A model generated the notes under the pieces. That model ran no database searches. It saw only the letters and a program-made list of their open reading frames with translations, and was not told the origin of the DNA. Below, in pieces: positions 1-48,155 of a stretch of 48,155 nt of DNA. The stretch is from an uncultured Coriobacteriia bacterium. GTDB lineage: Bacteria > Actinomycetota > Coriobacteriia > Coriobacteriales > QAMH01. Numbering within the stretch: the stretch's first letter is position 1; each line of letters opens with the position of its first letter. A program made the position numbers and the translations under genes. The stretch covers positions 1 to 48,155 of the forward strand of contig CABSKV010000002.1 of assembly GCA_902478425.1 (NCBI GenBank), read 5' to 3'.

Positions 1-1198
1 GGCAATAGCTTGCCAGCGCGCCGAAGTTCACGACCTTGGCAAGCCCCTCCATGCCGATGACGAGCAAGAACGGCAGCAGCACGAGCGAAAGCGCCGCCAC
101 GAAGCAGGTCGCGACGATGGGCACGCCGCGCTTCTCGTCCATCTTGGCAAGCGGCGAGGGCAGCGACCCGCTCTTGCCCATGACGTAGAGGATGCGCGAC
201 ACCGACACCATGGCCACGAGGCCGGTGAACACGCCCTGGGCCAGCGCGACCGAGATGGCGCAAAGCTCGCCGAACCACTTGCCGCCCACGAGCTCGGCGA
301 TCTGGTAGAAACCGTTGGTCTCGTTGGCGCGGCAAATAGCGCCCGTCGGGTCCACGCAAGTCGCGATGAAGCACGTCGACATGAAGATGAGCGCGAGGAT
401 GATGACCATGATCATCATCGCGCGCGACGGCCCGTGCCGCTCGTCCTTAGCCTCTTCGGTGAGCGTCGCCACGCACCCGAAGCCAACGAACGAGAACACG
501 GCAAGCGATGCGGCACTCATCATGCCACCCGCGTTGAAGTTCGACGCGTCGAAGATTGCGTCAAACGTGAAGTACGAGGTCTCGGGATGGTTCACGATGT
601 AGACGATGCCCAGCACGACGAATGCGCCCAGCACGATGAGCTCGAGCACGAGCGCGATGCGATTGACGAACATCGTGGTGCTCATGCCACGCGAGGCGAT
701 GAAGAAGACGAACGCCAGGATGATGAGGCACCAGCCCCACACGGGCACCGCTGGGAAGTACGTGCTCAGCGCCTCGCCGGCCATGGTGAACACCATGTCG
801 GGCGAGAGCAGGTACTGCAGGAGCATGAGCCATCCGGCGATGAAGCCCAGCGCCTTGCCGAGGCTGCGCGAAGTGTAGGTGTAGATCGAGCCCGACGAAG
901 GGAAGGTGCGGATCATCACGCCGAACGACAGCACGGTGAAGAACATCGAGACGAAGGCGACGAAATACGCGAGCGCCGGCATGCCTCCCGACGCGTTCGA
1001 CACGCCGCCAAAGAGGCTGAACGTGGCGATGGGGACCATGAAGATGAGGCCGTAGACCACCATGTCGAAGACACCGAGCGTCTTCTTGAATCCGCCATCC
1101 CCCTGTGTCGAAGATGTGTCCGCAGCCTTTGCCGCAGTTTGCGAGCCGCTCTGCACCGAAGCGTCTGTCTTCGGAGCTGCATCCTTGGTATCAGCCAT
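1..1198 (-). CDS. APC-superfamily amino acid/polyamine permease (first ~399 codons; 3' end runs off the window)
   Basis: Absent from the ORF track because it is open to the window edge. My own translation of the minus strand starts at ATG 1198, with AAGGAGGGG just upstream: MADTKDAAPK...GGFKKTLGVFDMVVYGLIFMVPIATFSLFGG...SGSIYTYTSRSLGKALGFIAGW... It shows repeated TM helices, strong GC3 bias, and no stop codon down to position 1. Confidence 0.8.
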   Translation of the reverse strand, partial: MADTKDAAPKTDASVQSGSQTAAKAADTSSTQGDGGFKKTLGVFDMVVYGLIFMVPIATFSLFGGVSNASGGMPALAYFVAFVSMFFTVLSFGVMIRTFPSSGSIYTYTSRSLGKALGFIAGWLMLLQYLLSPDMVFTMAGEALSTYFPAVPVWGWCLIILAFVFFIASRGMSTTMFVNRIALVLELIVLGAFVVLGIVYIVNHPETSYFTFDAIFDASNFNAGGMMSAASLAVFSFVGFGCVATLTEEAKDERHGPSRAMMIMVIILALIFMSTCFIATCVDPTGAICRANETNGFYQIAELVGGKWFGELCAISVALAQGVFTGLVAMVSVSRILYVMGKSGSLPSPLAKMDEKRGVPIVATCFVAALSLVLLPFLLVIGMEGLAKVVNFGALASYC

Positions 1199-1211
1199 GA
1201 TAATCCCCTCC

Positions 1212-2675
1212 TTATCCTCTCCCGTTTTTCCCGTCCGTCGCGCTGTTCGCAGCAGCCGCGCTCGCCTGATGGCGACGCACGAGGCGCGTATAGACGACTG
1301 CGAGAATAATCGCCACTACCAGTATACCGATGGCAATGAGCAGGGTATGGGAAAAGCCGGACGCGTAGGCATCGGCCTTGCTCATTCCCCCGGCCATCAA
1401 ATGGGTGACGTCACCGGACATGACACCCACGAACAAAGCCGACGAAAGGGAGGATCCTATCTGCACGACCGTCGAGTGGATGGACGAGCCGTGCGAGGAG
1501 ATGTCACGGGGAAGCGAAGCGAGGTCGACGGTCTTCACCGCCGGGAAGAAGGCACCGAGGCCCGCATAGGAGACGGCGGCGCTGGCAAGCACGGCGATGA
1601 CGATCAGCTGCGCGGAGGAAAAGTACATGCCGATATAGCCGATGAGCACGACCGCGAACCCCGCCGGCACGAGCGGCCAGACGCCATGCTTCGAGAGCAG
1701 ATGACCACTGGGGAAGCACCAGCCCGCATAGCACAGGATGGGCACGATGCACATGCAACCGGCTATGAACGGCGAGTACGAGGCCGCACCCTCGAGGTAT
1801 AGGGGGACGAGCAGGCTCATGTACACCGATGCCATGTACACGAGCGTGACGAGCGTCTCGCCGACCGTGTAGACGGGATACCTGAGGGACGCCAGGTTGA
1901 GCAGAGGCTCCTCGATGTGCAGCTGGCGATATACGAAGATGGCGAGTATCGCGATGCCGACGAGCATGACGACAAGCGGCGGGAAGAGCTCGTGCGAAAT
2001 CTCGTTGAGACCGTAGAGGAAACAGGCCAGGCCGACGAGGCTCAGCGCAACGCTCGGGATGTCGATATGGGCCTTCCTACGTGCGTAGAGGTTGTGGATG
2101 GCCGGCCTGCCCACGACGATGAGAACGAGGGCGATTGCCGCGGGGACGAGGAAGAGCGGACGAAGACCCACGTAGGTGATGATGAGGCCCGAGACCGGCG
2201 GGGCAAACGCCAGAGCAACGCCAATGACGCCACTGTTCACGGCGAGAAGCGTCGCCGCCTTGCCCTTGGGAGAGATCGTCAGCAGCGCCTCGTTGATGAG
2301 CGGGAAGCACAGCCCCGTGCAAACGGCCTGCAAAGCGCGGGCGGCGATCATGGCCGGATAGTCCCAGGCGAAAAATCCGAGCAGCGAGCCCACGAGTGAA
2401 AAGGCAAAGCCGATGGTCATGAGCTTGTGCAGCCCGATGCGCTCGAGCAGCTTCGCGGCCATGATGATGGTCGTGGCGGTGACGATCGTGAAGGCAAGCA
2501 CCATCCAGTTGGCCTGCGAAAGCGTGATGTGGAAGTCAGTTGCGACGTAGTCGAGCGCGACGTTCATGAGGGACTGCGTAAACGACGCGAGGAGATTGCT
2601 CACGAGCAGGACGACGATCATCGCCGTCCGCGCTGCGCCCACTGGCGGGCTTGGTGTCCCCGCATCCTCTGCCAT
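1212..2675 (-). CDS. MFS transporter, DHA2 (EmrB/QacA-like) type
   Basis: 487-aa ORF that is hydrophobic throughout (about 14 TM segments by eye), with an MFS-like loop (KLLERIGLHKLM). The internal Met at 2621 is an alternative start. Confidence 0.85.
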   Translation of the reverse strand: MAEDAGTPSPPVGAARTAMIVVLLVSNLLASFTQSLMNVALDYVATDFHITLSQANWMVLAFTIVTATTIIMAAKLLERIGLHKLMTIGFAFSLVGSLLGFFAWDYPAMIAARALQAVCTGLCFPLINEALLTISPKGKAATLLAVNSGVIGVALAFAPPVSGLIITYVGLRPLFLVPAAIALVLIVVGRPAIHNLYARRKAHIDIPSVALSLVGLACFLYGLNEISHELFPPLVVMLVGIAILAIFVYRQLHIEEPLLNLASLRYPVYTVGETLVTLVYMASVYMSLLVPLYLEGAASYSPFIAGCMCIVPILCYAGWCFPSGHLLSKHGVWPLVPAGFAVVLIGYIGMYFSSAQLIVIAVLASAAVSYAGLGAFFPAVKTVDLASLPRDISSHGSSIHSTVVQIGSSLSSALFVGVMSGDVTHLMAGGMSKADAYASGFSHTLLIAIGILVVAIILAVVYTRLVRRHQASAAAANSATDGKNGRG

Positions 2676-2715
2676 CGCTCATTCGCCTAACACGTAAATA
2701 ATTTTCGTCAAGAAT

Positions 2716-2760
2716 ATTGTACTGCTAAATAGGTGAATGGCGCATAACTATCTTTATGCG
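2716..2760 (-). promoter_or_regulatory. Possible MFS promoter (-10 TACAAT) with an overlapping 7-6-7 inverted repeat
   Basis: On the minus strand, TACAAT lies at 2721..2716. The inverted repeat CGCATAA-n6-TTATGCG at 2741..2760 sits where a -35 element would be. The whole region is AT-rich. Confidence 0.3.
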
Positions 2761-2897
2761 GAATGGCTAAGACAAGGATGTCTTGGAGATCGTCACGTCT
2801 GATGCGGCTGTCGGTATTCTAAGCGGGTTTTTTCGCACACGAAACGCACATGCAAGCAAAAAGGCCAACGAGAAAACCCGCTGACCTTTACCTTTAC

Positions 2898-2974
<77 letters not shown>

Positions 2975-3039
2975 ATATGCTGCGTGCCTCACACGCGAGT
3001 TGCAATATTACCACAACGAAAACGGCATGCCCCGCGAAT

Positions 3040-4305
3040 TTACGAATCGCTTATCGCGAGTCCGTGCGCGCGTCCCGTCTCCAGCTCCGTGACGATCGCA
3101 TCGGCACGCACGATGAAGCGCGATGCGGCCTGCACCGCCTGCGGCCCGCAAATCTCGACAAGCAGCTGCGCGTTGTTCCAGCAATCGCACAGCTCGCCGA
3201 GCTTGTCTTGCACGGCCTTGGCACGCACGTTGGTGCTGCCGGCATTATCGGGCAGGCAATCCGCGAACTCGCGCGTCACGTAACGCAGTGCCTTTGCCTG
3301 CTTGCGCACGTCATGCACGGCATCCTGATTGTCATAGTCGACACGTGCCATCTCCACCTCGTATGCCGTGCGCATCTCGTTCACGCGCTCGACGAGCTCT
3401 TCCGGCTCCAGTCCACGCTGCCAGACAGAGCGGCGCCACGGCAGCTCCCCGACGCGCTTGACGATGCGCCTGATCGCACGCTGCGTTGCCTCGGAGCCAA
3501 AGCGCTCGACGAACGCCTCGCGCTCCTCCGAGCATTCCGCACGGACCATGCCGGCCTCACTCGTCTGTGCATCGAGCGCCGCGCTCAGCATGTCGAGCTC
3601 GCGCAATCGCGACGTGGGGTCTTGCAGCTTCTTGAGCTCACGCATCTCCTGCTTGATGGTTCCGCGCTTGCAGTACGGTTTCAAGAACTCCAGAAGCGAG
3701 CGCGTCACGCGCAGCGAGATGCGATACTGATGCAGCGATTCGGGATCATCCGGGTTCTCGAGCAGTTGCGCCGCGCAGCGCTCTATGCGCGCCGCGGCCT
3801 CGGCAAGGCCGTCTTCCACGCTGGCGAGCACGTCCCAGTTGGAGTGCCGCGGCCCCTGCACGAACCATTCGGGATACGCATCCAGGCCCTTGAAGGCCAG
3901 CGCCGCCATCGCGCCCGGTCGCATGTCTTGTGCGACGCCGCTCAAGCTGGCGTAGAACTCCTCCATGAAGGGGTTGTGCCCCACGGCGATAACCGTACCC
4001 TGCTCGTTGTAGAGCTCGGCGACGAACTCGTCGTTGCTATCCGCGTACAGCGATTCCTTGACCTCGATACCCCCGATGCCGAGCGCACGAGCGATGACCT
4101 CAGCCGTCTGCAGCGCACGCAGCGCCGGGCTGCTCCAGATCTGCACCTCGCCCAGCTCCTCGTCGGACAGGAGCTGCAAGCTGATGGGATAGCGCGCCTC
4201 GAGCGCGTACCGGCCTGCCCGCGTGAGCTGGCGTTCGCGGTCGGTCAGCTCGCCGCTATGCTCCTGCGCCTTGCCGTGTCGGACGAGAACCAGTCTGGAA
4301 ACCAT
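3040..4305 (-). CDS. Histidine phosphatase (SixA-like) fused to a CHAD domain
   Basis: 421-aa ORF with an AAGGAGGGG RBS. The N-terminus carries LVLVRHGKA and VGHNPFM (RHG and HNP motifs of SixA-type phosphatases). The C-terminal ~250 aa carry CHAD-like helices ([17 protein letters not shown] and [18 protein letters not shown]). Confidence 0.8.
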
Positions 4306-4332
4306 GAAACCCCTCCTTGCAGCGACCGGCAG

Positions 4333-4734
4333 CTACAGCGCTTCCGGGTCTTCGCGTTTCAAGATGAAGTGGTAGATGATGAGCACGACGCCTTCGACCG
4401 CCGCGGCGATGAGCGCGATGATGATGACGATGTGCGCATAGAGGTGCATGCGCGCAAGCACAGCACCCACGATGACGAGAATGCCGCCGATGACGACGGC
4501 GAGCGGAATATAGCTCTTGCCCTTGCCGGGGTCACAGGAAACGGCATAGCCCGCCAGGGCGAAGACCACGGCCGACAACCCGGAGAACCAGGTGATCGAC
4601 GCGATGATCGTGCCGATTTCCTGCACCTGCATGAGGAGGCTGAACCCGCACGCCGAGCCACCGATGCCCGCGACGATCACCGAGATGATGCGCGTCAGGA
4701 TCTGCCTCTTCGAAAGTCGATACTCGTTACTCAT
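4333..4734 (-). CDS. Small integral membrane protein (about 4 TM), unknown function
   Basis: 133-aa ORF with four hydrophobic stretches and GC3-biased codons. It lies 18 nt downstream of the preceding gene. No clear RBS. Confidence 0.6.
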   Translation of the reverse strand: MSNEYRLSKRQILTRIISVIVAGIGGSACGFSLLMQVQEIGTIIASITWFSGLSAVVFALAGYAVSCDPGKGKSYIPLAVVIGGILVIVGAVLARMHLYAHIVIIIALIAAAVEGVVLIIYHFILKREDPEAL

Positions 4735-4752
4735 GCGGCATATGGTAGCAGC

Positions 4753-5982
4753 TTATAGCGTGAACTGCATGCCGTCTTCGGCCACGATGACGCGGCCATC
4801 GAATTGCTCCGCGTAGCGGTATATCTCGTCGATCTCGTTGACGCCCGGCTCGCACATGTGCGGCGCGAGGTGCGTGAGGTACACGCGTCCGGCATCGAGA
4901 ATGTCGATGCCCTCGTGCACGGTCTGGCGTACGTCGTGATGCGAGCGCGCCGTGCCGTGGTTCTCCCAGAAGGTCGAGTCCATGACGAGGTTGTCAACGC
5001 CCTTGAGGATCTCGATGACCTCGGGCTTGAGATCGCTCGTGTCGGGCGCGTAGAAGGTGCGCCTCCCCTGCGGAGTGGTGATGAGGTAGCCGAAGGTCCC
5101 CGGCGCATGCTTGAGCGGCAGCGCCTGTATCGTCAGCCCGTCGACCTCGCGCGTGTCGTACTCGTCCATCACGTCGAGCACGAAGCAATCGTCCATGTAG
5201 GAGTACTCCTTGAGCGTCTCGGCAATCGCGTATTCGCTCGCGTGAAAGGGCATCGTACCCATGAGGTATAAGCGGATGAAGTACTCGAACTCGCCCAGGC
5301 CGCCCATGTGGTCGTAGTGCGCGTGGGTGAGGAAAAAGTCGTTGATCACGCTGATGCCCTCGCGGTTGAGCTGATGGCGCACGTCGGGCGGGGCGTCGAT
5401 GACGGTGGTGCCGTGCCCGCGCAAGGCCACGCCCGTGCAGCCACGGCGCTTGGACGGGTCCTTGCGTGCGGCCTCGCAAGCCGGGCAGTGGCAGAAGAAC
5501 GCCGGCACTCCGCACCCCGAGCTCGTCCCCAAGAAGGTGAAGGTGCGCTCGATGGGAAGCGAGCGGAAGGGCAGCGGCCCACATGCGGCCTTGTCGGGGC
5601 ACGCGTCGCATTCGGCGCGGTACTCCGGCGCGATCGCATCCCAGCCGCAGCGCTCGAAGCCACAAGACAGGTAGAAGGGCTCGATCTCGCCACGCGCCAC
5701 GAGGCGCAGGTCAGGATGCAAGCGCAGCGCGTCGTTGAGCAGCGCACGACCCACGCCCTTGCCCTGCACGACGTCGAAGACGACGATGGGGCGCACGTTC
5801 CATGAGCCGTCACTACCCTGCTCCAGGCGGCAGGCGCCGTACATCGTGTTGTCCGGCGTCACGGCAACGCGCACGTTCTCGGAGCTCTGCAAGTCGCTGA
5901 AGCCCTCGACCGAAAACAGGTAGCGAATGAGGTCCATGTCCGCCTCGACGCAATCGCGGATGTGATATTCGGGTGCGATCAT
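4753..5982 (-). CDS. GNAT acetyltransferase fused to a PhnP-like metallo-beta-lactamase-fold phosphodiesterase
   Basis: I place the start at the Met of MIAPEYH (ATG 5982), which overlaps the upstream stop as ATGA. The first 60 codons of track ORF 4753..6162 overlap the flavin reductase gene. The N-terminus has GNAT motif A (VVQGKGVGRALL). The C-terminus has LGTSSGCGVPAFFCHCPACEAARKDP...LTHAHYDHMGG, that is a PhnP-type Cys cluster plus HxHxDH. Confidence 0.8.
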   Translation of the reverse strand: MIAPEYHIRDCVEADMDLIRYLFSVEGFSDLQSSENVRVAVTPDNTMYGACRLEQGSDGSWNVRPIVVFDVVQGKGVGRALLNDALRLHPDLRLVARGEIEPFYLSCGFERCGWDAIAPEYRAECDACPDKAACGPLPFRSLPIERTFTFLGTSSGCGVPAFFCHCPACEAARKDPSKRRGCTGVALRGHGTTVIDAPPDVRHQLNREGISVINDFFLTHAHYDHMGGLGEFEYFIRLYLMGTMPFHASEYAIAETLKEYSYMDDCFVLDVMDEYDTREVDGLTIQALPLKHAPGTFGYLITTPQGRRTFYAPDTSDLKPEVIEILKGVDNLVMDSTFWENHGTARSHHDVRQTVHEGIDILDAGRVYLTHLAPHMCEPGVNEIDEIYRYAEQFDGRVIVAEDGMQFTL

Positions 5983-6530
5983 GCGCTGAATCCTTCCTCG
6001 AAGTGCCCGAACTGCGCCCGCTGCCCCATGAGCAGCGCAGGAGTCGGCACGAGTTTGCCGTTGCCATCGATCTCGCCACGCGTCTCGGCGACGAGCGTGC
6101 GGCCGATGAAGAGCTCGTGGTCGCCATGCACCTGCGATTCCACCAGCTCGCACTCGATCCACGAAATAGCCTGCTCGATGCGCGCGGCATCCACCTGCGC
6201 GGCTTCGGCGGCCACGAGGCCGGCCTGTCCGATGCGGTCGTCGATGCCGGCTTTCTTGCCGCAGGTCATGGCAATCGCCACGGCCTTGTCATCGGCGCCC
6301 AGCACGTTGACGACGAAGCAGCCCGTCTCGCGCATGGCGCATGCGGTCTGTCCGCCGGGGCGAATCGCGACGGCGATGAGGCTCGGCTCATGCGAGATGG
6401 GCATGGCCCACGCGATGGTCGCGACCTTGTCCGCACCCGCCGCATCGCGTGCCGTGACAAGCGTCACGGTCGTGGGAATGAGCAGCGTGGCGATCTCGTT
6501 GCCGCTAAGCTCGCTGAGCGATCCTGTCAT
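5979..6530 (-). CDS. Flavin reductase-like (FMN-binding split-barrel) protein
   Basis: 183-aa ORF with a GAGGAG RBS. VTLVTARDAAGADKVATIAWAMPISHEPSLIAV is typical of the flavin_reduct family. Confidence 0.8.
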   Translation of the reverse strand: MTGSLSELSGNEIATLLIPTTVTLVTARDAAGADKVATIAWAMPISHEPSLIAVAIRPGGQTACAMRETGCFVVNVLGADDKAVAIAMTCGKKAGIDDRIGQAGLVAAEAAQVDAARIEQAISWIECELVESQVHGDHELFIGRTLVAETRGEIDGNGKLVPTPALLMGQRAQFGHFEEGFSA

Positions 6531-6552
6531 CGTGACTCCTCGCTCGTCGTGC

Positions 6553-7533
6553 CTACATGATGGGCGGGACGTAGATCTTCATGCGCGACTGCGGAATGGC
6601 GCGCTTGGCGAGCTCCTGGCAACCCTCGACGATGGTATCGAGACGGTCGGTCGGCACGCCCATGTACATCATGTCCTCGCCGATGTCGCTTGACGCGCGT
6701 CCGCCGTAGCAGCCAAACGAGATGTTCGGCTCGCCGTTCATGAGCGGCAGCAGCGTCGCCTCCACGCATTGCGCGTTGAAGCCCGACGCATGGAAGTCGT
6801 GACGATGCCCGTCGAAGTACGACATGCTCATCGACAGCCACATCATCTGCTCGGGCGTACCCGTGAACACGATGACCTCGGGATGGCGCGTGCACTTGCC
6901 GAGCGGTTGCACGAGTGTCGCGCGCTTGGATTTGGGTGGCAGCGTCGGGCGCTCGGCCACCATCTTGGCGGCAGCCTCGGCGTCCACGACCTTGTGGAAC
7001 AGCACGTAGATCTCGCCGGTGGCGAGCTTGTCGGGCACGCCGGTCATGCCGAAAATCGAGGTGCCGTCAGGGCACGCGTGGCAGTGCGGCGGCATGAGTA
7101 TGGATGCCCCGCGTCGCGCCGCGTTCATGCTCTGGCAATAACGTAGCTTCTCGGTGGGCATGGGCACGTCGGGCAGCGGCTCGTCGATGTCGATGAGGCC
7201 GACGGCAACTGGATGCCAGCGCAGATCGAGCGCCTTCATGATGGCCTTCTCGGCCTCGGCGTAATGGCGCTGCTCCTCGGCACTGATGGGCTCGGCGCGC
7301 TCCTCGTCGGCATACGGGTCGTATGCGGCGGCATCGGTCAACGACTTGATCACGATAGCGCGCTGTGGGCACTGGCCCGAGCACGTCGTGCAACCGACGC
7401 AAGCCTCCATGTCGACTGCCTTCGGCATGCCGTTCTCGTCCACCTCGAGGCAGTACTGCGGGCAAAACGCCACGCACAGCCCGCAGGCAACGCAGCGATC
7501 CGCATCGTGTATGAACTCGTAGTCAGCGCTCAT
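6553..7533 (-). CDS. 2x[4Fe-4S] ferredoxin domain fused to a DUF169-like domain
   Basis: 326-aa ORF with an AAGGAG RBS. The N-terminus has CVACGLCVAFCP and CVGCTTCSGQCP. The remainder (LRYCQSMNAARRG...FGCYGGRASS) resembles DUF169. Confidence 0.75.
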   Translation of the reverse strand: MSADYEFIHDADRCVACGLCVAFCPQYCLEVDENGMPKAVDMEACVGCTTCSGQCPQRAIVIKSLTDAAAYDPYADEERAEPISAEEQRHYAEAEKAIMKALDLRWHPVAVGLIDIDEPLPDVPMPTEKLRYCQSMNAARRGASILMPPHCHACPDGTSIFGMTGVPDKLATGEIYVLFHKVVDAEAAAKMVAERPTLPPKSKRATLVQPLGKCTRHPEVIVFTGTPEQMMWLSMSMSYFDGHRHDFHASGFNAQCVEATLLPLMNGEPNISFGCYGGRASSDIGEDMMYMGVPTDRLDTIVEGCQELAKRAIPQSRMKIYVPPIM

Positions 7534-7551
7534 GGGCTGCTCCTTGTCGCG

Positions 7552-8859
7552 TTAGGCGGTGGGGCCCGTACCCCACATCTCGTAGATGCGCTCACCGGCG
7601 GAATTCGTCATCTGGTAGCTGCAAAACGGAATCACGCGCCCGTCCTTCATCGCCACCGTCATCGAGCACTCCGCCATGCGCTCGGTCGTGGTCGTCATCG
7701 CGTCCATGTAGTTCATGATGATGACGCTGATGCCGCGAAACAGGTTGACGCCCTTCTTGTAGAGGATGTCGGGCAGTACCGAGCCCTGCGGCGAGGTCGG
7801 GTCGTAGTACTGCATGTACTCCTCGCTCGACAGGCCGCGCGTGGCCGGGATGTAGCCGCCGTTTTCATCCGGCATGAGGAAGGTGCCGGTATCGCACAGC
7901 GGATGCGAGCATCCAAGCGGCATGATGTCGGCGACCTTGATGCGGCCACCGGTCTGCTCCTCGAGCGCGTAGATAGTGTCGCCGGCCGTGTACGGCGCGT
8001 ACTCGCTCGGCTCGAAGCGCCCCGATGTGAACGCGGGCTGCAGCGCCACGCCGATCACCACGTCGGAGTTCTCCCACGCAAAGTCGATGACCTCGCCGAC
8101 GCGATCGTCGTTCACGCCCTTGACGATGGTCATGCACAGCACGACCTGGATGCCCACCTCGCGGCAGTTCTCGATGCACGCCATCTTGTCGGCGAGCATC
8201 GCGGCCTTGCCGCAAATCGCCTCGTAGGGCTCCTCGTCGATGCCGTCGAAGGACAGGTATATGCCCGTGATGCCCGCATCGACGAGCTCTTGCAGGTACT
8301 TCTTCGAGCGGCCAATGACGATGCCATTCGTGTTGATCTCGATGCCGGTGAAGCCGTGGCGACGCGCGCACATGACGATCTCGGGCAGGTCGCTGCGCAC
8401 CGTGGGCTCGCCGCCGGTGATCTGCAAACCCGTCTCGGGGCCGACCTTCTCGGCGAGCGTGGCAATGAGCCCCTCGATCTCGCCGAAGGTGATGCCGTCG
8501 CTCGGGAAATCCGCGCTCATGAAGCACACGGGGCACTTCGCGTTGCAGCGGCGCGTGACCTCAATCTCGACGAGCGTGCCGCGTCGCAGGTGGCGACGAC
8601 ACAGGCCGCAGCTCTTGGGGCATTCGTCGTCGATGGGATAATCGCGGCACTTGGGAACCGTCGGGGCGACGCGCATCGAGCGCAGCCATTCGTAATGCGC
8701 GGCATCCGGCCACACGTAGGTAACGGTCTCGCCGTGCTCCGGGCATGTGCGCGTCATCCAGACCTTGCCCTCGTCATCTGCGTAGATGTCGGCCTTCAGC
8801 TGCGTCAGGCAATGCGGACACAGCGCATGCGCCGTATGTAGCAGTTGCTTCTCAGTCAT
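7552..8859 (-). CDS. Radical SAM protein with an N-terminal zinc-ribbon/rubredoxin-like motif
   Basis: I place the start at MTEKQLL (ATG 8859, AAAAGGA RBS). The upstream 81 codons of the track ORF overlap the neighbouring gene. Motifs seen: CPHC...CPEHG, then the CNAKCPVC (CxxxCxxC) cluster motif, and ITGGEPT. Confidence 0.85.
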   Translation of the reverse strand: MTEKQLLHTAHALCPHCLTQLKADIYADDEGKVWMTRTCPEHGETVTYVWPDAAHYEWLRSMRVAPTVPKCRDYPIDDECPKSCGLCRRHLRRGTLVEIEVTRRCNAKCPVCFMSADFPSDGITFGEIEGLIATLAEKVGPETGLQITGGEPTVRSDLPEIVMCARRHGFTGIEINTNGIVIGRSKKYLQELVDAGITGIYLSFDGIDEEPYEAICGKAAMLADKMACIENCREVGIQVVLCMTIVKGVNDDRVGEVIDFAWENSDVVIGVALQPAFTSGRFEPSEYAPYTAGDTIYALEEQTGGRIKVADIMPLGCSHPLCDTGTFLMPDENGGYIPATRGLSSEEYMQYYDPTSPQGSVLPDILYKKGVNLFRGISVIIMNYMDAMTTTTERMAECSMTVAMKDGRVIPFCSYQMTNSAGERIYEMWGTGPTA

Positions 8860-8885
8860 ATGGGTCCTTTTCGGGTGAGACAGCT

Positions 8886-9809
8886 CTACCTGATGTGCCC
8901 CTCGGTTTCCTCCGGCTCGTGCGCGAAGGCGTCGGCGCCATCCTCCACGTCGTCGAGGTACTGGCGCGGGTCGTGGTTCTCGTTGGGTGCGGCATGTGGC
9001 TTGAGCCCCAGGAAGTCCGCCCACTGCAAGACGCGCTTGGGCACGTAGATGCCGGTCTGGTACTCGGACGCGGTGCGCAGCGCACGTGCGCACGACAGGC
9101 AATGCGCGAGGTCCTCCACCTCGTCAACATCGGCAACCGGCGCGAGGTAGGCGTTGGGGATGCCCTCCTCGACGAGCTTCTCGACATAGCCGTCGAGCGC
9201 GGGGCGACCGGTCATGTTGTAGTAGATGCCCTGGTGGTTGATGGGCGTGTCGAAGTTGAAGCCGACGAGCGAGGTGCCACACTCCTGGCACGGCGCCTGC
9301 ACGAAGCCGGGCGTGCCGAGCACCTCGGCAAAGTAGATGAGCCACTGGAACGCCTGCGTGACATGCGCACGCGGTAGCGTCGGAATGTCGGCGCCGATGG
9401 AGACGATGGCCTCGTAGCCCTGGTCGAAGATCTCCTTGAACGCCATGTCGAAGTGGTCGTCGAAGGTGGCGCCGCGGTCGTACATGTAGTGGATCTCGCG
9501 CGGCCACTGTCCGATCTCCTCAATCGTCTCCTTCATGAGGGCGACGTTCTTCTCGGGCGTGGTCGAGATGAAGAGGTCGTAGCTGCGCTCGGGCGCACCC
9601 GGGTCTGCCTTGCGCTCCTCGCGGTTGAGCGCCTCGAGGTCATCCATGCACCACATCGCGAGCTCGGTCACGTCCCACAGGCTGCGCTTGAAGAACTGGG
9701 CAGCCTGCTCCTGGGTGAAGCCGCCACCGCGCTCGATGGTGAGGCGCGTCTTGACCAGGCCGGGAATCGGCGGCTTGGAGAAGATGAGGATCGCGTACTT
9801 CTTCTGCAT
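8886..9809 (-). CDS. DUF2064-like (MobA/CofC-fold) putative nucleotidyl/glycosyl transferase
   Basis: I place the start at MQKKYAILIFSKPPIPGLVKTRL (ATG 9809). The RBS AAGAAGGAG lies inside the end of the upstream gene. The N-terminal motif matches the DUF2064 signature (aKaP.pG.vKTRL). Confidence 0.7.
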   Translation of the reverse strand: MQKKYAILIFSKPPIPGLVKTRLTIERGGGFTQEQAAQFFKRSLWDVTELAMWCMDDLEALNREERKADPGAPERSYDLFISTTPEKNVALMKETIEEIGQWPREIHYMYDRGATFDDHFDMAFKEIFDQGYEAIVSIGADIPTLPRAHVTQAFQWLIYFAEVLGTPGFVQAPCQECGTSLVGFNFDTPINHQGIYYNMTGRPALDGYVEKLVEEGIPNAYLAPVADVDEVEDLAHCLSCARALRTASEYQTGIYVPKRVLQWADFLGLKPHAAPNENHDPRQYLDDVEDGADAFAHEPEETEGHIR

Positions 9810-9814
9810 GGGTG

Positions 9815-12034
9815 CTACTCCTTCTTTCTGATGCGGCATGGAATGCCGTTGTAAATCCACGTCCCGATAAGCGGCTCGCGCGCGCCCTCGACGGTGCCAC
9901 GCGTGAGCAGGTTGATGTTCGACTCAAAGCATTTCCCGAAGTCAGGTTCGTCTTCGACTGTCTCAGGGTACCACCATCCGTATTCAGCCGATGCGACATC
10001 GTCAAGCATATTCGTGATATGCACGTATTGGAGTACCTCAACGTCCGGTGTGTCCTGGCGCGAGATGAGGCAGGCATCGCCCTCGGCGAGCCCCAGGCGC
10101 TCGGCCGTCGCAGCCGACATCTCGACGGTCGGCTGCGGGTGACGTGCGCGCATGGAGGGCACCTCGAAGTACGAGGAAGCCCAATACGGCTGCTTGCGCG
10201 CGCCCGTGATGAGCGTGACGCAATCGTCTTCGTGGCATACGTCCTCGTGCACACCGGCAACGGGCGTGAACTGCGCGACCAACCCGGCACCGCGTCGCTG
10301 CAAGAACGGGATGGCGAGCTCGACCTTGCCGCTTTCGGTCGCAAAACCGCGCGGCTCGCCGGTCGCCTCGTCGATCTCGAGATGCTTGAAGTAGTGCGCT
10401 CCCCCACCGCATATGCCGGTGATGGTGAAGTCCTCCCAGCTCATGCCCGTGGGCGCGATGGTGCGCGCAAGCTCTTCGGTGAGGTCGCGGGCAGGCCACA
10501 GTGTTTCGTCGCAGCCCATGCGCAACGCCAGCTCGCGCAAGATCTCGTAATCTTCGCGACGCTCGAACTGCGGCTCGACGGCAGCCGGTCCGCCGTAGCA
10601 GAAGTCGGAGACGCCTCCCATCGCCTGGAAGCAGGGATGCTCGACGGCGGCAGCCGCAGGCAAGACGTAATCGGCCATGAGGGCCGTGGGCGTCATGACG
10701 AATTCGAGCACGACGACGAGGTCCATCGCCTCGAGCGCCTTGGTGACGAGCTGCGTATCGGCGTAGGTGACGAGCGGATTGGCGCCATCGACGATGAGCG
10801 CGCTCACGCGATAGGGCTTGCCGGTGATGGCGGCCTCCCACACGCGCTGCGGCAGCGCAGAGGTGAGATAGCGCATGGGCAGATGGCGTCCCAGCTTGCC
10901 GGTACGCTCGTCGGCGAGCGCCCAGCCCTTGTAACTCTGTATTCCGCAGTCGGGCTCGTTGAGGCCATGGGCACGAGCCTCGGCAGACAGCAGCGCGCTA
11001 TCCTCGAGCTCGAGCTCGCTCATGAAACTCGGCGCCTCGTTGAGCACGCAGCCGCCGGGCACGTCGACGTTTCCGGCGATGGCGCGCAGCGCGGCGATGA
11101 CGCGGTGCAGTGGCGCGGTGTTGGGGCCGATCTGGTCCACGCCACGTCCCGAAAGCAGGCCGGCCGGCTTGCTCGTCGCGTACATGCGGGCAGCCGCACG
11201 TATGTCATCGACGCTCACCTGCGTGATGCGGGCAGCCTCGTCGAGCGTGCGCTCGAAGGCAGCGGCCTTGAACTCGTCAAAGCCATAACACCAGTCCTCG
11301 ACGAACTCGTGGTCGTAGAGGTCTTCCTCGATGATGACACGCGCGAGCGCGTAGGCGAGGACAAGGTCCGTACCGGGGAAAGGCGCAAGCCACAGCGTCG
11401 CCTTGGCCGCCGTCATCGACAGGCGTGTGTCGATGACGATGAGCTTGCCGCCGTTGCGCGCGTATTCGGCGATGTTGCGCCAGAACAGCGAGTTGTCCGA
11501 CTCAGCCGGATTGGTGCCCCATAGCATGAGGCATTCGGTGAGGTCGGGCCTGAAGTCGCACTCGACCGACCAGCCGTAAGTCATCGTGTCCATCCATATG
11601 CGCGGGTTCCAGCATATCGGGCCGATGCCCATGTTGTTGGGACTGCCGATGAAGCTCATGAAGCGATGCAGCGGCCAGTACACCGCATGCGGCCCGCCGA
11701 TGGCGCTTGCCACCGTCCAGGGGCCGTAGGCGTCAATGAGCAGGCGCAGGCGCGACGCGATATCGTCGAGCGCCTCGTCCCAGCTCACGCGGATGAAGCC
11801 ACCGCCACCACGCGCACCCAGGCGCTTGAGCGGGTAGTTGACGCGCGTGTCCTCGTCATAGAGCTTCTCGAGGTTGAGCTGCCAGCGCGGGCACCGGGCG
11901 GCCACACTCACGTCGTACGGATAGCGCGTCGCGTCCGGCGTGAAGTCGACGACGCGCCCGTCTTCGAGCGTCGCGTCGAACGCGCACAGATAGCCGCAGT
12001 AATGGCAGTTGGTTTTACGAGTCTCGGTAGTCAT
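9815..12034 (-). CDS. Molybdopterin (bis-MGD) oxidoreductase, soluble, no signal peptide
   Basis: 739-aa ORF. The N-terminus has the CHYCGYLC...C [4Fe-4S] motif and no RRxFLK twin-arginine motif. Molybdopterin and molydop-binding regions are present (LMLWGTNPAESD, MTPTALMADYVLP). It is a paralog of the gene at 15206..18091. Confidence 0.9.
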   Translation of the reverse strand: MTTETRKTNCHYCGYLCAFDATLEDGRVVDFTPDATRYPYDVSVAARCPRWQLNLEKLYDEDTRVNYPLKRLGARGGGGFIRVSWDEALDDIASRLRLLIDAYGPWTVASAIGGPHAVYWPLHRFMSFIGSPNNMGIGPICWNPRIWMDTMTYGWSVECDFRPDLTECLMLWGTNPAESDNSLFWRNIAEYARNGGKLIVIDTRLSMTAAKATLWLAPFPGTDLVLAYALARVIIEEDLYDHEFVEDWCYGFDEFKAAAFERTLDEAARITQVSVDDIRAAARMYATSKPAGLLSGRGVDQIGPNTAPLHRVIAALRAIAGNVDVPGGCVLNEAPSFMSELELEDSALLSAEARAHGLNEPDCGIQSYKGWALADERTGKLGRHLPMRYLTSALPQRVWEAAITGKPYRVSALIVDGANPLVTYADTQLVTKALEAMDLVVVLEFVMTPTALMADYVLPAAAAVEHPCFQAMGGVSDFCYGGPAAVEPQFERREDYEILRELALRMGCDETLWPARDLTEELARTIAPTGMSWEDFTITGICGGGAHYFKHLEIDEATGEPRGFATESGKVELAIPFLQRRGAGLVAQFTPVAGVHEDVCHEDDCVTLITGARKQPYWASSYFEVPSMRARHPQPTVEMSAATAERLGLAEGDACLISRQDTPDVEVLQYVHITNMLDDVASAEYGWWYPETVEDEPDFGKCFESNINLLTRGTVEGAREPLIGTWIYNGIPCRIRKKE

Positions 12035-12042
12035 GACCCCAG

Positions 12043-12048
12043 ATTGTA
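12043..12048 (-). promoter_or_regulatory. Possible -10 box (TACAAT) 8 nt upstream of the ATG, implying a leaderless or near-leaderless mRNA
   Basis: The minus strand reads ...gcagTACAATctggggtcATG. There is no convincing -35 element and no properly spaced RBS. Confidence 0.3.
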
Positions 12049-12160
12049 CTGCATGTATCGGGCAAACACGCGCACTCTCCGGTTACAACACGGCGGCGGG
12101 GGAATAAGACAACGCCAACCCTGCCATTTCGAGCAGAGCGAAGATCTCTCTAGTCGGCGG

Positions 12161-12221
12161 GATGAGACGAAAGTGGCCGGGGCGGTGAGACAAAAGTCGC
12201 CGGGGCCACTTTCGTCTCATC
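12161..12221 (-). repeat. Three-part repeat/hairpin directly after the stop codon of the CCG protein gene
   Basis: An 18-bp perfect inverted repeat pairs GATGAGACGAAAGTGGCC (12161..12178) with GGCCACTTTCGTCTCATC (12204..12221). Between the arms lies a direct near-copy, GGTGAGACAAAAGTCGCC (12184..12201). No U-tract follows. Confidence 0.6.
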
Positions 12222-12226
12222 ACCCA

Positions 12227-13381
12227 TTAGTCGACGAGCGTGAGCTCCTCGCTCTCGGAAAGCTCCGCATATGCCGGGTCGGCAAAGAGCGCGTCAACGC
12301 TCGCGTACACCTGCCCCCAATCGACGGGGCAATCGAATACCTGCTCGAGGTAATGTTGCACGGGCGTGCTTCCCACGCCGCGCTGCAGCGAGTTGACACA
12401 CGAGAAGCAGGTCGACAGCACCCGGTCCGCGTCAACTCCGTCGATCTCGGCAAGGCGCATGTTGCGACGATACGCGCAGTAATCCGGCGCGTATACGCTC
12501 ACCATGCCACCGCCGCCGCAGCACAGGCTGTCACGCCCTTCGTGCGGCATGCTCTCAAGCGTGGCGTTTCCGAACAGCTTTCGCGCCGCATCGCCAAAGA
12601 AGCCCGAAGAGCGGTCGTAGCATGCATCGTGAAACGTGATCGTCTCTTCGCTCTCCGACGTCATGCCATGCTCGACAAGCAAATCGGGCAGTCGCACGAT
12701 CTCGATACCCATGCCCTCGACGAGCTGGGGCAACAGATGGTCGCAATGCGGACAAGTCACGACCAGGCGATCGATTTCCCTCTCGCGCAGAAAAGCCTGC
12801 ACGCGCTCGCGATAAGCGTCGTATTCGGCGTAGAAGCCAACATCGTAGAAAGTCGCTCCGCAGCAGATGAGCAGCGTGTAGGCGGCAATGCCCTCATCAC
12901 GCAGCCACTGCGAGACCTTGACGGTAAGTTCAGGTGCATATGCGTACAGCGCGCAACCCGGGAAAAACGCCGTGCGATCGGCATCGCCACCCAGGTTCGC
13001 CTCGCCCTGTATATAAGTGACATTGGTGATGTCCCCCGTATCATGGGCACGCAATGCCGAGAAGACGTTGTACTTGAGGTCCGTCCTGAACTTGCGATAC
13101 AAGGGCCTCAGCTCGGGCTTCTTCTCGAGCAGCAATGCCCTAAGCGGCTTGTTGGCACGAGAGGCGACCAGATCGACCGGGCAGTTAATCGTGCAGCGAT
13201 TGCACAGCGCGCAGGTGAAGGGTGCATACTCCCAGGTCTCCTCGCCGTTGAGGATGGACTCGCACAGTTCTCCGAGGTTGGGCTCACCGTTCGAGAAGTT
13301 GCCGCAATCGGTCTGCGCGCACAGGCCGCAGCGTATGCAGCTGTCGGAAAAGTCCTGCACGTCCTCCAGGGGATGATGCAT
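12227..13381 (-). CDS. HdrD/GlpC/GlcF-like iron-sulfur protein (2x[4Fe-4S] plus two CCG domains)
   Basis: 384-aa ORF containing CIRCGLCAQTDC, CALCNRCTINCP, and CCG-type motifs (FFPGCAL, CCGATF, FHDACY, CCGGGG). Confidence 0.85.
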   Translation of the reverse strand: MHHPLEDVQDFSDSCIRCGLCAQTDCGNFSNGEPNLGELCESILNGEETWEYAPFTCALCNRCTINCPVDLVASRANKPLRALLLEKKPELRPLYRKFRTDLKYNVFSALRAHDTGDITNVTYIQGEANLGGDADRTAFFPGCALYAYAPELTVKVSQWLRDEGIAAYTLLICCGATFYDVGFYAEYDAYRERVQAFLREREIDRLVVTCPHCDHLLPQLVEGMGIEIVRLPDLLVEHGMTSESEETITFHDACYDRSSGFFGDAARKLFGNATLESMPHEGRDSLCCGGGGMVSVYAPDYCAYRRNMRLAEIDGVDADRVLSTCFSCVNSLQRGVGSTPVQHYLEQVFDCPVDWGQVYASVDALFADPAYAELSESEELTLVD

Positions 13382-13425
13382 CTCGGGTCCTCTCTCGCGT
13401 CATGGTTTGCGACCGATTATACGCC

Positions 13426-13431
13426 AATGCG
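13426..13431 (-). promoter_or_regulatory. Possible -10 box (TATAAT) for the CCG protein gene
   Basis: The minus strand reads ggcgTATAATcgg, 44 nt upstream of ATG 13381 and downstream of the NrfD terminator. GAGAGAGGA serves as the RBS. Confidence 0.35.
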
Positions 13432-13454
13432 CCGAGAAGCCAGACTCCTGCATC

Positions 13455-13494
13455 AGCAAAAAGAAACCCCCGCTCCCATCGAGGGAACGGGGGT
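13455..13494 (-). terminator. Intrinsic terminator after the NrfD-like gene
   Basis: On the minus strand, ACCCCCGTTCCC-tcgat-GGGAGCGGGGGT forms a 12-bp stem with one mismatch, followed by TTCTTTTTGC. Confidence 0.7.
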
Positions 13495-13537
13495 CTCGCC
13501 AAACCTTGCGGTTCATGCATGCCAGGTGGCGCAAATC

Positions 13538-14629
13538 CTACTGAGCGCCGGTCATGGCAGGGTTGGGGCCGGAAGTCTGGTAGACCTCGTCCGGACCGTC
13601 AGCAGGTGCCTCGTCGGCAACCTCGCCGGCAGGCGTAACCCACGTCCAGTACTCCTTGCCAGCCTCCCAGTAATCCATGAAGTCCTGGTGGCTCTGGGGC
13701 AGGCGGGTGTAGTACTTGAGTTCGGCCGGGGTGACGCGACGCTGGTAGCTCCAGATGATCATGAAGCGCAGCAGGCAGCCACCCATGAGGGCGATGATTT
13801 GCGAGGCGTAGCCACCCACGCTCGTGATGTTGAGCAGGAACGGGATGACAAGACCGCAGCAAACCATGAGGCCCCAGAAGTAGCCAGCCCACTCACCGCA
13901 AACCCAGCGCTTGGCATGGGCCTTGGCGGTCTCGTTGGAGGCGCAGAACTGCAGCATCACGTAGAGCAGCAGCACGACAAGCTCGAGCGCGATGAGGATC
14001 GCGTCGGCGACATGCAGGATGTGACGCAGCTCCTCGGTGAGCAGCGCGGCCAGCGGCGTGGAGAGGTTGACCTGCAGCCACTCGGCCGGGAAGGGCCACA
14101 CGCCGATGCACATGGACAGCAGGGCCGCGCCGGTGGAGCAGCCGGACACCATGAAGAGCACGGGCAGAACCGGGGTGTTCCAGAACGGACGGGACTTCAT
14201 GCTGGAGAGCAGGACGCCCGTGTAGATCGTGACGCACAGGCCAAAGATGCCGGCGATGCCAAGCAGGACCTGAGCGCAGCCCTCATAGGGAATGAAGGGT
14301 AGGAACGTGAGCCAGGAGAGCTCCCAGAAAATGAAAAGCACGCCCGCGATCATCGAGATGGAGAGGAACACGGCACCCCATTTGATGACCGAGGTCCTCG
14401 TCACGAAGGCACGGTAGAAAATCCACGGCTGGCCAAGCTCGAAGACGAGCAGGCCGGTGCCAATGCCCAGGATGAGAAAGGCGATGAAGACGCCCCACAC
14501 GAGGGCACCGCTCGTCAGAGCGGATGGCGCGATGATCAATCCGACAACGGCGGCGGACGCCATCATGCCGCCACCAAGGCCGCCCAGGAAGAGGTAGAGG
14601 GCAATCGGCCAAATCCAGAACTGCTTCAC
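13538..14629 (-). CDS. NrfD/PsrC/DmsC-like polytopic membrane anchor subunit
   Basis: 363-aa ORF with about 8-9 TM helices and an N-terminus WPIALYLFLGGLGGG typical of the NrfD family. The GTG start overlaps the upstream stop as GTGA. Confidence 0.9.
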   Translation of the reverse strand: MKQFWIWPIALYLFLGGLGGGMMASAAVVGLIIAPSALTSGALVWGVFIAFLILGIGTGLLVFELGQPWIFYRAFVTRTSVIKWGAVFLSISMIAGVLFIFWELSWLTFLPFIPYEGCAQVLLGIAGIFGLCVTIYTGVLLSSMKSRPFWNTPVLPVLFMVSGCSTGAALLSMCIGVWPFPAEWLQVNLSTPLAALLTEELRHILHVADAILIALELVVLLLYVMLQFCASNETAKAHAKRWVCGEWAGYFWGLMVCCGLVIPFLLNITSVGGYASQIIALMGGCLLRFMIIWSYQRRVTPAELKYYTRLPQSHQDFMDYWEAGKEYWTWVTPAGEVADEAPADGPDEVYQTSGPNPAMTGAQ

Positions 14630-15189
14630 TGTGCCGTACCTCCTAAGTCGGGAATGTAGTAGATCATGGGCTCAGTACCAACCTCAGGATAGACTTGCTC
14701 GGTATAGTACGAGTTGACGAGCTTCGAGACCTCGCTGTTGGGGTCGTCGAGATCGCCGAAGGTACGGGCCTTCTGATGGCACGTCATGACGCAGAAGGGC
14801 TGTTCGCCCTCGCGCACGCGGTCCTTGCAGAAGGTGCACTTGCGGATGTAGCCCTCGTGCTCGTTCATATCGCGAGCGCCGTAGGGGCACGCATTCGCGC
14901 AGACCTTGCATCCCATGCACTGGGAAGGCTCAACCCACACGATGCCGTCGTCGTCCTGGCGGGAAGCGCCAGTCGGGCAGGCGGGCACGCAGGCGGGCTT
15001 GTCGCAGTGCATGCAGATGAGCGGCGTGAAGGTCATGTGAACATGGGGCCACACGCCCTCTGCTCCGTTGGAAACAACGGGATTGTAGATGATGTCAATG
15101 GGCAGCTCGTTCCAGGTGCGGCATGCGATGGTGCATGACGAGCAACCAATGCAACGACGCTGGTCCATAACCATTGCGTAACGGGTCAT
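14626..15189 (-). CDS. 4x[4Fe-4S] ferredoxin subunit (DmsB/PsrB-like)
   Basis: 187-aa ORF with a GGAGG RBS. Cluster motifs: CIGCSSCTIAC, CMHCDKPACVPACP, CMGCKVCANACP, CTFC. No signal peptide. Confidence 0.9.
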   Translation of the reverse strand: MTRYAMVMDQRRCIGCSSCTIACRTWNELPIDIIYNPVVSNGAEGVWPHVHMTFTPLICMHCDKPACVPACPTGASRQDDDGIVWVEPSQCMGCKVCANACPYGARDMNEHEGYIRKCTFCKDRVREGEQPFCVMTCHQKARTFGDLDDPNSEVSKLVNSYYTEQVYPEVGTEPMIYYIPDLGGTAQ

Positions 15190-15205
15190 TCCAGTCCTCC
15201 TCTCT

Positions 15206-18091
15206 CTACTGGTTCGCTTGGACGCTGGCGTCCTTGATGTTATAGGGCGCTTCGACAGGCTGCATCGAGAAGTCGTACCAGTCGTTCTTCTCCTCGTCGA
15301 CCAGGTAGTTACCGCCCTCGTGCTGCACGAAGCGATAGCCGGTGCCCGGCTGATAGTGGAAGGAGCTCGTCGGGTCGATCAACCAACCACTGCCCGTATC
15401 ATAGTAACGGCCCTTGTCGTCCTCGGCCTTGAGCGTGACGGGGTTCCACGTCGTGCCGGCGGGCAGCTCGAAATCGGCCTGCGGACCCTCGGAGGGCTGC
15501 ATCGAGAAGTCGTAGAAGGTGCCGGTGGCCTCGTCGAGCAGGAAGTCGCCGTTGTACGAGACGTACTTGTAGCCCGTACCCATCTGGTAGAAGGTGCCCG
15601 TGGCGTCGTCGACCATCCAGCCGGAAGCCTGGTCGTAGCGGCGGCCGTTCTTGTCGTAGCACGCACGCTTGCGGTAATCCCAGGTGAGACCCTCGGGAAC
15701 CTCGAAGTCGGGCTGCGCGAAGACGGGCTCGGCAAACTCGAGGGCCATCTTCTGGGTGCTCGGCATGGCGTGTACGCCAGGACCCTCGGAGGCAAACGCG
15801 GAGCCGGGGATGGAGAACTGGCAGTCGCGCTCGGTGAACTGGTAGTCGATGTCGGTGCACTTGTACACCTTGCACATCAGGCCGCGGTTAGCCCAGCAAC
15901 CGGTCAGCGGGTCGCAGTGCTCGTCATCGACGGACGTGAGCACGTTGGTGTTGGACTCGAGGCAGCCAAAGGGCTCGGGGCCTTCGGGGCTACGCTCGGG
16001 GAACCACCAGCCGCGCTGCGTGTAGACCGCACGCGGATCGATGCCCGGCTCGACGTTGGCGCGCATCTTGATGCGGCCGCGACGCGTCTCGATCCAGCAC
16101 CAGTCGCCCATCTCGATGCCCAGCGTGACGGCCAGGTCGGGATGGATGGTGAAGTACGGATCGGGCTTGATGTAGCGGATGATCGGGTTGTTGAAGTGCT
16201 CCGAGTGGTGGAATGGCATGAAGCCGCCGCCCGTGGTGAGCACGATCGGGTACTCGGCTGCGACCTCGGGGTCGTCGATTTCGTTCTCGGCCGGACCGAT
16301 GTACTTCGGGAACGCCGGCAGACCGAACTCCTCGAAGACCGAGCACTTGAGCTCGACCTTGCCGGAAGCGGTGCAGAACTGGCCCTTCTGCAGGTACTTC
16401 TGGTACTGCAGCGGCGGATAGTACATGCGGAAGCGCTCGACGAAGTCGTTGTAGCTCGTGATGGGAAGGCCAAGCGGCGAGAGAACGTGGAAGTACGCGT
16501 CCTCGAGCTCGGGCCAGGGCCAGTCTTCCTCGGTCTGACCGCAGGCAAGGCCCAGGTCCTTCCAGATGTTGTAGTCGGTCTTGCGCTCGTACATCGGCCA
16601 GATGGCACGCTCGGAGCAGACGATGGAGTCGGTGACACCGTAGTTGGTGTGAACCATCGGGCGCTCCATGGCACCGGCAACCGGCAGGATGTAGTCGGCC
16701 ATGAGGGCCGTCGGGGTCATGAAGTACTCGAGGACGACCAGGAACTCGACCTGCTTGCAGGCCTCGAAGGTCATCTTCGCGTCGCCGTAGGACGAAAGCG
16801 GATTGGAGCCGCTGACGAACAGCGCGCGGACCTGGTACGGATCGCCCGTGAGGATGGCCTTGAAGACGGACGGGCCGTGGGCCTCGCACATCCACTCGGC
16901 GGTGAATGCCTTGCCCCACTTGTCCTTGGAGATCTGGGAGAGGCGCTCGTAGCCGGGCCAGGAGGTCATCTTGTACTTGTCGGCACCGATCTGCTTGGCC
17001 CTCATCTCGACGGGCAGGCGATCGTTGGCCTCGAGCTCCTCGTCAGTGACGTAAGCCGCGGGACCGGGCATGCCGTCGCCGCCGGGGCAGTCGAGGTTGC
17101 CGCAGATGGCGCGCAGGATCGAGCGGGCGTGCATGCCAGCGCCAGCCGTGCGGCCGAGCTGGTCCCAGGTGCAGCCCCACTGGATGTTGCCGGGACGGTT
17201 GGTCGCGTACATGCGAGCCGCCTGGCGGATGAGCTCGGGATCGAGCCAGGTGAGGGGCGCAGCCCACTCCGGGGTGTAGGGCTCGATGTAGTCGCGGAGC
17301 TCGTCAAAGCCCTCGCACCACTCGTCGACGAAGTCCATGTCATAGATGAACTCGTTCATGATGACGTTGATCATGGCCATGGACAGGGCCGTGTCCGAAC
17401 CTGGACGCAGCGGCAGCCAGAGATCGGCGTGCGCGGCGGTCTCGGAGTAGCGCGGATCGACGACGATGAGCTTCAGGCCGTTGGCGCGCTGCAGGTCGGT
17501 GTAGCCGTGCATGCCGGGCATGGACGACGCACCGGGATTGAAGCCCCACAGGATGACGCACTTGGATGCGCCGAGGTCGGTCTCGAACGGCGACCAGCCA
17601 TTGATGGCGGTCTCGACCATGAAGGTCGGGATCCAGCACAGCAGTGCGTTGTGGAAGCCGTTGGGCGTTCCGAACAGATTGAGGAAGCGACGCCTCGCCC
17701 AGTCATCGGTACGCAGGGTACCGGCGGCGGCGGCGACTGCCTCTGCACCGGACTCTTCCTTGATCTGGTTGATCTTGGCGGCAATCTCGGTCAGGGCCTG
17801 ATCCCAGGAGACGCGCTCCCACTTGTTCTCGCCCTTCTCGCCCGCGCGCTTCATCGGGTAGTTGATGCGCGACGGATTGTCCACGAACGTGTAGGCCTGG
17901 TTGCCACGAGTGCAAAGGCCGCCGGCGTTGGTGGGATGATCCGGATCGCCTTCGGCGTAGATGAGCTTGCCGTCCTTGACGTAAGCCAGAACGCCGCAGT
18001 TCTGATGGCAGAAATAGCAGCATGACTTCTTGACCTCCACGCCTTCTGCGTGGATTTCATCCAACCATTTCGTCGATGAATAGTCTCTCAC
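15206..18091 (-). CDS. Molybdopterin (bis-MGD) oxidoreductase catalytic subunit with a C-terminal tandem-repeat extension; no TAT signal
   Basis: The track ORF is 15206..18121. I prefer GTG 18091 as the start because AAGGAGGAGG lies 4 nt upstream, whereas GTG 18121 has no RBS. The N-terminus has CCYFCHQNCG...C. The core is a paralog of 9815..12034 (EYFMTPTALMADYILP). About 190 extra C-terminal residues are present. Confidence 0.9.
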   Translation of the reverse strand: MRDYSSTKWLDEIHAEGVEVKKSCCYFCHQNCGVLAYVKDGKLIYAEGDPDHPTNAGGLCTRGNQAYTFVDNPSRINYPMKRAGEKGENKWERVSWDQALTEIAAKINQIKEESGAEAVAAAAGTLRTDDWARRRFLNLFGTPNGFHNALLCWIPTFMVETAINGWSPFETDLGASKCVILWGFNPGASSMPGMHGYTDLQRANGLKLIVVDPRYSETAAHADLWLPLRPGSDTALSMAMINVIMNEFIYDMDFVDEWCEGFDELRDYIEPYTPEWAAPLTWLDPELIRQAARMYATNRPGNIQWGCTWDQLGRTAGAGMHARSILRAICGNLDCPGGDGMPGPAAYVTDEELEANDRLPVEMRAKQIGADKYKMTSWPGYERLSQISKDKWGKAFTAEWMCEAHGPSVFKAILTGDPYQVRALFVSGSNPLSSYGDAKMTFEACKQVEFLVVLEYFMTPTALMADYILPVAGAMERPMVHTNYGVTDSIVCSERAIWPMYERKTDYNIWKDLGLACGQTEEDWPWPELEDAYFHVLSPLGLPITSYNDFVERFRMYYPPLQYQKYLQKGQFCTASGKVELKCSVFEEFGLPAFPKYIGPAENEIDDPEVAAEYPIVLTTGGGFMPFHHSEHFNNPIIRYIKPDPYFTIHPDLAVTLGIEMGDWCWIETRRGRIKMRANVEPGIDPRAVYTQRGWWFPERSPEGPEPFGCLESNTNVLTSVDDEHCDPLTGCWANRGLMCKVYKCTDIDYQFTERDCQFSIPGSAFASEGPGVHAMPSTQKMALEFAEPVFAQPDFEVPEGLTWDYRKRACYDKNGRRYDQASGWMVDDATGTFYQMGTGYKYVSYNGDFLLDEATGTFYDFSMQPSEGPQADFELPAGTTWNPVTLKAEDDKGRYYDTGSGWLIDPTSSFHYQPGTGYRFVQHEGGNYLVDEEKNDWYDFSMQPVEAPYNIKDASVQANQ
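15245..15712 (-). repeat. Intragenic tandem duplication encoding two ~78-aa repeats at the C-terminus of the Mo subunit
   Basis: R1 spans 15479..15712 (PDFEVPEGLTW...GWMVDDATGTFYQMGTGYKYV...TGTFYDFSMQP). R2 spans 15245..15478 (ADFELPAGTTW...GWLIDPTSSFHYQPGTGYRFV...NDWYDFSMQP). They are about 40% identical by eye. The DNA string ggctgcatcgagaagtcgta occurs at the start of both units. Confidence 0.8.
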
Positions 18092-18411
18092 TCTGCCTCC
18101 TCCTTCATTCTCTCTTGCCACATGTTTGCATTACCTGCTTTCCGCAGACCATGCAGTCATGCGGAACACCTCCTGCGAAGATGTTGCCATCCTCGCACGT
18201 CAACGCTATCTGTCTGCATTTTCACGCCTGTTCGATGAGTGGACATGGCAATGCCGACGTCTAACGTCTAACTTCCGTATTAAATCACGGGATGGAGGTT
18301 ATGTGAAGCTATGAAAACGGGGATTTCGCCTGCGTGCGCAATCTGCACCGCTTTCGGCAAAACCCCCGTTTCGTTCGGGATGTGAGCGCTTCACGCGCAG
18401 AGAGTCAAGTA

Positions 18412-19236
18412 CTAGAGCGCCTCGATCTTGTCAACGATCGGGTCGAGCCAGTCGCCCTTGATGTCCTCGACGTTGCCCGAGTCGACCTCGGCCGAAATCT
18501 TCGGGTCCATCGGCACGCAGGCCCAGGCGTCGATGCCCTTGCTCTTGGCGATGGCCTCGACCTCGGACTTGCCGAAAATCTCGTGACGCGAGCCGCAGTC
18601 CGGGCACTCGTAGTACGACATGTTCTCGACCAGGCCCAGCACCGGCACGTTCATGTGCTCGGTCATGCGGATGGCCTTCTCGACGATCATGTTGACGAGC
18701 ACCTGCGGAGCCGTCGCGATGACGACACCCTTGAGCGGGAACTGCTGGAACACCGTCATGGGGATGTCGCCCGTTCCCGGCGGCATGTCGACGATGAGAT
18801 AGTCGAGCTCGCCCCAGTTGATGTCGCTGTAGAACTGCGTGAGGATGCCGTTGAGCACCGGGCCACGCCACAGGAAGGGCGTCGCCTCGTCGGCGGTGAG
18901 CATGTTGGTCGAGACGACCTTGATGCCCGTCTTGGTCTCGGCCGGCCTCAGCATGCCGTCCTCGTCGACCGCGGGCGGCTCGTGAATGCCGAAGGAGCGC
19001 GGAATGGACGGGCCGGTGATGTCGCCATCGAGAATGCCGACCTCGTGCCCGCGACGGCGCAGCTCGCAGGCGAGCATCGCGGCCGTGAGCGATTTGCCGA
19101 CGCCACCCTTGCCGCTGGCCACGGCGATGACGTTCTTGATCTTCGTGCCTTCGTGAAGTTGCAGCGTCTGCGGGGCGGTGCGGTCAGCGCACGCGCTATC
19201 GCCACATGCAGAGCAGTTCGAGTTGCACTCAGCCAT
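18412..19236 (-). CDS. mrp: Mrp/NBP35/ApbC-family iron-sulfur cluster carrier ATPase
   Basis: I place the start at MAECNSNCSACGDSAC (ATG 19236, GGGAGA RBS). The protein has the deviant Walker A GKGGVGKS and the CPDCG motif. Confidence 0.85.
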   Translation of the reverse strand: MAECNSNCSACGDSACADRTAPQTLQLHEGTKIKNVIAVASGKGGVGKSLTAAMLACELRRRGHEVGILDGDITGPSIPRSFGIHEPPAVDEDGMLRPAETKTGIKVVSTNMLTADEATPFLWRGPVLNGILTQFYSDINWGELDYLIVDMPPGTGDIPMTVFQQFPLKGVVIATAPQVLVNMIVEKAIRMTEHMNVPVLGLVENMSYYECPDCGSRHEIFGKSEVEAIAKSKGIDAWACVPMDPKISAEVDSGNVEDIKGDWLDPIVDKIEAL

Positions 19237-19295
19237 GTCGAATCTCCCTAAACCGTCCCGGTCGTTCCCGGGACCTCTCTGAAAAAGACGTGCAT

Positions 19296-19325
19296 CATGG
19301 TACTGCATGGTCTGGGCGCATGTCA
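19296..19325 (-). promoter_or_regulatory. Possible mrp promoter (-35 CTGACA, -10 TACCAT)
   Basis: The minus strand reads aaCTGACAt-n17-TACCATgatg, about 60 nt upstream of ATG 19236. Confidence 0.3.
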
Positions 19326-19357
19326 GTTACGAAACGGCAACCAACGCATCTACGTGC

Positions 19358-19392
19358 GCAAAGAAAAGGGCCGAGACATGTGCCTCGGCCCC
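19358..19392 (-). terminator. Intrinsic terminator downstream of tRNA-Val
   Basis: GGGCCGAG-n8-CTCGGCCC is followed on the minus strand by TTTTCTTTG. Confidence 0.6.
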
Positions 19393-19403
19393 TCGCATGT
19401 ATC

Positions 19404-19478
19404 TGGTGGGCGTTACTGGGATCGAACCAGTGGCCTTTTCCGTGTCAGGGAAACGCGCTCCCGCTGCGCCAAACGCCC
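19404..19478 (-). tRNA. tRNA-Val (anticodon GAC)
   Basis: The reverse complement gives acceptor GGGCGTT/AACGCCC, anticodon stem TTTCC/GGAAA, loop CTGACAC, T-loop GGTTCGATCC, and CCA. Confidence 0.9.
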
Positions 19479-19488
19479 GTGGCAAAGT

Positions 19489-19516
19489 AGTCTAACAGAA
19501 TGACGCTTCATCGCAA
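19489..19516 (-). promoter_or_regulatory. Candidate tRNA-Val promoter (-35 TTGCGA, 16-nt spacer, -10 TAGACT)
   Basis: Read on the minus strand. The -10 box ends 10 nt before the mature tRNA 5' end. Confidence 0.4.
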
Positions 19517-19538
19517 GCACGATTTTTGCAAGTTTCTC

Positions 19539-19567
19539 TTGCGCTTTGTCCTAAGTTTCCCTAGAAT
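19539..19567 (+). promoter_or_regulatory. Candidate tRNA-Gly/Cys promoter (-35 TTGCGC, 17-nt spacer, -10 TAGAAT)
   Basis: The -10 box ends 12 nt before the tRNA-Gly 5' end. It is divergent from the tRNA-Val promoter. Confidence 0.5.
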
Positions 19568-19579
19568 ACCGCTCTGCGC

Positions 19580-19655
19580 GCGGAAGTGGCTCAGTTGGTA
19601 GAGCACAACCTTGCCAAGGTTGGGGTCGCGGGTTCGAGCCCCGTCTTCCGCTCCA
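19580..19655 (+). tRNA. tRNA-Gly (anticodon GCC)
   Basis: Acceptor GCGGAAG/CTTCCGC, anticodon stem CAACC/GGTTG, loop TTGCCAA, T-loop GGTTCGAGCC, and CCA. Confidence 0.95.
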
Positions 19656-19664
19656 TGCTAAGTC

Positions 19665-19692
19665 AAGAGCCGGCTTTCCAGTCGGCTCTTTT
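19665..19692 (+). terminator. Hairpin plus short T-run between tRNA-Gly and tRNA-Cys (weak terminator or processing element)
   Basis: AAGAGCCG-n10-CGGCTCTT followed by TT. Confidence 0.35.
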
Positions 19693-19710
19693 ACTCAAAG
19701 CACGTGGCAT

Positions 19711-19784
19711 GGCGACGTGGCCAAGCGGTAAGGCAGAGGCCTGCAAAGCCTTTATCACCGGTTCGATTCCGGTCGTCGCCTCCA
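19711..19784 (+). tRNA. tRNA-Cys (anticodon GCA)
   Basis: Acceptor GGCGACG/CGTCGCC, anticodon loop CTGCAAA, T-loop GGTTCGATTCC, and CCA. Confidence 0.95.
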
Positions 19785-19793
19785 GTAAACGAA

Positions 19794-19826
19794 AAGGGCC
19801 GGGGTAATCCCCGGCCCTTGTTTTTA
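19794..19826. terminator. Bidirectional intrinsic terminator between tRNA-Cys (+) and the CAT-anticodon tRNA (-)
   Basis: AAGGGCCGGGG-taat-CCCCGGCCCTT forms an 11-bp perfect stem. GTTTTTATT follows on the plus strand and TTTTCGTTT on the minus strand. Confidence 0.7.
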
Positions 19827-19827
19827 T

Positions 19828-19903
19828 TGGTGGCCCCAGCAGGATTCGAACCTGCAACCTGTCGATTATGAGTCGATCGCGCTAACCGTTGCGCCATGGG
19901 GCC
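19828..19903 (-). tRNA. tRNA with CAT anticodon, probably tRNA-Ile2 (lysidine type) rather than elongator Met
   Basis: The reverse complement is GGCCCCATGGCGCAACGGTTAGCGCGATCGACTCATAATCGACAGGTTGCAGGTTCGAATCCTGCTGGGGCCACCA. The GGCCCC acceptor stem (C4-G69, C5-G68) resembles E. coli ileX. It lacks the initiator features: there is no 1:72 mismatch and no GGG/CCC anticodon stem. Confidence 0.85.
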
Positions 19904-19914
19904 AAGTGACGGCC

Positions 19915-19920
19915 ATTATA
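19915..19920 (-). promoter_or_regulatory. Possible -10 box (TATAAT) for the CAT-anticodon tRNA, just downstream of the rpoD stop
   Basis: The minus strand reads cggTATAATggccgtcactt, followed by the tRNA 5' end. No clear -35 element. Confidence 0.3.
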
Positions 19921-19932
19921 CCGTTTGGCCCG

Positions 19933-21399
<1,467 letters not shown>

Positions 21400-21414
21400 G
21401 TCAAAACCCCTTTT

Positions 21415-23274
21415 CTAGTCCTTCAACTCGTCAGGTGCATTGCTTCGCAGCCTCACGAGCTCCTTCTGCATCGACACGGTTTGCTCGAAGAGCTCGTCGA
21501 GCTCCTGGGAGGAAAGCCCACTCTCCGAACGCATACGCGCCTTCGCGTCTCGAATGCTTCGCTCGAGATCGCGCTCCCGCAGGGTGCGCACCATGAGTCG
21601 TGCCTGAAACAGCTTCTCCTCGCCGTCCTCCGTCTCGATCATCGCCTGCGCGAGCAGGGTCGAAGCGTCAGGGCATGCGCTTTGGACCGACGCGAGCGCC
21701 TGCGCGGCGGATGCATCATGATCAAGCGCGATGAGGGCATCAGCCATGCTCTCCGCTGCCTGGTCCATCCACCTGATGCGCACCAAGTCCTTCCCGATAT
21801 GATCGAGGAGATGAGCGTCTGTCACAACGAGCGCGATAAGCCCGTACTCCATGCGGGCGGATTGTTGGTCCGCCTCGATGATCTGCCTGGCTACAGGGTC
21901 AACCGCATTCGATTGGGGCTCTGAGACGGCCTGATCGTTTTGATGGCGGGCAGCCATAGGGGCCTTGGTCTCCTTGAGAGCCTTAAATACGGCAGTATAC
22001 TCCACATTCAAACGGTCAGCGATGATATTGACATAATCCGTTGCCGAGACGGAATCCTTGATGGGATACAGGATCTGCAGCGCCTCGGTCATGGCGCGCG
22101 CCTTGTTTTCCGGGCGGCGCAGGTCGTAGCGCTCGATGCAGCGGTTGATCGAGAAGGCGAGCAATGGCTCGGCAGCAGCGATGACGGCGCGCATCGCATC
22201 GGCATCGTTGCTGCCGAGGAATTCCGCCGGGTCCTTGCCGTCGGGTAGCACCACGACGCGCAGGTCGATCGGATCGCGTCTGCTCTCGACCGCCGATTGC
22301 CAGTCGATGAACTCGCTTGCGCGGTCGGCCGCCTTCTGCCCGGCCGCGTCGCCGTCGAAGAGGTAGACGATGCGCGAGGCAAAGCGGCTGATGAGCTTGA
22401 CGTGCTGTGCCGTGAGTGACGTACCGAGCGTGGCGACGACGTTCTTGATGCCGGCCTGGTGCATGGCGATGACATCGGTGTAGCCCTCCACGACGATGGC
22501 CTCGCCGCTATTGACGATGGCGTTCTTCGCGATGTCGATGCCGAACATGTTCGACGACTTGTGGAAGATCGGCGTCTCCGAGGTGTTGAGGTACTTGGGT
22601 TCGCCTTGCCCCATGATGCGCCCGCCAAAGGCGATGCTGCGCCCCTGCAAGTCGTGCACGGGAAACATGACACGCTCGAAGAAGCGGTCGACGAGGCGCC
22701 CACCCTTGTTCACGTAGGCGAGGTTCGCGCCGACGATCTCGCCACGGTTAAAGCCGCGCGACTGCAGGTGCGCGACGAGCTTGCCATGTCCGGGTGCGTA
22801 GCCAAGCCTCCACTCGCGTGCGCACTCCGAGCCAAAGCCGCGCTCATGCAGGTAGGCGCGCGCCTGCGAGGGGCCGGTATCGCGCGAGCGCATGAGCTCC
22901 ATGTGGTAGAAGTCCTCGGCCTCGGCGCACGCCTGCATCATGCGGTCCTTGAGGCTGCGCGGAATGCCGCTTCCGCCCACCTCGGTGATCTCGATGTTGA
23001 CGCGATCGGCCAGCGCGCGCACGGCCTCGGGAAACTCGAGATGCTCGCTTTCCATGAGATAGCCGAACACGTCACCGCTCTTGCCGCAGCCGAAGCAGTG
23101 CCAGTTCTGCAGGTCGGGATCGATCTTGAACGAGGGCGTCTTCTCGTCATGGAACGGGCAGCAGCCCCAGAACAGACGCCCCTTCTGGCTGAGCACGACG
23201 CGCTCGCTCACGAGGGCGACCAGGTCGGTCGCCTCGCGCACGCGGCGGATGTCATCGTCGGAGATGCGTGCCAT
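21415..23274 (-). CDS. dnaG: DNA primase
   Basis: 619 aa with a zinc finger (CCPFHDEKTPSFKI...CFGCG) and a TOPRIM domain (VVEGYTDVIAMHQAG, YLFDGDAAGQKAA). Confidence 0.95.
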   Translation of the reverse strand: MARISDDDIRRVREATDLVALVSERVVLSQKGRLFWGCCPFHDEKTPSFKIDPDLQNWHCFGCGKSGDVFGYLMESEHLEFPEAVRALADRVNIEITEVGGSGIPRSLKDRMMQACAEAEDFYHMELMRSRDTGPSQARAYLHERGFGSECAREWRLGYAPGHGKLVAHLQSRGFNRGEIVGANLAYVNKGGRLVDRFFERVMFPVHDLQGRSIAFGGRIMGQGEPKYLNTSETPIFHKSSNMFGIDIAKNAIVNSGEAIVVEGYTDVIAMHQAGIKNVVATLGTSLTAQHVKLISRFASRIVYLFDGDAAGQKAADRASEFIDWQSAVESRRDPIDLRVVVLPDGKDPAEFLGSNDADAMRAVIAAAEPLLAFSINRCIERYDLRRPENKARAMTEALQILYPIKDSVSATDYVNIIADRLNVEYTAVFKALKETKAPMAARHQNDQAVSEPQSNAVDPVARQIIEADQQSARMEYGLIALVVTDAHLLDHIGKDLVRIRWMDQAAESMADALIALDHDASAAQALASVQSACPDASTLLAQAMIETEDGEEKLFQARLMVRTLRERDLERSIRDAKARMRSESGLSSQELDELFEQTVSMQKELVRLRSNAPDELKD

Positions 23275-23277
23275 GCG

Positions 23278-24210
23278 TCACCTGCCTCCCAGGTGCTCGC
23301 GTACCCATGCGATGTTTCCCATCACGGTCTCGATGAGCTCGTCCTTCGTCTCGAATACGCGTGGCCCGCGCAACCACTCCTCGAACTCGATGCGAATCTC
23401 CTTGCCGTAGAGATCGCCGTCAAAGTCGAGCAGATGCGCCTCGACCGGAGCCGTCGCATCGGCAAAGCTCTTGGCCACGCCCACGTTGACGGCAGCCGCA
23501 TAGCGCATGCCCTCGACGAAGGCGTAGGCACCGTACACGCCCTCGCGCGGCAGCATCGTCTCGCAATCCGAGAGGTCGAGGTTGGCCGTCGCGAAGCCGA
23601 AGCCGTCACCCGCGCCACGTCCGTGCACGATCGTTCCGTTGATGCTGTGAGCCCGCCCCGCGAGCAGGCGCTTTGCCTGCGCGACCGCTCCCTCGCGCAG
23701 CTCATCGCGTATGCGCGTCGCCGAGATGACCTCGCCATCCTCCTCGATGAGCTCGCAGGCGACGTAGTCACAATCGTGCGCGAGCGCCCAGCGCCCCAGG
23801 TCATCGACCGTGCCGCTCGCACGCACCCCGAAGCGAAAGTCCGAGCCCGTGAAGATGACGCGCGGGCAGACGACGCTTGCAAGGAAGTCGAGGAACTCCA
23901 TCGGCGGCATCGAGAAAACCTCCGGGCTTGCCGAAAGGCTCAGCACGCCTCCCCCGGCCTGCTCGGCGACCATCGCCAGGCGCTCGGCATTCGAGAGCAG
24001 CTTGCCGAAGCCCGGGTCATCGGCGCGGAACATCTCGTCGGGATCGCGCTCGAATGTCACGGCGACGAGCGGCACGCCGAGCTCGCGGGCCTGCTCGCGC
24101 GCCTGCGCGAAGATCGCGCGATGCCCGATGTGCATGCCATCGAAGACGCCGATGACGAGCACGGCATCACCGAGCGCGGGCAGCACTCCGGCAGCCGGGT
24201 CAACGCGCAT
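23278..24210 (-). CDS. ribF: Bifunctional riboflavin kinase / FMN adenylyltransferase
   Basis: I place the start at MRVDPAAG (ATG 24210). The upstream part of the track ORF overlaps truB. Motifs: VIGVFDGMHIGH, ISATRIR, HGRGAGDGFGFATANL. Confidence 0.9.
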   Translation of the reverse strand: MRVDPAAGVLPALGDAVLVIGVFDGMHIGHRAIFAQAREQARELGVPLVAVTFERDPDEMFRADDPGFGKLLSNAERLAMVAEQAGGGVLSLSASPEVFSMPPMEFLDFLASVVCPRVIFTGSDFRFGVRASGTVDDLGRWALAHDCDYVACELIEEDGEVISATRIRDELREGAVAQAKRLLAGRAHSINGTIVHGRGAGDGFGFATANLDLSDCETMLPREGVYGAYAFVEGMRYAAAVNVGVAKSFADATAPVEAHLLDFDGDLYGKEIRIEFEEWLRGPRVFETKDELIETVMGNIAWVREHLGGR

Positions 24211-24223
24211 GATGTCTGCCGCC

Positions 24224-25195
24224 CTAGACAACGCCGACGACACCTCCGGGAATGACCGTCGCGGGACGACACGCCCCGGCAACGAAGTTATAGACCGCGA
24301 GCAACCTATGGTCACAGGTACACGAGACCATTCCCTCGCCTGCACCGACATCCGTGAGCTCACGCCCGTTTGCCACGCACTGGACCTGCTGTTCGCCGAG
24401 CTCGATGACGGGAAAGCCCAGCAACTTGGCCGGATCGCACCAGGGAAGCGCACGACCCTCCGCTACACAGCTCGAGAGCTCGTCGATGGAACATGCCTCC
24501 TCGATGTTCGTGTTCGCAACCGACGTGCGGCGTAGCGAGCCCAGATGCGCACCACACCCCAGATACGCGCCGATGTCACGTGCGAGCGCGCGAATGTACG
24601 TGCCCTTGCTCACGTCGAAGTGGACGTCCCAATATGGCAGCGCGCGTACGAGCGCCTCGCCATCGGCGTCGGCAAGCTCGACATCCTGCATGCCCGTGGC
24701 AGCAAGACGCGCCGCATGCACGGTGATGGGGCGTGCCTCGAGCTCGATTGCCTTGCCCTCGCGCGCCGCCTTGTAGGCGACGACGCCGTTCTTCTTGATG
24801 GCCGAGTACGCGGGTGGCAGCTGTTCGAGCGTGCCCGTGAACTCGTCGAGCACGGCCTGGGCATCGACGCTGCGCATGGCATCGGCCAGCGCGGCATCCT
24901 CGCTACTGGACAACACGCGACCCTGCGCGTCATCGGTATCGGTGGCAACCCCGAAGACGATACGCGCGTCATAGCCCTTGTCATGGCCAGTGAGGTATTC
25001 GGACAGGCGCGTCGCCGCGCCCACGCCCACGAGCATGAGCCCGGTGGCCGCCGGGTCGAGCGTGCCGGCATGGCCCACGCGACGCTCACCCGTAATCTGG
25101 CGTACGCGGTTGACCACGTCATGAGAGGTCATCCCGTAGGGCTTGTCGAGTGCGAGCACGCCGCACAGCCCGCTGGCGATGCGCCTACGGCTCAT
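24224..25195 (-). CDS. truB: tRNA pseudouridine-55 synthase
   Basis: I place the start at MSRRRIASGLCGVLALDKPYGMTSHD (ATG 25195), which overlaps the nrnA stop as ATGA. The catalytic motif HAGTLDPAATG is present. Confidence 0.9.
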   Translation of the reverse strand: MSRRRIASGLCGVLALDKPYGMTSHDVVNRVRQITGERRVGHAGTLDPAATGLMLVGVGAATRLSEYLTGHDKGYDARIVFGVATDTDDAQGRVLSSSEDAALADAMRSVDAQAVLDEFTGTLEQLPPAYSAIKKNGVVAYKAAREGKAIELEARPITVHAARLAATGMQDVELADADGEALVRALPYWDVHFDVSKGTYIRALARDIGAYLGCGAHLGSLRRTSVANTNIEEACSIDELSSCVAEGRALPWCDPAKLLGFPVIELGEQQVQCVANGRELTDVGAGEGMVSCTCDHRLLAVYNFVAGACRPATVIPGGVVGVV

Positions 25196-26241
25196 AGCAT
25201 GTCCTCGCGAATCTTGGCGAACATCGTCGTGTTGGTGACCTCGGCGTCCGTCGTCATCGACGCGCTCGGCTGCTCGGCAAACGATTTGGCGACGAGCTCC
25301 TCGACAATGGCGCGTGCCTCGGGCAGCTTGCCGTGAATGGTGAAGCCGGCCGCAGCCTTGTGACCGCCACCGTTCATCTTGGCGGCGATGGCCGCGACGT
25401 CGCGATCGGTCTTGGAGCGAATCGAACCACGCACGATGGGGCCTTGCTCGCGCAGCATGACGGCAACTTCGACGCCGTCGAGCTGGCGGATCGCGTCGAT
25501 GAGCGAGTCGCCGTCCTCCTTGCTCGCGCCAAGCTCCTCGAAGTCGGCCTCGCAAGCCCAGGACAGGGCGAGCTTGCCATCGAAGAGGAGCTCGAGACGG
25601 CGCACGACGAGGGCCTCGAGCTGCAGGGCGGCCCAGCTGCGACGCTGGTAGACGTAGCGGGCGACCTCGGATGGAATCGCGCCGGCATTCGCCATCTTGG
25701 CGGCGGCCATGAGCGCACGCGAATCGGCGTTCTGGAACTGAAAGCGCCCGGTATCCGTCACGAGCGCGGTATAGCAGCACGTCGCGATCGCAGGTGTCAT
25801 CTCGACACCGGCTTGCTCGAGGAAGTCCCAGACGAGCATGCCGGCCGCCGCGGCCGTGCTATCCACGTAGCCGACGTCGGCAAATGCCGCATCGCCCTGG
25901 TGGTGGTCGATCACCATCGTCTTCCTCGCGCGCTTGAACACGTGCTCGCCATCGCCTGCGCGCGAGGCGCTCGGCACGTCCACTAATATGAAGACATCCG
26001 GTTGCGCATGATAATCGCAGGCGGATACGAAATCCTCGTATCCCTCGAGGAAGTCATAGAGCCTGGGGCGCTCGCGTGTCGCGAGCAGCGGAGTGACCGC
26101 GTAACCAAGGCTGCGCAGGCCAAGCGTGAGCGCAAGGGCACTGCCCAGACAGTCACCGTCCGGATTGACGTGACCGCAGACGGCGACGCTATGCGCCCCA
26201 TCGAGCAGCTCAATGCCTTGCGTGTAATCGAGCTTCGTCAT
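25192..26241 (-). CDS. nrnA: DHH/DHHA1 phosphoesterase (NrnA-like oligoribonuclease/pAp phosphatase)
   Basis: 349 aa with the motifs GHVNPDGDCLGS, DHHQG and GGGHKAAAG. Confidence 0.85.
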   Translation of the reverse strand: MTKLDYTQGIELLDGAHSVAVCGHVNPDGDCLGSALALTLGLRSLGYAVTPLLATRERPRLYDFLEGYEDFVSACDYHAQPDVFILVDVPSASRAGDGEHVFKRARKTMVIDHHQGDAAFADVGYVDSTAAAAGMLVWDFLEQAGVEMTPAIATCCYTALVTDTGRFQFQNADSRALMAAAKMANAGAIPSEVARYVYQRRSWAALQLEALVVRRLELLFDGKLALSWACEADFEELGASKEDGDSLIDAIRQLDGVEVAVMLREQGPIVRGSIRSKTDRDVAAIAAKMNGGGHKAAAGFTIHGKLPEARAIVEELVAKSFAEQPSASMTTDAEVTNTTMFAKIREDML

Positions 26242-26292
26242 AGATCATCCCTTTGTTCTGGTGTCGTCGCCGTAAGCGAAGGAGCCGTCGCG

Positions 26293-26628
26293 CTAGCCCT
26301 CGTCGGAGAACAGCGACGCGATGCGCTCGGCCGCATCGACCGACGGGTCGATGAAGAAGCGCAGCTCGGGCGTGACGCGCCAGCCGAGGCTCTTGCCGAC
26401 GAGCGAGCGAATGCGCCCCTTGGCAGCCTCGAGCCCTTCCATGACCTCGTCGTAGCGGCTTGCCTCAGCGCTCACGTAGACGTTGGCGACTTCGCGGTCC
26501 TTCGAGACCTCGACGTCGGTGACCGTCACGAGCTCGAGACGCGGATCGGCGATCTGGAACAGGAGTACATTGGCGATCTTCTCGCGCAACTCCTCGTTGA
26601 CGCGACGCGATGTGGGTGTCTGCTTCAT
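26293..26628 (-). CDS. rbfA: Ribosome-binding factor A
   Basis: 111 aa: RRVNEELREKIANVLLFQIADPRLELVTVTDVEVSKDREVANVYV. It starts 2 nt after the infB stop. Confidence 0.9.
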   Translation of the reverse strand: MKQTPTSRRVNEELREKIANVLLFQIADPRLELVTVTDVEVSKDREVANVYVSAEASRYDEVMEGLEAAKGRIRSLVGKSLGWRVTPELRFFIDPSVDAAERIASLFSDEG

Positions 26629-26630
26629 GT

Positions 26631-29194
<2,564 letters not shown>

Positions 29195-29198
<4 letters not shown>

Positions 29199-29494
29199 CT
29201 ATCCCCTGCCGGCGCCGCGCTCATGGCGCTCATATACACGTCAAAATCGGCCTTGAGCCGGTCGTAATCGTCGTTTCCCACCTTGGTGCGCAGCCGCCCA
29301 CCCAAAAGGTGCTTGTCGCATGCTTTGGCAAAGCACGCTTCGTCCGCACACACATAGGCCCCGCGTCCTGCCGCCTTGCCACTCGCGTCAAGCGCGACCA
29401 TGCCGTCTGGCATGCGCACGAAGCGCACGAGCGAGCGCTTGTCCGAGCTCGCGTGGCAGGCGATGCAGGTACGTGTGGGGACCTTCTTCGTCAT
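29195..29494 (-). CDS. ylxR: YlxR/RnpM-family (DUF448) RNA-binding protein
   Basis: 99 aa: RTCIACHASSDKRSLVRFV...GRGAYVC. The ATG overlaps the nusA stop as TAATG. Confidence 0.85.
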
Positions 29495-30765
29495 TAGATG
29501 AGGGACTCCTCTTCCTCGTCTGCAGCGGCCTCGGGTGCCTGGCCGTCGGCATGGATGCCGCAGAAGTGCGAGCCGGGGCGAGCATGGTTGCGGCAGCGCA
29601 CGCCCTCGGGGCTCACGTACTCGCAGCGCATGTCCACCGGCTCCTCGGGCACCTCGTCATCCTCGTCGATGAGCGAGGTCATGGATGCCAGCGAGACGCC
29701 ATCGGCTGCGGCGAGGCTCGCCGACTTGATGTCGATGTGCCAGCCGGTCAGACGCGCGGCGAGGCGGGCGTTCTGGCCCTCCTTGCCGATGGCGAGCGAA
29801 AGCTGGTCGTCGGGCACGATGACCGTCGCGTAATGAGAGTCCTCGTCGATGAGCACGTTGGAGACCTTGGCCGGAGAGAGCGCGTTGGCCACGAAGGTCA
29901 CCGGATCCTCGTTCCACTGGATGACGTCGATGCGCTCGCCACGCAGCTCGCCCACGACCATGCGGATGCGCGAGCCCTTGGGGCCGACGCATGCGCCGAC
30001 CGGATCGAGGTTGGACTCGCGGGAGTGCACGGCGATCTTGGAGCGGGCGCCGGCCTCGCGCGCGACCGACTTGACCTCGACGACGCCGTCGTAGATCTCG
30101 GGAACCTCGAGCTCGAGCAGGCGACGGATGAGGTCGGGATGCGTGCGGCTCACGATGATGCTCGGGCGATTGCCGCCATCACGGGTGCGCGTGGCGCCCT
30201 GTGCCTGCTGGCTCGGGTCGCGCACGTCGATGATGAGCGCCTTGATGCGCTGGTTGTGCTGGTAGTACTCGTTGTTGGGGCGCTCGTTGCGCTCGTTCTC
30301 GTTGCGGCGCCTGTCGAAGTGCGGCAGCTCGGCCTCGACGCCATCGCGGATCTTGATGATGGTGAAGTCGGGCGTGGTCTGAAGCACGGTGCCGGTGATG
30401 AGCTCGCCCTTGCGGTCGGCGAACTCCTTGTAGATGCTCGCGCGAGCGGCATCGCGGACGATCTCGTTGATGACGCGCTTAGCGTTTTGCGCGGCGATGC
30501 GCGAGACGTTGTCGGGCGTCACATCGCGCGGCTCGTAGTCCTCGTACTCGCCGGTCTCGGGGTCTTCCTCGCCCACGCCGACCATCTCGTAGACGAAGAT
30601 GCGGCCGCTCTCGCGATCGATGGTGACCTGCGCATCCCAGTCAAGGTCGAGGATGCCCTTATAGCTGCGCGCCAGATCCTGCTCGAGGCGCTCGAGCACG
30701 GCGAGCTGGTCGATGCCACGCTCGGTGGCAAGATCGGTAAGTGCGCTGATGAGTTCTGATGACAT
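29494..30765 (-). CDS. nusA: Transcription termination/antitermination factor NusA
   Basis: 423 aa with the N-terminal domain, S1 and KH domains ([30 protein letters not shown]), plus a Cys-containing C-terminal tail. Confidence 0.95.
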
Positions 30766-30778
30766 GGTTCCTCCCTAT

Positions 30779-31294
30779 TTAGTTGTCCTGGCCAAGCGGT
30801 GCGTCCTCGTCATCGAAGTTGCGTCCGCTAAAGTCGATCTGGCCGATGATGTGCGCCTTCTTGATGCGGTCGAAGGCGATGCGCTCCATCGTGCCATCTT
30901 CCATTTCGAGCACGAGCTCGTCTGCGTCGAGCCCATGCGAAATACCCGTGTACTTGCTGCGTGCGGCACCCGGCTTGAGGTAGACCACCGTCGTCTCGCC
31001 TGCGAAGCGATCGAAGTCGTCGCGCTTGCGCAAGGGGCGGTCGATGCCGGGCGACGAGACCTCGAGGTCATACGACTCGATGAACGGGTCAGCCTCCTCG
31101 ATTGCCGCATCCACCCACTCCTGGGCATCGACGAGCTCGTCGAGCGTGATGCCGCCAGCCGGCGTGTCAAGGAACACGCGCAGGATGGGACGCTTGCGCG
31201 TGCCGGCCACCTCGACCGTCACCAAATCGAGACCATGCTTGACCGCGAGCGGTTCGAGCACCTCGATCAGCTTGTCCTCCCTATTCACCTGCAT
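30779..31294 (-). CDS. rimP: Ribosome maturation factor RimP
   Basis: 171 aa: LDLVTVEVAGTRKRPILRVFLD...LEVSSPGIDRPL. RBS AAGGAG. Confidence 0.9.
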   Translation of the reverse strand: MQVNREDKLIEVLEPLAVKHGLDLVTVEVAGTRKRPILRVFLDTPAGGITLDELVDAQEWVDAAIEEADPFIESYDLEVSSPGIDRPLRKRDDFDRFAGETTVVYLKPGAARSKYTGISHGLDADELVLEMEDGTMERIAFDRIKKAHIIGQIDFSGRNFDDEDAPLGQDN

Positions 31295-31433
31295 GTCTCC
31301 TTACAAACAAAGAAAGCGGGGCAAATCCCACTTTCTCCTAGACCTTTACTAACTCAACGGCGGCGTAGAAAGCCATACCGTGGCTGCGAACAGCCTCAAG
31401 GCGCACGAAACGGGCGCTTTGACAAGCCACCCT

Positions 31434-31461
31434 ATTTTACTCGGATTTGCCGCCGAGTCAA
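31434..31461 (-). promoter_or_regulatory. Candidate promoter of the rimP-nusA-infB string (-35 TTGACT, 16-nt spacer, -10 TAAAAT)
   Basis: The minus strand reads ataTTGACTcggcggcaaatccgagTAAAATagg, which would give a ~130-nt 5' UTR. Confidence 0.45.
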
Positions 31462-31514
31462 TATGCGACAGGGGGGTCGTCCGGCGCGGGGTCGCTTGCC
31501 AATGATTCGCACCC

Positions 31515-31649
31515 GAAGCGCGATAATCGCTCGGCCGCGTGCGGCGACGCGAAGCTAGTCCCTTTAGGGAAATTCGAAGAGGCAGCCACATACGTGGTTA
31601 CCCCTTCTCAGACAGTCCTCGCAAACCCGCCTCGCGATTATCGTGCTTC
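31515..31649 (+). repeat. Structured intergenic element, copy A (candidate ncRNA or REP-like element)
   Basis: Outer stem: GAAGCGCGATAATCGC (31515..31530) pairs with GCGATTATCGTGCTTC (31634..31649). Core block 1 is 31537..31578 and core block 2 is 31605..31630. These match the reverse complement of 38352..38393 and 38302..38327 at 41/42 and 25/26 positions. An inner hairpin lies at 31576..31608. Two G-U pairs form only on the plus-strand RNA, hence the tentative strand call. Confidence 0.65.
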
Positions 31650-31700
31650 TGCTCATCGGGCGGCGCGACCCGCGCCTGACGACCATATGTTCACTATGTA

Positions 31701-34214
31701 TTAGTTCGCCACGACGTTGACGACGGTCGGGGCGACGATGGTCTTGCGCACGGTGAGCCCGGCGATGCGGTCGGCCACGGCCTCGAGAGCCGCCGCGACG
31801 ATCTCGTCCTCGCTGGCATCGGCCGCCGTCGTTATGTGGCCGCGCACCTTGCCGCCGATCATGACGGCGCGCTCGACCTCGTCGGCCTTCGTTGCCTCCT
31901 CGTCAAAGCTCGGCCAGCTGGCGGCGTAGGCGCTACCCTCGTTGCCGAGCGCCTCGTTGTACAGCTCGTCGGCCCAATGCGGGGCATACGGCGCGAGCAA
32001 CAGCACGAGCGTCGTGGCGACCGCATGGCACAGCTCCCCGTCACGTGCATCTTCGGCCGTGGCGTTGAGGTAGTCGGCAGTCGTGTTGGAAAGCTCCATG
32101 ATGGCCGCAAGTGCCGTGTTGAAGTTGAAGCGCTCGATGTCGGCGCCCACCTTCTTGATGGTCGCGTGCATCTGGCGATTGAGCTCCTTGGCGAGTTGCC
32201 CGTCATCCTTTGGGCCCTTCGCGTCAGCGAGACTCCACACCTGGCCCCAAGTGCGCTTGAGGAAGCGCGCCATCGCAGCACAGCTCTTGTCGTCCCACTG
32301 CAGGTCCTTGTCGGGCGGCGCCATGAACAGGATGCACGCGCGCGCGGCATCCACGCCATACTCGTCGATGAGCGATTCGGGCGACACGACGTTACCCTTG
32401 GACTTGCTCATCGTCTCACCCTTGGAATCCTTCACCATGCCCTGGCACAGTAGGTTCGTGAACGGCTCGTCGAAGTCGAGCATGCCCGCATCGCGTGCGA
32501 CCTTCGTCCAGAAGCGCGAGTACAGCAGGTGCAGAATCGCGTGCTCGATACCACCAATATATTGGTCGACGGGCATGAAACGCATCGCCTTGTCCTTGGC
32601 AAACGGCAGCGTGTCATTGTGCGGGTCGGTGTAGCGCAGGTAGTACCACGAGCTGCACGTGAAGGTATCCATCGTGTCGGTCTCGCGATGCGCGGGCTTG
32701 CCGCACACCGGGCATGTGCACTCATAGAACTCCTTGGAGTCCTTGAGGGTCTGGCCGGCGGCGATGTCGATGTCCATCGGGAGGATGACCGGCAGGTCCT
32801 CTTCGGGCACGGGCACCAGGCCGCACTCGTCGCAGTAGATCATCGGGATGGGGTTGCCCCAATAGCGCTGACGGCTGATGAGCCAGTCGCGCAGGCGGAA
32901 GTTCACGATACCCTGGCCCAGTCCGCGCTCGGCAAGCCAGTCGATGACCGCCTGCATGCCCTCGGAGTCATGTCCGCCGGGCATGCCGGTGAACTCGCCG
33001 GACTGCACCATGATGCCGTCACCAGCATAGGCCTCGTCCCAGTCCACGTCAGTCACCTCGAGATTGCGCACGCTGGCAAGCTCGGTGGCAAGCGGGCTAT
33101 CCGCGGGCACGACGACCGGCGGGATGGGCAGGCCGTACTTGCGCGCGAACTCGAAGTCGCGCTGGTCGCCGCACGGGACGGCCATGACGGCACCCGTGCC
33201 GTAATCGGTGAGCACGTAATCGGAGACCCAGACCGGCACCTTGGCGCCGTTGACGGGGTTAATGACATAGCGACCCGTGAACGCGCCATGCTTCTCGCGA
33301 TCGCCCATCGTGCGCTCGACAGCCGTGGCAGCAGCCGCGACCTTCTGCACCTCGCGCACCTCGGCCTCGTACTCGGTACCCGCGACCAGGCGCTCGACGA
33401 GCTTGTGCTCGGGCGCGAGCATGAAGAAGGTGCAGCCGAATAGCGTGTCGGGGCGCGTCGTGAACACGGTGATTTTCTCGTCGGTGGGCTCGCCTGCCGC
33501 ATCGCAGAGCGTGAACTTCACCTCGGCGCCCTCGCTGCGGCCGATCCAGTTGGCCTGCATCTGCTTGACGCGCTCGGGCCAGCCGGGCAGCTTGTCGAGG
33601 TCGTCGAGCAGCTCCTGGGCGTAATCGGTGATCTTGAGGTACCACTGGTCGAGCTCGCGGCGCTCGACCGTGGAATGGCAGCGCCAGCACGTGCCCTGTT
33701 CGACCTGCTCGTTGGCGAGCACGGTCTTGCAATCCGGGCACCAGTTGACGGGGTTGGACTTGCGATACGCCAGACCCTTCTCGTGCATCTTGAGGAAGAA
33801 CCACTGGCCCCAGCGGTAGTAGTCCTCCTTGCAGGTGATGACCGTGCGGTCCCAGTCATAGGAAAGGCCCATGCGCTTGAAGCTCGCCATCTGGGTCTCG
33901 ATGTTCTCGAAGGTCCAGGTGGCCGGGTGGCTATGATGCTTGATGGCGGCGTTCTCGGCCGGCAGGCCAAAGGCATCCCAGCCGATGGGATGCAGCACGT
34001 CGTAGCCGTTCATGTGGAGATAGCGCGCGTACACATCGCCGATCGTGTAGTTGCGCACGTGGCCCATGTGGATGTCGCCGCTCGGATACGGGAACATCTC
34101 GAGCACGTACTTCGCGGGACGTGTCGATGCCTCGTCTAGCTTGAAAAGCTCATGCTCCGCCCAGCGCTTCTGCCATTTGGGTTCGATGGAATGCGGATCA
34201 TACGCCTCATGCAT
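31701..34214 (-). CDS. leuS: Leucyl-tRNA synthetase
   Basis: I place the start at [18 protein letters not shown] (ATG 34214, GGAGG RBS). The upstream 70 codons of the track ORF are non-coding. Motifs: the HIGH-type [11 protein letters not shown], and KMSKS as TMSKSKGN. Confidence 0.95.
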
Positions 34215-34253
34215 GGCCAACCTCCGATGTGCCGTCAGATAAAACAGTGCCTC

Positions 34254-34259
34254 ATAATA
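34254..34259 (-). promoter_or_regulatory. Possible leuS -10 box (TATTAT)
   Basis: The minus strand reads gcggTATTATgagg, 39 nt upstream of ATG 34214. The intergenic space is only 68 nt. Confidence 0.3.
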
Positions 34260-34282
34260 CCGCTTTGCCGCGGAAATACACG

Positions 34283-34858
34283 CTAGAACGCGATGATACC
34301 CAGATGTTCGAGGAGTATCTTGAGGCCGATGACGACGAGCACGACGCCACCGATGATCTGGGCGGTCTTCTCGAAGCGCGCGCCAAAGCGATTGCCCACG
34401 ACGACGCCGATGATGGAGAGACAAAATGTCGTGATGCCGATGATAAACGCAGCCTCGACGATGTTGATCTGCAAAAACGAGAAGCTGATGCCGACGGCGA
34501 GCGCATCGATGCTCGTCGCGATGGCGAGCATGAAGAGCTCGCGAAGGTCCAGCTTGCCGTCATCGGGTTCGCAGCCCTCGCACTCCTCGTGAAAGGCATC
34601 CCACAGCATCTTTCCACCCACGGCTGCGAGCAGCGCAAAGGCAATCCAGTGGTCGATTGTCGTGACGTAGACGGCGAAGATGCTGCCAAGCGCCCAGCCG
34701 ATGACCGGCATGAGGCCCTGGAAGACGCCGAAGAACAGCGCGATGACGAGGGCGCGCCCATAGTCGATGCGATGCATGCCGAGACCCTTGCAGACGGACA
34801 CGGCAAACGCGTCCATCGACAGGCCGGTGCCGATGAAGAAGATCTCGATGAAGCCCAC
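34283..34858 (-). CDS. mntP: Manganese efflux pump MntP family
   Basis: 191 aa with six TM segments. A duplicated motif is present ([10 protein letters not shown] and [10 protein letters not shown]). Confidence 0.85.
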
Positions 34859-34867
34859 GGTTAGTCC

Positions 34868-35680
34868 CTACGCCGCGCTATCCGGTTCGCCGGCCTGGCC
34901 CATCGCGCGGTTCACATCCATGAGCTTGCGCTGGAGATCCTGCATCGTGGGCGGCACCCAGGTGATGGCATCCGCGCCCGCATCAATCGTGCTCTTGACG
35001 GATTCACCATCCTTGCCGCCGCTCGCGATGATGGGAATGTCGCCGAAATGCTCGCGCACGGACCTGACGACATCGGGCGTGTTCCTGCCAGCCGCGACGT
35101 TGACGACACGCGCCCCCGTCGCGATCTTGGTGGCGACGAGCTCGTCAAAGGTGACAATGGTGAGAACGAGCGGAATATCGACGGCACGCGAGATCATGTG
35201 AATGTCCTCGACGCTCGTGGGCGAGTTGACGATGACGCCGTATGCACCCTGCATCTCCGATTGCACGGCCAGGGCAGCCGAGCGCACGCCCGTCGTGGTC
35301 GTTCCGGCGACGCCGGTGAACACGGGCCTTCCCGATGCCATCACAAGTGCCTGCGTGATGGCGGGCTGACAGGTGAAGGGATAGACGGCGAACACCGCGT
35401 CGGCATCGCAATTGCAGATGATCGCGAGATCGGTCGAGAACACGAGCGACTTCACGTGACGACCGAAGAACGAGATCCCGGGGCAATCTTGGGCCTCGAT
35501 GGGCACACGCAGCTCGGCTGGAGCATGGCGAAACGAGCCATCGATGGCCTTGGCGCTCACCCGGGCGGGAAGGTCGTCAAGACGGACGACATCAGGCTCG
35601 AGCGCGTCGGGGCGATCTTGCTCCTGCATGCGTTTTCCCAATGGACCGCGCAATCCGCGCAGACGCAATTTGCCTATCAT
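34868..35680 (-). CDS. Hypothetical protein, phosphate-binding TIM-barrel-like
   Basis: I place the start at MIGKLRL (ATG 35680, AGGA RBS); ATG 35629 is an alternative. The upstream part of the track ORF overlaps a plus-strand gene. The C-terminal IPIIASGGKDGESVKSTIDAGADAI resembles the phosphate-binding end of (beta/alpha)8 enzymes. I could not recognise a family. Confidence 0.55.
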   Translation of the reverse strand: MIGKLRLRGLRGPLGKRMQEQDRPDALEPDVVRLDDLPARVSAKAIDGSFRHAPAELRVPIEAQDCPGISFFGRHVKSLVFSTDLAIICNCDADAVFAVYPFTCQPAITQALVMASGRPVFTGVAGTTTTGVRSAALAVQSEMQGAYGVIVNSPTSVEDIHMISRAVDIPLVLTIVTFDELVATKIATGARVVNVAAGRNTPDVVRSVREHFGDIPIIASGGKDGESVKSTIDAGADAITWVPPTMQDLQRKLMDVNRAMGQAGEPDSAA

Positions 35681-35733
35681 GTGCCGTCCTAACTCGAGGC
35701 GCTTGCGCGAGGCCGTCATCCTAAGTTCGGACA

Positions 35734-36045
35734 ATGATAGCAACTCGCATTGTCCCCATGATGTTCGCCACCGAAAAGGCCACGTTCGACTACATCGCCC
35801 CGCGCGTTGACATTCTCGAGACGTCCGAAGCAAGCACGCAGGTGACCAAGGACGCGGCGCTCGCCTGGAAGGAAGCCGTCGCTGTCGACAGCAGCGATGC
35901 TGCCGTAGAGCAGGCAACCAAGCAGCTGCTCGACATCCTCGAGGGACGCCCCACCACCATCGACGGCGTTATCGCCTTTGCGCAGGGTCCCGCCAAGGAG
36001 ATGTTCGGCGAGAAGGCGGCGGCACAAATCCTGGCGATGCAATAG
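35734..36045 (+). CDS. Small hypothetical protein; the frame stays open and coding-like for 30 more codons after its TAG (to 36138)
   Basis: 103-aa ORF with strong GC3 bias. After TAG 36043..36045 the same frame reads QRKADGAKWCDCDACTAATEILAQFGRVEL and then TAG, with 26 of 30 codons ending in G or C. No obvious RBS; Met codons at 35758/35761 are alternative starts. Confidence 0.5.
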   Translation: MIATRIVPMMFATEKATFDYIAPRVDILETSEASTQVTKDAALAWKEAVAVDSSDAAVEQATKQLLDILEGRPTTIDGVIAFAQGPAKEMFGEKAAAQILAMQ

Positions 36046-36150
36046 CAGCGCAAGGCCGACGGAGCGAAGTGGTGCGATTGCGATGCCTGCACCGCCGCCA
36101 CCGAGATCCTCGCCCAGTTCGGCCGCGTGGAGCTATAGGGAAAACGCCCC

Positions 36151-36735
36151 CTACACCCCCGGGTTCGTGAGCCGCAGGATGCTGCGGCCAAACGTGTAGC
36201 CGTACGGCGGCTCGGCCACCCAATCGGCCCTGAAGTCGCGCGTCGTGGTCGCCACGCTGGGACCACGGCGCACGGCGAGGTACTCGTCGCTCCATATATC
36301 GCGATCGAAGGCGAGCAAGCCGCCGTCCTCGTTCTCGATGAGCACCGCCTGCACCCACCTGAAGTCGATAAGCTTGCGCGAGCCCTTGGCAAGCAGCGCC
36401 GTATCCACCACCACGAGAATATCGGCAACCTGAAAGCCACACTCCACGCGCGACACGTGCTTGCCCGGCGGCGTCCACAGCTCGCCCTTCGCCGGCTCGG
36501 CGCGCAAGATGGCGACCTCCTCCTCGACGAACTCGGGTCCCAAAGCCAAGGTCTCGTGCTCGTTTACGAGGTCGACCGCAAAGCCGTCGAAGATGAGTCG
36601 CGCGGTCTTGTATATGTGATCGCTTTCGCCGTCGAGGCAATAGCCCTCGTACGCGACGAGTTCGCGACCGACGCACGAGCGCAAAAGTGCCAGCGTCGCA
36701 TCATCGAACTGACGGCTTATTTCTATCAGGCTCAT
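36151..36735 (-). CDS. Hypothetical protein
   Basis: I place the start at MSLIEISRQFDD (ATG 36735, GGGAAGG RBS). 194 aa with GC3-biased codons and no motif I recognise. Confidence 0.6.
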   Translation of the reverse strand: MSLIEISRQFDDATLALLRSCVGRELVAYEGYCLDGESDHIYKTARLIFDGFAVDLVNEHETLALGPEFVEEEVAILRAEPAKGELWTPPGKHVSRVECGFQVADILVVVDTALLAKGSRKLIDFRWVQAVLIENEDGGLLAFDRDIWSDEYLAVRRGPSVATTTRDFRADWVAEPPYGYTFGRSILRLTNPGV

Positions 36736-36817
36736 GACAATCGCCTTCCCACTCGCGCACTCGTAGTATATTGACGCACTAAGCATACTGCATCGACCAC
36801 CATATAGGAGGGTGTTC

Positions 36818-38242
36818 ATGGAACGCGAGAACGCATGGAAGAGCTACGGCGACAAGGAGCTCGAGCAACTCGAGAGGCTTAGCAGCGACTATATCGAGTT
36901 CATTTCGGAAAACAAGACCGAGCGTGAGTGCGTGAACGCCTCGATCGCCATGGCCGAGAAGGCCGGATACAAGCCGCTTGCCAAGGCCATCAAGAAGGGC
37001 CGCAAGCTCAAGGCCGGCGATAAGGTCTACGCACAGACGCACGGCAAGGCACTCATTCTGGCGGTGCTCGGCACCGATCCGCTCGAGGACGGCTTCAACA
37101 TCCTCGGCGCCCACATCGACTCGCCACGCCTCGATGCCAAGCAAAACCCGCTCTACGAGAACACGGACATCGCCCTGCTCGACACGCACTATTACGGCGG
37201 CATCAAGAAATACCAGTGGGTCACGCTCCCGCTGGCCATCCACGGCGTCATCGCGCTCAAGGCGGGCAAGTCCATCGAAGTCCGCGTAGGCGAGGACCCG
37301 TCTGACCCGGTGTTCTGCATCTCTGACCTCCTCCCCCACCTGGGGCAAAAGCAGATGGAGAAGAACGCGAAGGAGGTCATCGACGCCGAGGATCTCGACG
37401 TGATCGTGGGAAGCAGGCCGCTCCTGTTCGAGAAGGACAAGCTCAACGACGACTCGCCCGCATGGGAGAAGGTCGCCGAGAAGGAGCCCGTCAAGGCTTC
37501 CGTGCTCAAGTACCTCGCCGAATACTACGGTATTGAAGAGGAAGACTTCCTCTCCGCCGAGCTCGAAATCGTGCCAGCCGGACGCGCCCGCGAGATGGGC
37601 TTCGACCGCTCCATGGTGATTGGCTACGGCCAGGACGACCGCGTCTGCGCCTACACCTCGCTCGTCGCCCAGCTCGCCATCGAGGATCCCAAGCGCACCG
37701 CCGTCACCGTGCTGGTCGACAAGGAGGAGATCGGCTCCGTGGGCGCCACGGGCATGGAGTCGCTGTTCTTCGAGAACACCATCGCCGAGATCATGGAGCT
37801 CGCAGGCGAAGGCGGCCAGCTCAAGCTACGCCGCGCGCTCGGTGCGTGCAAGATGCTGTCCTCCGACGTCTCCGCTGCCCTCGATCCCTGCTATGCGAGC
37901 GTCTTCGAGCCCAAGAACGCCGCATACATGGGGCGCGGCCTCGTCTTCAACAAGTACACGGGCGCGCGCGGCAAGAGCGGCAGCAATGACACCTCCGCGG
38001 AGTTCGTCGCCGAGGTGCGCAAGGTCATGGATGATGCCGGCGTCGCGTTCCAGACCGCCGAGCTCGGCCGCGTCGACATCGGCGGCGGCGGCACGATCGC
38101 CTACATCCCCGCCAAGTACGACATGGACGTCATCGACAGCGGCGTGGCCGTGCTCTCGATGCACGCACCTTGGGAAATCACGAGCAAGGCCGACATCTAC
38201 GAAGCACGCAAAGGCTACGAGGCGTTCCTGAAGAACGCGTAG
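36818..38242 (+). CDS. M18-family aminopeptidase
   Basis: ATG 36818 lies 6 nt after AGGAGG, whereas the track starts at GTG 36812. 474 aa with GAHIDSPRLD, YGQDDRVC, DKEEIGS, ADVDS-like (LSSDVSAALDP) and LSMHAPWE motifs. Confidence 0.9.
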   Translation: MERENAWKSYGDKELEQLERLSSDYIEFISENKTERECVNASIAMAEKAGYKPLAKAIKKGRKLKAGDKVYAQTHGKALILAVLGTDPLEDGFNILGAHIDSPRLDAKQNPLYENTDIALLDTHYYGGIKKYQWVTLPLAIHGVIALKAGKSIEVRVGEDPSDPVFCISDLLPHLGQKQMEKNAKEVIDAEDLDVIVGSRPLLFEKDKLNDDSPAWEKVAEKEPVKASVLKYLAEYYGIEEEDFLSAELEIVPAGRAREMGFDRSMVIGYGQDDRVCAYTSLVAQLAIEDPKRTAVTVLVDKEEIGSVGATGMESLFFENTIAEIMELAGEGGQLKLRRALGACKMLSSDVSAALDPCYASVFEPKNAAYMGRGLVFNKYTGARGKSGSNDTSAEFVAEVRKVMDDAGVAFQTAELGRVDIGGGGTIAYIPAKYDMDVIDSGVAVLSMHAPWEITSKADIYEARKGYEAFLKNA

Positions 38243-38290
38243 GCACCAGGCTGCGAGGCGGCCCCTTGACGAGGCCCGCGAATGAAACAA

Positions 38291-38407
38291 GAAAAGCCAA
38301 AGCGGGTTTGCGAGGACTGTTTGAGAAAGGCGACTACATTTGCAGTCGCCTTTCGAGTTTCCCTAAAGGGACTAGCTTCGCGTCGCCGCACGCTGCTTTG
38401 GCTTTTC
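38291..38407 (-). repeat. Structured intergenic element, copy B (inverted relative to copy A)
   Basis: Outer stem: GAAAAGCCAAAGC (38291..38303) pairs with GCTTTGGCTTTTC (38395..38407). The core blocks at 38302..38327 and 38352..38393 are the reverse complement of copy A blocks 2 and 1. The inner 11-bp hairpin is at 38325..38354. Confidence 0.65.
38325..38354. terminator. Bidirectional terminator between the convergent aminopeptidase and purL genes, embedded in repeat copy B
   Basis: GAAAGGCGACT-acatttgc-AGTCGCCTTTC forms a perfect 11-bp stem. It is followed by TTTCGAGTTT on the plus strand and TTTCTCAAAC on the minus strand. Confidence 0.65.
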
Positions 38408-38453
38408 GCAGTTTCGGTATGAGCGATAGCCCGTCAAGGACCCGCCCCGTAGC

Positions 38454-41400
38454 CTAATCCGTAAAGTACCCCACGCCACCTTCGATGAGCGGCTGGTAGC
38501 TCAGGTCGGGGATGTTGCGGTACACGCCCTCGCTCCAGCGCTCGGTGTGCCCCATCTTGCCGAGCACGCGCCCGTCGGGGCTCGTGATGCCCTCGATGGC
38601 GAGCACCGAACCGTTGGGGTTCACGTCGAGGTCCATGCTCGGCATGCCGTCCAGACCCACGTACTGCGTCGCGATCTGCCCACTCTCGATGAGCTGCTCG
38701 AGCGTATCGTCGTTGGCGACGAAGCGTCCCTCGCCATGGCTGATCGCCACCGTGTGAATGTCGCCGACTTCGCAGCGCGAGAGCCACGGCGACAGGTTGG
38801 ACGCCACGCGCGTGCGCACGATGCGGCTCTGGTGCCTGCCGATCGTGTTGAACGTAAGCGTCGGGCAGCCCGCATCCATCGTGACGATGTCACCATAGGG
38901 AACCAATCCGAGCTTGACGAGCGCCTGGAAACCGTTGCAGATGCCCAGCATGAGGCCATCGCGATCGTTGAGCAGGCGGCGTACGGCATCCGTGACGTTG
39001 GGATTGCGGAAGAACGCCGTGATGAACTTGGCGCTTCCGTCCGGCTCGTCGCCACCGGAGAATCCGCCGGGAATCATGATGATCTGGCTGTTGTCGATCT
39101 TCTCGACGAAGGCCTTGGTGCTCTCCGCGACCGCATCCGGCGTCAGGTTGTTGATGATGAAGGTCTCGGGCACGGCACCGGCGCGCTCGAAGGCGAGCGC
39201 CGTGTCGTACTCGCAGTTGTTGCCCGGGAAGACCGGGATGATGACGCGCGGCTTGGCGAGGTTGCCGCAGTACGTGAGCGGGATGTTGCTCGCGTCGCTG
39301 ATCATGTCGACGCCGCCGCCGTCCTCGCGGTACGGGAAGACGTCCTCGAGTTCGCTCTCCCACGCCTCCTGCAGCACGGCAAGACGTACGGTTTCATCAC
39401 CGGCGATGATCGCGTACTCGTCGATGGTCTCGCCCAGCTCGACGACGTGCATGTTCTCGGTCGACTCGACCGGCGTGGCACCAGGTGCCATCTCGACGAC
39501 GAAGGAGCCGTACGCGTTGACGAAGAGCGTGTCGAGGTCGACGTCATCGTTGATGCGCAGGCCGATGCCGTTGCCCAGGCACATCTTGAAGAGCAGCTCG
39601 GCGTCTCCGCCGAAGCCCGGCGTGCCAACCGCAAGCACCTGGCCGGTGTCGATGAGGCGCTCGATCGTGTCGAGGCATTCGAGCAGTCCGGCCTTCTCGG
39701 GCATGAGCCCGTCGGTCTCGTAGAAGGGATGGATGCACAGCACCTCGTGGCCAGCACCCTTGAACTCGGGGCTCATGGCGTGGTCGACGGTGCCGACGGC
39801 CGTCGCGAAGCTCACGAGCGTGGGCGGCACGTCCAGGTCCTCGAAGCTGCCCGACATGGAGTCCTTGCCGCCGATGGAGCCCACACCCAAGTCAATCTGG
39901 GCCACGAGCGCGCCCAGCAACGATGCGGCGGGCTTGCCCCAGCGCTCGGGAACGTCACGCAGCGAACCGAAGTACTCCTGGAAGGTCAGGTACGCGTCCT
40001 TGCGCGAGAAGCCCGCGGCCACGAGCTTGGCGACGCTCTCGACAACGGCGAGGTACGCGCCCTTGAACTGGTTGGCCGACGACAGATACGGGTTGAAGCC
40101 CCAGGACATGCCGCTCGTCGTCGTGGTCTCGCCCAGAACGGGGAGCTTGGCGATCATCGCCATGGGCGCGGTGAGCTGGCGCGCACCGCCAAAGGGCATG
40201 AGCACCGTGTTGGCGCCGATGGTGGAGTCGAACATCTCGACGAGACCCTTGTTCGAGGCCACGTTGAGGTCGGTGACGACGCTCTTCATGCGCTCGGCGA
40301 AGCTCGTGCCCTCCCACTGGGGCGCGTAATCCTCACCGGCAGCAATATGCACGTTCATCTGCTTGGACGCACCATTCGAGTTGAGGAACTCGCGGCTCAC
40401 GTCGACGATCGTATCGCCACGCCAAGTCATGACGACGCGCGGCTCCTCGGTGACGGTCGCGATGACGACCGCCTCGACGTTCTCCTCCTCGGCGTACTTG
40501 AGGAACTCGTCGACATCCTCGGCAGCAACGGCACACGCCATGCGCTCTTGGCTCTCCGAGATGGCGAGCTCGGTGCCATCCAGGCCGTCGTACTTCTTGG
40601 GGACGCGGTCCAGGTCGATGAGCAGGCCGTCGGCAATCTCGCCCGTGGCCACGCTCACGCCACCGGCTCCGAAGTCGTTGCAGCGTTTGATGAGGCGGCA
40701 GGCGTCCTTGCGGCGGAAGAGGCGCTGCAGCTTGCGCTCGACTGGAGCGTTGCCCTTTTGCACCTCGGCACCGCAGGTCTCGATGCTCGACACGTTGTGG
40801 GCCTTCGAGGACCCGGTCGCACCGCCGATGCCATCGCGACCCGTGCGTCCGCCGAGCAAGATGATCTTGTCGCCGGCAACCGGCGTCTCGCGGCGCACGT
40901 GATCGGCGGGCGTCGCGCCCACGACGGCGCCGATCTCCATGCGCTTGGCCGCATAACCCGGATGGTACAGTTCGTTGACCTGGCCCGTTGCCAGGCCAAT
41001 CTGGTTGCCATAACTCGAATAGCCGTGCGCAGCCGTCGTCACGATCTTGCGCTGGGGCAGCTTGCCCGCAAGCGTCTCGGCGATGGGGGTGTGCGGGTCT
41101 GCGGCACCCGTCACGCGCATGGCCTGGTACACGTAGGAGCGGCCGGACAGGGGGTCGCGGATGCAGCCGCCGATGCAGGTCGCCGCGCCGCCGAAGGGCT
41201 CGATCTCGGTGGGATGGTTGTGCGTCTCGTTCTTGAAGAGGAACAGCCAGTCCTCGTCCTCGCCATTCACGTCGACCTTGACCTTGACGGTGCAGGCGTT
41301 GATCTCCTCGCTCTCGTCGAGGCCCGTGAGGATGCCTTGCTTCTTGAGATACTTGGCGCCGATGGTGCCCATGTCCATGAGGCAGACGGGCTTCTCGTCG

Positions 41401-42179
41401 CGTCCGAGCTCGTGGCGCATGTCCAAGTACGCGTCGAAGGCGGCCTGCACGATCTCGTCATCGATCTCGACATCCGTGAGCTCGGTGCCGAAGGTCGTAT
41501 GCCGGCAGTGGTCGGACCAATAGGTGTCGACCATCTTCACTTCCGTGATGGTCGGGTCGCGGTGCTCGACGTTGGCGAAGTAGTCCTGGAATACCTTGAT
41601 GTCGGCAAGGTCCATCGCCAGGCCGCGCTCGCGGATGAAGATCTCGAGAATCTCGTCGTCGTAGTCGATAAAGTGCTCGATGACCTCGACATCATCCGGC
41701 TCGGGATAATCTGTCTTGAGCGTCTCGACCTCATCGAGCGAGGCCTCGCGCGCCTCGACGGGGTTGATGAGGTAGCGCTTGATGGTGGTGACATCCTCAT
41801 CACTCAAGTCGCCCTCGAGCAGGTACAGCGTCGCGCTGCGCACCTCGGGGCGCTCGCCGCACGAGACGAACTGGATGCACTCGCTCGCGGAATCGGCCCG
41901 CTGGTCGAACTGGCCAGGCAGGTACTCGACGCCAAAGAGGACGTAGTCGTCGGTGAGGGTGGGCAGGCGGCGATGCGCCATGTCGACCTGCGGCTCGCTG
42001 AAGACGGTGGGGATGCACTGCTCGAAGAGCTCCTCGTCGATGCCTTCGACGTCATAACGATGGATGGTACGTAGCCTCTCGAGCCCCTCGATTCCCAGCA
42101 AGCTGCGAAGCTCCGCCTCCAACTGCTGCGACTCGACATCGAACTCGGGCTTCTTTTCGACATAGACGCGAGAAACCAT
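38454..42179 (-). CDS. purL: Phosphoribosylformylglycinamidine synthase, single-chain large form
   Basis: 1241 aa with an N-terminal domain, FGAM synthetase/AIR-synthase-like repeats, and a C-terminal glutaminase domain (GICNGFQ, HGEGRF). GGAGG RBS. Confidence 0.95.
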   Translation of the reverse strand: MVSRVYVEKKPEFDVESQQLEAELRSLLGIEGLERLRTIHRYDVEGIDEELFEQCIPTVFSEPQVDMAHRRLPTLTDDYVLFGVEYLPGQFDQRADSASECIQFVSCGERPEVRSATLYLLEGDLSDEDVTTIKRYLINPVEAREASLDEVETLKTDYPEPDDVEVIEHFIDYDDEILEIFIRERGLAMDLADIKVFQDYFANVEHRDPTITEVKMVDTYWSDHCRHTTFGTELTDVEIDDEIVQAAFDAYLDMRHELGRDEKPVCLMDMGTIGAKYLKKQGILTGLDESEEINACTVKVKVDVNGEDEDWLFLFKNETHNHPTEIEPFGGAATCIGGCIRDPLSGRSYVYQAMRVTGAADPHTPIAETLAGKLPQRKIVTTAAHGYSSYGNQIGLATGQVNELYHPGYAAKRMEIGAVVGATPADHVRRETPVAGDKIILLGGRTGRDGIGGATGSSKAHNVSSIETCGAEVQKGNAPVERKLQRLFRRKDACRLIKRCNDFGAGGVSVATGEIADGLLIDLDRVPKKYDGLDGTELAISESQERMACAVAAEDVDEFLKYAEEENVEAVVIATVTEEPRVVMTWRGDTIVDVSREFLNSNGASKQMNVHIAAGEDYAPQWEGTSFAERMKSVVTDLNVASNKGLVEMFDSTIGANTVLMPFGGARQLTAPMAMIAKLPVLGETTTTSGMSWGFNPYLSSANQFKGAYLAVVESVAKLVAAGFSRKDAYLTFQEYFGSLRDVPERWGKPAASLLGALVAQIDLGVGSIGGKDSMSGSFEDLDVPPTLVSFATAVGTVDHAMSPEFKGAGHEVLCIHPFYETDGLMPEKAGLLECLDTIERLIDTGQVLAVGTPGFGGDAELLFKMCLGNGIGLRINDDVDLDTLFVNAYGSFVVEMAPGATPVESTENMHVVELGETIDEYAIIAGDETVRLAVLQEAWESELEDVFPYREDGGGVDMISDASNIPLTYCGNLAKPRVIIPVFPGNNCEYDTALAFERAGAVPETFIINNLTPDAVAESTKAFVEKIDNSQIIMIPGGFSGGDEPDGSAKFITAFFRNPNVTDAVRRLLNDRDGLMLGICNGFQALVKLGLVPYGDIVTMDAGCPTLTFNTIGRHQSRIVRTRVASNLSPWLSRCEVGDIHTVAISHGEGRFVANDDTLEQLIESGQIATQYVGLDGMPSMDLDVNPNGSVLAIEGITSPDGRVLGKMGHTERWSEGVYRNIPDLSYQPLIEGGVGYFTD

Positions 42180-42286
42180 TCCCAGGCCTCCAATTATCTC
42201 GTGGCTTATTTGCCGCGAACTATCTTACATGAATGGAGCATGTGGTATGGTTTGCACAACGTCTCGACAATGCCAAAGGAGCCACC

Positions 42287-42901
42287 ATGAAGCGCTCGTT
42301 CATACTCGTTATTTCCTGCGTTTGCGCACTTGCCATCGCCCTGTTCGCCCTGACCGCCTGTGGCGGAGCATCCAACTCCCCAAGCGGATCAGCCTCGAGC
42401 TCGGCGGCTTCTTCGGATGCAAACGGCGCGAACGGCGCCGATGCCGCCAACCCGGACGACGCGTCGGCATCGGGCATGTCGCGCGACGACGTCCGCAGCG
42501 TCTTCGAGCAGACCATCGCGACCATGAGCGAGTTCTACAAGGGCAGCACGCCCGTGGGCGAGCAACTCTACTATGCCGGCGGCGCCGATGGTGCCGGCGC
42601 CATCTTCGTTCTCATCGTCCCCGAATCCAACACGTCCGCCATCTTCATCGGGCCGGCGACGGTCGGCGAGGACAACAAGCTGACCATCACCGACGAGACG
42701 ACGAGCAGTTCCATCTCCTTTGCCGTCATAGACAACGGCGACGACACGTACTCGTTCTCCATGGGCGACGAATATGGCGCCGCCATCATGACCAGGTGCA
42801 GCTCGAACGAAATCATCGACGCGCTCACCGACGTCGTCATGGCCTCGTCGGCAGCCCAGCCGGCGAGCGAGGGCTCCGCCCAGGAACAGCCTCAGGAATA
42901 G
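42287..42901 (+). CDS. Lipoprotein, unknown function
   Basis: I place the start at MKRSFILVISCVCALAIALFALTACGG (ATG 42287, AAGGAG RBS). A lipobox LTAC is followed by a Ser/Ala/Asn-rich linker. Confidence 0.8.
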   Translation: MKRSFILVISCVCALAIALFALTACGGASNSPSGSASSSAASSDANGANGADAANPDDASASGMSRDDVRSVFEQTIATMSEFYKGSTPVGEQLYYAGGADGAGAIFVLIVPESNTSAIFIGPATVGEDNKLTITDETTSSSISFAVIDNGDDTYSFSMGDEYGAAIMTRCSSNEIIDALTDVVMASSAAQPASEGSAQEQPQE

Positions 42902-42921
42902 AAGGCGTAGCCCCTTAGCCC

Positions 42922-43755
42922 ATGAGCCAGCGTCCCAATCGAGCACGTCGCACGAACGCGGGCAACAATCGTCCGGAACGCAGCCGTTCGGGTCGTGCGG
43001 GTGCCGGCCGCTCCCGTTCGGGACGTCCTCCCCTCAAGGGCAAGCGCGGGTCGGTCAAGGCCGCCGCGCAACGGCAGGTCAATCGCAGGGGCGCTGTCAA
43101 CAGCCGCAACCTCAAGCGCGTGAAGACTCCCCGCAAGCCCCCGCGCATCGTACTCGTCGTCGCGCTCTGCGTCATCATCATCGGCGCAGGGGCTGCCGCC
43201 GTCCTCTCCCAAACCGACACGGCGAAGTACGCGGCCTGCGAGCAGTACCGTCCCGTCGTGCAGCAGACATGCAAGGATTGCGGGCTTGGCGCGGACTGGG
43301 TCGACTGCCTGCTCGCGGCGATGGTCGTCGAATCGGGCGGCGACAAGAACGTGAAGAGCGTTCTCGATGTCAGCGGAGACATCATGCAGGCAGCAGAAGG
43401 CGCTTACGGGTGGATCGTCATGAACGGCTGGCCCGAGCGCGGCATCGCAGCCGAATCCACCGAAGCCTCGATCTATGCCGGCGTCATGGAGTTCAAACAG
43501 AACCTCCAGCTTTGGGAGGGCTATCTTGGCACCATCACGCCCAATGACACGACCGAGATACAACTCGTCATCCAGGGATACAACTTTGGCGCAGAGGGAT
43601 GGTTTGCCTGGTGCAAGCAGCGTGGCATCCACGCATACACCGTCGAGCTCGCCAAGGAATACTCGAAGACGAAGATGCCGGCAGATGCCAAGGGCACGCC
43701 CACGCATGCCCAGAAGTGGCTCACTGCCTATGATGCCATCCACGCCAGCCACTAG
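42922..43755 (+). CDS. Membrane-anchored lysozyme-like / lytic transglycosylase-like protein
   Basis: 277 aa with an Arg-rich N-terminus and a single TM (IVLVVALCVIIIGAGAAAVL). VVESGGDKN...DIMQAAEGAYG resembles the Lysozyme_like/SLT catalytic region. Confidence 0.6.
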   Translation: MSQRPNRARRTNAGNNRPERSRSGRAGAGRSRSGRPPLKGKRGSVKAAAQRQVNRRGAVNSRNLKRVKTPRKPPRIVLVVALCVIIIGAGAAAVLSQTDTAKYAACEQYRPVVQQTCKDCGLGADWVDCLLAAMVVESGGDKNVKSVLDVSGDIMQAAEGAYGWIVMNGWPERGIAAESTEASIYAGVMEFKQNLQLWEGYLGTITPNDTTEIQLVIQGYNFGAEGWFAWCKQRGIHAYTVELAKEYSKTKMPADAKGTPTHAQKWLTAYDAIHASH

Positions 43756-43833
43756 ATGAGGCAAGCGAGCACCAGATGGCCTTCGCCTCGCTTGCTCGTC
43801 ACAGCCTGATGGCTTGCTTTAACCCGGAAAAGC

Positions 43834-43879
43834 GGAAAGCTCACCTCCCGCTCATAGACGAGCGGAACGTGAGCTTTCC
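43834..43879 (-). terminator. Long nested hairpin with a short U-run; probable end of the antitoxin transcription unit
   Basis: GGAAAGCTCAC pairs with GTGAGCTTTCC (11 bp), enclosing CCGCTC/GAGCGG. On the minus strand GCTTTTCC follows. Confidence 0.4.
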
Positions 43880-44102
43880 ATAGCGGATGCCCCAGACAAC
43901 ATCCGAACCAAACGTTGCAGCCTCTTGATTTAGCTGTAACGGCGGCCGTAGGCTACGACACCGGAGCTTCTCCTGTTGAAGATCCAGTGACGGCGGATAT
44001 AAATTGCGTTGTCCTCACGATTGAACAGTCTTGAGATCCACATTTAAACCACCCTTGTACTGCTATCCGTCCTCGCCCTGTATTTCCCGATGAAACCTAG
44101 AC

Positions 44103-44303
44103 TCAGCATGCCTTTTCCCGTTTATCCCCGTCTTCCGGCTGTACGTCGGGAACGACGAGGTCAAACGGGATACGGTTCTGGGCAACAAGTTGCTTTGTTG
44201 CCATGACGACGTAGGTGTTGAAGTTCAGTCCGAGCGCGTCGAGCTTTGCGCTGGCCTCCTTCTTCAGATCGTCGTCCATGCGTATGGTCGTCGACTTCAT
44301 CAT
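44103..44303 (-). CDS. RelB/DinJ-family type II antitoxin
   Basis: 66 aa: MMKSTTIRMDDDLKKEASAKLDALGLNFNTYVVMATKQLVAQNRIPFDL. This is the canonical DinJ/RelB ribbon-helix-helix signature. GC content is lower than in the surrounding genes. Confidence 0.85.
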   Translation of the reverse strand: MMKSTTIRMDDDLKKEASAKLDALGLNFNTYVVMATKQLVAQNRIPFDLVVPDVQPEDGDKREKAC

Positions 44304-44411
44304 TGTTCTTGCCTTTGGCTACGTTTATATAATATGTATGTCTATTAGTAGTGCATTAGGCGTGCATAGTATATCCCATATATTTCGATTTGACATATAA
44401 TTTTGAAAATA

Positions 44412-44454
44412 AATGACACAAAAATGAAAGGCCGGCCCCTCAACGGAGCCGGCC
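44412..44454 (-). terminator. Intrinsic terminator after the TorD-like gene
   Basis: GGCCGGC-n11-GCCGGCC is followed on the minus strand by TTTCATTTTTGTG. A second small hairpin, GTCTAAA-ttt-TTTAGAC, lies at 44477..44493. Confidence 0.6.
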
Positions 44455-44501
44455 GAGCCGTCTACGGCGTGTTTTGCGTCTAAATTTTTTAGACCAACTG
44501 A

Positions 44502-45131
44502 CTAGTTTCCTTCGAATGCATCGAGGTCCCACTGCAGCCATGCGGCGGCAAGCTCGACGATGGCGCGGTAGAAGCCCGAACCATCCTGCGTCGCCTGCTC
44601 GTTATCGAGCATGTGCCGCAAAAGGGCAAGGGGATGCTCTTCGAAGAAGCCCGCGAGCATCTCGAGCTGCTCGTCGCTCGGCTGCTGCAGGTAGTCGAGC
44701 GGCACGAGCATGAAGAGCTCGTTGGCGATATGGTCATCGGGAAGAAAGCGCTGGATGCTCGTCTCGACGCCCAGCTCCCGAGCCACATCGTAAATGGCGC
44801 TTCCCTGCATCCCGTACGCGCTCTCGAGCGGCGGCATGGGAGCGTCGGGCAGCAGGAAGGTTTGCGCGTATTCGGCGTCCATCGCCATCTTGCGATGGTC
44901 CTCGGGAATTTCCGCCAGCTTCGCGACCGCCGCCGCGATATGATCGAGGGCGTCATGCGTGCGCTCGTTCTCGAGCTTGCCGCGCAGCTCGGCCCAAAAC
45001 GCCGGATCGCTCACGTTGAAGAGCAGGGTCTCGTCGAGTGGATATCCGAGTATGTTGCCGAGAAACTGATATACGGGCATGCTGCCGTGCCCGTCATGGT
45101 CGTGCTCGTGATGATGCTCGTGTCCAGCCAT
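44502..45131 (-). CDS. TorD/DmsD/NarJ-family redox-enzyme maturation chaperone with a His-rich N-terminus
   Basis: I place the start at MAGHEHHHEHDHDGHG (ATG 45131), 6 nt after AAAGGAG; the track starts at a TTG. FLPDDHIANELFML matches the TorD-family E/DxDH motif. Confidence 0.75.
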   Translation of the reverse strand: MAGHEHHHEHDHDGHGSMPVYQFLGNILGYPLDETLLFNVSDPAFWAELRGKLENERTHDALDHIAAAVAKLAEIPEDHRKMAMDAEYAQTFLLPDAPMPPLESAYGMQGSAIYDVARELGVETSIQRFLPDDHIANELFMLVPLDYLQQPSDEQLEMLAGFFEEHPLALLRHMLDNEQATQDGSGFYRAIVELAAAWLQWDLDAFEGN

Positions 45132-45227
45132 CGCATCTCCTTTCGAATGAGACAACTGCTCGAGACAACTGCTCAGAGCATTTGTCTCATCGTGCAGGTC
45201 AAAGTGTCTGTCGCGAGTATAATGACC

Positions 45228-45233
45228 CGCAAC
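45228..45233 (+). promoter_or_regulatory. Possible -10 box (TATAAT) for the thioesterase gene
   Basis: gcgagTATAATgacc lies 20 nt upstream of ATG 45254. This argues against the upstream in-frame ATG 45239. Confidence 0.35.
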
Positions 45234-45253
45234 GCCAAATGACGGGAAGACTG

Positions 45254-45991
45254 ATGATTGACACCGAACTGACAGTGGACCTTAAGGTGACCGTTCCCTT
45301 GCGCGTCACCGATTTCGACCGCTATGGCCGCATCAAGCCCTCGGCCGTGCTCGAACTCTTCCAGGAGGCCGCTACCGCACAGGCGGGCGTCATGGACATC
45401 GATCACGCTGCGATGGAGCGCCGTGGCGTGTTCTGGGCCGTCATCCGCACCTACTACGAGGTCATCCGCCAACCTGAGCTGTACACGAGCGTACAGGTGC
45501 GCACCTGGCCCCACTCCCCCTCGCGTTTCTCGTTCCAGCGTGACTACATCATCAGCTCGCTTTATGACGAGGTGCTCGTACGCGGCACCTCGGAATGGGT
45601 GCTCATGAGCCTCGAGACACGGCAGTTCGTGAGTCTCGCCGACGTGTACGAACCACCTGCAAACCTACTCGACGAGAAAAACTTCGAGAAAAAGCCACGC
45701 AAGATACGTGATTTCGAGACCGATGACGCAGCGCCCTATGTCATCGTCCCGCCCTACACCTCGGCCGACATCAACGGACACGTCAACAACAGCGTTTATG
45801 CCGATTATCCCTTCGACGCCATCAATCCGGGCGAGGAGCACAACGTCAAGAGCTTCCAGATCGACTTCCGGCACGAAGTGCGCACGGGACAGCCGCTCTT
45901 CATCTACACGGCGCGCGACGAGGGTGTGATCCTCACCAAGGGCGTCGACGAGCAGGGCGAAGTCGCGTTCTCCGCGCGCACGTCGTTCTAG
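45254..45991 (+). CDS. Acyl-ACP thioesterase
   Basis: I place the start at MIDTELTV (ATG 45254, GGGAAGA RBS). 245 aa with a double hotdog fold and the motif TSADINGHVNNSVY. Confidence 0.85.
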   Translation: MIDTELTVDLKVTVPLRVTDFDRYGRIKPSAVLELFQEAATAQAGVMDIDHAAMERRGVFWAVIRTYYEVIRQPELYTSVQVRTWPHSPSRFSFQRDYIISSLYDEVLVRGTSEWVLMSLETRQFVSLADVYEPPANLLDEKNFEKKPRKIRDFETDDAAPYVIVPPYTSADINGHVNNSVYADYPFDAINPGEEHNVKSFQIDFRHEVRTGQPLFIYTARDEGVILTKGVDEQGEVAFSARTSF

Positions 45992-46449
45992 GACGCGTTC
46001 TCCTCGAGCTCGTCCATCGCGCGGTTTGCCAGCTCGTCGGCCTTGATGTTGCCGACGTTGTCCGCATGGCCCTTGACCTTGTGAAAGCGTATGTCGGCAA
46101 AGCGCCGCCGCTCCTCGTCGAGCGCTAGCCAGAGTTCCTTGTTGGCAACGGGTTGCTTTTTCGAGTTGACCCAGCCCTTGCGCTTCCAATCCGCAATCCA
46201 CGACGTGATGCCGTTGAGCACATAGGCGCTGTCGAGGTAGACGTCGGTCGGCACCGCCTTGTTCTTGATGGCGCGCAGTCCCTCGATGGCGGCCGTCAGC
46301 TCCATCTTGTTATTGGTGGTGTCACGCTCGCCTCCCCAGAGCTCCTTTTCATGCTCGCCCCAGATGAGGTAGACGCCCCAGCCACCCACGTTCGCATCGC
46401 TTTGGTTGCCGCGGCAGCCGCCGTCGCAGTATATCTGCAAGCTCGTCAT
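45988..46449 (-). CDS. rnhA: Ribonuclease HI
   Basis: 153 aa with the motifs IYCDGGCRGN, NNKMELTAAIEGL, DSAYVLNG, KVKGHADNVGNIKADELA. Confidence 0.9.
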   Translation of the reverse strand: MTSLQIYCDGGCRGNQSDANVGGWGVYLIWGEHEKELWGGERDTTNNKMELTAAIEGLRAIKNKAVPTDVYLDSAYVLNGITSWIADWKRKGWVNSKKQPVANKELWLALDEERRRFADIRFHKVKGHADNVGNIKADELANRAMDELEENAS

Positions 46450-46455
46450 GCGCGT

Positions 46456-48000
46456 CTACTGCCGGTAGTAGGTCAGGAAGTCCTCGATTGCGTCCATCGC
46501 CTCGCCGAGCGTGCGGCGTCGTGGCAAGTAGACGATGCGGAAGTGGTCGGTATCGGCGCAGTTGAAGCCACTTCCCTGGACGATGAGCACCTTCTTGTCC
46601 TTGAGCAGATCGAGCGCGAACTGTTCGTCGTTCGTGATGTTGAAGCGCTTCTTGTCGAGCTTGGGGAAGATGTAGAACGCGGCTTTGGGCTTGACGACGC
46701 TCACACCGGGCATCTCGCAGAGGCGTTCGTAGACGAAGTTGCGCTGCTCGTACACGCGACCGCCGGGCACCACGTAATTGCGTACGCTCTGGTGTCCCCA
46801 CAGCGCCGTCTGCACGATGGACTGCGCCGGTACGTTGGAGCACAGGCGCATGTTCGTGAGCATGTTGAGGCCTTCGATGTAGTCGCGTGCCATGCGCTTG
46901 TTGCCAGATAACGCCATCCAGCCGATGCGATAGCCGGCAATCATATGCGATTTCGACAGTCCCGAGAAGGTGACGCAGAAAAGGTCGGGCGCAAGCGAGG
47001 CGATGGAGACGTGCTCGCCTTCGCCCTCCATGACAAGACGATCGTAGATCTCGTCCGAGAAGATGATGAGCTGGTGCTCGCGCGCGATGTCGACGATGCC
47101 CTGGAGCACCTCGCGCGGATACAGCGCACCCGTGGGGTTGTTGGGATTGATGATGACGATGGCCTTGGTGCGCGGCGTGATCTTGGCGCGGATGTCATCG
47201 AGATCCGGATACCACTCCGCCTCCTCGTCGCACACGTAATGCACGGGATGACCACCAGCTAGCGTGGCACATGCAGTCCACAGCGGGTAGTCGGGCATGG
47301 GCAGCAGAATCTCGTCACCGTCATCGAGCAGTGCCGACATGCAGATGTTGATGAGCTCGGATACGCCATTGCCCGTGTAGATGTCCTCCATCTGCACGTT
47401 GGGAAGGCCCTTGAGCTGGTAGTACTGCATGATGGCCTTGCGGGCAGACCACAGACCCTTCGAATCCGAGTAACCCTCGCAATCGGTGAGCTGCAGCGCC
47501 ATGTCGTGCACGACCTCGTCGACTGCACGGAAACCGAAGGGCGCCGGATTGCCGATGTTCAATTTGAGGACGTGCGTGCCCGCCTGCTCCATGCGGTTCG
47601 CCTCGTCGAGCACGGGACCGCGCACATCGTAGAGCACGTTATCGAGCTTCGATGATTTCTTGAACCGACGCATGGGCGCGAGCTCCGGATCTTCCTCGGC
47701 CATCACCGCGCTCGTCTGCGTCTGCTTCGGCGCTTTCTGGGCCTTCGGGGTTTTCTGGGCCTTCTGAACCTTCTGGAATTCCGATCCCGGATTGAGCCAT
47801 GAGGGTTCGACTTCGAGCGCCCGGGCGAGGAAGTTCAATGTTGCCTTGCGTGGCGTGGTCTTGCCGCTCACGTACTGGCTGAGCTGGCTCTTGCCGAGCT
47901 TGAAGCCCTGAATCTCGGCCTGCCTCAGCAAATCGACTTGCTTGAGGCCGCTTGCCTTCATCGCTTCCTTGAGTCTGTCGGCGAAAACTGTTGAGTTCAT
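46456..48000 (-). CDS. XRE-family HTH domain fused to an AlaA-type class I/II PLP aminotransferase
   Basis: 514 aa. Residues 1-70 form the HTH (FADRLKEAMKASGLKQVDLLRQAEI...SQLSQYVSGKTTP). A QK-rich linker follows. The rest is RRFKKSSKLDNVLYDVRGPVLDEANRMEQAGTHVLKLNIGNPAPFGF...FSGLSKSHMIAGYRIGW, including the PLP-binding Lys motif. GGAG RBS. Confidence 0.85.
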   Translation of the reverse strand: MNSTVFADRLKEAMKASGLKQVDLLRQAEIQGFKLGKSQLSQYVSGKTTPRKATLNFLARALEVEPSWLNPGSEFQKVQKAQKTPKAQKAPKQTQTSAVMAEEDPELAPMRRFKKSSKLDNVLYDVRGPVLDEANRMEQAGTHVLKLNIGNPAPFGFRAVDEVVHDMALQLTDCEGYSDSKGLWSARKAIMQYYQLKGLPNVQMEDIYTGNGVSELINICMSALLDDGDEILLPMPDYPLWTACATLAGGHPVHYVCDEEAEWYPDLDDIRAKITPRTKAIVIINPNNPTGALYPREVLQGIVDIAREHQLIIFSDEIYDRLVMEGEGEHVSIASLAPDLFCVTFSGLSKSHMIAGYRIGWMALSGNKRMARDYIEGLNMLTNMRLCSNVPAQSIVQTALWGHQSVRNYVVPGGRVYEQRNFVYERLCEMPGVSVVKPKAAFYIFPKLDKKRFNITNDEQFALDLLKDKKVLIVQGSGFNCADTDHFRIVYLPRRRTLGEAMDAIEDFLTYYRQ

Positions 48001-48012
48001 TTTCTGCTCCGT

Positions 48013-48084
48013 AAGTTCAATTTACTGGTCATGAGGTTCATTTTTAGCAGAATAGCATAATAAACCAGCCAAGAGGTTCAATTT
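48013..48084 (-). promoter_or_regulatory. Promoter/operator region with three direct repeats upstream of the HTH-aminotransferase gene
   Basis: RGTTCAWTTT repeats on the plus strand: aAGTTCAATTT at 48013..48023, gAGGTTCATTT at 48033..48043, and gAGGTTCAATTT at 48073..48084. Centre spacing is about 21 and 40 nt. On the minus strand, -35 TTGAAC (48081..48076) lies inside repeat 3, followed by a 16-nt spacer and -10 TATGCT (48059..48054). Confidence 0.45.
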
Positions 48085-48155
48085 CATAAAATGCGACAGG
48101 GGCCAGGTACGTTTAATGGGACGCACTATCAAGCAACCTGGCATCTGTCTCTTAT

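Follow-up and report, generated by a model that had tools for sequence, protein, structure and literature searches.

A conserved radical-SAM, DUF2064 and ferredoxin-DUF169 gene neighbourhood associated with two cytoplasmic molybdoenzymes in Coriobacteriia

What do the genes of a tight minus-strand string in an uncultured Coriobacteriia bacterium do together, and how far does the system to which they belong extend? The string lies in the window, i.e. the whole stretch of 48,155 nucleotides of contig CABSKV010000002.1 analyzed here. It consists of eight genes running from 12034 to 3040; the earlier note spoke of nine, but its own list held seven gaps and eight products. From 12034 downward the intergenic gaps are 5, 26, 18, 22, -4 (an ATGA overlap), 18 and 27 nt, the last being the widest, and every value was re-derived exactly as first given. 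The string and the features upstream of it, all on the minus strand, are as follows.

15206..18121, minus: large bis-MGD enzyme (961-971 aa), acetylene-hydratase/catechol-dehydroxylase clade (Pfam families, structure match)
14626..15189, minus: DmsB/NrfC/ArrB-like four-cluster iron-sulfur subunit (NCBIfam)
13538..14629, minus: NrfD-type integral membrane (quinone-interacting) subunit (Pfam NrfD; TIGR03148 similarity)
13463..13497, minus: intrinsic-terminator-like hairpin separating the NrfD and CCG genes, 15-bp stem then TTTTTG
12227..13381, minus: HdrD-like iron-sulfur protein; two CCG domains, two Cys motifs of ferredoxin type (Pfam CCG)
12161..12221, minus: inverted repeat with 24-nt arms and no T-run, just 3' of the CCG stop codon
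9815..12034, minus: 739-aa soluble bis-MGD enzyme; [4Fe-4S] motif at the N-terminus, Cys as conserved metal ligand (Pfam, NCBIfam, structure match)
8886..9809, minus: DUF2064 protein, GT-A / CofC-MobA-like nucleotidyltransferase fold (PF09837)
7552..8859, minus: radical-SAM enzyme of the Tes/GDGT-MAS-TrsS group (Pfam, NCBIfam, structure match)
6553..7533, minus: 2x[4Fe-4S] ferredoxin-DUF169 fusion (Pfam Fer4 and DUF169)
5979..6530, minus: flavin reductase-like protein (Pfam Flavin_Reduct)
4753..5982, minus: GNAT fused to a PhnP/PqqB-type metallo-beta-lactamase (MBL) phosphodiesterase (Pfam, NCBIfam)
4333..4734, minus: 133-aa hydrophobic (small membrane) protein, matching no Pfam or NCBIfam family
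3040..4305, minus: SixA-like histidine phosphatase with RHG and GHNP motifs, joined to a CHAD domain (Pfam, NCBIfam)

In agreement with the earlier claim, no credible terminator-like hairpin interrupts the string: its gaps do not exceed 27 nt, and two weak matches (7061-7075 and 4542-4556) both fall within coding sequence. In total seven terminator-like matches were found vs 8.2 expected, i.e. the chance level. The inverted repeat at 12161-12221, in a 192-nt spacer (z = -5.5), may mark a transcript boundary or be a site of processing, 5' of the molybdoenzyme gene. Since this repeat and the hairpin at 13463-13497 part the upstream genes from the string, transcription could plausibly start near 12040-12160 here, and the two hairpins in the window suggest three transcription units, not one. 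A tRNA-Pro gene lies 65 nt beyond the end of the string, and an MFS gene follows.

All 80 loci retrieved, drawn from many genera of Coriobacteriia, show this neighbourhood, and this bears out the description of a tightly coupled syntenic set. Because the loci all belong to one bacterial class, common descent rather than selection may account for part of the synteny. Across them the invariant core is DUF2064, radical-SAM, ferredoxin-DUF169 and GNAT, preceded in about 85-90% of loci by the genes of the CCG protein and the 739-aa molybdoenzyme. Among distant loci (radical-SAM protein 51-57% identical) DUF2064 is found in 53/53, ferredoxin-DUF169 in 42/43 and GNAT, alone and after DUF169, in 37/38. 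The upstream genes follow closely: the 739-aa enzyme (36/41), the CCG protein (31/37), the DmsB-like subunit (31/35), the NrfD subunit (30/35) and the large molybdoenzyme (26/31). The string forms the downstream portion of a wider neighbourhood conserved across Eggerthellaceae-type Coriobacteriia, and the boundaries drawn earlier have to be moved upstream, to the CCG protein and the DmsABC-like set.

At the other end the system is shorter than proposed. The 133-aa protein (0/29 distant, 10/13 close loci) and SixA-CHAD (0/27 distant, 5/12 close) are lineage-specific additions outside the conserved system. The flavin reductase, present in 15/18 close loci and in 14/34 distant ones, there always on the opposite strand, is a loosely linked satellite that is co-directional in this lineage only. 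The GNAT-MBL fusion is likewise specific to this lineage; in other genera the halves are separate genes, and the MBL gene stands alone, divergent, upstream of the large molybdoenzyme gene. That the MBL and flavin reductase genes shift both position and strand yet remain nearby is expected under selection for linkage. The flanks differ completely: glmS/acpS in Adlercreutzia, Ellagibacter and Gordonibacter vs tRNA and MFS genes here. In Gordonibacter the nine genes all point the same way, their stop and start codons overlapping.

A Pfam profile search of the eight proteins upheld every domain call made before: Molybdopterin, Molydop_binding and a weak Fe4S4 domain in the 739-aa enzyme; Zn_ribbon_HMPTM and Radical_SAM in the radical-SAM protein; then DUF2064, Fer4 with DUF169, Flavin_Reduct, GNAT with Lactamase_B_2, and His_Phos_1 with CHAD. 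The specific NCBIfam equivalogs (TrsS, Tes, TIGR04282, PhnP, SixA, Fdh-alpha and others) all score under their curated cut-offs, e.g. PhnP 100 vs 272 and SixA 39 vs 74.5, and literature searches on this cluster found no description. The grouping is real, conserved and apparently undescribed, in keeping with the initial statement that no characterised pathway combines these genes.

For both molybdoenzymes the closest solved structure is acetylene hydratase (2e7z), with 260 bits over the full length for the 739-aa enzyme, whose resemblance to this type had been noted before, and 404 bits for the large one, whose C-terminus is extended by two repeats totalling about 200 aa. Both lack the catalytic aspartate of acetylene hydratase, Asp13 being replaced by Gly at the equivalent position of the 739-aa enzyme. 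In the latter, residues 10-17 form a CX2CX3C motif, and CH[YF]CGY[LC]C and GIG[QP]ICWNPRIW are kept in its 41 orthologues; in the large enzyme CYFCH[AQ]NC and NALLCWIPTFM are conserved. The absence of a twin-arginine signal, reported for the 739-aa enzyme, holds for these 41 orthologues too, and an RR motif occurs in 0/28 orthologues of the large enzyme. Both are cytoplasmic, export signals being absent. The 739-aa enzyme had been called partner-less, but its gene is immediately preceded on the same strand by a CCG/HdrD-like gene, which in other genera runs up to or into the molybdoenzyme orthologue. The large enzyme, outside the coordinates first considered, stands upstream of the CCG gene with the DmsB-like and NrfD-like subunits, whose genes overlap by 4 nt.

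The radical-SAM enzyme gave an AlphaFold2 model with a pLDDT of 81 that matches GDGT-MAS, the archaeal tetraether lipid synthase, in Foldseek (7tom, TM 0.81). The likeness covers the fold and all metal sites: a rubredoxin-like site (CX2CX21CX2H), an N-terminal auxiliary cluster (C80/C84/C87/H90), the radical-SAM cluster (CX3CX2C) and the C-terminal cluster cysteines (C232/C322/C398/C413). These ligands are all conserved and agree with the GDGT-MAS sites reported in PMC9433317. MoaA is the second-best structural and family match. The nearest family is the uncharacterised TrsS, which elsewhere always has a homologous CCG or dicluster protein alongside. The CCG protein of the window has as its best NCBIfam match NF045663, the dicluster protein of TrsS neighbourhoods, and is 25% identical (327 aa, E 5e-22) to a CCG protein whose gene overlaps a TrsS-methyltransferase gene. 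This independent pairing ties the molybdoenzyme-coupled CCG gene to the radical-SAM enzyme; the CCG protein probably serves as redox partner to the radical-SAM enzyme, the molybdoenzyme or both.

The DUF2064 protein, of an uncharacterised family as DUF169 is, has an N-terminal K-T-R-L motif, a weak match to PDB 3cgx and a sole NCBIfam match, TIGR04282 "arsenosugar biosynthesis glycosyltransferase" (60 bits vs a cut-off of 134). Ferredoxin-DUF169 is the best-conserved member (about 70% identity to Gordonibacter; AlphaFold2 pLDDT 53), and in one lineage an aldo/keto reductase-ferredoxin fusion takes its place, which points to an oxidoreductase role. The GNAT half (residues 1 to about 140) ends in a Cys-rich tail.

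We tentatively favour, as somewhat short of an even chance, a pathway of radical and redox chemistry in the cytoplasm, making or tailoring a non-protein small molecule, cofactor-like or lipid-like, that works with both molybdoenzymes. The four-gene core consists of the DUF2064 protein, the GDGT-MAS/TrsS-like enzyme with four metal centres, ferredoxin-DUF169 and the Cys-tailed GNAT, usually headed by the HdrD-like CCG protein and a cytoplasmic molybdo- or tungsto-enzyme of the acetylene-hydratase clade; a second such enzyme, usually further upstream, would be joined to the menaquinone pool via the DmsB-like and NrfD-like subunits. We infer the chemistry from the families: DUF2064 may activate a phosphorylated intermediate with a nucleotide, and the radical-SAM enzyme may abstract hydrogen at an unactivated carbon, its auxiliary cluster serving C-C or C-S bond formation as in GDGT-MAS, with the CCG protein as putative redox partner. 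Ferredoxin-DUF169 could catalyse a reduction at low potential, perhaps that of a carbonyl, the GNAT could acylate an amine, and the MBL phosphodiesterase could remove a phosphodiester handle. The molybdoenzymes would hydrate or (de)hydroxylate, one of them exchanging electrons with menaquinone. Against this reading speak the two hairpins of the window, the confinement of the loci to one class and the lack of a transporter or pathway-specific regulator in the cluster.

A less probable but live alternative is that the accessory genes act on the molybdopterin or tungstopterin cofactor, modifying it, or that they load the adjacent enzyme(s) of the acetylene-hydratase clade or modify them post-translationally, the radical-SAM enzyme acting on the pterin or apoprotein and DUF2064 being a MobA/MocA-like nucleotidyltransferase. 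The 5-nt coupling of the molybdoenzyme gene to DUF2064 fits such direct maturation equally well, and the CCG/molybdoenzyme gene overlap in Gordonibacter, the MoaA matches and the absence from the cluster of any transporter or pathway-specific regulator hinting at a substrate also speak for it. One TrsS neighbourhood, which fits it equally well, adjoins a xanthine-dehydrogenase-family aldehyde oxidoreductase among bona fide maturation genes (an XdhC-type factor, a MocA-like NTP transferase and a MoeA-like protein); two unrelated molybdoenzyme families thus share a TrsS-type radical-SAM enzyme, a CCG protein, a nucleotidyltransferase-fold protein and a His_Phos_1 phosphatase. But TrsS is only sometimes beside an unrelated molybdoenzyme and sometimes in modules with none nearby, which argues for an autonomous small-molecule module recruited to molybdoenzymes. 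Several Coriobacteriales MAGs likewise carry the DUF2064-radical-SAM-DUF169(-GNAT) cassette with no adjacent molybdoenzyme or CCG gene, and the remaining molybdoenzyme genes of the retrieved loci (L039, L069, L092) lack neighbours of this kind. Moreover, the narrow hydrophobic tunnel of GDGT-MAS was judged incompatible with a pterin substrate by authors in whose hands an earlier pterin-methylase assignment was irreproducible (PMC9433317).

It seems improbable that the locus holds ordinary substrate-specific reductases of an expanded catechol-dehydroxylase-like family, acting on a diet or host compound, with unrelated neighbours in a stable region. The catechol dehydroxylases of Eggerthella and Gordonibacter also fall nearest acetylene hydratase, and in Gordonibacter the Dodh-type enzymes, too, have no TAT signal and adjoin MFS transporters (PMC7028382), as the MFS gene here recalls; the restriction to one class is compatible too. 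Against this stand the order and adjacency of the cassette, kept amid completely different surrounding genes, the stop/start overlaps between molybdoenzyme and accessory genes, a cluster near-universal and apparently single-copy per locus set, and the independent TrsS-CCG pairing.

Similarly improbable is the reductive transformation of an organophosphorus, phospho-sugar or organo-metalloid (phosphonate, arsenic, selenium) compound by the PhnO/PhnP-like GNAT-MBL protein, an arsenosugar-type transferase (DUF2064) and the radical-SAM enzyme: its organophosphorus side has as its basis the sub-threshold PhnP (top NCBIfam match of the MBL half), GNAT and SixA similarities, GNAT-MBL mirroring PhnO plus PhnP, and its metalloid side has TIGR04282, but the PhnP, TIGR04282 and SixA scores are far under the cut-offs, linkage is loosest for the MBL gene and the phosphatase, and the cluster contains no methyltransferase, C-P lyase core, or ars/sel/phn transporter or regulator. 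TrsS is often a selenoprotein (PMC13188914) and ArsM-like methyltransferases adjoin it, but the radical-SAM gene of the window has no in-frame stop codon readable as selenocysteine. DUF169 also occurs near HgcA-like genes in Nitrospina (10.1101/648329) and among the predicted partners listed for a selenium-related gene of Slackia (PMC5322559).

The wider surroundings of the locus are housekeeping genes (rpoD, dnaG, infB, nusA and leuS), which we count in favour of the proposed pathway.

The minus strand of the window carries eight genes between 12034 and 3040, not nine as an earlier note had counted; the gaps reported there (5, 26, 18, 22, -4, 18 and 27 nt) are exact, and every domain named was recovered with Pfam. 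These gaps are too short to hold a terminator, and the chance-level matches of a terminator scan both fall inside coding sequence. The operon-like layout proposed for the string stands: its genes share one direction, their junctions are short or overlapping, and no terminator lies within it. The genes of the string and those around it are listed below.

Genes of the string and its surroundings in the window
2898-2974, minus strand, tRNA-Pro(GGG), 65 nt past the SixA-CHAD stop codon, with a hairpin behind it
3040-4305, minus strand, SixA-like phosphatase-CHAD fusion (421 aa)
4333-4734, minus strand, hydrophobic protein (133 aa)
4753-5982, minus strand, GNAT-metallo-beta-lactamase fusion (409 aa)
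5979-6530, minus strand, flavin reductase (183 aa)
6553-7533, minus strand, ferredoxin-DUF169 protein (326 aa)
7552-8859, minus strand, radical-SAM enzyme (435 aa)
8886-9809, minus strand, DUF2064 protein (307 aa)
9815-12034, minus strand, molybdopterin enzyme (739 aa)
12227-13381, minus strand, CCG/HdrD-like iron-sulfur protein, directly upstream of the string
13538-14629, minus strand, NrfD-type membrane protein, upstream
14626-15189, minus strand, DmsB-like four-cluster protein, upstream
15206-18121, minus strand, second, larger molybdopterin enzyme (the large enzyme), upstream
18412-19308, minus strand, Mrp/NUBPL-type iron-sulfur-cluster carrier ATPase, directly upstream of the large enzyme gene

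A terminator-like hairpin with a T-run (13463-13497) lies between the NrfD and CCG genes. Immediately past the stop codon of the CCG gene there is also a near-perfect inverted repeat with 24-nt arms and no T-run (12161-12221), and the 192-nt spacer containing it is much more stably folded than its shuffled counterparts (z = -5.5); this repeat may act as a U-less terminator, as a processing site or as an operator. Since the two hairpins set off the upstream genes, the string, bracketed by them on one side and by the tRNA gene on the other, may form a transcript of its own in the window. Beyond the other end of the neighbourhood lie four tRNA genes (Val, Gly, Cys and Met; 19404-19903), so that in the window lineage the 16-kb block is bracketed by tRNA genes. 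A mobile island, which such flanks might evoke, was rejected because the base composition of the window is uniform, housekeeping genes (rpoD, dnaG, ribF, nrnA, infB, nusA, leuS, purL) fill its remainder and the cluster is present family-wide. The identical locus is present in human-gut metagenome assemblies of an uncultured Coriobacteriia bacterium. The placement of the Mrp/NUBPL-type ATPase belongs to the window lineage; other genera do not conserve the gene at that position.

Eighty loci were retrieved from one-genome-per-species contigs via alignment of radical-SAM homologues, and 13 window proteins were located in them by tblastn. The loci were split into distant ones (radical-SAM enzyme < 75% identical, n = 55) and close ones (n = 25). 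Synteny was also read from ORFs, with a GC3-GC2 filter against the long wrong-strand shadow ORFs of this 63% GC DNA and a cross-check by tblastn; the filter is unreliable on lower-GC MAGs, and the ORF listing was used for two loci (L029 and L067).

Presence of window proteins in distant and close loci, counted only over loci long enough to tell
DUF2064 protein: distant 53/53, close 22/22
Ferredoxin-DUF169 protein: distant 42/43, close 15/18
GNAT: distant 37/38 (separate gene), close 15/18 (fused to the metallo-beta-lactamase)
739-aa enzyme: distant 36/41, close 19/19
CCG protein: distant 31/37, close 13/13
NrfD subunit: distant 30/35, close 9/11
Iron-sulfur subunit: distant 31/35, close 9/11
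Large enzyme: distant 26/31, close 7/8
Flavin reductase: distant 14/34 (always on the opposite strand), close 15/18
Membrane protein: distant 0/29, close 10/13
SixA-CHAD protein: distant 0/27, close 5/12

The DUF2064 protein, the GDGT-MAS/TrsS-like radical-SAM enzyme, the ferredoxin-DUF169 protein and the GNAT are the core of a deeply conserved chromosomal neighbourhood, and this core is usually associated with the CCG protein and two enzymes of the acetylene-hydratase clade. In the distant loci, which belong to Adlercreutzia, Ellagibacter, Gordonibacter, Raoultibacter, Parvibacter, Enterorhabdus, Eggerthella and many unnamed Coriobacteriales, the GNAT and the metallo-beta-lactamase are separate genes, the former behind DUF169 and the latter divergent upstream of the large enzyme. 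In Gordonibacter nine co-directional genes with overlapping stop and start codons follow one another in the order large enzyme, iron-sulfur subunit, NrfD, CCG, molybdoenzyme, DUF2064, radical-SAM enzyme, ferredoxin-DUF169 and GNAT. The unit first drawn at 12034-3040 has to be extended upstream and shortened downstream. The flanks of the block vary with the lineage: glmS, acpS and padR in most genera, versus tRNA genes, MFS genes and amino-acid permease genes in the window.

The cassette (DUF2064, radical-SAM enzyme and ferredoxin-DUF169, with or without GNAT) also occurs alone in some MAGs, without a nearby molybdoenzyme or CCG gene; many of these MAGs have bin-style isolate names. In one lineage (L024 and L026) the ferredoxin-DUF169 protein gives way to a fusion of an aldo/keto reductase with a two-cluster ferredoxin (L026, 11426-13244), and a GNAT of unrelated type follows. 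This looks like a non-orthologous displacement, and like a hint at the role of DUF169. Five 'cleanbin' records (L018, L022, L023, L024 and L025), titled Akkermansia muciniphila, Agathobacter rectalis, Bacteroidaceae, Ruthenibacterium and Oscillibacter, carry a Coriobacteriia-type cluster (radical-SAM identity 76-82%); these contigs are most likely binning contaminants and no evidence of the cluster in the titled taxa. One MAG (L049, 7935-9897) has a tandem pair of DUF2064 genes before the radical-SAM gene, preceded by a MalT/LuxR-type regulator, and another locus (L081) has a second radical-SAM copy downstream.

The best NCBIfam matches of the radical-SAM enzyme are TrsS (NF045646, 332.7 bits) and tetraether lipid synthase Tes (NF045702, 311.5 bits). 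Both scores fall short of the curated cut-offs (490 and 450 bits respectively), and Tes membership was rejected; the nearest relatives outside Coriobacteriia do exceed the TrsS cut-off. The best PDB match is the Tes enzyme GDGT-MAS (MJ0619; PDB 7TOL, 7TOM), with which the window enzyme has a four-domain fold in common at 32% identity. Its AlphaFold2 model (pLDDT 81, pTM 0.86) gave with Foldseek a TM of 0.81 to 7tom, the runner-up being MoaA at about 0.45. Four metal sites have been described in GDGT-MAS (PMC9433317). Their counterparts are invariant among true TrsS members as well as among the Coriobacteriia proteins: a rubredoxin-like Cys3His site (C14X2C17X21C39X2H42), an N-terminal Cys3His cluster (C80/C84/C87/H90), the CX3CX2C radical-SAM cluster (C105X3C109X2C112) and a C-terminal cluster (C232/C322/C398/C413). 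With 435 aa versus 526, the enzyme is about 90 residues shorter than GDGT-MAS. The shortfall is C-terminal: this part could be aligned piecemeal only, and the region of Met439 stays unaligned. Two hydrophobic lipid pockets and the labile Met ligand in the C-terminal domain are features of GDGT-MAS. The window enzyme is encoded among redox and molybdenum enzymes and not among lipid genes. To our knowledge no archaeal-type or membrane-spanning lipids have been reported in the host bacterium.

The likeness of the 739-aa enzyme to acetylene hydratase, suggested from its bis-MGD architecture, its size (739 aa, against about 730), its N-terminal [4Fe-4S] motif and the lack of an export signal, was confirmed. 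Acetylene hydratase (2e7z) is the best solved relative of both molybdoenzymes over their full length (260 bits for the 739-aa enzyme, 404 bits for the large one), and is likewise the closest characterised relative of the catechol dehydroxylases of Eggerthella and Gordonibacter (PMC7028382). The [4Fe-4S] motif and the Cys ligand are shared with this acetylene hydratase/catechol dehydroxylase clade (Dadh, Hcdh, Cadh, Dodh, Cldh). Orthologues of both enzymes keep the cluster motif and the cysteine that binds the metal (GIG[QP]ICWNPRIW in the 739-aa enzyme, NALLCWIPTFM in the large one), and Cys141, the metal ligand of acetylene hydratase, has an aligned cysteine in the 739-aa enzyme. The position equivalent to Asp13 is a Gly in the 739-aa enzyme (CHYCGYLC) and its orthologues, and a His in the large enzyme. 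In acetylene hydratase Asp13, next to the second cluster cysteine, is reportedly essential for catalysis according to published mutagenesis; a true acetylene hydratase was rejected on account of its replacement. Formate dehydrogenase was rejected too: Fdh-alpha is the top NCBIfam match but with 239 bits versus a cut-off of 666, and in the window enzyme the ligand cysteine is followed by a Trp, formate dehydrogenases typically having a His there. Neither molybdoenzyme reached a specific NCBIfam equivalog.

A twin-arginine motif before the cluster motif was found in none of the 41 orthologues of the 739-aa enzyme and none of the 28 of the large one. Both active sites should thus face the cytoplasm, and both enzymes are predicted to be cytoplasmic, in contrast to the E. 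lenta dehydroxylases, which have a TAT signal. The dehydroxylases also vary in sequence and genomic context among species, whereas the window cluster is conserved over many genera. The iron-sulfur and NrfD partners belong only to the large enzyme, whose three genes, for a catalytic, a 4Fe-4S and a membrane-anchor subunit, are arranged as those of Dadh, Hcdh and Cadh. Another parallel is SoeABC sulfite dehydrogenase, a cytoplasm-facing complex iron-sulfur molybdoenzyme with an NrfD/PsrC-type anchor: in the window as well, a catalytic subunit without TAT signal is accompanied by a four-cluster subunit and an NrfD-type membrane subunit. Unlike SoeABC, however, the large enzyme falls in the acetylene-hydratase-like clade and has an extra repeat-containing C-terminal extension. 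By analogy, the large enzyme and its subunits resemble a cytoplasm-facing complex that would be coupled to quinones.

In an exhaustive search of 1.8 billion cluster representatives the Coriobacteriia radical-SAM enzymes collapse to one cluster, and the next relatives are TrsS-family members of Clostridia, Thermodesulfobacteriota, Dehalococcoidia and several archaeal groups. In Clostridium tyrobutyricum and one other genome, TrsS lies inside the NCBIfam 'DVU_1551-1557' set beside a Mop-type molybdopterin aldehyde oxidoreductase. This set includes an XdhC-type maturation factor, a MocA-like NTP transferase fused to an HD domain, a MoeA-like protein, a CobC-like histidine phosphatase, a methyltransferase, an AMP-dependent ligase, a C_GCAxxG_C_C protein and a 757-aa flavoprotein/dicluster/CCG protein (NF045663). 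A Dehalococcoidia contig and a TrsS-methyltransferase fusion (host unknown) have a CCG/dicluster protein and a methyltransferase and no molybdoenzyme; the one archaeal context (L086) has only methyltransferases nearby and no CCG protein. A CCG/dicluster protein thus lies beside the TrsS-type enzyme in 4/4 bacterial contexts examined. The CCG protein of the window has NF045663 as its best NCBIfam match, and it shares a 327-residue alignment (E 5e-22) with the CCG protein that is encoded in overlap with the TrsS-methyltransferase gene. As marks of a TrsS context we took an adjacent CCG protein, drawn here from the four bacterial contexts, and a methyltransferase, drawn from five contexts; no methyltransferase, adjacent or fused, was found in the window cluster or the Gordonibacter cluster. 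Several TrsS proteins are fused to a SAM-dependent methyltransferase (P0277, P0330 and P0359; L085 and L087 are TrsS neighbourhoods).

The TrsS neighbourhood is thus the closest to that of the window: its radical-SAM family is the nearest, with all metal-ligand cysteines shared, the CCG/dicluster partner is homologous, and both have a pterin-dependent molybdoenzyme along with a protein of nucleotidyltransferase fold and a His_Phos_1 phosphatase. The window cluster nevertheless does not have the methyltransferase, AMP-dependent ligase, C_GCAxxG_C_C protein, DVU_1557 protein and XdhC of the TrsS set, and conversely its DUF2064, ferredoxin-DUF169 and GNAT proteins are absent from the TrsS contexts examined. 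The molybdoenzyme of the TrsS set belongs to the xanthine-dehydrogenase family and those of the window to the DMSO-reductase family; the association with a pterin-molybdoenzyme has arisen in at least two unrelated enzyme families. The TrsS/DVU_1551-1557 system itself is computationally defined and appears to be uncharacterised too.

Among the remaining proteins, the DUF2064 Pfam domain is clear (51 bits versus a cut-off of 25.8), while an arsenosugar-type transferase (TIGR04282) was rejected (60.4 bits versus 134). The protein weakly matches a nucleotide-diphospho-sugar-transferase-fold structure, and its N-terminal K-T-R-L motif recalls CofC-type nucleotidyltransferases. Pathways that make cofactors by way of a nucleotide handle, such as those of F420 (CofC), molybdenum cofactor (MobA/MocA) and cobamide (CobU/CobC), were compared with the cluster, as were PhnO and PhnP of the C-P lyase operon. 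The likeness lies in the CofC/MobA-like fold and the motif of DUF2064, the PhnP/PqqB-type metallo-beta-lactamase half, the adjacent GNAT and, in the window lineage, the histidine phosphatase. The window proteins nevertheless reach no family cut-off, and the other genes of those pathways are absent. The metallo-beta-lactamase half was rejected as PhnP (100 bits versus 272); it has the general Lactamase_B_2 fold only, with PhnP/PqqB resemblance below the cut-offs and a Cys-rich N-terminus of PhnP/PqqB type. The phosphatase scores 39 bits versus a SixA cut-off of 74.5, with its LVRHGKA and VGHNP motifs (RHG, GHxP) present. The ferredoxin-DUF169 protein is the most conserved member (about 70% identity between the window lineage and Gordonibacter) and has only 517 homologues at E 1e-10 or better. 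A PDB sequence search matched its ferredoxin part alone, and its AlphaFold2 model is of low quality (pLDDT 53), from a shallow alignment of 25 sequences at least 69% identical.

As for function, the module would act on a non-protein substrate by radical chemistry and by redox steps at low potential, and its product or substrate would be shared with the molybdoenzymes. The reading we rank first, tentatively, is a small-molecule biosynthetic or tailoring pathway, because the TrsS module and the Coriobacteriia cassette can both be found with no molybdoenzyme next to them, the substrate tunnel of the structural template is hydrophobic and DUF169 is replaceable by a generic carbonyl reductase. Maturation acting directly on the enzyme or on its cofactor ranks second; we consider it less probable, yet a serious rival because the molybdoenzyme and DUF2064 genes are tightly coupled and the TrsS set contains real cofactor-maturation genes. 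An ordinary reductase locus with unrelated neighbours ranks third and seems rather unlikely. Processing of an organophosphorus or organo-metalloid substrate, to which sub-threshold similarities and scattered literature hints point, comes last as the least likely.

A bolder and doubtful proposal, which we hold less probable than direct maturation, is that the cassette and its CCG partner make a new organic cofactor required by Eggerthellaceae molybdoenzymes, the TrsS systems being the wider family. The product might be a modified pterin dinucleotide, a thiol-type carrier or an electron carrier. The enzymes needing it would be the cytoplasmic ones of the acetylene-hydratase clade, and the TrsS systems of Clostridia, Desulfovibrio and archaea would share the chemistry. 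If true, this would be a second biological use of cluster-mediated C(sp3) coupling/insertion, so far found only in archaeal tetraether lipid synthesis.

A literature search on the Coriobacteriia cluster, DUF169, DUF2064 and TrsS found no paper describing the cluster. All its domains are known already, and the nearest defined system, TrsS/DVU_155x, is a computational family set with different accessory genes. Members of the Eggerthellaceae (Eggerthella, Gordonibacter, Adlercreutzia and relatives) perform many transformations of drugs, diet components and hormones in the human gut, and much of this chemistry falls to the acetylene-hydratase/catechol-dehydroxylase clade of molybdoenzymes. The novelty lies in a near-universal, tightly linked and wholly uncharacterised cassette that neighbours two cytoplasmic enzymes of this clade. 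As a concrete candidate, it may account for biochemistry still missing from these organisms, be it a new small molecule or something that the enzymes need in order to function. It also offers a bacterial, genetically approachable entry to the widespread TrsS branch of tetraether-synthase-like radical-SAM enzymes, to DUF169 and to DUF2064. We put it forward as a well-supported experimental target, not as a solved function.

Two tails of the cluster's proteins are also conserved. The C-terminal 200 or so residues of the large enzyme (15206 to about 15850) form an extension of two repeats of about 90 aa with recurring GW(L/M)(I/V)D...TG(Y/W)xY and Y(D/T)(F/M)(S/E) motifs, for which Pfam gives only a faint OCRE match; it is conserved in Ellagibacter, Enterorhabdus and Gordonibacter (L066 and L053 among the loci). 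The C-terminal tail of the GNAT (about 5560-5630; L066, 12359-12796; L053, 12425-13075) holds a conserved three-cysteine motif, E-C-D-x-C-x(4-5)-C-G-P-x-P, which is kept with or without the metallo-beta-lactamase fusion and suggests a putative metal or cluster site, unusual for GNATs.
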